Source: Asterionella formosa (taxonomy: Eukaryota). From it: a stretch of 37,957 nt of DNA. The notes beneath the pieces are model-generated. The model was not told the origin of the DNA. It did no database searches and saw only the letters and a list, made by a program, of their open reading frames with translations. Location of the stretch: the NCBI GenBank assembly GCA_002256025.1, contig NKIB01015153.1, positions 1 through 37,957 of the forward strand, written 5' to 3'. A program made the translations under genes and the position numbers. Positions 1-37,957 of the stretch are shown here, in pieces. How positions within the stretch are numbered: the stretch's first letter is position 1; every line of letters begins with the position of its first letter.

Positions 1-144
1 AATTATGTGAACGAAATTACAGAATTACGTGAAGGATTTCAAATAATTATGTGAAGTATTTCAAATAATTATGTGAAGTATTTCAAATAATTATGTGAAG
101 TATTTCAAATAATTATGTGAAGTATTTCAAATAATTATGTGAAG
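1..144. repeat. 22-bp tandem minisatellite (AATTATGTGAAGTATTTCAAAT), about 6.5 copies, possibly truncated by the window edge
   Basis: Units start at 1, 23, 45, 67, 89, 111 and 133; the central copies are identical and there are no spacers. Confidence 0.95.
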
Positions 145-840
145 GTGATCACATAATATAGTGATGATCAGGAATGCATGCATGATACTTTGATCAAATA
201 TTTAACGTGATGTATTCAGATAATATATAGACATGTTCAACTACGTATTTTGATGTATTCAACTAATTCATGTGATGCATTCAAAATCAACTAGGCTTAT
301 TTACGTGATGGTCACTTCACGTAATACGCGGCTTAGATGATACATGCATGTACTACCCAATAGCAAAAAATTATTCTCATCATTTGTGGAGAATTTCGCT
401 ATTTTCATCATGGTCAAGGCAGAGACGGCATGATGCCGGATTCTCCGCAGGCTCACAAAAACTGCGCTGTTGTGGCGTTTAATATATAGAAACAAATCGC
501 AACATCTAAGCTAAATAATTATATACAATTGTCCTCTACAAGGGCTACTTTGGGTAACCTGAGCATATATCCTATGTATAGTCATATGCATGTGATATTT
601 ATGATATTGCAAATGTAGTGTTACCACCCCGGTACCCCAGTACCGGTAGGCTGTTGCATCAGGTGTGATAATGACTGTGAGCGACCACATTGCTATATAT
701 ATATAGAGAGAGAGATAGCATTCTGTATGTTTGTAGTATTGGAAAGGCTATCAGGGGGTAGTGGTTGCATCTGTTCATGCTTATATTTCATAGGCATAAG
801 GTTCGTTCAAAAAATCTATTAGTTTCCACAAGTTCTGGTC

Positions 841-960
841 CTCGTTGTCAGCACACTCTAATCATTATCAGCACATTCTAGTTGTAGTCAGCAAGTTTTA
901 GTCATTGTCAACAAATTCCAGTCGTTGTCAGCAAACTCTAGTCATTGTCGAAGATTTCTA
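841..960. repeat. Degenerate 20-bp tandem repeat (consensus about GTCRTTGTCAGCAAAYTCTA), 6 copies
   Basis: A TGTCAGCA-like core recurs every 20 bp, e.g. ctcgttgtcagcacactcta and gtcgttgtcagcaaactcta. Confidence 0.8.
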
Positions 961-1885
961 AATGTAGAAAGAGATGATTCCTAGTATTTGTTTTCCAAAG
1001 CTAGAAGACGGTTTGCTGAACAGGTTCTCATCACCAGTCAGCAACAAATCCGAGTCATGTTCAGATAGTACTGATTCTGCAAATCACCATTAGTCAATAA
1101 GAGTAACATTTTCCTAAATTACTTGAGGCTTAATATTTCCGTCTAAAGCTGGCCTATCTTATCTGGCAAACATGAGACAAATCATTCAGAGTGCATCGAA
1201 ATTGAAAGGTGCATATGGAATGCTGTGCACTAACGGACCTTCTCACAGACTACCAGGCTACGTGGTGCCACCATGTACCACTGCATCTATCGTAGGTACA
1301 AACGTACGGGTGGCGGGACCGACGGAATTGCGTACGTTGCCACTTCCTGCTGATCTGGATGAGTGTTGCCACCAACATCAGCGCCGTACGGGTACAACAC
1401 CACCGTTACGAGTTTGACTGGTCAGGGTTGCAGTAACCTGGAGCATCAGTGCATGGACCGGAACGTATGTTTGACACACAATTACCGCGTATGATTTGGC
1501 TAGTAGACCAAGCCATAGTATTATTTTAGTAGACTACTGTAAAATATCTGTGCGGCTGAAAATTTGTATGAACTCTCCTCGAAATTATTGATGGTGCAAG
1601 CAAGCAAAAATAATTACCACCTGGTGCTACCTGGTAACGGCAAGAGAACAGTTTGTTTTCCTCGGCACTCAATCTGTCATCGCCACGACACTTCCACTTG
1701 TTCTTCTTCGGTTTTCCATTGGATCTTTTCCGGCAGACAAGCAAATTGTGCTCTCCTTTGTGCTTGTTGGAGTATTTCACAAAGAGACAACACGTCGAAC
1801 GAGAGAAAGTATAGTCATTGATAGAACTCTTTGCCAAAACACATTGTGAAAAAATACATTCAGCTTGACAAGATAGAAAACCACG

Positions 1886-4800
1886 ATGAAACGTCATCCA
1901 ATGGTTCGTATTGCCATGGTTGGGGCACTGATGCTCATTGGTAGTTCAGTATCGTCGTTTGCTCCATTGACTAGGCTGGATCGAATCTGGGGGTACGTGT
2001 GTATGTGTGTGTGTGTGTATTCAGTTGTCACACAATCAGTTGTTATTCAGGTGTCTCTCACACAAAATACTACATTTTTTTATAAAGGACTTCGTTGTTG
2101 TTATCGACGACCTTGGAATCCAGTAATAGTGGCAGCGGTACTAGTGATACGCCTCTCAGCAATGAAGATGATACACAACAACGACGACCCACGAGACAAT
2201 ACAACACTCCTGGACGCGCGACACCATCGGCTTCCAGGCCATTTGATGCTGGTCGTGGAAGAGGAAATAGAGGAGATTCAAGGAGTATTGGTGGAAGAGG
2301 AGAGGGACGTGGACCACAAGGTCGTGGAGGTGGTAGAGGTGGATTCGAAGGAGGACGTGGAGGAGGGGGAAGGGGTGCATTTGAAGGACGCGGCGAAGGA
2401 GGACGGGGAGGAGGGGGACGGGGACGAGCTGAGTTTGGACGAGGACCAGCTGGTCGAGGAGGTACGCTGTTTTATCTAATCGATTCTCTGCTTGCTCATT
2501 GCGTTTTTGTCGTTCTCTGGAATGTCATGCGTGACTAGTTGCACTTTCACTCACACACACCCAAAAACTCAGGAGGTGGCCCTAGTGAGGATGGCCCAGT
2601 CTTGAAGTTGGTGAACCCACTCAAGTTGCAACGCACAGTATTCATCCCTCCTCCAAGACCTGCCTTTGATCGTGCTCAAGAAAATAATAACTCCAGAGGT
2701 CCTCCTTCAAGAAATAGTCCTGCTGCTAATCGTTCAGTTAGACCAGTAACTAGTATTGGAGACAATGCCGGAGGCGACTCGGATGCAGACGGTAAGGGGT
2801 ATTGTTGCTGTTGCTGTTGCGAACAAAACTAAACGGAATTTATATATACGCCCTTCATACCGGCCAAAATTTTGACCTGACGTTTATTTGTTAATTTTTC
2901 TTGTTATACTGACACTCCAGGCGGGTTTACCGGAAATGTTATAGGTGTCAACAAACCAGCGAAACGTGGGGCGCCTGCCAAGGTCGTGACCAAGGTATAT
3001 ACGAAGAAGGATGGGGGAGAAGATGCTAGAAACGTTAGAAAGAATTCCTTAAAATTGGGAACAACCAAAAAAGGACGTGGTGCTGGTGAAACGATGCGTC
3101 GTGGTTCCTTGAGAAAGAAAGATCGTTCGGCAGAAAGAGAACGTCGAATGGAAAATGCGTTGGAAGCTAGAACTGTACAATTACCGGAGTAAGTCTTGGT
3201 GGCGTGGAGCGAACGTGACGCACATACCCACACACAATTTTGTTTTCTCACCCGTGAATTTGGTATCCTATAGCCACCCTGTGCCAGTATCCGAGTTGGC
3301 AGAATTGATTGATGAAAAACCAATTGCCATTATCAAATTTCTCATGACAGATCTTGGTGTCATGGCATCGATTACTCAGAATTTAGACCCAGCAACATGC
3401 ATTGCGGTTGCAGAAGGATTCGGACGCATTGTTGGGGAATTAGGCGATGACGAATATGATGATGAAATGAGAGATATGATTGAGGAAGGTTATGAAGATA
3501 CTGCTGTCGCCACTGGATTTGCTGACTATGAAGATTTCGAAGAGGATCTTCAACCTCGTTCCCCCGTCATCACTATTATGGGACATGTTGATCACGGCAA
3601 GACATCGCTTTTGGATGCTATTCGGAATACTAAGGTCACTGCTGGAGAGGCAGGTGGGATCACTCAACACATTAACGCCTATCAAGTTATTCACAAGGGG
3701 CAACAGATTACCTTTATTGATACTCCTGGTCACGCTGCCTTCACAGATATGCGTGAGCGTGGTGCCAATATTACCGATATTGTTATCCTTGTCGTTGCTG
3801 CGGATGATGGGGTCAAGCAACAGACTGCTGACTCGATTGTTTGTGCTCGCCAAGCTGGGGTGCCTCTCATAATTGCAATTAACAAATGCGATCTTGAAAC
3901 TGCTGATCCATCGAGAGTTATGTCTGACTTGACCGCCTACGATATTTTGTCGGAGTCACTTGGAGGTGATGTCCTCACAGCTGAAATAAGCGCCAAGACA
4001 GGGTCTGGATTAGAGGATTTACTAGACAAGATTATGCTTCAAGCGGAAATTGAAGACTTGACTGCCAACCCCAACAGAGCTGCACAAGGAGCCATCGTCG
4101 AGGCTCGCATTGAACGTGGTCTTGGAACCGTTGCTACTACCCTGATTCAGAAGGGAACCATTCGAGTTGGCGACAACTTTGTTGCTGGTTCCAGCTATGG
4201 TCGCGTTCGCGCTCTCATTGCTACAGATGGAAAGACACGTCTGACGGAAGCTGGTCCGAGTACACCAGTGAATGTGGTTGGTTTCGAGGGAGTTCCTGCT
4301 GCTGGTGATATTTTGGTTGTGGCAGATGACGAGCAAAGTGCACGACTAATTGCTGAGAACCGTAAACGACTATCTCGTGAGAAAGAGTCCTCTCAATACC
4401 AGTCTGGGTTAATGGGCTCCGTTAGCGCTTTGTTTGGAGGTGAAAGCAAGGAAAAGCGTGAAATGTGTGTTGTTGTCAAGGCTGACGTGTCCGGTTCGGC
4501 GGAGGCCCTTACGCGGGCACTTCGCGAACTCAAGCTTGAGAACGACGAAGCCACTGTCACGATTAAGGTGTTAGTCAGTGAAACTGGAGAAGTCACCAAG
4601 AGTGACATTGCTGTTGCTGGAGTGTCGCCTGACACCACCGTCATTGCATTTGGTGTTTCTGCTAGTTTTGACGCCATGGAGGACGCTAGGGCACAAAAAA
4701 TCCCTATTGAGTACTTCAACATTATCTATGACGCCATTGAATCTGTCGAATCTCGTATGCAAGAGGTTCTTTCACCTACCCCTGAGGGAGAGTATGTTGG

Positions 4801-5065
4801 CGCTGCCACTGTACAAGAAGTCTTTAACATTGGAGGTACCGGAAACATTGCTGGTTCTCGGTGTACAAATGGGTACATTCGAAAGGGAGCCAATGTCCGT
4901 GTCATGCGTGGTGACAAAATCCTCAAGTACACCACTGTCAAAACTCTGCGGAATTTCAAGGCTGAAACAGACCGTATCGAAGGCGGAAATGAGTGCGGTA
5001 TTGGATTGGCTGACTTTGAGGACTACCAGTCAGGTGACGTTATCGAATGCTTCGTCATTGTGTAA
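1886..5065 (+). CDS. infB: Plastid-targeted translation initiation factor IF-2. Exons 1886-1992, 2088-2461, 2573-2791, 2921-3188, 3274-5065 (about 919 aa).
   Basis: G-domain motifs GHVDHGKTSLLD, GGITQHI, DTPGHAAF and NKCD are present, followed by the IF2 C-terminal domains (KADVSGS, IIYD, ECGIGL). The N-terminal signal peptide ends VSS-FAP (ASAFAP type). Four GT-AG introns join the ORF pieces with consistent phases. Confidence 0.95.
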
Positions 5066-5072
5066 TTATGCA

Positions 5073-5500
5073 TGCAGACTTGCTGTCAAGAGAAAGATTA
5101 GAATAATCCTAACAACCTTAAAAGAGAAACTACACATGAAGGCTTGGCATTTATCTTGATGTTGGTTTTTGAAATGGTGCCATTCTTGGTCCGATTCGTT
5201 TGCTTGGCTTACAGATACGACCCGGAGTCTCTGTTGTTCTATACATATTCTCCCTTTACTACAACTTTTATATCAACGCGTGCAGACTTTCTATCAAGGG
5301 AAGAGATTAAAATCATCTTAAAAACCTTGTACGACAAACTACATACGCAAAAATATATCTGGAGGTTGGTTGTTGAATCATTTTGCCTTGATGCTTGAAA
5401 TGGTTCTATTCTTCGTGCCGATCGGCTGCTTGGCTTACAGAGAAGAGGCTGAATCTCTGCTGTTCTAAATGTTTATTCCCCTTTGTTCCAAGCACTGTAT
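5073..5500. repeat. Degenerate tandem duplication of about 210 bp just downstream of IF2
   Basis: The series TGCAGACTT...AAACTACA...TTGAAATGGT...GCTTGGCTTACAGA...TCTCTG.TGTTCTA occurs twice, starting near 5073 and 5281. Confidence 0.75.
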
Positions 5501-5803
5501 CGCGGACAATCGGTGGGCATTCTTCTAAATATCCACGATGGAATTCGAACTCGCATCTGTACCTGCACGTAAAGGCGAGAAGCAACCAAGGGAGTTGGTT
5601 GCGAACGCAGAAGCATTGAACCACACATGAAGACAAACTGCAACAAAAGAGAGAGAAAGAAAAAACAGCAACAATTCCAACTTGGATCAAAGTTTTTTGG
5701 TGTTGATAAATCTAAGATTGCTGGATTATGATACGACCCTTCTCACCACAAGATTTGCTTCCAAAAGCAAACAAAAACTACATATACTTGTATGTACGCT
5801 TTT

Positions 5804-7744
5804 TCAAGCACGATAAGCATGACTAAGCGACGGAGGCGGAGGCGAATTTTTCTTGGATTCCACCATTTTCGCAAGATAGAGAAAGCCAAGAACTTTCGAC
5901 ACACTAATCATGACGCTTCCGTTCGATCCTGGGTCTGTCGACGACAGCATTCTTTTCTTGTTCCCCACTGCCATGGTTGAACCGTCTTCATAGTAGAGAG
6001 CTAGATCAGTCCAATTCTGGAATGCCGAAGCACATTGGAGACACTGGTCAACTAACTTCGAAAATAGGTCACGTCGGTACCCATCAGTATTGGCGCGGTG
6101 GTTACCACGTTCGAATTTTTGACAATCCCATTCGCCATATACCAAATGGAGGGCGCACTTCATCCAATCCCGGAGTGCCACACGAGGTGGTGTCTTGCGT
6201 CGATTACGTCTGTGATGATTCATTTGGGCAATACGAAATTGAAATTGCAGTGGCAAGCGGGCCAAGTCAGCAGCTTCGGTCGATGCTCCATAGATTGATG
6301 TCACCGGAACTACTTGAGATTCTGCTTCGGTCCATAACGTCTCTGATTCCGTTTCCAACGGGTCATCGTCAGTATAGTCGTTCAACTCCCACGTGGGCAC
6401 ATTTCGATCCCAGGCGGTTGCAGATTTTTGAGAATTTATTTGCGGTACAATAGTTACTTTGGACTTCCAAATGACTGGTTTAACAATAGTCTTTTCTTGT
6501 GGTGGATTATCCAAAAAGCCAATGAGATTCCTTTGAAGAAAATCGTAATCTGGCATATCGTTGAAGCCTAGGCTAGCCACATGCTTGAAGCACTTCCGGA
6601 GAAGTTCGACCTTTTCCACATCCTTGGCTAGCTCCAATGGTTCCGGGAGATCTGCATTAAATTCTTTGCCCTCCTTCTTGGCCATGTCATGTTTATATTT
6701 GGCTAAGAAATAATCTTCCCCCATGAGCATTATTTCTGTCTTGTCATTTGCTCCATTGTCATCTCCGTGAACTTCTTCCTTGGCTCGCTGGCATGCCTCT
6801 CGATCTCGATTCGCCGCATATGACATCCATGGCAAACCGCCGGTTATCAAATCACAAAAAACATATAACAAAGACCACATGTCGTCACGAAACGAGTAAT
6901 CCTTGCCTTGATGGACCCGCAAGGATGCATACATGCTCGTTCCCCTAAATTCAGCACTTGGTCGTTCGTTCCGTAATTTCAACGAGCCACTAAAGTCTCC
7001 TCCCGCATCATGATGACCCTCATCGACCACAATACTTTTTGATAGCCCAAAATCCACCATGGCAAACTCCTTGTAATCTCGCCTGACACAATTACTAGGT
7101 TTCACATCACGATGTACCACCCCTGCCATGTGCATTTCTCTGAGTAGTGGTAACAAGACATGCGCTGACAAGTACACAGCATCTTCCCCTGTCATGCGCC
7201 TCCCGCCAGTCGCGTCTCTAAGTTGATGCATGTCTTCTCCTCCCAAAAATTCCATGACTAGGGCTGACGCTGTGTGTGAGGGCGTATTGGATACATACAA
7301 TCCCATGTAGATTGGAACCGTCTTGGGCTTGACTCGGTGATCCAAATGAGACAATATTTGCCCTTCGCCTTCCAAGACTCCCGAATCTGTGTAATTGTCC
7401 AATTCAACCTTGGCCGCGACCAATCGCGGTTTTTTGGTGGCATTGCTGCCGCTGCTGCCATTACACTGATAATGATAATTCATATCAATACATTTGTGAA
7501 TGGAGCAAAATGTGCCCTTGCCCAATCGTCCCAGACAAAAGTAGGGACCCAACATGGACCCTGGTTCAGGAAATGCACCTTGACATTCGACTTGCTGAAT
7601 GGGCTTCATCATGTGCTTGTGATAGCTGGACGCCGAGGACAGGGCAGGGGCTATGCCAGTCATCAGTAGTGCGGGCGCTTCGGATCCTGGAGCGGAAAAG
7701 GAAGGTACGGGGCTTTGAGGGGTTCCAACGGCGGACTGAGACAT
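5804..7744 (-). CDS. Ser/Thr protein kinase, casein kinase 1 / tau-tubulin kinase-like (646 aa, single exon)
   Basis: Kinase motifs LGKGTF, VAAK, HRDVKPSN and DFGLSK. FRGTSMYAS replaces APE and RDDMWS follows, both typical of the CK1 group. Confidence 0.9.
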   Translation of the reverse strand: MSQSAVGTPQSPVPSFSAPGSEAPALLMTGIAPALSSASSYHKHMMKPIQQVECQGAFPEPGSMLGPYFCLGRLGKGTFCSIHKCIDMNYHYQCNGSSGSNATKKPRLVAAKVELDNYTDSGVLEGEGQILSHLDHRVKPKTVPIYMGLYVSNTPSHTASALVMEFLGGEDMHQLRDATGGRRMTGEDAVYLSAHVLLPLLREMHMAGVVHRDVKPSNCVRRDYKEFAMVDFGLSKSIVVDEGHHDAGGDFSGSLKLRNERPSAEFRGTSMYASLRVHQGKDYSFRDDMWSLLYVFCDLITGGLPWMSYAANRDREACQRAKEEVHGDDNGANDKTEIMLMGEDYFLAKYKHDMAKKEGKEFNADLPEPLELAKDVEKVELLRKCFKHVASLGFNDMPDYDFLQRNLIGFLDNPPQEKTIVKPVIWKSKVTIVPQINSQKSATAWDRNVPTWELNDYTDDDPLETESETLWTEAESQVVPVTSIYGASTEAADLARLPLQFQFRIAQMNHHRRNRRKTPPRVALRDWMKCALHLVYGEWDCQKFERGNHRANTDGYRRDLFSKLVDQCLQCASAFQNWTDLALYYEDGSTMAVGNKKRMLSSTDPGSNGSVMISVSKVLGFLYLAKMVESKKNSPPPPSLSHAYRA

Positions 7745-8554
7745 GATTATGCGGACGAGTAGAGAAATGGCAAAGTGTGTGCGAGTGTGATTTGGTCGTA
7801 CTAGCTACGTATAACGTACTGCCAGATTCGTGTCTGTTTCTGTTTCCGTTTCCGCTTCTATTCCTTTCCGTTTCCTTGTTCTTATCTCCCCTCTATGCAC
7901 AGATAGCGTTTGTGCGTGCTGCTACTGCAATGCAGGAGTGGACTTAATGTAAACGGTGCAGCACAATATTTGTCCCTTCCTTGGCCAGCGGCTCGTTCGT
8001 TGGCTGGCTGCTATGGAGGAAGCTGTAAGGCTGTACATGGTAAGCATTTCTTTTGTCGATGTCCTTCCGTATTTCTTTTGGCACCGTTCTACTTGCTCGC
8101 CAGTACATTTGTAGGAGCGTTGAAAAATGGGGAGAATGCATGTACATACGAGACTCTACTTCATTTTTGGGGAGAAAGCAATTCTCCCCTTTTTTCCATA
8201 CTGACATTTGTTCCCCTCAGTATGCATGGCGATGGGAGGACAGCAGCAACCTCAGGAGCGACATAAAGCAGTGGTATCTGCATAAAGTATTTTGTATGTT
8301 GGCTACCGGTAGTACATAGTATTTACTGCCTTGTAATTCTTATGCACATCTATTACTGCATGTATATTGTGACGAAAGCAATAATGATGATGATGTATAA
8401 TATAGTTTTTGTATTAGGTATACAATGTGATCATATTCTTATAACCCCTTTTTCTAAAATAAAAGTTTAAAATGATAAATAAAAAGCAACTGTATATTTG
8501 CACTGATTTGATGATACACATGCTGTGATCATTTTATCATATGTTTATAATCTT

Positions 8555-9510
8555 GAAGGTCCAGAAATCAGCAAATTGCACACACTATAAACTAAAAATT
8601 CCATTTAGTGGTGTCAACCTACTTCATTGGAAGTCTGACCAGCTCACCAATTCCAAAATGATGAAAAATCTCAAAATATTTACTTGTATTTAGATTACTG
8701 GTGACCATTATAAAGTTTCAAACGGAAAAGTGCTGCCACCTTCTTCCACAGCAGAATCGCTGACTGCCAACTTCAACTTTCTGACTGCGGACTTCATGTT
8801 GCTAACTGCTGACTTGATTTGCTGAAATTTTGAAATATTCTCTGACTGCTGGCTTCATTTGCTGACTACTGACATGAAATCGTTTACTGCTAAATTTAGC
8901 TTGCTGACATCAAGCAACCTACTTTTTACATAGGAAAAGACCAACTACCTGTACCGGTGTTCAAATCGTGTTTACTTTTCATATTTGAATAACGATGGAA
9001 ATGCATCTTTTTTGTTGGGATACTAAAAGCGATGCCTTCTACGTTCACACTATCGGGAGTAACACAGAGTTACCTGGTACTCCATACATTAAAAGCCTGT
9101 GAAATAGACATCGATGCCTGAAAAATATCATTGCTATCTACTTCTTCATATTGCTACCACTATGTACTATCATAAAAATGCTGACTTCAACTTGCTGACT
9201 ACTGAGCGACTGCGGACTTCATTTCGTCGACTGCTGACTTGATTCACTGAAAATTTGAAAAAATCGCGGACTGCTGGCTGACTTCTTTTGCTGACTGCTG
9301 ACTGCTGACTGCTTACTTCAAGTTCATTTTGACAATAAAATGAGTAACAGTTTAATGTCTATGTAAACAACTATTTAAAGAATAACGGAGTGGCGCAAAA
9401 TTGAGGGTTTCGACAATTTTTGGGGGTGTACCCCTGCCTTTTCTCCTATGTGAATCGATGAACAGAAAACGAGCAACCTGCACGCTATGTCCGCTGATTA
9501 CTGGACCTTC
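8555..9510. mobile_element. Putative non-autonomous DNA transposon (MITE-like), about 956 bp
   Basis: 18-bp terminal inverted repeats GAAGGTCCAGAAATCAGC (8555-8572) and GCTGATTACTGGACCTTC (9493-9510), 17/18 matching. Internal duplicated CTGACTGCT-rich blocks at about 8760-8910 and 9180-9320. No ORF and no clear TSD. Confidence 0.55.
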
Positions 9511-9996
9511 CTAGTGATTGTGACCCTGTGATAATGTATTATAATATGTTTATTTTAATCACAAGATAATATGATATTAATGTTACTTTTTCTGCGTTAG
9601 CTAGAAAGCTAAAGTTAAGGTTATGCATCATTTATGTATTGACAATCTTTTGAGCAGAACATATCATCATATCCTATTATTCAGCTGATTGTATTGGATG
9701 ATTTTATAGGAGGACTGGTGAGTTGATGACAATATCCAGTTGTTGCACAGTTCTACCAACAATGCCTTATACATAGTGGGTAATCCACCAGCGCATCAAG
9801 GAAGTTCGGTAAAAGCAAGTCCCTCCATCACATAGAGCACATTGATACGGATTCCAAAATAGCACTTGCAGATGACAACAATGTCAATACAGCAATAACG
9901 ATAACAACTAACAATTCAATGATCTAAACAATTACATTTAATAAATGTAGATATAAAATGATTGATGTTGTATTACTGTTCAATGTTGTGTTTGTT

Positions 9997-10540
9997 GTGG
10001 TCAATCTTCATGAGTTTCTTGTTAACTCTTGTTGTAGTTTCATCTACTTGTTGTTCATTGTGTATTTGGTAAGTAGGCTGGTACGAAAACGGCCCACTTG
10101 GTTCCGATCTGGATGTGTAGATATCGTCAAACACATTCCTCAAAATATTGTTGCTGTCTGATGGATTTTGTTCATTCTGGTCAATCTCCATGAGTTTCTT
10201 GTCAAATCTTGTTGTAGTTTCATCTACTTGTTACTCATTGTGTATTCTGTAAGTAAGATGGTACGAAAACGGTCAGGCTGTTTCCGGTCTGGATGCGTAG
10301 ACATTGTCAAACACATGCCTCAAAATATTGTTGCTGTCTGATGGATTTCAGTCATTGTGGTCAATCTCCATGAGTTTGTGTCAATTCTTGTTGTAATCTC
10401 ATCTACTTGTTGTTCATTGTGGTTTGTGTATTTAGGGTGCTACGAAAACGGTCACTGTGGATTTGATATGGATGCGTGGAAATTGTCAAAAGTATTCCTT
10501 AAATTGACGATACTTTCTGATGGATTTCTGTCATTGGGTG
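9997..10540. repeat. Three tandem copies of a 180-bp unit
   Basis: TGGTCAATCT(C/T)CATGAGTTT recurs at about 9998, 10178 and 10358, and the whole unit is alignable (TACGAAAACGG, CTGATGGATTT). Confidence 0.92.
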
Positions 10541-11139
10541 TCTTTGAAATGGACGAATTTGATTGTGTAGGAACAAATATACATTACCCCTCCATGGTGA
10601 GAGATTTTTCGTTTTAGTGCGAATCGGATCACTCTGTTGGTGTTTTCCTTTTTTGTACTTTTGGATGCTTTGACAAAAATTGTAAAGTACCACATTATTC
10701 AGATTTCTACGTATATGAAATTTCGAAAAAGATATTGTTTGGGTTAGAATATAATAAGTTGGTTGAAGAAGAAGATGAAAAGATATTGATCCAAAGATGG
10801 GGCTTAGTCTAGTTGTAGGAAGCTCACAATGAAGTATGCAGATAGTGAGTTCCTGATGTTTTTTAAAGATCTAGGAATACCGGCATATCAGGGGAAGATT
10901 CTCGATGACACTAGAGCAAGGATATACCCCGGTAACTACCGGTATTACTCAAGAGTACGTACTGGTACGACCTGTCGATACATTGACAATCTTGTAAAAT
11001 ATTGGAGGCATGCATTCAATTTTTTTAATTGGAGTTTACAAAAAGGACTTCTGTAGTACTCCGCATTGCTGCAAAGAATTTCATCACGACCCCTTCTCGA
11101 TCAAATTCTCTAAAATTAAATTACCGGGTATATTCTTTC

Positions 11140-12399
11140 ATGGCACCCTCTTTCCATAAACGACCCAAAAAAGGACCCGACCTGCAAATCGGATTTCACT
11201 TGGCATGGGATTTGGGCGAAACAAAAGTCGAACGCGGCGTTTCGAAACGAAAGATTTTGTGGGAAGATCAGCGGTACCCAGAGCCGGAGTGGTGCGATGA
11301 GTCTACCATTCGGTGGGTCAATGAGACCTGTCAACGACGGCGAAACAATATCGACAATAACAATCCTAAAGCCCCCAAGCGACCTCGTCATGTCACCGTC
11401 CGCTATTCCCCGGGAGTGCTACAACAGTCTCCAGCAGTGATCAAGCCCAATGACGACCGGTTCAAACCAGATCCTCCCAGTGAAGTATCATCATCGTCGA
11501 GTCAAGGGGACGATGCTTCCTTTCAGAGTTTGGAGCTACCAACTGAGCTAACGGACAATGGTAGTGATGACGTGGAGGAAGTGGAGGAGGTGATGCCATC
11601 AAAGCAAACGCGGGGCAACAAAGCAAGAACCGAAATTATGGAGGATGACAAGAAGAACGAAGCTGTAAAATCAAACAGCTTGGAGGTTCCTTCACCATCC
11701 AACGAGAAACAATTGATGGCACAGCAAATCAATGACAAATTACAGCGCTCGCCATCTACTAGAGACAATACTTTGTCTGGGTCTTCCTTTCACAGTGTAA
11801 CGACGACGTATCCTTCGAAAGAGTCGCCTTTTGTCATGTCCGTACCAAGAAAAGTAGCTCGCAAAAGCATCCTGCGACCAGAAATTTTCCAGCAAGAGGG
11901 GGGGTCACTTATCAAAAAATCGACAATCCGGACAGCTAGAAAGTCTGTGATAAGGACAAACTACGCAGAGACATCGTCGTCCGACTCTGACACCTTCCTG
12001 GTTCGAAAAGGGCTACCTGCGACAAATCCAACCGACTCGGAGATTGAAGAAGTTTTTGTAGCTCGAAAAGGTCAAACACCAGAGGAAAACTCGGATGATT
12101 CTCGTGTTCCTCAGAAAAATTTTTGGGGTCAAAAACGTCCTGCCAAGCCGCCCAAATCATCTGTCAGGAGCAGTAGGGACGACGATGGCAAACCATGTGC
12201 GCGAAAGATTTTATCCACCACGAAACCCCTGACTCCGGTGGTCACCATTGATTCCTCGATTGAGGAATGGAACGTCCAAGAGGATACGAAACAAGAAGTG
12301 GGTTTCACTCGACGGTTTGACACCAGAGATATTCAGAATATTCGTGCTCTATGTGCTTATGAGGATGAGGAAGTGGATGGAAACTATGTCTCACGCTAA
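11140..12399 (+). CDS. Hypothetical, largely disordered, probably nuclear protein (about 419 aa) with a small Trp-rich N-terminal domain and ARKS/ARK motifs
   Basis: Long open frame with first ATG at 11140 (MAPSFHKRPKK). Basic NLS-like clusters and S/E/K-rich composition. Confidence 0.75.
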   Translation: MAPSFHKRPKKGPDLQIGFHLAWDLGETKVERGVSKRKILWEDQRYPEPEWCDESTIRWVNETCQRRRNNIDNNNPKAPKRPRHVTVRYSPGVLQQSPAVIKPNDDRFKPDPPSEVSSSSSQGDDASFQSLELPTELTDNGSDDVEEVEEVMPSKQTRGNKARTEIMEDDKKNEAVKSNSLEVPSPSNEKQLMAQQINDKLQRSPSTRDNTLSGSSFHSVTTTYPSKESPFVMSVPRKVARKSILRPEIFQQEGGSLIKKSTIRTARKSVIRTNYAETSSSDSDTFLVRKGLPATNPTDSEIEEVFVARKGQTPEENSDDSRVPQKNFWGQKRPAKPPKSSVRSSRDDDGKPCARKILSTTKPLTPVVTIDSSIEEWNVQEDTKQEVGFTRRFDTRDIQNIRALCAYEDEEVDGNYVSR

Positions 12400-12544
12400 G
12401 CGAATGCATTTAAGTTGAGACCGTCGCAATGCCTTGTTGATGGATTGTTATACTTGATGTTAAGTGTGTGTTAATAAGGGATATTATTATGATCTATGGT
12501 TGTGCTTCATCAGCGAAAAAATAGAAAAACTCGTGTTGAGCCTT

Positions 12545-13852
12545 CTACTGTGACTTGACTTTGTGCCCACCCCACTTTTTAGGCGACTTGGTCCATCCGT
12601 TGGCGGATGTGGGCCTTCTTATAGGGTTTGTGGGTATGTTCGTTCCCTTCGTTGGCCAGATGAAGTGCAAAATAACGAGTATCAACAGAAACCATAAGAA
12701 AGAATTAACAACGGTAGAACCATTGGATGCGCAAAAGGCAAGTGGTGACAGAACGCGTCCTGAAGCTTCGGTTTGCTCCAAATAGAAATGAGCCGAATCA
12801 CACACTTGCTGTAAGCCCCTACTGACAGCAGCGTATCCCTTAGTGGAATACTCCTTGATTGGCTCCCAAACTGGTTTCAAGGCAGGTTTTATGTCATTTT
12901 CCACTGTTGCCTTGGCGTGTTCATTGTAAAGCTCCTCGATTTTGGTCAAGAGTGCAGAAACCTGTGGTGCAACATTTGCTTGATAGAACTCCATGACTTT
13001 GACCGCCACTGGAGTAGCGGCCTTAATCGTTGCTTCGTACACTGGCATTGCGGCTTCCTTGGCAGCAAACCATACTTCCGTTACCCTGTCTCGCACCTTC
13101 ATAGTTGTGAAAAGTGCATCCTCGTAGATCAACGTTGTATTAATGTATGTGCTTGTTGCTTTGTCATGAAGGTGACGCATGCGTTCCTGTGCCAAAACTA
13201 GTTCCTTACGTGAATCATAATACTTGGCTTCCGCTTGTTTCAAGATTGCCTTGTGGTTTTCAACGTCTTTTGATAGTGTTTTCTTGGTATGGCTTAATTC
13301 CGTTTTATGCGATTGCAATTCATTTGTCAACTTCCTGACGTGCTCTTCTAGCTCCGATGCCTTGACTTTGTGTGCCACCAAGACCTGATTTTCAGCCTTG
13401 AGCGAGGCGAGAAGTTCCTCTGCCTCTGTCCTATACGAAGCTTCGCGTTCCATCACTTGCTCAAGGGTATCTTGGGTCGACTGGATTGTCGCCTCAAGAT
13501 TGGCAATTTCTTGTGCCTTTTCCGCTTCCAGCTGCAGGATTGTCGCTTCTAGATTAGCAGTTTCATGTGCTTTTCCCGCTTCCAGCTGCAGGATTTGTTT
13601 CTGGGCGTGATCCACATCCAGTTGTTTCGTCGCGAGTGTTTTTTCTAGAATGAGAATCGCGTTCGTCAGGTCCGTATGTTTGGATTCCATCATGGAAGTT
13701 ACTCGCTCTTCTGTTTGCTTGGCGCGTTCTGAAGCCACGTGCTCGCATTGTTGTTCCTCGCACACACAGGGAACATCTTGCGCAAAAGAAGCTGCTGCCA
13801 CGAGAAAAAGCAGCAATAAGGTGAGACTCGCCTTTGTTGTCATTTTGGTCAT
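12545..13852 (-). CDS. Type I membrane coiled-coil protein (435 aa) with signal peptide, long heptad region, C-terminal TM helix and KxKxx tail (ER-retrieval type)
   Basis: Signal peptide LTLLLLFLVAAASFA-QD; E/K/L/A/Q-rich heptads with an internal duplication (ILQLEA.KA.E.ANLEATI x2); TM FLWFLLILVILHFIW; C-terminus KVKSQ. Confidence 0.85.
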   Translation of the reverse strand: MTKMTTKASLTLLLLFLVAAASFAQDVPCVCEEQQCEHVASERAKQTEERVTSMMESKHTDLTNAILILEKTLATKQLDVDHAQKQILQLEAGKAHETANLEATILQLEAEKAQEIANLEATIQSTQDTLEQVMEREASYRTEAEELLASLKAENQVLVAHKVKASELEEHVRKLTNELQSHKTELSHTKKTLSKDVENHKAILKQAEAKYYDSRKELVLAQERMRHLHDKATSTYINTTLIYEDALFTTMKVRDRVTEVWFAAKEAAMPVYEATIKAATPVAVKVMEFYQANVAPQVSALLTKIEELYNEHAKATVENDIKPALKPVWEPIKEYSTKGYAAVSRGLQQVCDSAHFYLEQTEASGRVLSPLAFCASNGSTVVNSFLWFLLILVILHFIWPTKGTNIPTNPIRRPTSANGWTKSPKKWGGHKVKSQ

Positions 13853-14651
13853 TGGTGATTTGTGAAAGGGATTTAACCGGTATGCTTATTTTCAGCAACA
13901 AGGCGGTAAAGCAAGAGTATCGGTATATATGGGGAAGGTTGACGACGACGAATGAATTCGAAAAAGCTTTGTTCGGGTTCGTCCTCTAGATTTTTGTACG
14001 TGGCTGTTGCGGGATTAAGTGGTAGTGGTAAACACGACACAGTCGTGACATTCCTGATTCCTAAAATTGAAGTTGGTTACCAGAACCGGCATGTAACACA
14101 TACCGGGTATGTGTATACATAACATGCTGTCCCTGGAAGGTCCAGCAATTCAGATTTTGCTAAATGTCTCGATTACATGACCTTCATCTGTGGTACTGGT
14201 ACATGGTATGGGACCTGGTCCCTGGTAGTGCCAGGTACCAGATACCTTTTACCTGGTACACAGGATACCCGTGCCGGTAGTCCCTATAGACAATGACAAT
14301 AATACGGTGCCTGGTACCGTACTGTACATGCAAAGAATGACTGTTATTGTCACTTTGCTCCAAACGTGAGAGTATAATAAATACATGCATGTAAGATATA
14401 TACGGTGCAACCTGCATGGCCTATATCCAAAGGGGACAAATCTTGCATGCCTTGCTGTCATATACGAGGAGAATTAATGAAAGTGCGTCGCAATAGATTT
14501 ATGTTGATGAGACAATAAATTAGATGAGTTGAAAGAAAGGAGCTATTGTTTATAGAATGAAATAAGCATCAGAAGACATTAAATGACTGATATGACACTC
14601 CAAGATTATGACAGAATTGCATGGCATATATCAATCATAAAAAAATCAATG

Positions 14652-17600
14652 CTAGTTTGAATTCAACAATTCGACTGGAGGCATGGGAACATATTCAAAC
14701 ACTGTGAGTATGCCCAAGGCTAAAGCAGCCACAGCAAATGTGAATTTGATAAAACCTTCAAGGGGTCCACTGACCTCAGAGTTGTCAGACTGAAGAGCAA
14801 CAGATGATTTTTCATTCTCAGCAACTGCTGCAGTGCTGAAAACTTCAGATGATGAAAACGTTTTGCCTTCCAACCTATCAAGATAGCCAGCAAGCCCACT
14901 TCCACTTGATTGCGAGGAAGGCTTTGTAAGACCATCCAAATAGGTCACAGGGCCAGATCCTCCTTTGGCAAGTGAAGAAATTCCATTTATCCCGCTGAGA
15001 TAGTTATCACCAAAGCGAGATGAGGATACTGCAGGCTTTGATGCAAATGCAGGAGAGGATGATGATATTCCAGTTAATCCACTAAGATACGTAGCACCAA
15101 AGGAGGACCCACTTCTTGATGGGGTGGAAACTGTTGAGGTGGGTGTTACCGCAACAACAGGAGTGGAAAAAGTTGTGCCATTCAATGCACTTAGGTAACT
15201 AGCTCCCATGCCAATCCCCTTTACTGTCTTTGGTTTAGAATTCGAAGTAAACGGTTTTGATGTAGCAAATGGAGATGCAGAGGATGTCCCTGGTAAGCCA
15301 CTAAGATAGCTGGTACCAAAGCCTGATCCCCCTCCTGATGGGGTGGAAACTGTTGAAGCAGGTGTTACCGCAACAACTGGAGTGGAAAAAGTTGTGCCAT
15401 TCAATGCACTTAGGTAACTAGCTCCAAGGCCAGACCCCTTGACTGTTTTAGGTATAGGATTCGAAGTGAATGGCTTCGATGCAACAACAGGAGAACCAGA
15501 TGAAGATGAGGCGCCTGGCAGGCCACTGAGATAACTGGTACCAAAGCCAGATCCACTTCCTGATGGGGTGGAAACTGATGAAACTGTTTAAGCTGGTGTT
15601 TCCTCAACAACTGGAGTGGAAAATGTTTTTCCATTCAATGCACTTAGGTAACTAGCTCCAAGGCCAGACCCCTTGACTGTTTTAGGTTTAGGATACGAAG
15701 TGAAAGGCTTCGATGCAACAACAGAAGAACCTGATGAGGATGAAGCTCCTGGCAGGCCACTGAGATAACTGGTACCAAAGCCAGATCCACTTCCTGATCC
15801 CTTGGAAGCTGTTGTAGTAGGCTTTGTGGCAATAACTGGAGTGGAAAAGGTTGTGCCATTCAATGCGCTTAGGTAACTTGCTCCAATCCCAGACCCCTTG
15901 ACTGTTTTGGGTTTAGGATTTGAAGTGAATGGCTTCGATGCNNNNNNNNNNNNNNNNNNNNNNNNNNNNNNNNNNNNNNNNNNNNNNNNNNNNNNNNNNN
16001 NNNNNNNNNNNNNNNNNNNNNNNNNNNNNNNNNNNNNNNNNNNNNNNNNNNNNNNNNNNNNNNNNNNNNNNNNNNNNNNNNNNNNNNNNNNNNNNNNNNN
16101 NNNNNNNNNNNNNNNNNNNNNNNNNNNNNNNNNNNNNNNNNNNNNNNNNNNNNNNNNNNNNNNNNNNNNNNNNNNNNTGTCAATAACTGGAGTGGAAAAG
16201 GTTGTGCCATTCAATGCACTTAGGTAACTTGCTCCAATGCCAGAACCCTTCACGGTTTTGGGTTTAGGATTTGAAGTAACTGGCTTGGAGGAAGCCGCAG
16301 ATGATGACGAAAACATTCCTTGCAAACCGCTGAAGAAACCTGCACCAAAGCCACTACTTGATGTGGTGGATGAAGTTGTTTCTGGTTTTACCGCAACAGC
16401 TGGGGTGGAAAAGGTTGTGCCATTCAATGCACTTAGGTAACTTGCTCCAAGCCCAGATCCCTTGACTGTTTTTGGTTTAGGATTCGAAGTGAATGGCTTT
16501 GATGCAACAACAGGAGAACCAGATGAAGATGAGGCGCCTGGCAGGCCACTGAGATAACTGGTACCAAAGCCAGATCCACTTCCTGATGGGGTGGAAGCCA
16601 TTGTAGTGGGCTTTGCGGCTATTACTGGAGTGGAAAAGGTTGTGCCATTCAATGCACTTAGGTAACTAGCTCCAAGCCCAGACCCCTTGACTGTTTTGGG
16701 TTTAGGATTCGAAGTGAATGGCTTTGATGCAACAACAGGAGATCCAGATGACGATGAAGCTCCTGGCAGGCCACTGAGATAACTGGTTCCAAAGCCAGAT
16801 ACACTTCCTGATCCCTTGGAAGCCTTTGTAGTAGGCTTTGTGGCAATAACTGGAGTGGAAAAGGTTGTGCCGTTCAATGCACTTAGGTAACTTGCTCCAA
16901 TCCCAGACCCCTTTACTGTTTTGGGTTTAGGATTCGAAGTGAATGGCTTTGATGCAACAACAGGAGAACCAGATGACGATGATGCTCCTGGCAGACCACT
17001 AAGATAACTGGTACCAAAGCCAGCTCCACTTCCTGATCCCTTGGAAGCCGTTGTAGTAGGCTTTGTGACAATAACTGGAGTGGAAAAGGTTGTGCCATTC
17101 AATGCACTTAGGTAACTAGCTCCAAGCCCAGACCCCTTGACTGTTTTGGGTTTAGGATTTGAAGTAACTGGCTTGGAGGAAGCCGCAGATGATGACGAAA
17201 ACATTCCTTGCAAACCGCTGAAGAAACCTGCACCAAAGCCACTACTTGATGTGGTGGATGAAGTTGTTTCTGGTTTTACCGCAACAGCTGGGGTGGTAAA
17301 TGTAGTCCCATTTAGTGCACTTAGGTAACTAGCTCCAAGCCCAGATCCCTTGACTGTTTTTGGTTTAGGATTCGAAGTGAATGGCTTTGATGCAACAACA
17401 GGAGAACCAGATGACGATGAGGCTCCTGGCAGACCACTGAGATAACTGGTGCCAAAGCCAGCTCCACTTCCAGACGTAGTTGAAGGTGTTGCAGGCTTTT
17501 TGGTGTCTACAGGAGTGGAAAAGGTCGTTCCATTCAATGCGCTCAGGTAACTAGCTCCAATGCCAGACCCCTTGACTGTTTTGGGTTTAGGATTCGAAGT

Positions 17601-18125
17601 GAAAGGTTTCGATGCAATGACAGGGGTTGACAATGACGCCCCGGGCCATCCATTGAGGTAGCTCGCTCCAAAGCCAGATCTACTTTCAGACGAGGTAGAT
17701 GCAGGCAAGGGGGGTGCTGGCTGCGATGAAATGACAGGATAGGAAAACGCCGTGTCGTTCAGCGCACTCAAGTAGCTAGCTCCAATGCCAAATCCCTTCG
17801 TTGTTTTTGGTTTAGAAGTGACATGCTTCGACGGAAGGGAAGGCGACGACGTCGAGGCCCCAGGCAATCCACTGAGATAACTAGCTCCAAAGCCAGACCC
17901 TTGCAATGACGCGGCGGGTTTCGCATCTGCAGAGGTAGCGGGCTTGGATGCGACTGCAACTGACTCTGCGGATTTTGAGATACTTTCGAGGTAGGAAAAG
18001 ATGGCTGTGGGATTGTTCAGTCCGCCATTTCTGGTGAGGCTTGGATAGATCGAAATACCCTGAAAGGCTGATGCATCGGCCAGGAGAACAGCAAGAGCAG
18101 CAGAAACTCTTACTAACTTCATCAT
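14652..18125 (-). CDS. Cluster gene A: plastid-targeted tandem-repeat protein with about 28 visible SYLSxL-type motifs and a C-terminal TM helix. Interrupted by an N-gap (15942-16177) and an in-frame TAA (15588-15590).
   Basis: Presequence MMKLVRVSAALAVLLADASA-FQG. Repeat units of about 75 aa (mostly 225 nt). ORFs 15588-18185 and 14652-15404 are in the same frame and the repeats continue across the stop. C-terminus FTFAVAALALGILTVFEYV. Confidence 0.85.
15184..17900 (-). repeat. Coding tandem repeat array, 213-234-bp units, at least 12 copies
   Basis: A(A/G)TGCACTTAGGTAA-like anchor at 15184, 15403, 15637, 15862, 16213, 16426, 16651, 16876, 17101, 17314, 17536 and 17761. Confidence 0.95.
15942..16177. 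other. Assembly gap (236 N) inside the repeat array
   Basis: Run of n characters. Confidence 1.
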
Positions 18126-18341
18126 GTTCACTGACCTCAGTGTTCGCAGTCTGGGAGTATCATCGGCGATACTTCCAGTAAGCATATGCTTTCTCGACGA
18201 ATCGACAGATCGACATCAAGTTGCTGATTGCTATTTTCAGGAGGGTAAAGCGACACTGTGGGTTCAGTAACTTCATATTTTGTTTCTTAGGGCAATATCC
18301 TACGAAACGTTCCTAAATGAATGCTTGGATCGCCTGTATCG

Positions 18342-18726
18342 TGACGTGGTTTTGATATGCCTGGATTTTTCAATTTTCGAGTGCCTGGATCTATTGAATT
18401 TCGCACGCCCAGACATTTCATTTCCCTCTTGAAAGTACTGTACGTCAGCCAGCTGTCGACCTCACATATACCGGTACCTGCTGGCACAGCATCGCGTTCG
18501 GCCTCAATTTGAAATGTTCGTCGTGGTACTACAGGTTCTTATGACGTTGTTGGTACTGGTACCACAATACAGGGCGTGAGGCCGACGCACATTTAAAATC
18601 TTGCACATGCATTCTTCTTATGAAGTGTACCCGGTACCATAGATACAGATACGGGTAGAACGGTAGAAAGTTTGCGCTCGGTGGTGGCGCGCCATACTAT
18701 AAGGCAATCAACAAAAAGCATGACGT
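18342..18726. promoter_or_regulatory. Four TGACGT/ACGTCA (CRE/CCRE-like, bZIP-type) motifs upstream of gene A
   Basis: TGACGT at 18342, ACGTCA at 18442, TGACGT at 18542 and TGACGT at 18721. A further group (ACGTCA 19560, TGACGT 19568, GCGTCA 19592) lies more distally. Function is inferred only. Confidence 0.5.
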
Positions 18727-19881
18727 GGCGTGGTTTTGAACGAACACAAATTACCAACCACCTCCTCTGCTTGGCTGAAGGCTCCGGATTGGACGAAAGA
18801 TTAGATTATAACATTTGAAGATCCAGAGGACAGCATATCTGCCATTTGTTGGTGCCTATTATTTGTTCTCTGCCATGGTACCAGGTACCAGGGCACCCTG
18901 GTACCATAGGTAGTGCCACCGGTAGACTATAAGCAGCTCATGCTCCCTAGTATATGTAAAGCACCAGGGTACCACAGAAGTCTGCCCTCGTTGTTTTGTG
19001 CATCCACACGATTGTCGGCTGGTCACTATCACCACATGTGGAAAACTTCGTTTTCCAGATAGGCTACTGGTTGGTGCTTTAACATTTTAGATTACAGTCT
19101 ATATACTATAGTGACTGGATGTCTAGATTTCTGTAGTATGGAGGTACTTCGCATTTAATTCATTTCCTCCTTTCCTCCATTGGAAGACCTACCAATACTT
19201 CGGTTTGCTGCAAAAGTCCAAGTTTTGGTGAGTGGATCATTTGATGTGATGATTGGTTGTCTGGTCATCGCTGGTTGTCTGACAATGTTTGAAAGCAAGC
19301 ATTACAATTTCACTTGAATTATGTTATAACACCGGCCGTGATATCATTTTATATAGTACCGGAACATACATGGCACTTAAATGATCTATTGGAATTTTGA
19401 ATCGTATTGCAATAAGTGAGCAATACATCCATCCGCCACTTTTCCATCTGTATCCACCTGTACATCTTAAAGAATAATTATGTTGTTCATTCATTGTATC
19501 ATAATGATGATGGCTTCGCTGCAGGCCCAGAAATTTCATTTGTCACCTTGAAACTGACTACGTCAGTTGACGTTGTTTCTACGTAAGTTTCGCGTCACGG
19601 CTGCATACATACGCAACTGATGTGATTTGCATAAAGACATCGGTGTATTGCTATGTACTCATATAGAGTTATCAACAATCGTCGCTCAGCAACACAGCAT
19701 GCTATATCCTTTTTTCTACCTTCGAAAAGATACATCATGAAGGAGCGTGGCAAATACTCGCCATGTCGCTAGGTTGAAATGATGACCATTGAAATATCCG
19801 ACAACAAGAGTTGGAAGATCCGAACATATTTAACGAAGTAACAATTAACATCTCCAAGTATATTGGATTTAAAGAGATAGA

Positions 19882-21159
19882 CTACTCGAAGCTGCCAATG
19901 TCGTCCTTTTTAATTTTCTCTGCCGCTGCCTCCGTCTCCACCACATCTGCAGTAACCGAAACCTCCATCGTTGCTGAAGTAGCTTCCCCCTCCACCACTT
20001 CTGTCGCCGCATCAACAATCAATGCTGCAGAAGCCTGCGCCTCCTCCGCATAGGCTTCACTGTTTGCCTCAACCACAGCCACCCTGGCAGTAGAGATCGC
20101 ATCCGACAAAAGGTTCCACAAGCGTTCAAACGGCTTCAATTCCTTGTTCATGGTACCAACCTTGTCCGCAGTCTTTTCCACAAGATCCCCAACGAAACCA
20201 AGAGCGCTCGTTGTTTCGCCCCACAAATCATATTCATCACTAATCTCGGCCATGCGCAATACAGTGGTGTTAATGGCATTTTCGACTTTATCGATAGCTT
20301 CTGCGTCAATACCATCTTTCTCCTTCAGAGTGTCGATTGCGTCCTCAATGGAAACCTTGGCCTTGTAGACAAGGTCATACTTGGAATCCAACTTTAGGAG
20401 GTAGTTGGAAATTTCAAGGACCGTCTTGGACAAACTTTGCAACACAATACTAAAGTCGTCGTCTTGTTTGGAGAGGTAGTTGGTCATTGCGGAAACGGCA
20501 ACAGCACCAATGGGACCAGCAATGGCAAATCCAGCCACACCTCCAATGACACCAGCAGTAAACTCCACTGTGGCTTCATTGATGGCCACAAGGGCACCTC
20601 CTTGCGATTCGCGGGGACTACGCTCGCGCTGTGAAATAAATGCTTTCGTTTTCAGGAGTGCAGCAGATTTCTTCGCCGGCTCTGACACAACAGCAGGTGC
20701 GGCTTGCACTGTTTCTGGGATGGCTACGACTTCTTCAACTTGCTCAGAGACCGGGGTTTCGTCAATAATTTCAACAAGGGGTTCTGGGGAAGCCAACTCA
20801 ACCACTGGAGCATCATCAGTTGTCAATGCCTCATCGACAACTGGAGAAGGCGTTTCTGCGACAACGGGGTCTGAGTTCGACTCCACTGTTTTCCCAGGCA
20901 ATCCATCGAGGTAGCTACCGAAGGCTGATCCAGAAGCGGCAGGAGTGTCTGGTTCTCCAACAGCGCCAGTCACCTTTGCAGAATCCTCGTTCTCGTTGTC
21001 TGCATTATTCTTTGGACTCGAGATGTCGTCTAGATAGGAAAAGGCGACTGTGCGCTGATTGCGAATGCCAAATCGAGTTCCCTTCTGGTGGATGCTCAAG
21101 CTCTGCAAGGCTGACGCCGTAGCGACGAGGAGAGCAAGGGCAGCCGCTACTCGCTTCAT
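19882..21159 (-). CDS. Cluster gene B: predicted plastid-targeted protein (about 425 aa) with 2 YLDx(I/L) motifs, an acidic linker, and a glycine-zipper hydrophobic segment plus helical domain
   Basis: Presequence MKRVAAALALLVATASA-LQSLS; motifs FSYLDDI and FGSYLDGLPG; hydrophobic segment TAGVIGGVAGFAIAGPIGAVAV; C-terminal domain is paralogous to gene C. Confidence 0.85.
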   Translation of the reverse strand: MKRVAAALALLVATASALQSLSIHQKGTRFGIRNQRTVAFSYLDDISSPKNNADNENEDSAKVTGAVGEPDTPAASGSAFGSYLDGLPGKTVESNSDPVVAETPSPVVDEALTTDDAPVVELASPEPLVEIIDETPVSEQVEEVVAIPETVQAAPAVVSEPAKKSAALLKTKAFISQRERSPRESQGGALVAINEATVEFTAGVIGGVAGFAIAGPIGAVAVSAMTNYLSKQDDDFSIVLQSLSKTVLEISNYLLKLDSKYDLVYKAKVSIEDAIDTLKEKDGIDAEAIDKVENAINTTVLRMAEISDEYDLWGETTSALGFVGDLVEKTADKVGTMNKELKPFERLWNLLSDAISTARVAVVEANSEAYAEEAQASAALIVDAATEVVEGEATSATMEVSVTADVVETEAAAEKIKKDDIGSFE

Positions 21160-21991
21160 GATTGCACTAGGATACTGATGTGGTATAAGCAACAGGATAT
21201 AATAAAACAAGATAGCGAACACTTTTCCTTCTGTGGTCTCGATGATCCTTGAATCATTGGCACCACCACACATAAAATACGTATGCATGTTGCTGTGGTA
21301 TCGTATGTGTATGTGTGTACACAGGTTGATCATTCATACCGGTAGTGTGCATATTTACCAGTAAAGGTATTAGCCATCCGCTAGTAATACCGGTACTCTA
21401 CATACTCCTACACAGAACACAGCTACCTAGTATGTGATAGTATGGATGTAAAGAACCAGTTACTCTGAGTGTTACAATCCATTACTTACTATGTGTGCAT
21501 GGGGGTGTTTGTTGTCTACTCTACAGGTATGAAATATTATTTTAGTTCGGCCATTCATTCCTCACTCTGGCGAGCAAAACGAGAGGATGACGAACCGATT
21601 AGGTATACTTTGTACCGGCATATTTAAATATATACCGGGTATTAGATAGTACATCTGCAAGGCATACGTGAGCAAAGACAGGATAACAACTAAACTGGTT
21701 TCTCAGGGAGTAGTAATTCATCCACAAGGGTATCTCGAAGCTGAACTCAAACGAATGTACATATCCAGCAAGTATGACCCTTCACTGCCCTCCTCTGGCA
21801 CACCGGTGGTAGTCCTGATTATTCTAAAGTTAAAAAATGTACAGCAAAACAGAAGCTAGTAAGTAGGCAAAATTCTGGAAGTTACTACTAGACAAATAAC
21901 TAATGAATAGAGGGATAGATACAAAGAAACAAAATCTATACAGAAGCAGGACGAATTGTATTCAAACCTACTGGCACCTGCGTGAAAGATG

Positions 21992-23602
21992 CTACGAGCT
22001 AGAAGGCTCAACGTTTTTTTTGTCGGCCTTCCTGGCTTCTGCTACAGCAGCCCCCAAAGTCATGTACAATGGCATATCATCGTCACCATATGCTTCCTTG
22101 GTTGCTTCAACCACAGCCAACTGCGCAGCTGTTGCGGCTTCCATCATGCTATTGAAAAGACGCTCGAACAACTGATATTCTTTAGTGAAACTCCCAATCT
22201 TGTTCGCTGTTTTTTCAAACAGGTCGCCCACGAAGCCAAGAGCATTAGTAGTTTCAGCCCACAAGTCAAATTCATCACTAAGCTGCGCCATTCGTGACAC
22301 TGTCGCTGCAAGTGATTTTTCAACCTTATCAATTGCTTCGCCGTTGGCACCTTCTGACTCCTTGAGCTTATCGAGTGCATCCTCGAGCGATATCTTTGTC
22401 TTGTACAAAACGTCGTACTTTGAATCCAACGTTACAAGATAGTTGTACACTTCAATGGCAGATATGGCAACCTTTTGTACAAGTACACTGGCATCACCAT
22501 TTTGTCTCGACAAGTAATTTGCCACTGTCGCCGCGGCAATAGCACCCACGGGACCGGCCACGGCGAACCCGGCCACCCCTCCAAGGACACCGGCAGTAAA
22601 CTCCACTGTCGCGTCGTTCATTACTAGGACCATGGCCCCCTCATTTCTTCGTTGCCGGGGTTGACGGTCTCGCTTGGCAACAAATGGTGGAGGATTCGGG
22701 TCGACTAAAGGTTCCACTGTCACGCCATTGTTCAATCCATCGAGATACCCCCCGGAGAAAGGTCCAGTCGAGCGATACACCGGCTTTGCAACGTTATCAT
22801 CGGAAGAAATACTAACATGAGATGTTTTAGCATAATCCGCATTCTGCGCTGCGACCTCCGAATCAGGAATCGTCGATCCTGATAAACTACTTAAATAGCT
22901 GGCCCCGAAACCAGACACTTTGGCTGAAGATGGAAGAGTTGTCGTCGCAGCGGATGCTACCTGCGGTGAACCAGGAAGAGTTGAGGTTCCTGACAATGCA
23001 CTGAGATAACTAGTCCCAAAGCCAGATGATGCACTTATTGATGCAGAAGGTGTTGTTTCAAAACCATTCGTGTAAGCTGGTGTACTTGGCAATGAACTAA
23101 GATAGCTAGCCCCAACGCCTGTCCCTGTCGTCGCTGAAACTGGCGTTGAAGGAGGGACATGATGTGTTGTCACTGCCGGAGTGGCGAGCTTCGTTCCCGT
23201 CAATCCACTAAGATAGCTAGAACCATATCCAGGTCCACCCATAGTAGCTGACACTGGAGGAGTGCGATTAGCAACACTTTCGAGATAAGAAGAAGTCCCT
23301 TGCACTCCTTGAACGGGTGCTTTCTTGAACGAGTCCTTTGAAAGTGAGTTGAGGTATCCTCCTACATCGGCAGTGGCACGCGTTTCTTCGCCATTCACGG
23401 CCCCGGAGTCATCTAGGTATCCATGAAAACCAGGCCCTTTCGGGGTTTCGCCATTGTAGTTAGATAGGCTATCAAGGTACAAAAAGGCTGACGTTGGCTC
23501 CTTTCGAACGTTTGCTGACTGTTGATGGACTGAGAAACTTTGCACGGCTAAAGGAGAAGGCGTAGCCAGGAATAACGCGAGAGCAACGTAAACCCGAATC
23601 AT
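21992..23602 (-). CDS. Cluster gene C: predicted plastid-targeted protein (about 536 aa) with 9 YLxxL-type motifs and the same glycine-zipper/helical domain as gene B
   Basis: Presequence MIRVYVALALFLATPSPLAVQS-FSV; motifs GYGSSYLSGL, GVGASYLSSL, GFGTSYLSAL, GFGASYLSSL and others; hydrophobic segment TAGVLGGVAGFAVAGPVGAIAA. Confidence 0.87.
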   Translation of the reverse strand: MIRVYVALALFLATPSPLAVQSFSVHQQSANVRKEPTSAFLYLDSLSNYNGETPKGPGFHGYLDDSGAVNGEETRATADVGGYLNSLSKDSFKKAPVQGVQGTSSYLESVANRTPPVSATMGGPGYGSSYLSGLTGTKLATPAVTTHHVPPSTPVSATTGTGVGASYLSSLPSTPAYTNGFETTPSASISASSGFGTSYLSALSGTSTLPGSPQVASAATTTLPSSAKVSGFGASYLSSLSGSTIPDSEVAAQNADYAKTSHVSISSDDNVAKPVYRSTGPFSGGYLDGLNNGVTVEPLVDPNPPPFVAKRDRQPRQRRNEGAMVLVMNDATVEFTAGVLGGVAGFAVAGPVGAIAAATVANYLSRQNGDASVLVQKVAISAIEVYNYLVTLDSKYDVLYKTKISLEDALDKLKESEGANGEAIDKVEKSLAATVSRMAQLSDEFDLWAETTNALGFVGDLFEKTANKIGSFTKEYQLFERLFNSMMEAATAAQLAVVEATKEAYGDDDMPLYMTLGAAVAEARKADKKNVEPSSS

Positions 23603-23944
23603 GATGGCAGCTCTGTGTGCCCCTTCGATGCAAGCGAGACCCAACTAATATTGTGCTATTGCTATGACGAACAATAGTGAGAAAAGTGACAACTAATTTT
23701 TGTTTTGATAGAAAGGATTCGTATCATTATATTTTACATATATTCTACTACCCCTATCATGGATGATGCCTTTCTACGTCCCACATCAATTTCTTTGATG
23801 TGTAGATATGACAAGCGCGATGATGTATCAAAGCCAGCATGATTGTTACGCACACATCATCAGCACTGATATATATGTATCGTACATGATCGGGAATATG
23901 ATTCTAGCTGGCCGTTTTGTTACACGCCATTATTTAGTTGACCT

Positions 23945-24002
23945 ACGTCAGCCTTCGACGTCAACGACAAGAACTTTGACGAGCAACGTCATCGCAACGT
24001 CA
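23945..24002 (-). promoter_or_regulatory. Dense cluster of four TGACGT (CCRE-like) motifs 340-400 bp upstream of gene C
   Basis: ACGTCA on the plus strand at 23945, 23958, 23986 and 23997, all in the same orientation. Confidence 0.6.
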
Positions 24003-25212
24003 GCCGACGCAACAGCTATGTCACAACCAATCTATAAAATCCTCTCCCTGTACATCATGTCCTCTACAGCAGCAGGGTACCTGGTACCAGGTACCAGGTA
24101 TTTTTGCATGCACTCCAGATATCATGCTGTGCGCACATGTGATCGCTATAAAATACCGTACAAAGCAACCGGTACCTTGAACTACTGGTACTTGGCAGCC
24201 AGCCAGGTAGCTCCCGTAAATTATATTTAGGCGCGCGGCAACATCATCATGCATATTCATAGTATGTGTTGTGAATTGTTACAGATTTTTATTTTTATTT
24301 ATTTTTCTCTTTCTTGATTTGATCAAATGCCCAAGAGGATGAACAGGTGGTCCTCCGGAACCGCAACCAACAAGAACGAGGCTCAACAAGTGAAGTACCG
24401 AATTGTCTGATTTTTGATGTATCAACAAATTCAGGAAGTGATGCATTATATTTGTGGCTGCATCAAGATTGTCACTGCATTATTCTGTGGTCTCCAGCCA
24501 CCACACAAAATAATTCTTACGCTTTCTGCCATTATGCATCACTGCATTTTTAACCACTACAAACCGTCTTTGCTAGAAGCATGCAGTGGTATAGCAAGTA
24601 GGAGGGAGTACATGCCAGGTTTTCAGAAGGTGTTTAATTACATGCATGACCAGTGCTTTAACACAAGCTGACCTAATCTGTCCTCGAAAATTTATATAAA
24701 TGCATATACACACATTGCCATTGAGACCCATTGAAACCACTTTTTAGCTGTTTAATAATCATTGTATCTTCTGATGAAATCTTTCAATTAGAATTTTAAC
24801 ACAATAGCTTCTGATTGATTGATGCTGCTCTGACAGCACTATTGAACAAATGGGTCTGCAATTAGGTAGAATTTACCTTTAGTTGGAAGAGTCAAACAAA
24901 CACCCCAATTCAATGGGTCATGGCAGTTTTTACTGGTACCTGGTACCAGTACATGGGTACTGGTAATCAAATGTATATTACCAGAAAGTTGCGGTCATTC
25001 TGCTTAAATAAACAATTTAATATCGGATAAAAACAGTTAAATGTTTAGTTTCAGCATAGTTACCGCAACTTGCAGGTACCAGGAACTCCTTCCTGATATA
25101 CTCCGGAGTACCTGGCATGTGTTTGTGAATTGAATGTCTACATGTTGTATCATTTGGCTCTATGACATAGCAAAACGGCACTAATACCGATACCAGGGTA
25201 CAGTATCACATC

Positions 25213-25387
25213 TGTTGAGGGGAACCTTGTTGTGAATAAGGTGAGCTACAATACTAGTATGACTATTCTATTGCTGTCATGAGTGCAATGTTAGTAGCAC
25301 TCATGCATGTACCTAATCTGGTGGTTTCGCTGGTATGATTTGTATGATGCATGTACTATCATGGGACACCATACTCAGATATTAACA
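25213..25387 (-). repeat. 3' LTR (175 bp, TGTT...AACA)
   Basis: TG..CA termini; aligns with 30965-31122 (GAGGGGAACC, AGGTGAGCTACAATA, TATGACTATTCTATTGCTGTCATGA, GCATGTACCTA). Confidence 0.88.
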
Positions 25388-25497
25388 CACCCTCAGAAGC
25401 AGATTCAGGTAGAAAAGCGACAATAGAAAGGGGAGGACAGGGAGTAGGGGCATGGGTGGAAATATGGGCATTGGCATTAGCCAAGCAAGCATAATAG

Positions 25498-26260
25498 TTA
25501 GAAGTAACAGGGTGGGAGGGAAGAAGGACAATGGAGATAGTGGGTGTGCATCAAAGTATGATGGGAAGCAGGATGATGCTTCTTAGTAAAATTAACTTCG
25601 CAATTTAAACTGCCTTTTTCCCAGTACACGAGAAATTGGCCTTGAACCCAGTCATGTACCAAATAAAAACGCATATCCATAGCTTTGAAACGCTTTTGGC
25701 GGACGGTATCATTAGCAATACCACTGGCAGTGCCACTATCAGTGATAATAGGGGTAGAAGGTTGGGCATGCCTGGCAAGTTCAGCAAGAATGTTACGATT
25801 AGGATACGCCTCTTTTTCATCGTGGAACAAGGCAGCCGGTTCAGCCTTGGCAGCACTGGATAACACCTCCTTGAGAATTTGGGAATGCAGTGTAAAGGGC
25901 ACCATTAAGAAAAGGGATGTTATCCATAGGGCAGGGCAGATACAAGGGTTTACAGCTGAGATAATGAATGCCAGCAGCACGGGAATGTCCATGTGTTTCA
26001 GACAGATAGGAGGCATCGCTTTCAACATTTAGGATCATGTGACTAGCGTTTTAGTGTAGGGTGGCTTCGGGATTGGTGGCGAAATAATTGAGAAGGTGAG
26101 TAATAGCAGTTAACATGGCCATAGTAAGAGTGGCTTGTTCTGTAGCCAATGTACTGAGGGCGGGAAATATAGTACAGTCAAGAGCACAGGCATAATAGAG
26201 TAAGGTACCATGAACCTCCTGCGCACGTTTTTAATCATTGAGGTCTAGTAGGGTGCTGGG
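25498..26260 (-). pseudogene. Copia pol remnant (RT C-terminus and RNase H), frameshifted
   Basis: Translated fragments GTLLYYA, LLNYFATNPEA, ESDASYLSE..SRAAG, TD..TA.GIANDTV.QKR.KAMDMRFY, YW.KG..N and FTK.H. Confidence 0.88.
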
Positions 26261-26863
26261 AGTGGCATCAGGAAAGAGAAACTGCCTCAACATTTAATTC
26301 CAGTTTACAGCCCCAACTGATGGGTACTAGTTGGAGCGAAGATGGTATTAGAGAATTATGGCAAATAGGAACCGACTGTTGGATACACCGGAATGAGGAG
26401 TTATATGGCAAGACTGAAGAAGAACAATTGGCAAAATTGATGAAAGAGGTTGATGAAAAGATCATTGCATGATATGAAAGGGACCAAGGAACAAAGGTTC
26501 ATATAGAAGATAAATCATTTTTTCTTCACCCAGCAGATGTACAAATCAAGCGCCACACCTTACACCAAAAACGCCAATGGGTGGAATCAGTTGACTCGGC
26601 GGTCAATGCATGGCATTGTACCACTACTCCAGCAGGAGAAAATGGAATTGGGGGTGCACGACCTCGCCTTGTCTTTTATGGCAACGCAATCACAGCAGAA
26701 GACCCAGAGTTCGAAAGAAACAGAAGTGAACTAGTCATAGTGTTGACACCGGCACAAGTGCAAGTTTAGTTAGTTTAAATTTAGTTTAAATATTACCTGT
26801 GAAACAAATGATATGATTGAGGAGGTGGCAGAATGACCGTAGGGATATCGGCAGTAGTGGGCC

Positions 26864-26951
26864 TAGGGTTAGGGTTAGCGAAACTCTAGTAGGGTTTCCG
26901 TCGCTCGATCCAGGAGGGTTGCAAGTAGGGTTAGGGTTAGGGTTAGGGTTA
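26864..26951 (+). repeat. Interstitial telomere-like (TTAGGG)n tracts
   Basis: TAGGGTTAGGGTTAG at 26864-26878 and TAGGG(TTAGGG)3TTA at 26926-26951. Confidence 0.85.
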
Positions 26952-28864
26952 CCGAAGCGCTGGCTATGCTTCAACAGGTATCTAGCCTGTTGTTGTTGCA
27001 GAAGACCTTTCATCCAATCACGAGTGATGCAGCAGATAGACTGAGACCAATCAATGCATTTCCTACAATTGTATTGTTGTTAATCAAATCAACCAATAAA
27101 GCCAGTTTTGCTGCTTCCACTGATGAGTCCTCCTCAACTTTCAGCTGGCAACTGCTTCCAATGATGGAGCAATCAATTGACATATCAGGATGACTGAAAC
27201 TTCATTCCTCTGCAACCAATTTTCGAGCTGATGCATGGCATGCTGATTCTTTCTTGCCATTCTCAAAGACATAATCCTTTGTTAGCTAGCAAGAGAATAG
27301 ACATGCATTCATCTCTAGCAAATGTTCCAAGCAATTCAAATCAATCCAGCCATAAAAATATCAATCCACAGACATTCCAAAATCATCATTTAATGCCACA
27401 GCAGCACCCATGATTTCCTCCTTCTTGTCATCCTTATCCTCATCATGAGCTGGGTTGCTGTAGCTGGTTTAACCCTTCAGATATTGAAACATATGGTTTC
27501 ATACACCATGGTTGTCAGATTCTTCAACATTGTTCCCAGAAGGCAGAGTACCTTCATGGAGTAACAATTGTGATCCAAATGCTAAGGCCTTCTTCCAATT
27601 CAGCAGGGCATCCTGAGCAATCTTCAAAAGAGTTTGACCAGTAATTAAAGTAGACATATTTTTCATTCCAGCGCCTGGTGCAAGACATCTTGTAGTGAGT
27701 TGGGAGCCAACAACATATCTGTTTTGATAATCAGGGGAATGGAAATCTTTTAAAACCAAATCAAAGGCAGAAACATGATCTGCATTTCCTGGGAGGTTGC
27801 TATTCAACTCCTCTCTATTCCAAAGGTCTTCAAAATGACCCCTTCCCATCAGCAGAGACTCCAAGTATCCAATGCTTCCTTTCACGGATGTATCGCCATG
27901 ATGGGAACCAATAGCATCGTTTTTGTGTCAGTCTGACCAAAACCAATCCAAAAATAAGTTTTTGGGTTTTGGCTTAGGTCAATGGTTGTTAGCAACGGCA
28001 TAAGTTGGTATTTTAACTGCTGGGCCCATTCCAGCCTACTTTCTCAAATCATGTTCCTGAAGCTACAAAGGGGTCAATAAGAAGGGAGGCAAAGGGCGGA
28101 ACATCAAAACATGTTGGGGGCATAACAAACTCTTCAAGATATTTGAGCATCAACTGGAAGTCCGCTTTCAATCAAAACGCGGGAAAGTTACATCCCACAA
28201 GTACAAACGGCGGAAACTGAGCGAAAATGGCTATTTATCACTTTTGGAAGCTTACTCATGGCTCATAGAAGGCCCACAAAGAAGAATTACACAATGACAA
28301 AAATGCAGAAATTGCGCAATCAGTTCCGAATGAAAAGATCAAGATGATATATAACTTACAGACCGAAATATGCAACAGAAACAAAGACATTTTCAAAACA
28401 GATCTAAAAAAATGCTGCAATCAAAACTAAGCAAGAAAAGGCGGTTTTAGAATGGGTAGAATATCTCATAGCGGCCTCCTCCAGAAAATGGCGCGCAGCA
28501 ACACGGCAACACAAAATGACACAACATCTCAGCCAGTCATGTGCTCAAAAGGGGTCATGACACACCAAGGACAATGACTACAACACCAAAAGTTACCATG
28601 TGACAAACACAAATCACTATCCAGGTTTGCAACCCACATGATCCACCTATGGTCTCACAGAACCCGGCTTCGAACGTAGGCACCATAATTTTTTCCCTAC
28701 TCTTACACAAAGGGAGTGACCACCACAAAATCGCATGGACTGCAATGAATACGAATACAATCCTATAACTAGGCTATTACTAATGCACTATAAAGATTAT
28801 TGCCAGATTTTCCCTTCCACCAGGTTATTGCTCATTGAGTAAACATGTATAGCACACTTTCAAA

Positions 28865-29437
28865 CAAATGTGCAACACTATGGTTGTGCAGTACTTTGGA
28901 TCTTGGCTGTATATTACTACAACAAGGTGACGAATGCTGCAGAAGGAGGTATTGCAACGATTCTGTCTGCGGTGGAGACTCATTTATACAATGCTAAAGT
29001 GCAGCACTATGGTTGTGGAGCACTTTGGAACTTGGTTGTGAATAATGAAGACAACAAGGTGACGATTGCTAAAGAAGGAATTATCACCACTACGATTCTG
29101 AATGCGATGAAGTATCATTTAGACAAAGCTAAAGTGCAAAACTAAGTTTTGGGAGCCGCGCTTTGGAACTTGCCTGTGAATAATGAAGACAACAAGGTGA
29201 TGATTGCTAAAAAAGAAGGTATCACTAGTACCATTTTGTCTGTGATGAAGGATCATTTGCCCAATGCCAATGTGCAAGAGTATGGTTGTGCAACACGGCC
29301 GTTTGAGCTTGTTGGTTGAGAAAGACAACTTCAGTGTGGCGATTGCCAATGCTGGTGGTGGAAAAGTCGCAATTGAATCTATTAAGCGAAATCACTCATC
29401 CAATGCTGGTGTTCAAGAAAATCCCTTTGCAATTTGA
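28865..29437 (+). pseudogene. Armadillo (ARM)-repeat protein remnant, about 4 repeats, with a stop and frameshifts
   Basis: Roughly 42-aa repeats VQ.YGC.ALWNL.VNNEDNKV.IA..G..TIL.AM..H...A, broken by an in-frame TAA at 29143-29145 and frame changes. Confidence 0.8.
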
Positions 29438-29699
29438 CCCTACATGGGAAATGGTCATTATGGTAATATTTAGGAGGAGCAATTAATATTGAATCTTTTA
29501 ATTAAGAAACGGTGTCATATTTTGATTATCAATTAGTGTAATTTTTGTTTAATTTCGACTTGGAATTTACATTTATGCTCTTCTTTATTGATTTTTTCCT
29601 GATTGATACATTAGTTACAGGAATGCTAGTGTTCATCGCTTTTCATTCGTTCATGATTCTTTGTGTTAATAGTATTATCGATGTCATCTTGCTTGCTCC

Positions 29700-30750
29700 C
29701 TGCCATATGTGTTGGCGGAGCACAGGGTGGGCTAATGGGACATGTGCCATCGCTGAACAAAGTTCTGATGCCACCTAGTATATGTCGATCAAGTGTGACA
29801 GTAACCTGATGGCCAGTAGAAGGATGATGACAAGTTAAACCAGTGTGTTTGGAAATTCTTAGTGAGACCATGAGTCCAACAATATCCCAGCAAATTGCAC
29901 GTTGTTGTACATGTACGACTATAGCTGCATGTGCACCATGATACACTGCATTGGTTGCGGTTAAAAGGTGCAAAGAACTTCAAGTTTGCGCCGTATCGCT
30001 ATGCACAAAGTGGGGGCAAAATATAGCCAATGTACGGTCCGTATTGGCGTGGTCACGACGCCAAGTTTGAATACTAGCTAAGGGGTATAAACACTGGCCT
30101 GTTCCAACGCAGAAAGAGTCAGTTGCACAACAGCAGCTCCTCTTGGATAAGGCCTCCCCAACGGCATTTGCAATAGCACAGAGATGTTTGATGCAGACAC
30201 ATAAGTTCTTGATAGGTTCATCTAGTGTCCAAGCATCAGCTAAGCACATGCGATAATTTTCTAAATCAACAGCATTCAAGGTGGCTTAGGTGCTAGACTC
30301 TAGTATATGGGCAAGTAAGCAGGCCACAACACTGGCTGATGTTGTTGGCATACCCAAAGGTGTCATCTTCAAGAACATTGTAGTATGTAGGGTCAATGGC
30401 TAGTAAAATCTGTTGCCGGAGAGCTTAGCAGATTTGAGAATAACGGCAGAAGGCATCAAGGGAAGTGTCATAGAGATGGTTGGCAGTGGCGATTTGGGAT
30501 TGTGTACTAGCAATTGCAATGTGCATTGGCTGGGTGCCAGGATGGTTGTGCATTGAAAATGGTTCACCAGTGCACAGCAGATATGGAGCAGTAGCCATGA
30601 AAATGCGAAGAAAACCGTTAGCACCACCACCATACTGGTACAATGTACAGAGTGAGCATTGGCGAAGAGTTCCTTGTGAAGGCATATCACAGAGAGGGCT
30701 GTAGGTTGCTTTACCATCGATTGGCATGAGGAGCAGATGAGGGAAAAGTA
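29700..30750 (-). pseudogene. Copia gag remnant
   Basis: YCWTHG zinc-knuckle start, WTLDEPIKNL and KELFANAHSV fragments, in several frames. Confidence 0.7.
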
Positions 30751-30964
30751 AAACAGCAGAAACAAGAGGAGTTACCATGGTCCAGGAAAGTAGGTCAAGG
30801 GAAAGAACAGAGAAAAAACGCGGGCAATCAGTGTTGCACAGGCGCATGATGAAGGCAGTGATAGTTTGCACTGATTGGGAGGCAGCTATGAAACTGCCTA
30901 AGAGTGCCGCAATGTCAAGGGTGTGGATGAGGGGAGAAACAAGAAGAACAGATCATATTGTAGC

Positions 30965-31122
30965 TCTTGAGGGGAACCATATTGTGCATAAAGGTGAGCT
31001 ACAATATTATGACTATTCTATTGCTGTCATGAATGCGTTGTTTTAAGCACTCACGCATGTACCTACTATCTGGTGGTTACGACGGTGCATACACGAGACA
31101 CCGTACTATGATATGATTTACA
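30965..31122 (-). repeat. 5' LTR (about 158 bp, diverged)
   Basis: Direct repeat of 25213-25387 with many substitutions and indels. Confidence 0.85.
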
Positions 31123-31402
31123 ACTCCGTCACACCCTGATCTGGAATCAGGAATCTCCATGTGTTTCAATTCATCATAGAAATTAGCTATTTTCTTTTGG
31201 CATACATACTAGCTAGAATACCCGTACCGGGTAGACTAATGAACGAAAATTCCGTATGTGAATACCGGTATGCACCCTATCTTATTCATATGTGAAAAGA
31301 ATTGTTATATCTGGATTCAACGGTACCGGTACCTGGTAGTAAAATTTGGTATTACTTTATTTAATTTTCTTGAGAATTGGAAAAATCATCGTCCTGACAA
31401 CG

Positions 31403-32335
31403 ATGGAAACAAGCAACGACAATGGTGTAAATTTAAGCTCAGCCAAAGCGAAACTGCAGAAAATACTCAACGATTCCGAGTTGGACCCAGAATGGCCATT
31501 TCCCACCGAGACTTTCATTGGCATTCTTCAGGCGCATCCTGAGTTGGCGCATGAGCCTCTCTCGTCGTCGTCTTCGTCCAAATGGTCACAACTTCCCTTT
31601 CAATTCCTCTGCCTGATGAGCGAGGACGATGTTCCCAATCCACCCACATTGGCTATGCTAGAACAGGTGTATCAACTATATCCAGAAGCCATTTCGTCGT
31701 CGTCGTCGTCGTCGCAGGAAAACAATCACTCGTTGCTTCACACAGTTGTGGCCTGTAACCCCCGTGTCGATCTTGTCGACTATTTGATCCAACACGATAA
31801 ACAAAATAGTGCAGTACGTACATTGTCACCAGAGGGAATATGGCCTATCCATTTGTTGGTAAGAGATAATTTTATCGAAAGTGACCTTGCCATGGTGCTG
31901 GCCCAAGCCTTTCCTGAATCCATCCGGACTCCCTGTGGACCACTTCATCTCAGCATTATTCAACTCGTCATTGACGCCAGAGAAATGTTGAGAAATGATG
32001 AACAAGGATTGCAAGACAATGAAGCAACAATTTTAGCCTTGATTGACATTGATCCAAATGCATGTCAAGTGATGGACTACAATCCGAACCACACATCCTT
32101 GCTTCCCCTGGGGGAATTATTGACAGGGCCAGTCACACCGCAATTGGTGGAAGCTGTGATCAAATCATGGCCACAAGCACTTGTACATTTGAATGACGGG
32201 TATTTTGATAAAAAACAGTGGTTACCGAATAATATCAAGGAAGTTTTGAAACGATACTGTACTGGTGACAATTTTGAGAACAACTTTGGCTCAGTCGATG
32301 ATGCCAACTACACTGAATCGGATCTTGAAAATTGA
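31403..32335 (+). CDS. Hypothetical protein (about 310 aa) with degenerate ankyrin-like repeats
   Basis: ATG at 31403; segments SLLHTVV..NP.VDLVDYLI, GIWPIHLLV, LAQAFPES and LLPLGELL...VIKSWPQA. Confidence 0.75.
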   Translation: METSNDNGVNLSSAKAKLQKILNDSELDPEWPFPTETFIGILQAHPELAHEPLSSSSSSKWSQLPFQFLCLMSEDDVPNPPTLAMLEQVYQLYPEAISSSSSSSQENNHSLLHTVVACNPRVDLVDYLIQHDKQNSAVRTLSPEGIWPIHLLVRDNFIESDLAMVLAQAFPESIRTPCGPLHLSIIQLVIDAREMLRNDEQGLQDNEATILALIDIDPNACQVMDYNPNHTSLLPLGELLTGPVTPQLVEAVIKSWPQALVHLNDGYFDKKQWLPNNIKEVLKRYCTGDNFENNFGSVDDANYTESDLEN

Positions 32336-32447
32336 AAATACTAATAGACTCGCATTAACTATCGTCTTGTTTGAACATAAAATGAAAATTCATAACAAAA
32401 TCCACATGTACATCTACCTAATATGAAATGGAAGTTCCACACTTCGA

Positions 32448-35400
32448 CTAAATATCTTTCTTTCCTCCCTCACCCAGGGGATCGATGGAACTATACCGAT
32501 CCATCAAGGCAAATATATTGCCTGCTGCAGCCTTTGCTTTCTCCCTGTTAGTTGCTCCTTGTGCAGCGATTGCCAAACCGTTGAGGGAGAGGAGGAGTGA
32601 AAACATGGAAATCAGAAAATCACGATACTCAAACTTGGAAGGGTACTTCAGGAGCAACCAGCCTCCCCACCAAATCATCAAGGCAACTCCCCACATTTGA
32701 AAGAATTGACCAAGACCAGATGACAACCCTTTGATAAAGTTACTCTGGAATGGATGAGGGTCCTCCTTCCGAAGGGCACATTCATATTCAGCATTCCGAC
32801 CTGTCTCGGCTGTTAGAGATGCAACAGTTCGCATATTTAACAAAGTTTCCACAACAATACCTCCAGGAGAATTTTCGTCATCCTTCTGTTCCACCTCATC
32901 AGGTTGTCCCATATACATTTTCATTTCCATTTCAGCACCAAATGCCATGAAAGGGAGAATGCACAATGTCAACAATGCAAAGGGCCACATGAAGAAGAAT
33001 GACACTACCAACCCCACAGCAACACTAGATGTGTTCATGACCAATGTACGTATAGGCTCTCCACTTTTTGAATATAGGAGGGTTAAATTCACGTCCATGA
33101 TAAAAATTGACAACTTACTAGACCGTTTTGCGGTGAAAAAAAAACGTACCTAAAGGAGTGAATCAGAGCAGCATCGTCCTGAATCTGGCTTGTTATTACT
33201 CCAACAGGTCGAAGATCGAAGAAACCAACTTCTTGACGAATAAGTGCATTAAAAGCAGCATCACGGACGCGCTTGTTCATTCGCTCCGATGCTGTTCCGA
33301 ACCCTAATAGAATAATGAATTTTCATTTGTTATCGCCCAGCTTTAAAGCACATTTTGTGTATACCAGAAAAGTCGATACACAAGAAAACTCACCATAAAA
33401 AAGCAAAATATTGCCAATAAGAGAAGCTACAATTACCCCAATGCACCCATATGTAATTTTGAATGATAGCTGCTTCATATCTTCAGAGGTGAAATCGTAG
33501 AATTCCTGGCAAGTTTGGAAAGGAGGCGGAGGGGGTTCAAGCGCACTTCCATCTATGCAAGGATATACAGGAGTGTATAGAAGATCAATCTACAGGTAGA
33601 GAGTGTCAGAAACGATTGCGCCGAAATGATTTGAGCTTAGGATCGCCTTTTGAGCACAAACAGTACCATAATTCGCACTCACCATGTAAGCAAAAATGAA
33701 CTGTTGAACGAAAAGTGCATTTTCAGTGAGAAGAAAGTAAAAGTTTTGGATTTATCTCTGCCTTGTACTTACACCGAAGCCTGGGAAAATGAGTCCAGCG
33801 AGTATAGCTCCAATTGTCCCAATCAGAAAATACGACCTATCTGGGGTGGCCAATTCCCATGCCCGCCTAGCGTTCCTTTTGTCAATATCTTTTTTAAGAT
33901 CATAACACTCCTTTTGTTCCAACCTGTGCTTGGTGGACCTCTCGCTCTTACTATCTGGTGAATCGTGAAGCATGGTGTTATTGTGGTTGGACACCAAGCC
34001 TCTTGACTCGCGCTTACGCGTTTTGTCGGTGTCCAGGTCTTGGAGCATTTCTAATCGCTTGTAGTGGCCGCCTGGCAGTGACATCAACTCATCGCGGGAG
34101 CCGATCTCGAGAACTTTTCCGTCTGCGATAACAGCAATGCGATCAGCATTGCGGATTGTTGAGAGTCTGTGGGCGATGACGACAACTGTCTGTGATTTAT
34201 CCTCCATAATTTTATCCAATGCCTCCTGAACTACATTTTCACTCTCACTGTCAAGGGCACTGGTTGCCTCGTCGAGAAGTAGAATTCTCGGTTTTTTTAT
34301 CAACGCCCTTGCGATAGCAATTCGTTGCTTCTGACCACCTGAGACTAATGTTCCTCCAGAGCCTACAATCGTGTTGTACTTATCCGGGAATTGCATGATG
34401 AAATCATGCGCGTTTGCTTGTTTCGCCGCATCTTCGATCTGGGCTTGGGTTACTTGGGGGAATGAAAAGCGGATGTTCTCCGCTATCGTAGCGTCAAACA
34501 AGACAGGCTCCTGACCTACGAGCCCGATCTGATCTCGTAAATACTTCACATTTATTTCCTTCACGTCGATCCCACAGATTTCAATGGTTCCCTTTGACGG
34601 ATCATAGAATCTAGCGAGGTAGACACGGAAGTGTAAACCGAGTGAGAAATAAGACTAATGAAAGCGGACGTGGAGATAGTAGTTTTTCAAACATACCTTT
34701 CCATCAGTTGAACCGTACTTGATTTGCCATGTCCAGAAGGACCGACCAAAGCCAATGTTTCTCCTTCCATCACTGTAAGGTTCAAACCTCGGAACACTTT
34801 ATTATCTGGACGCGAAGGATACGAGAAGTGAACATTGCGAAACCTCACGAGCACTCCAGTGTCGGAGGAATCAAGGCCGATATGTTCTTCTGTGTAATGA
34901 ACATCGTCACCAATATTGCCATGCGACGAATTAGGGTTTGACGAGAGGCTAGCATTGGATTCCTCGCTTTCTGATTTCTTAGCTGTTTGAGCGTCAACAA
35001 GAAGCCAATAATGGCCATGTTTGGCCATCAACTCGTCGTGGGGACCTTGTTCAACAATGATCCCTTTGTCGACCACTGCAATGAGGTCAGCATTGCGAAT
35101 GGTGCTCAAGCGATGTGCTATGACGATTGTTGTCATGGTACCTTCTTGTAAAAGGCGATCAAGGGCCTCTTGGACGACGCTCTCAGAATCGCTATCAAGG
35201 GCTGATGTTGCCTCGTCAAGTAACAAAATCTTGGGCTTTTTTACCAATGCTCTGGCGATTGCTATCCGTTGCTTCTGACCTCCAGACAATTGTGCACCAT
35301 GATCACCGACATTAGTTTCATATCCGTCAGGAAACGAAGAAATAAATTCGTGAGCATTTGCGTTTCTTGCTGCTTGTTCTATTTGTTCTTTCGTTGCGTC

Positions 35401-37143
35401 AGGATTACCATAAGCAATATTCTCTCGAATTGTACAAGCGAAGAGGCACGGTTCCTGGCCCACGAGGCCAATCTGCTGACGGAGCCACTTGACATTTAAA
35501 TCTCTCACGTTATTGCCATCCAGCGTTATATTGCCTCCAGTAGGATCATAAAAGCGCTCCAGTAATTGGACTGCTGTTGACTTCCCAGAACCACTTGGAC
35601 CTACAAGTGCAACAGTCTTGCCGGCTTCAACTATGAGCGAGAACCCATTAAATACCTTGGTCTCTTGGCGGGTTGGATATTGGAAGGTAACATCATTGAA
35701 TTCAATTCTGCCCCTAACTAGTTCTGGTTTAAGACCTTCTTCGGATGAAGAATCAATTTCATACTTTGGCAGGGGAACTTCAGGTTCGTGAATTTCTGCA
35801 GTACCACATTCCTGACCAGCGTCAGTGCCAACTTTGCGACTGATGGCGACAATGGCTGGATAGCACGCCGTTCTCGCTCCTGACACGGATATTTATTGAG
35901 AGATACCATGGGTTCGATTACGCGATACATGATGAACACATGAACGAGCTTACCAGTGAAGGATTCGATGGTACCTGCAACTTGAGGTAGGACAGCAGCT
36001 GCAATAGAAATACCCATGAGAGATCCAAAGACATTGACAGCAGAAGGGTTGCATGTCTCTTTGTTTTCAACCCACCCTGAAGGATCGCACCCACTGGTCC
36101 TGACAGCATCGTATAACAACCAAGATCCAAATAAAGTTACTGACACGTAAGCTAGCATATATGAAGCCATCGTTAATCCATTGGCCAACCCTACCAAATG
36201 AACAACGCCAGCAGCTCCCTCGTACGCCCGTGTCGTGGCCGCATAAAACTTATCAATCATGGTTTCAACGGCATTCAGAGACAAAATAGTACGAATTGAA
36301 GCCACAGCGGTGTACACAATCGAACCAGCTTCAGAATAGGATTCGTTAGAGCGAGCAGTCTGAGATTGTGTGATTTTGACAAGAAATAGGATGGACAAAG
36401 TCATGAAAGGAACTACGGAGAGGATGACCAAGCTGGCTTCCCAAGAAGAATAGAAAGCGTAAGCCAAACCACCTAAGAAAGAGACAGCAAACTGCACTCC
36501 TTCTGCAAGTTTTCGACCAACACCTCTGAAGAATGAGTGCGAAACAATTCAGGTCAGTTAACTGAAGACAATCGGACAACGCAAAGATCTCAAACGAAAT
36601 TTCATCGCACTCACTTTTTGTACTTTGTACTATTTGTTGATATCATTGTAGCAGTACCAGACACATCATTGATGTCATAATACGCCAAATCTTGGCGCAA
36701 CAATGCTCTGAACCAACTAGTCTTGAGGTCAAGGGCCATTTCTCCCGCAACCGTCTCCAAACACGCAGCTTGAATAGACATAGACGTGAATGCAATCACA
36801 CTGCATAAAATGTTGCAAAGCATTTAGTCGACCAAATTATTTTGAGTCCAATTAAACCCGTCCTGTCCTTTGCTTACCCTAGACACATCATGGAATACGC
36901 GATCCGGCGTACATTTTTAAGAAAATCACCTCCGTTGGTTGACGCCCCTAGACTTTTTAAAGAGTTTGAATACACGAATGCCATAGCAGGGAATACACAT
37001 CCTGACACAATGGCACAGGATATTCCGACTATCAATAACCGTTTCTTCTTGGCACCTTTGCCGAACGAGAACACCTCTGCGATAGATGCCAAAGGAGCTT
37101 CAGGTTGCTTCTCTTTCTCAACGTTTGCCTTGGGGTGGTTCAT
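32448..37143 (-). CDS. ABC transporter subfamily B (MDR/P-glycoprotein-like), TMD-NBD-NBD-TMD, about 1342 aa. Exons 37143-36878, 36800-36615, 36525-35954, 35879-34697, 34610-33773, 33700-33683, 33589-33394, 33303-33150, 33063-32448.
   Basis: Two NBDs with Walker A ([18 protein letters not shown]), signature (LSGGQ, VSGGQ), Walker [12 protein letters not shown] and H-loop IAHRLST. Two ABCB-type TMDs ([20 protein letters not shown]). Eight GT-AG introns of 72-93 nt with consistent phases. The start codon is tentative. Confidence 0.93.
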
Positions 37144-37957
37144 TACAGAGACGATTTTAGTTAGAAGTTTCAGGATGATGGTGGGCAGTCTTGTTTAATA
37201 ATGACAGCTAAAGGAGCAATTTTGGTTGTTGTCATATTGTGAAGCATGCAAGATACGAACCCTACCCCAAGAACAAACAAGAATAACATGGAAGCAGGGA
37301 AAACGAACCATCACCGATCTGTGTGAGCATCTCGGAAGGGACATTGAACAGTCCCATGCATTGTCAAACCACACTTGAACATGACATGCATGCAAACTCC
37401 ACCTTCAAAAAGTACACCGGCACGCTTATAATCATCTTGTGTGAAACACATTGTTGCTCAATATGTTGGTTCTTATTAAATTATTCATCAGAAAGTTTTA
37501 CAATCCTCCTTGGTCGTAGAATTGAAATTCGGGTAGGTACGCCTGAACGCAACATACCGCCCAGCATGCCCGGTAGATGTGTAGCACTAGGGTACTAGCT
37601 ATGTTTTTCTAGGTGTTACTGTACTACCTGGTACCAACTCTACGGTTGACTTAACTACCGGTACTAATGTGATTGCTGCTGGAAGGCAAGTCCGGTACCT
37701 GGTACCTGGTGAGCGATCTTGCGCATCAATACAGATGTATATAGGAACGAGTTACACACAAGGATTAACAAATAAGCTCATATATTCAACAAATACTACT
37801 ACTTCTAGTTAGATACTTCACTTTGAATTCAAAAAGAGTCCAATTAGAATTAATATTGTTGATGTCCTCTCAAGTTCCAGTGGTCCCATTGATGAAGGAT
37901 AACAACATACTAAACATCAAGATTCAAACTTCTTTGTGTATCCTTACAAGCCAGGTC

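Follow-up and report, generated by a model that had tools for sequence, protein, structure and literature searches.

What might three neighbouring genes of the freshwater diatom Asterionella formosa do together, when each encodes a protein with a chloroplast-type presequence, a recurrent short aromatic motif and a hydrophobic segment? Diatom pyrenoids account for a large share of global CO2 fixation, and a short, countable motif would open the question of their linkers to direct experiment. The window analysed here, a stretch of 37,957 nucleotides of contig NKIB01015153.1, contains these genes, named A, B and C, as neighbours in the same orientation (Table 1).

Table 1. Positions of the genes and sequence features in the window (-, minus strand;., no strand assigned).
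Feature	Position	Strand	Basis and remarks
Gene A	14652..18125	-	about 1157 or more codons, single frame by translation; RNA contigs 14547-15201, 17574-18245
Gene A, signal peptide, ASAF-type (...ADASA, then F)	18066..18125	-	translation and presequence rule
Gene A, tandem repeat array	15109..17624	-	TRF; periods 225/234/450 nt, 80-83% matches
Gene A, assembly gap of 236 N within the array	15942..16177	.	sequence
Gene A, in-frame TAA at residue 846	15585..15587	-	Ser codon at this place in parallel repeats
Gene A, hydrophobic tail FIKFTFAVAALALGILTVF, predicted tail anchor	14697..14753	-	Kyte-Doolittle 19-residue mean 2.18
Four TGACGT, both strands	18342..18726	.	217-596 bp upstream of the gene A start
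Inverted TGACGT pair and one TGACGC	19560..19597	.	in the spacer that separates gene A from the 3' end of gene B
Gene B	19882..21159	-	425 codons; translation; RNA contigs 19819-21241
Gene B, residues 37-96, DPC2 match	20872..21051	-	17.8 bits, E 0.0045, profile positions 41-84 of 105
Gene B, anchor domain: basic juxtamembrane FISQRERSPRE, Gly-zipper hydrophobic helix, helical region	19972..20640	-	profile/alignment
Gene B, hydrophobic segment VIGGVAGFAIAGPIGAVAV	20494..20550	-	Kyte-Doolittle 19-residue mean 2.03
Gene C	21992..23602	-	536 codons; translation; RNA contigs 21840-23686
Gene C, residues 29-93, DPC2 match	23324..23518	-	25.2 bits, E 2.2e-5, profile positions 32-102 of 105
Gene C, anchor domain: PPFVAKRDRQPRQ, Gly-zipper helix, about 170 helical residues	21995..22690	-	profile/alignment
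Gene C, hydrophobic segment VLGGVAGFAVAGPVGAIAA	22532..22588	-	Kyte-Doolittle 19-residue mean 1.85
Four TGACGT (CRE-like, bZIP-type), all in gene orientation	23945..24002	-	58 bp; 343-400 bp upstream of the gene C start

A plan common to three genes

The translations bore out the original prediction of three adjacent, co-oriented motif genes, and revealed a plan common to all of them: the presequence is followed by a linker rich in Ser, Thr, Pro and Gly that carries YL motifs, and then by a hydrophobic segment, which lies C-terminal to the motifs, as had been proposed (hydropathy in Table 1). All three genes are transcribed: contigs from three RNA runs cover A, B and C but not the spacers covered by the DNA run. 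No joints were seen in them, and none of the three genes shows introns. The proteins have no Cys, and Trp occurs once in A, twice in B and once in C. The pI is 10.0 for the mature A protein, 4.25 for B and 4.94 for C.

An F, L or W after the cleavage site of the signal peptide is the plastid-import signature of diatoms. Each of the three proteins starts with an ER-type signal peptide, after which come F or L and a short transit-like stretch; A begins with MMKLVRVSAALAVLLADASA followed by FQ (...ADASA before the site), B with MKRVAAALALLVATASA followed by LQ (...ATASA before the site), and the presequence of C ends in ...PLAVQS before FSV. Our own rule, [AGSCT]x[AGSC] before the site and [FWYL] after it, fits A (ASA, F) and B (ASA, L), whereas the strict expression misses C, in which VQS before F was seen by eye. 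Among the relatives that share the anchor domain of B and C (see below), 81 of the 113 with a complete N-terminus fit this rule, 52 of them with F, and many of the remaining 32 display xA before F on inspection by eye. The bipartite presequences proposed earlier can be specified as plastid-type and ASAF-like, by this rule for A and B and by eye for C, and nucleus-encoded chloroplast proteins are the best explanation of them.

The motif has a 12-residue consensus, G-Φ-G-[AT]-S-Y-L-[SD]-x-L-x-G, which also occurs as ...L-[NP]-G. It appears early, with the first motif Tyr at residue 45 in A and at residue 42 in both B and C, and the first motifs quoted in the original prediction (FSYLESI, FSYLDDI and FLYLDSL) are all present. 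There are at least 28 copies in A, 2 in B and 8-9 in C. In A, 26 of the 30 Tyr residues fall within a motif (mean 0.32 and maximum 3 in 2000 shuffles); ahead of the domain, C has 8 motifs (shuffle mean 0.17, maximum 3), and both Tyr residues of B are in a motif (shuffle mean 0.02). In the open frames of more than 100 codons outside A, B and C, the window holds only one further [GSTAN]YLxx[LIVM]. In B orthologues, the motifs form conserved islands amid diverged linkers. Clearly, the clustering of the motif in A, B and C is not due to chance; copy counts, shuffles and conservation in B orthologues agree with the multivalent motifs in low-complexity linkers that had been predicted.

The array of gene A consists of two blocks (15109-15941 and 16181-17624) of 225/234-nt repeats detected by TRF, and the repeat unit of the protein measures 75-78 residues. 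Its motifs comprise 26 copies of YLxx[LIVMW] and two FFSGL variants, and their total of 28 is a minimum because the assembly gap breaks the array; a DNA contig of run X1 connects 15639 to 16221 at low depth. The stickers are spaced 35-39 residues apart, S, T, P, G and A make up 64% of the protein, a composition used here as a proxy for disorder, and the hydrophobic tail sits 14 residues ahead of the stop. The in-frame TAA may reflect allelic variation, the mutation of a pseudogene or a mistake in the assembly; no alternative letter is listed for its positions in the mapped contigs, which holds only so far as they cover that spot. If real, this premature stop would delete the tail anchor. Near-identical A-type repeats occur in the intact relatives P0002 and P0004.

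In gene B, the presequence is followed by the two YL motifs, an acidic spacer rich in E, P and V, the anchor domain and, at the C-terminus, a conserved GSFE; besides the two linker motifs, a further YL (NYLLKL) lies inside the folded domain. Gene C, which has a 99%-identical entry in public protein data (P0001), carries 8 motifs and a GYLDDS variant, as well as NYLVTL within its domain. Its motifs are of two types, DPC2-like YLD near the N-terminus and A-like SYLSxL in the middle. No DNA-level tandem repeats were found in gene C despite its 8 motifs, and residues 120-250 have a pLDDT below 50 in the predicted fold, which serves as a further proxy for disorder.

The anchor domain of B and C

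The C-terminal domain of B and C, composed of a Gly-zipper and a helical region, is previously undescribed and new here. A profile seeded with these two domains retrieved 242 representatives from 1.84 billion proteins at E<=1e-3, of which 133 also passed the stricter limit of E<=1e-10; its consensus is VEFTAGxxGGxxGFxxxGPxGA...NYLSK...YNYLxKLDxKY...DLVEK. The family is mostly short and plastid-addressed, and its named members are all ochrophyte algae. As these include non-diatom ochrophytes, the anchor domain by itself is no marker of a pyrenoid. The fold and family searches gave no match pointing to a function. The domain was not found in the frame of gene A, so that the kinship of A with B and C runs through the presequence and the motif region only.

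The YL motif is absent from most proteins that have the anchor domain. Among these is B7FNX7 (PHATRDRAFT_42612) of Phaeodactylum, which shares the same C-terminal Gly-zipper and helical domain (representative P0017, E 1.8e-47); unlike B and C, proteins of its type have about 240 residues and neither YL motifs nor a long linker. The sole mention of PHATRDRAFT_42612 found in the literature is the label 'predicted protein' (PMC4619725). The motif recurs in this family only in members with a long N-terminal extension: an extension of at least 60 residues is present in 42 of the 129 members outside the window in which the domain was located, and 16 of these 42 contain YLxx[LIVM], with 42 motifs against 1.5 expected (maximum 6 in 500 shuffles), whereas none of the 87 members with a shorter extension does. 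The graded valency that had been proposed for A, B and C is reflected in relatives, among which B-type proteins with 2-3 motifs and C-type proteins with 4-9 motifs recur.

DPC2-like regions and promoter elements

Two independent hints connect the locus with the pyrenoid, namely sub-threshold matches to DPC2 (Diatom pyrenoid component 2, Pfam PF25195) and clusters of TGACGT. DPC2 of Thalassiosira pseudonana is described, in the part of the preprint available, as an abundant, pyrenoid-only protein that co-purifies with Rubisco; according to the same text, Thalassiosira has no homologue or analogue of PYCO1 or EPYC1, and DPC2 is the prime, unexplained candidate (bioRxiv 10.1101/2023.10.26.564148). 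It is a diatom plastid protein, as A, B and C are predicted to be, and its profile matches those N-terminal parts of B, C and relatives that carry the motifs. None of B, C or these relatives reaches the curated cut-off of 70 bits, and two scanned fragments of A with most of its motifs gave no match at E<=1. The original prediction had recognised no named family; this stands in so far as the Pfam threshold is unreached and A is matchless, but DPC2 is the nearest named family. The scores rise to 57.6 bits in P0055 of the centric diatom Stephanopyxis, which also has the same anchor domain, and to 42 bits in P0078, in which the DPC2-like part is C-terminal to the anchor domain, while P0002 and P0004 score 23 and 22.2 bits.

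Calculation from the hit coordinates puts the motif Tyr residues of P0055, P0078, B and C at about positions 22, 46, 71 and 92 of the 105-position profile, as if DPC2 itself were built of YL motifs. There are also differences. The available part of the DPC2 preprint reports no repeat or motif for this protein (bioRxiv 10.1101/2023.10.26.564148), and presents it as a matrix protein with no membrane anchor stated, whereas A, B and C have a predicted one. In addition, the DPC2-like regions of P0055 and P0078 contain a CxxD...EEC element, which A, B and C do not.

TGACGT is a generic bZIP site. The window has 17 such sites, of which 10 lie upstream of A and C and none upstream of B, and four within 60 bp, as found upstream of C, were reached in 0 of 300 shuffles. 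In the available part of one report, TGACGT is the CO2/cAMP target of PtbZIP11 in the promoters of low-CO2-inducible genes (PMC11142338). The clustering suggests a CO2/cAMP-responsive transcription of A and C.

Possible roles of the three proteins and known linker systems

Judging from sequence features, we give about even odds to a reading in which the three proteins, anchored in a membrane, act as sticker-spacer tethers of the pyrenoid, their likeliest partner being Rubisco. Their hydrophobic segments would sit in a plastid membrane, for example a pyrenoid-penetrating thylakoid, A being held by its tail anchor, and B and C by the glycine-zipper helix behind the basic RERxPR. By the positive-inside rule, this basic stretch ahead of the helix would place the motif region in the stroma. 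Membrane insertion is predicted from hydropathy alone, and a Gly/Ala-rich helix could also be buried in a soluble bundle. The YL motifs would serve as short stickers for binding, alike in kind to those proposed here for DPC2, so that the three proteins would fasten a multimeric pyrenoid component to the membrane, the basic, highly multivalent A acting as a cross-linker, and B and C as anchors of lower valency. That the motif binds Rubisco is a tentative assignment, and PyShell or another matrix protein could be the partner instead.

A rather unlikely alternative is that the same architecture serves a different plastid job, such as the spacing of thylakoids or girdle lamellae, contacts between envelope and thylakoid, or the attachment of nucleoids or plastoglobules, that the YL motif has a binding partner with no relation to the pyrenoid, and that the resemblance to DPC2 is a coincidence of low complexity or motif. 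It would fit an anchor domain that is ochrophyte-wide and mostly motif-free, DPC2 scores that stay below the threshold and are lacking for A, and the silence of the fold and family matches about function. It would sit less easily with the motif Tyr residues of four proteins, which by coordinate arithmetic share their positions in the DPC2 profile, and with the 57.6 bits of the Stephanopyxis member. Moreover, the CRE-like clusters upstream of A and C are of the type found at CCM genes, and A bears the repeats and the pI, and by its composition perhaps the disorder, by which Rubisco linkers are sought. It is less probable still that the partner of the motif is the helical domain of this same family, or the motif itself, and that A, B and C polymerise with each other on the membrane with no external client. 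Motif and domain do occur in cis, in either order, across distant members, the nearly invariant NYLxxLD of the domain (N83-Y84-L85-L88-D89) resembles the motif, and A, which has no domain, adjoins two genes that have it; however, DPC2 is in the pyrenoid apparently without this domain (Pfam models only 105 residues of it), and such a network would be compatible with tethering rather than exclusive of it.

Gene A could be a decaying pseudogene or a repeat assembly artefact, with only B and C functional, as the in-frame TAA and the gap within its array might indicate. We regard this as improbable: apart from that stop, the frame stays open through more than 1100 codons and its motifs are conserved, RNA contigs of the three runs cover both of its unique ends, and P0002 and P0004 are intact. 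The idea that the three proteins are secreted or frustule-associated Ser/Thr/Pro/Lys-rich repeat proteins, sent by the signal peptide to the secretory pathway, draws on the ER signal peptide, the S/T/P-rich repeats and the KPKxxK stretches in A, but is hardly credible given that A, B, C and most relatives have F, L or W after the predicted cleavage site, and given the uniformly plastid-addressed look of the domain family, the lack of Cys and the lack of a match to any known frustule family.

Returning to tethering at the pyrenoid, its boldest version is possible but doubtful: [GS]-Y-L-x-x-[LI] would be a diatom motif for Rubisco binding and pyrenoid addressing, present in soluble DPC2 and in an anchored family, with A as a giant, basic, tail-anchored linker of 30 or more stickers nucleating the matrix, B and C as anchors of lower valency, and induction at low CO2 via TGACGT. 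If this is true, the pyrenoid-penetrating thylakoid is where A seeds the Rubisco matrix, and the question of what condenses Rubisco in diatoms without PYCO1 is answered. The motif would then be the red-lineage counterpart of the Chlamydomonas code [D/N]W[R/K]xx[L/I/V/A], and the green algal logic of placing one motif on linker and membrane proteins would have arisen independently in the red lineage.

In the available parts of the sources, the Chlamydomonas motif occurs in soluble EPYC1 and transmembrane RBMP1 and RBMP2, and is proposed to fasten the Rubisco matrix to the traversing membranes (PMC7673724, PMC11649565). The likeness lies in the logic, in which many copies of one short aromatic-x-x-x-aliphatic motif sit on a linker, disordered in Chlamydomonas and probably so here, and the motif also sits on proteins with a known or predicted membrane anchor. 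In contrast, the motif described here is Y-L-x-x-L, flanked by Gly and without Trp-Arg, and the Chlamydomonas form known from RBMP1/2, SAGA1/2 and EPYC1 has 0 occurrences in A, B and C, which show no sequence relation to it; the lineage and the form of Rubisco also differ, and binding is here only predicted. PYCO1 of Phaeodactylum tricornutum, a soluble matrix protein with the stickers KWSPRGGS and GTGYNP, is the one Rubisco linker that the available part of a 2026 review lists for diatoms (PMC13655443). Like the predicted A, it is a repeat protein of the diatom plastid and carries stickers, but A ends in a hydrophobic tail, and KWSP, WSP, GTGYNP and GYNP have 0 occurrences in A, B and C, in agreement with the earlier view that their motif is distinct from the KWSP type.

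The FLIPPer search for linkers, in the part of the preprint available, uses at least three repeats, a largely disordered chain and a pI above 8 (bioRxiv 10.64898/2026.07.16.738900). On repeats, A passes with its array and 28 motifs, and C has 8 motifs but B only 2; on disorder, the proxies are the composition of A and the low pLDDT in C; on pI, A passes, whereas B and C fail, being acidic, unlike the known basic linkers. As far as that text describes it, SUPA1 / CsLinker is a small, soluble green-lineage protein with 5-6 helical stickers, while A exceeds 1100 residues, carries 28 stickers or more and has a predicted tail anchor; nevertheless, A is likewise repetitive and basic, and the spacing of its stickers is close to the SUPA1 spacers of about 40 residues (bioRxiv 10.64898/2026.07.16.738900).

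Gene anatomy and transcription

Three adjacent genes in the same orientation, here called A, B and C together with their proteins, lie on the minus strand of the window (see the table below). Bipartite presequences had been claimed for all three in the original prediction and were recovered, for A and B with a home-made rule and for C by eye: each protein starts with a hydrophobic region, followed by a cleavage-type small-x-small site and then by F or L, a combination that is the signature of diatom plastid import. The home-made rule fits 81 of the 113 N-complete members of the wider family that shares the C-terminal anchor domain of B and C (52 with F), and among the 32 misses many read xA/F by eye or are truncated.

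Features of the window (a slash marks the likely cleavage site)
Feature	Position	Strand	Remarks
IF-2-type translation GTPase	3155-5065	+	ordinary nuclear gene
Protein kinase	5804-7744	-	ordinary nuclear gene
Gene directly downstream of A	12545-13852	-	435 residues
Gene A	14652-18125	-	single long frame, N-terminus MMKLVRVSAALAVLLADASA/FQ, made of 225/234-nt tandem repeats
In-frame TAA in A	15585-15587		residue 846; Ser codon at the same place in parallel repeats
Gap in A	15942-16177		236 N, inside the repeat array
TGACGT upstream of A	18342, 18442, 18542, 18721, 19560, 19568
Gene B	19882-21159	-	N-terminus MKRVAAALALLVATASA/LQ
Gene C	21992-23602	-	N-terminus MIRVYVALALFLATPSPLAVQS/FSV
TGACGT upstream of C	23945, 23958, 23986, 23997
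ABC transporter	32448-36404	-	ordinary nuclear gene, split over several ORFs, probably by introns

The gap in A is bridged, from 15639 to 16221, by a low-depth DNA contig of sequencing run X1 with five other letters between these positions, which suggests repeat-number variants or a collapsed assembly. For B, a longer ORF of 483 codons, also called as the public protein P0009, starts from an upstream ATG at 21333. The shorter model, starting at 21159, is more likely, since the RNA contigs extend only to 21241 and the signal peptide begins at 21159. At its exact C-terminus (19882-19896, minus strand), behind a poorly conserved acidic tail, B shares with its orthologues P0006 and P0008 an invariant GSFE, which may be a C-terminal recognition motif. 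The protein encoded directly downstream of A has a signal peptide (...VAAAS/FAQ, where F follows the likely cleavage site) and a coiled-coil region that contains internal repeats (LQLEAGKAHETANLEATI / LQLEAEKAQEIANLEATI), and it closes with a hydrophobic helix at the C-terminus. YL motifs are absent from it, and its Pfam matches do not go below E 0.15. With this protein, the cluster may comprise a fourth membrane protein addressed to the plastid.

A, B and C are real and expressed genes. C has a 99%-identical counterpart (P0001) and B a near-identical one (P0009) in public protein sets, and the B-C stretch is present in 20 of the 24 listed runs (13 studies), under the labels freshwater, lake, estuary or algal metagenome; eight of the runs with the stretch are RNA. 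RNA contigs from one poly-A RNA-seq run and two metatranscriptomes, mapped to 14300-23700, cover B at 19819-21241, C at 21840-23686, and A at 14547-15201 and 17574-18245, with many further pieces in its repeats; such cover reports the presence of a transcript and does not rank expression. No splice joints were found in these contigs over the three genes. The stretches 18382-19637 and 21522-21835 have essentially no RNA contigs, yet they are covered by the DNA run. Just 3' of the A stop, a contig of the X5 metatranscriptome continues at 14587 with 30 further letters unlike the window, and it has a 1-base insertion at 14638; this divergence probably reflects strain variation in the 3' UTR.

The window contains 17 copies of TGACGT, which doubles as a general bZIP site; with 15.5 expected, this number is near chance overall. 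Ten of the 17 sites lie upstream of A or C and none upstream of B, and the four within 58 bp upstream of C were equalled by none of 300 shuffles. In Phaeodactylum, TGACGT/C is described as the target of PtbZIP11 and as the element through which low-CO2-inducible genes for carbonic anhydrase and bestrophin respond to CO2/cAMP (PMC11142338). The clusters at A and C are a hint of CO2 control.

The YL motif

The abundance in A, B and C of the YL motif, a short tyrosine-leucine sticker, is far above chance. It first appears at Tyr 45 in A (FSYLESI), at Tyr 42 in B (FSYLDDI) and at Tyr 42 in C (FLYLDSL), these three motifs being the ones read from the DNA originally, and the copy numbers proposed then (about 28, 2 and 9) agree with the counts: 28 in A (26 YLxx[LIVMW] and 2 FFSGL variants), 2 in the linker of B, and 8 plus a GYLDDS variant in C. 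The folded C-terminal domains of B and C hold one additional NYLxxL each. As to the motif itself, the proposed YL core stood, but its extent had been drawn too narrowly, the consensus of 38 instances being G-Φ-G-[AT]-S-Y-L-[SD]-[GA]-L-[NP]-G-[TA]-[TS]-[FS].

The stickers of A are spaced by 34-39 residues, and 26 of its 30 tyrosines lie within a motif (shuffles: mean 0.32, maximum 3), a count that is inflated by tandem duplication. The motif copies of C show no tandem repetition at the DNA level, and the 8 observed compare with a shuffle mean of 0.17 and a maximum of 3; in the linker of B, both tyrosines are in motifs. In the rest of the window, open frames longer than 100 codons contain just one such hexapeptide. 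Inspection excluded YxxΦ sorting signals, ITAM YxxL and LIR [WFY]xx[LIV], all of which require an aliphatic residue at +3, as the aliphatics here are at +1 and +4.

Predicted membrane segments and the anchor-domain family

Each protein has the expected hydrophobic segment C-terminal to the motifs: FIKFTFAVAALALGILTVF in A, 14 residues from the C-terminus, VIGGVAGFAIAGPIGAVAV in B and VLGGVAGFAVAGPVGAIAA in C, with Kyte-Doolittle means over 19 residues of 2.18, 2.03 and 1.85, respectively. Membrane insertion is predicted for all three. In B, C and their orthologues, a conserved basic F(V/I)xxRERxPR stands just before the hydrophobic helix, which, by the positive-inside rule, would orient the motif region towards the stroma.

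B and C have about 200 C-terminal residues in common (51% identity), comprising a Gly-zipper helix and a helical region, here the anchor domain. A B+C profile searched against 1.84 billion proteins found 242 representatives at E<=1e-3, 133 at E<=1e-10 and 27 at E<=1e-30. A typical member has 180-240 residues, with the domain straight after the presequence. The family looks ochrophyte-wide, as its named members come from Phaeodactylum (B7FNX7/PHATRDRAFT_42612), Stephanopyxis, Rhizosolenia, Astrosyne, Chrysoparadoxa, Heterosigma, Phaeomonas and Dinobryon. No Pfam family covers the domain; very weak matches to DUF1664, C19orf12-like and DUF7201 recur (E 0.002-0.09). An AF2 model from a single sequence was poor (pLDDT 50.4), and one from 50 sequences was all-helical with moderate confidence (pLDDT 71.7, pTM 0.43). 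With the domain model, Foldseek found nothing in the PDB at E<=0.001, and a VIA wide fold search gave generic helical hairpins only (best Z 6.5). A profile search of the PDB with the domain alignment matched no solved structure (best E 0.054), an Atlas search returned only uncharacterised diatom clusters, and the literature searched gave one table row on B7FNX7/42612. The domain is absent from A. As the close relatives P0002 and P0004 join A-type repeats to a C-type domain within one protein, A is a paralogue that retained the linker and ends in a predicted tail anchor of its own.

The domain was located in 129 family members outside the window, 42 of which have an N-terminal extension of at least 60 residues. 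YLxx[LIVM] occurs in 16 of these 42, not all of them independent (P0002, P0004 and P0005 are close kin, as are P0006, P0007 and P0008), and in none of the 87 short members; the extended members hold 42 motifs against 1.5 expected (sd 1.2; maximum 6 in 500 shuffles). Distant carriers are P0016, P0018, P0022, P0028, P0041, P0044, P0055, P0060 and P0115. P0078, outside the 16, has four motifs C-terminal of the domain; with these included, the residue preceding Tyr is G or S in 40 of 46 instances, and the consensus is [GS]-Y-L-[DSEGN]-x-[LIV]. Across B orthologues, conservation covers the presequence, both motifs, the juxtamembrane stretch, the domain and the terminal GSFE, and the spacers are variable; conserved islands in variable spacers are usual for short linear motifs.

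Another N-terminal motif, xFQR(S/T/A)LL(x)A(R/K)(I/L), stands in place of YL or beside it in P0053 (three copies), P0044 (one YL and one FQRTLL), P0068, P0075, P0077, P0084, P0115 and P0126. It seems, then, that the domain serves generally to anchor short motifs that can be exchanged. When metagenomes were scanned for syntenic loci, only one weak match and a 1.7-kb contig from the organism of the window came up; the sole hint on cluster conservation comes from the longest contig reported for the B-type P0008 and for the C-like P0163, which is 20281 nt in both cases.

Relation to DPC2 and proposed function

DPC2 (Diatom Pyrenoid Component 2 of Thalassiosira pseudonana) was named by Nam et al. 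In the accessible portions of their preprint (bioRxiv 10.1101/2023.10.26.564148), it is described as abundant, found in the pyrenoid only, interacting with Rubisco and without predictable function, and no repeat protein of the expected kind is reported for Thalassiosira. Its Pfam profile, PF25195 (105 positions), matches C at residues 29-93 (25.2 bits, E 2.2e-5) and B at residues 37-96 (17.8 bits, E 0.0045), both far under the 70-bit cut-off. Two scanned fragments of A gave no match, which may be due to its SYLSxL subtype without Asp or to the HMMER bias correction. Among the relatives, P0055 of Stephanopyxis turris reaches 57.6 bits (residues 47-140) and also has the anchor domain, at 194-360; in P0078, which reaches 42 bits, the DPC2-like part lies C-terminal of the domain, and further relatives reach 15.8-23 bits, so that all scores are below threshold. 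Judged from match coordinates, profile positions of about 22, 72 and 92 hold the motif tyrosines of P0055, about 22, 46, 70 and 92 those of P0078, about 45, 71 and 92 those of C, and about 46 and 71 those of B; the DPC2 model would thus be an array of about four YL motifs about 24 residues apart. In P0055 and P0078 the array is preceded by CxxD...EEC. No protein other than P0055 was retrieved with its own DPC2-like part, an Atlas search with this part gave no usable match, and a profile search from an alignment yielded no named Thalassiosira protein.

The best-supported reading is that A, B and C are membrane-anchored chloroplast sticker-spacer proteins that share the motif system of their YL stickers with DPC2. 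In this reading A would act as a cross-linker: it is basic (pI 10.0), has a predicted tail anchor and carries 28 or more stickers at intervals of about 36 residues. C (8-9 stickers) and B (2 stickers, acidic spacer) would use the Gly-zipper domain to fasten the client of A to the membrane. Rubisco is the most probable client, and the pyrenoid the putative address.

Some other scaffold role in the plastid is unlikely but carries real weight. The anchor domain occurs widely and for the most part without the motif, in Phaeodactylum too, and is therefore no pyrenoid marker; besides the sub-threshold DPC2 scores, and their absence from A, the richest in motifs, the acidity of B and C and the lack of TGACGT at B also speak against the pyrenoid. 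The recurrent positions of the motif tyrosines on the DPC2 profile point the other way. The idea was also raised that the YL motif and the folded domain might recognise each other in a homotypic network, which we consider rather improbable. A nearly invariant YNYLxKLDxKY helix segment of the domain (around N83-D89; 22351-22371 and 20389-20409, minus strand) resembles a free YL motif; a complex prediction of the helical domain (58-205) with C 120-250, run without controls, gave a score of 0.00, which counts neither for nor against this idea.

There is also a small chance that A is a pseudogene: its TAA, if real, would lead to the loss of the tail anchor, and A is nevertheless transcribed. Secretion of the three proteins, which all carry the import signature, is very improbable indeed.

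A search of the literature for motif strings returned nothing, and neither a YL-type motif nor the anchor domain is described in the literature searched, a point on which the supplements and the Cell version of Nam et al. may bear. In the accessible text of an April 2026 review (PMC13655443), PYCO1, the Phaeodactylum linker, is the only diatom linker named. A, B and C contain no match to its motif, as foreseen in the original prediction of a motif distinct from the PYCO1 type, and they do not reach the family threshold of DPC2. In Chlamydomonas, the linker EPYC1 and the transmembrane proteins RBMP1 and RBMP2 share the motif [D/N]W[R/K]xx[L/I/V/A], which is proposed to attach the matrix to the tubules (PMC7673724; PMC11649565). 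A, B and C have no match to this motif either and are not members of that system or of PYCO1. The mechanism proposed here would be analogous to the Chlamydomonas one, with one motif on a linker and on membrane proteins, and both motifs have an aromatic and an aliphatic residue four positions apart. Pyrenoid sticker-spacer and tether proteins are already known as a kind, to which the proposed set would add a new motif and a new anchor.

Follow-up and report, generated by a model that had tools for sequence, protein, structure and literature searches.

Gene A and its paralogues

The window, a contig of 37,957 nucleotides from the freshwater diatom Asterionella formosa, carries on its minus strand the long repetitive gene A and two paralogues that adjoin it, genes B and C. 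Their features are summarized in Table 1.

Table 1 Features of genes A, B and C (positions in the window).
Feature	Position	Strand	Remark
Gene A reading frame	14652..18125	minus	1157 codons and final stop, including 79 codons of N and one internal TAA
Signal peptide, residues 1–20	18066..18125	minus	Predicted cut after ASA, then F; judged by eye
Transit-peptide-like stretch ending in the first degenerate motif, FSYLESIS	17976..18065	minus	Genes B and C and DPC2-like proteins have homologous N-termini
Array part 1, units 1–8a	16178..17900	minus	8 motif A and 8 motif B
Assembly gap within unit 8	15942..16177		236 N
Array part 2, units 8b–10a	15591..15941	minus	
In-frame TAA, codon 846 of gene A	15588..15590	minus	TCA at the same place in the paralogous unit
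Array part 3, units 10b–12	15036..15587	minus	Open frame, intact motifs
Degenerate end motifs YLSGI, YLDGL and YLDRLEGKTF	14841..15035	minus	Homologous to the matching part of P0001
Predicted transmembrane helix, residues 1125–1146, then a 14-residue tail	14688..14753	minus	Hydropathy 2.18 and AlphaFold2
3' untranslated region, to the limit of the RNA contigs	14484..14651	minus	Contig starts
Gene B, paralogue	19882..21159	minus	Same leader type, two SYLD motifs, acidic linker, conserved C-terminal domain
Gene C, paralogue	21992..23602	minus	About 10 SYLxxL-type motifs and the C-terminal domain of gene B

The initial annotation described the product of gene A as a membrane-anchored protein of more than 1100 residues. 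The array and the C-terminal helix of this description exist, but they do not form one open frame here because the in-frame TAA and the 236-N gap interrupt it. In this assembly the TAA separates the anchor from two thirds of the array. Beyond the TAA, the frame and the repeat register continue unchanged. The codon differs by a single base from the TCA of the paralogous unit and lies in a part of the assembly where repeats are collapsed and gapped. Four runs gave no alternative letter at 15588–15590, a result that counts only in so far as their contigs span the site; RNA run X3 had zero depth in the bin 15544–15595, and the contigs listed for X9 and X3 end before the TAA, which speaks neither for nor against the stop. 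The gap stands in for at least half a unit. The central units are 90–96% identical in DNA, and the contig depth summed over the repeats was 15–130 times that of the unique flank, a ratio that is not readable as copy number. How many units there are, how long the protein is in total and whether array and anchor are linked all depend on this incomplete assembly.

Genes B and C share a C-terminal domain, composed in gene B of a hydrophobic, Gly/Ala-rich segment followed by helices, and in both genes the sticker motif described below precedes this putative membrane-associating domain. AlphaFold2 modelled the domain with a mean pLDDT of 52 from a 14-sequence alignment, a value too low to base a fold search on. 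A profile search of PDB sequences with the domain gave a match to PPR (E 0.068), which was rejected as chance.

Repeat array of gene A

Motif A (G[ILM]GASYLSALN[GD]) and motif B are each present in 12 copies; ten copies of the latter read [GS]FGxSYL[SN]G[LW] and two are GFGAGFFSGL variants. The motifs follow each other in the order oBABABABABABABABA–gap–ABABABABooo, and the sole A-A junction straddles the N gap. The two motif types alternate strictly, as initially proposed, except across the gap. Neighbouring stickers were 34–39 aa apart and units, or stickers of the same type, 71–78 aa, close to the 35–40 aa and about 75 aa given in the initial annotation. The diverged C-terminal motifs YLSGI, YLDGL and YLDRL that it named are all present.

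The 890 readable residues of the array consist of 22% S, 14% G, 12% T, 10% P and 7% K, with S, T and P together making up 44%. As had been noted, acidic residues are nearly absent and the array is basic (65 K and R against 9 D and E; pI 10.2). The KPFTSNPKPKTVK-type spacer occurs 11 times in the array, and each unit has one KTVK (KxxK) in its spacer. All 11 N-x-T sequons of gene A are located inside motif A, and the entire frame contains a single W.

A 23-position HMM was built from the motifs of two relatives, P0023 and P0031. It scored 157, 60 and 67 bits with the three pieces of gene A; of 600 residue shuffles used as a control, 422 scored at all, with a maximum of 5.7 bits. By this comparison the array lies well beyond chance. 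All copies of motif A were matched along the whole 23-position length of the HMM, and all copies of motif B along its first 13 positions. Motif A corresponds to the GxGSYLDGLPGKTF[ST]TPV repeat of small DPC2-like proteins. It is the full form of the sticker (GxGASYLSALNGTTFSTPV), and motif B is a shortened form (GFGxSYLSGLPG).

Predicted structure and membrane anchor

Gene A encodes one hydrophobic stretch, FIKFTFAVAALALGILTVFEYV, with a best 19-aa Kyte-Doolittle mean of 2.18. We modelled a 310-aa query of gene A with AlphaFold2 from the single sequence. The region of FIKFTFAVAALALGILTVFEYV formed the only confident helix (residues 273–298, pLDDT 75–90), so that hydropathy and AlphaFold2 both predict the single C-terminal transmembrane helix that had been proposed. 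Residues 1–267 were nearly all below 50, with a mean pLDDT of 37.5 for the query, and the other secondary structure was limited to two short strand pairs at NGTTFSTPVV. The short amphipathic YLxxL helices of the initial annotation did not appear at any motif in the model, which is a weak test given that it was built without an alignment.

A Pfam scan of gene A in large and small pieces detected no significant family, and a sequence search of the PDB identified no relative. Neither search assigned the repeats to a known globular or solenoid domain, and together with the low pLDDT these results support the disordered array proposed earlier. The PDB search had returned PsbW (E 0.015), which was discarded as a chance match to the S/T-rich PsbW leader.

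Plastid-type leader

The residue directly after the predicted ASA cut in gene A is F, which is of the diatom plastid-import type. Read by eye, genes B and C as well as P0023, P0031 and P0025 likewise have F or L behind their predicted signal cut, and all 11 short proteins in which the B-type domain stands alone have AF[AV]P at this place. This leader suggests that the gene A product is imported into the plastid, and it fits the mention of thylakoids in the initial annotation.

Relationship to diatom pyrenoid component 2

P0023, P0030 and P0031 are proteins of 200–229 aa, each composed of a leader and 5–6 motifs. They carry precomputed PF25195.2 ("Diatom pyrenoid component 2", DPC2), and in a scan with PF25195.1 they gave E-values of 7.5e-12 (46 bits), 3.1e-10 (40.8 bits) and 2.8e-11 (44.2 bits), respectively, all below the gathering score of 70 bits. 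Residues 18–229 of P0031 aligned within the first 250 or so residues encoded by gene A (18065–17313; E 7.6e-19). On PF25195 itself, the N-terminal 260 aa of gene A reached 12 bits (E 0.29) and the remaining pieces had no score; genes B and C gave weak matches (E 0.0045 and 2.7e-5). The link of gene A to DPC2, as far as these comparisons indicate, is transitive and sub-threshold, through the Pfam model and the small relatives. The small relatives appear soluble by hydropathy (best window 1.27). An ESM Atlas search with P0023 and P0031 gave best scores of 0.80–0.82, which is chance level on the calibration of that search.

In the account of Nam et al. (bioRxiv 10.1101/2023.10.26.564148), DPC2 of T. 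pseudonana is an abundant pyrenoid-matrix protein that is solely pyrenoid-localised, co-purifies and interacts with Rubisco, and forms a hub in the pyrenoid interaction network. That account reports no repeat linker for T. pseudonana and singles out DPC2 as a prime candidate that is still unexplained. Among the papers searched, DPC2 occurred alongside "pyrenoid" only in bioRxiv 10.1101/2023.10.26.564148, the one other match being an unrelated study of metals in a river, and the motif strings were not found printed in any diatom context.

Transcription, selection and conservation

RNA contigs of three studies cover the unique 3' part of gene A. Those of X4, a polyA library from the same sample as the DNA run, cover approximately 14555–15200, and those of two metatranscriptome studies, X3 and X9, also cover this part. 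The contigs start near the 3' end of the gene, at 14484 (X9), 14555 (X4) and 14587 (X3). Past the end of the gene, at 14400–14503, X4 and X3 are without depth whereas the DNA run X1 has depth. Gene A is a real, transcribed nuclear gene of the diatom.

We compared the 11 complete units with each other. The pN/pS ratio was 0.12 for motif A, 0.21 for motif B, 0.35 for the KPK spacer and 0.60 for the other spacers. Purifying selection acts more strongly on the motifs than on the spacers, and this concentration of selection on the stickers bears out the sticker-spacer layout of the initial annotation.

P0035, a protein of 875 aa from another organism, aligned to gene A (E 4e-44) and has the same layout, with a KP-rich spacer, the full motif and the short motif in alternation; it has no hydrophobic segment (best hydropathy window 1.22). 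Residues 10–267 of P0001 aligned to 15476–14751 of gene A (E 1.7e-42), and this homology covers the region behind the TAA as far as the last motif. A search of 1.84 billion representative proteins returned eight matches, only four of them true relatives; P0026, P0027, P0028 and P0029 were rejected as unrelated proteins whose repeats are of helix-hairpin-helix-like, zinc-finger-like and PASTA types. Two scans of metagenome contigs, one with the 127 aa of the unique C-terminus and one with 439 aa of array sequence, gave 361 and 88 pattern matches, respectively, none of them confirmed. Neither these two scans nor the representative proteins yielded a homologue with a C-terminal anchor, and gene A itself was absent from the proteins returned by two large protein searches.

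Discussion

Our preferred reading, held tentatively and at slightly less than even confidence, is that the gene A product is a disordered, multivalent protein which is imported into the plastid and serves there as a pyrenoid scaffold or membrane tether. Its product would be a chloroplast-imported, strongly basic disordered chain with at least 24 short hydrophobic stickers, kept extended and soluble by S/T/P-rich and K/P-rich spacers. The C-terminal, tail-anchor-like helix would insert in a membrane with the array presumably on the stromal side. Many weak contacts between the stickers and the pyrenoid matrix, either with Rubisco or with a DPC2 partner, would hold the matrix together, and gene A would staple it to the thylakoid membrane. 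The internal TAA would then reflect a defect in the assembly or in an allele, and the protein would not truly end there. We infer the pyrenoid location and the binding partner. The initial annotation had also raised binding of the YLxxL array to a symmetric oligomer, which is plausible and to which the homology of the motif to DPC2-like proteins gives an indirect link.

The comparison with known systems is closest for the DPC2 family. Gene A shares the sticker motif with the small DPC2 relatives P0023, P0030 and P0031, motif A spanning all 23 positions of their repeat. The small relatives and gene A are both basic and predicted to be unstructured, and they have a homologous leader running into the first YLDSLS-type motif. 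The small relatives differ in that they have 5–6 copies of one motif type about 30–38 aa apart and no anchor. In gene A the stickers number at least 24 and come in two types that alternate, the spacers are K/P-rich, and a membrane helix is predicted.

PYCO1 of Phaeodactylum tricornutum is likewise a disordered, repetitive diatom plastid protein with two alternating sticker types. It is described with 5 and 6 copies of KWSPRGGS and GTGYNP, of which one binds RbcS and one self-associates, and that description includes no membrane anchor (PMC13655443). Neither KWSP nor GTGYNP was found in gene A when the two proteins were compared by the published sticker strings only. According to Nam et al. (bioRxiv 10.1101/2023.10.26.564148), PYCO1 is absent from centric diatoms. 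EPYC1 is given with 5 motif copies (PMC13655443), and gene A has several times more. Known Rubisco linkers, a class that includes EPYC1, CsLinker, PYCO1 and SUPA1, are described with a sticker spacing of about 40–60 aa (bioRxiv 10.1101/2023.10.26.564148; PMC13655443), and Nam et al. expected about 60 aa (bioRxiv 10.1101/2023.10.26.564148); neighbouring stickers of gene A are closer than the latter and stickers of the same type farther apart. The FLIPPer criteria for linkers are stated as at least three repeats, disorder and a pI above 8 (bioRxiv 10.64898/2026.07.16.738900), and gene A has 12 units, a mean pLDDT of 37.5 and a pI of 10.2.

In Chlamydomonas, a Rubisco-binding motif is reported to be common to EPYC1 and to the membrane and starch tethers RBMP1, RBMP2 and SAGA1 (bioRxiv 10.1101/2023.10.26.564148). 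The logic would be the same here, with one short motif reused in a soluble matrix protein and in membrane-associating proteins: the DPC2-like proteins would be the soluble counterparts, and gene A with its predicted helix and genes B and C with their hydrophobic domain the membrane-associating ones. The lineages and the motifs are unrelated, however, and Rubisco binding of the diatom motif is putative.

If the TAA were real, gene A would encode a soluble Rubisco linker, an anchorless array of about 845 aa plus the gap content that cross-links the matrix as EPYC1 and PYCO1 do, and the 311 codons behind the stop would be left over from a recent truncation. The stop does stand in the assembly with no alternative letter reported in the four runs, and the small DPC2-like relatives and P0035 also lack a hydrophobic segment. 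We nevertheless regard this linker as unlikely, as the 311 codons remain open in frame and in register with the repeats, contain intact copies of motif A, show homology to P0001 as far as the last motif and are represented in RNA contigs, and a single base within a collapsed, gapped repeat assembly separates TAA from TCA. It is similarly improbable that gene A forms a plastid membrane brush unrelated to the pyrenoid, acting as a steric spacer on the thylakoid or envelope or binding acidic lipid surfaces through amphipathic motifs and lysines. Leader, anchor, charge and disorder all fit such a brush, and so does the sub-threshold link to DPC2. A pure spacer, however, needs no conserved motifs, while motif A is far more constrained than the spacers, and the same sticker also builds soluble proteins that match the DPC2 model with E-values of about 1e-11.

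Biosilica proteins of the silaffin or cingulin type have a signal peptide, and in their sequences repetitive stretches rich in K and S alternate with aromatic motifs. Gene A shares these traits, and its lysine-rich spacers may resemble silaffin or cingulin-type domains. It could accordingly be read as a secretory mucin-like or biosilica-associated type I membrane glycoprotein, ER-directed and glycosylated along the array, for which the N-x-T sequons confined to motif A, the high S, T and P content, the KTVK in each spacer and the cleavable signal combined with a C-terminal helix and short tail would speak. We consider this very unlikely. In contrast to the silica proteins, gene A carries a plastid-type residue behind the predicted cut, homology to DPC2-like proteins and a C-terminal helix; its whole leader is homologous to DPC2-like leaders, the C-terminal domain of its paralogues stands alone behind AF[AV]P leaders in each of the 11 short forms, and the Pfam and PDB searches gave no match to a wall or silica protein. 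We also see little chance that gene A is decaying into a pseudogene or arose as a chimera of the assembly, with repeats that were collapsed or joined wrongly and a long frame that is open only because the unit has no stop in it. The internal stop and the gap point that way, the near-identical central units invite mis-assembly, and the gene was not returned by the two large protein searches. Against this stand the RNA contigs of three studies, the difference in selection between motifs and spacers, the unique leader and C-terminus, which are open and homologous to relatives, and the layout kept in P0035.

Beyond the scaffold or tether proposed for gene A, we raise a wider possibility that we consider doubtful in its full extent, namely that the GxGSYLxGLPGKTF sticker plays in diatoms the part of the Rubisco-binding motif of Chlamydomonas, serving as a common pyrenoid address and glue. 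It would have three jobs: condensing Rubisco in soluble DPC2-type proteins, coupling the matrix to a membrane-associating domain in B-type proteins, and stapling the matrix to the pyrenoid-penetrating thylakoid in gene A. Diatom pyrenoids account for about a fifth of global CO2 fixation (bioRxiv 10.1101/2023.10.26.564148), and a common sticker, if true, would fill the present gap in the linker and tether logic of centric-type diatom pyrenoids. In this window the DPC2-type sequence is itself seen as a repeated sticker, which in the three adjacent genes A, B and C has been multiplied into very long arrays and fused to putative membrane-associating ends. The vague DPC2 candidate thereby turns into concrete questions of Rubisco binding, sticker number and anchored forms on the pyrenoid thylakoid. 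The motif profile may be used to search other diatom genomes and pyrenoid proteomes, and gene A is a testable candidate for the unknown pyrenoid glue or tether.

Gene A encodes an array of two alternating motifs

We read the frame of gene A directly from the sequence. The N-terminus carries a hydrophobic signal peptide, with F directly after the predicted ASA cut, and then a short hydroxylated stretch. The array comprises 12 units of 71–78 residues each. Each unit consists of motif A (G[ILM]GASYLSALNGTTFSTPV), a spacer rich in S, T, P, and G, motif B (GFGxSYLSGLPG, degenerated to GFGAGFFSGL in two copies), and a second spacer with KPFTSNPKPKTVK at its end. The two motifs, referred to as stickers, strictly alternate at distances of 34–39 residues, and the sole exception spans an assembly gap. 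Among the 890 readable residues of the array, 65 were K or R versus 9 D or E (pI 10.2). Downstream of unit 12, the degenerate motifs YLSGI, YLDGL, and YLDRLEGKTF precede a short acidic stretch, and a single hydrophobic segment (19-residue Kyte-Doolittle value 2.18) is followed by a tail of 14 residues. The initial annotation had described the alternating motifs, the scarcity of acidic residues, and the diverged terminal motifs, and it was correct in detail.

Every N-x-T sequon (10 NGT and 1 NDT) was located within motif A, where N-glycosylation during passage through the ER is possible. The same position reads PG[KT]T in P0035, a related protein, and in DPC2-like proteins, and NGT in P0001, another relative.

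Features of the contig around gene A
Feature	Position	Strand	Description
Translation GTPase	3155-5065		IF-2 type, ordinary
Protein kinase	5804-7744		Ordinary
Downstream neighbour	12545-13852	minus	435 aa, signal peptide, coiled coil, C-terminal hydrophobic helix
Gene A	14652-18125	minus	ATG at 18125, stop at 14652-14654
Gene A, codon 846	15588-15590	minus	TAA
Gene A, gap inside unit 8	15942-16177		236 N
Gene B	19882-21159	minus	Same leader and motif type as gene A; two motifs, acidic linker
Gene C	21992-23602	minus	Same leader and motif type as gene A; ~10 motifs
ABC transporter	32448-36497		Four ORFs, split presumably by introns

The last 310 residues of gene A were modelled using AlphaFold2 with no alignment (mean pLDDT 37.5). 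The sole confident helix, residues 273–298, corresponded to the hydrophobic segment, and the only other elements were two short strand pairs at NGTTFSTPVV. Short amphipathic helices had been proposed at the YLxxL motifs; none was predicted there by this single-sequence model, which is a weak test, and the proposal was left unsupported. Searches with gene A matched no Pfam family and found no relative among solved structures, indicating that the repeats do not correspond to a known globular or solenoid domain.

Gene A is transcribed and under selection

RNA contigs covered the unique 3′ part of gene A (approximately 14555–15200), showing that the gene is transcribed. They were derived from X4, a polyA library made from the sample that also gave the best DNA run, and from X3 and X9, runs of two metatranscriptome studies. 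Just outside the gene (14400–14503), depth was zero in X4 and X3 and was present in the DNA run.

The 11 complete units were compared codon by codon. The non-synonymous/synonymous ratio was lowest in motif A (0.12), followed by motif B (0.21), the KPK spacer (0.35), and the other spacers (0.60), with an overall value of 0.37; these values are for pairs that are not independent and come without a significance test. The ratios indicate that selection acts on the protein, most strongly at the stickers.

Both ends of the gene have homologues. P0031, a small related protein, aligned with the first 250 residues (E = 7.6e-19), and P0001 aligned with the array's final portion as well as the degenerate motifs (E = 1.7e-42). 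P0035 (875 residues, from another organism) matched gene A with E = 4e-44 and has the same layout, in which a KP-rich spacer, a full motif, GSYLDALPG[TK]TF, and a short motif, G..SGIPGKST, alternate. Based on the RNA, selection, homologous ends, and conserved layout, gene A is a real gene.

Assembly breaks and repeat history

Codon 846 of gene A is TAA, and both the frame and the repeat register run on through it; a paralogous unit has TCA at this position. No other letter was found at the site among the contigs listed from four sequencing runs, in which a contig spanning the site is unconfirmed. We infer that the TAA is a defect. The run of N in unit 8 keeps the printed frame, and its length is an estimate. 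Because of the TAA and the gap, the length of the gene, its number of units, and the link between the anchor and the array's first two thirds are not established by the assembly. Thus, of the anchored protein of more than 1100 residues initially annotated, the array and the hydrophobic C-terminal segment were recovered, and the continuous frame between them is interrupted in this assembly.

DNA identity between units was 90–96% in the centre and 61–75% at the edges, as is usual for arrays that grow from the middle. Arrays of this type are those that short reads collapse. Within 16178–17900, units 3 and 7 were 96% identical with a common FFSGL variant of motif B, and units 4, 5, 6, and 9 were 90–94% identical; these similarities point to a block of four units that was duplicated recently. 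In the DNA run, the ratio of summed contig depth between the repeats at 15388–15941 and the unique 3′ part was 15–130, which should not be taken for a copy number. Either the assembly may understate the length of the array, or the repeat may be present at other loci.

Relationship of the motifs to DPC2

We searched the first 647 residues of gene A against 1.84 billion representative proteins using phmmer (E <= 0.001). Eight matches were obtained, and four of these were real: P0023, P0024, P0025, and gene B. The other four were unrelated repeat proteins and were set aside. The relatives P0023, P0030, and P0031 are small proteins (200–229 residues) with a signal peptide whose cut precedes F or L, an initial YLDSLS motif, five copies of GxGSYLDGLPGKTF[ST]TPV, and a terminal GFGSYLDGL. 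The precomputed Pfam family PF25195.2, "Diatom pyrenoid component 2" (DPC2), was assigned to all three. Against PF25195.1, they scored 41–46 bits (E 7.5e-12 to 3.1e-10), which is significant and below the curated 70 bits.

A motif HMM trained on nine segments, taken from the motifs of P0023 and P0031, scored 157, 60, and 67 bits on the three readable pieces of gene A, compared with a maximum of 5.7 bits in 600 shuffles. Motif A copies matched all 23 positions (~16–29 bits; 1.8 for the degenerate first copy), and motif B copies matched the first 13 positions only (7–11 bits), with the two FFSGL variants unmatched. These matches identify motif A as a DPC2-type repeat with a few substitutions and motif B as a shortened derivative. 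Gene A itself did not reach the Pfam DPC2 model (E = 0.29), and we do not call it a member of that family. Judged by its stickers, it is no relative of PYCO1. The link between gene A and DPC2, via the small relatives and the Pfam model, is real by E-value, though transitive and sub-threshold. Compared with other DPC2-type motif proteins, gene A is greatly enlarged and has two kinds of sticker and a predicted anchor.

Neighbouring genes and family formats

Genes B and C adjoin gene A on the same strand as tandem paralogues. They share a conserved C-terminal plastid domain (B-type domain; ~190 residues, uncharacterised, without a Pfam family), which opens with a hydrophobic segment rich in Gly and Ala (Kyte-Doolittle 2.03 and 1.85) and continues with long helices; AlphaFold2 with 14 sequences reached a pLDDT of only 52. 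The domain also stands alone in proteins of ~235–270 residues from pennate diatoms; for two of them, the source gives Mayamaea pseudoterrestris and a Bacillariaceae species. Of the 11 short stand-alone forms aligned, all 11 carried AF[AV]P, the canonical plastid-import signature of diatoms, behind the signal peptide. Gene-A-like units are fused to the B-type domain in P0001 and P0009, and a gene-A-like array is fused in P0035 to the helical part only, without the hydrophobic segment. No remnant of the domain was found behind gene A within the window. From the P0023-type proteins, the B-type fusions, and the layout of gene A, the family has three formats: a small soluble motif protein, an array with a membrane-associating domain, and the gene A array with a predicted simple tail anchor.

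P0004 (571 aa) is a gene B homologue from another organism. For P0035 and P0004 alike, the longest contig is given as 20281 bases; this hints at a conserved A–B neighbourhood in their organism without proving it. The coiled coil of the downstream neighbour is long, with an internal near-duplicate of ~18 aa; this protein matched no Pfam family and showed no similarity to the proteins with the motif.

A candidate pyrenoid scaffold or tether

In Thalassiosira pseudonana, DPC2 is found solely in the pyrenoid, interacts with Rubisco, and is an abundant hub of the pyrenoid interaction network; this preprint reports no repeat protein whose period matches that expected of a linker and describes Rubisco packing there as unknown (Nam et al., bioRxiv 10.1101/2023.10.26.564148). 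It also states that, in Chlamydomonas, one Rubisco-binding motif is common to the linker and the proteins by which membranes and starch are tied to the matrix. Pyrenoid linkers combine weak, short stickers with disordered spacers, and PYCO1 carries two kinds of sticker, of which one binds RbcS and the other self-associates (PMC13655443). In the literature searched, only Nam et al. was relevant to DPC2 and "pyrenoid", and no relevant paper contained the motif strings. For "Diatom pyrenoid component", passages of a commentary name DPC1 only, and PMC13579330 also contains the phrase. No title on a diatom motif appeared among the matches listed for Rubisco-binding motif, diatom, and pyrenoid since 2024.

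Gene A fits this linker logic point by point, with a plastid address, disorder, high pI, numerous conserved stickers of two types, relaxed spacers, and a predicted membrane end; we therefore adopted a tether model. The product would be imported into the stroma, and its C-terminal helix would enter a thylakoid membrane, leaving the short acidic tail on the lumenal side. The basic array would extend into the pyrenoid matrix, where the stickers would weakly contact Rubisco or a DPC2 partner, and these contacts would both hold the matrix on the membrane and cross-link it. We give this plastid-imported, membrane-anchored scaffold or tether slightly less than an even chance.

A genuine TAA would instead yield a soluble linker without an anchor; no other letter was listed at the site, the register continues beyond it, and we consider this unlikely. 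A brush on a plastid membrane with no connection to the pyrenoid would share the address and the anchor, but a mere spacer would need no conserved stickers, and this reading is similarly doubtful. Still less probable is a glycosylated protein of the secretory pathway, either a type I membrane or a biosilica protein, which is favoured by the 11 sequons confined to motif A, an S+T+P content of 44%, and one KxxK per unit, and opposed by the leader and the family ties. We place equally little weight on a decaying or mis-assembled locus, which the two breaks favour and which is opposed by the RNA contigs, the pattern of selection, and the layout kept in P0035.

Gene A is real and unusual. Its family, small, uncharacterised, and found in diatoms, is tied to a function only by a match to a pyrenoid component that is significant although sub-threshold. 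As a pyrenoid scaffold or tether, gene A is a good candidate and a testable one.
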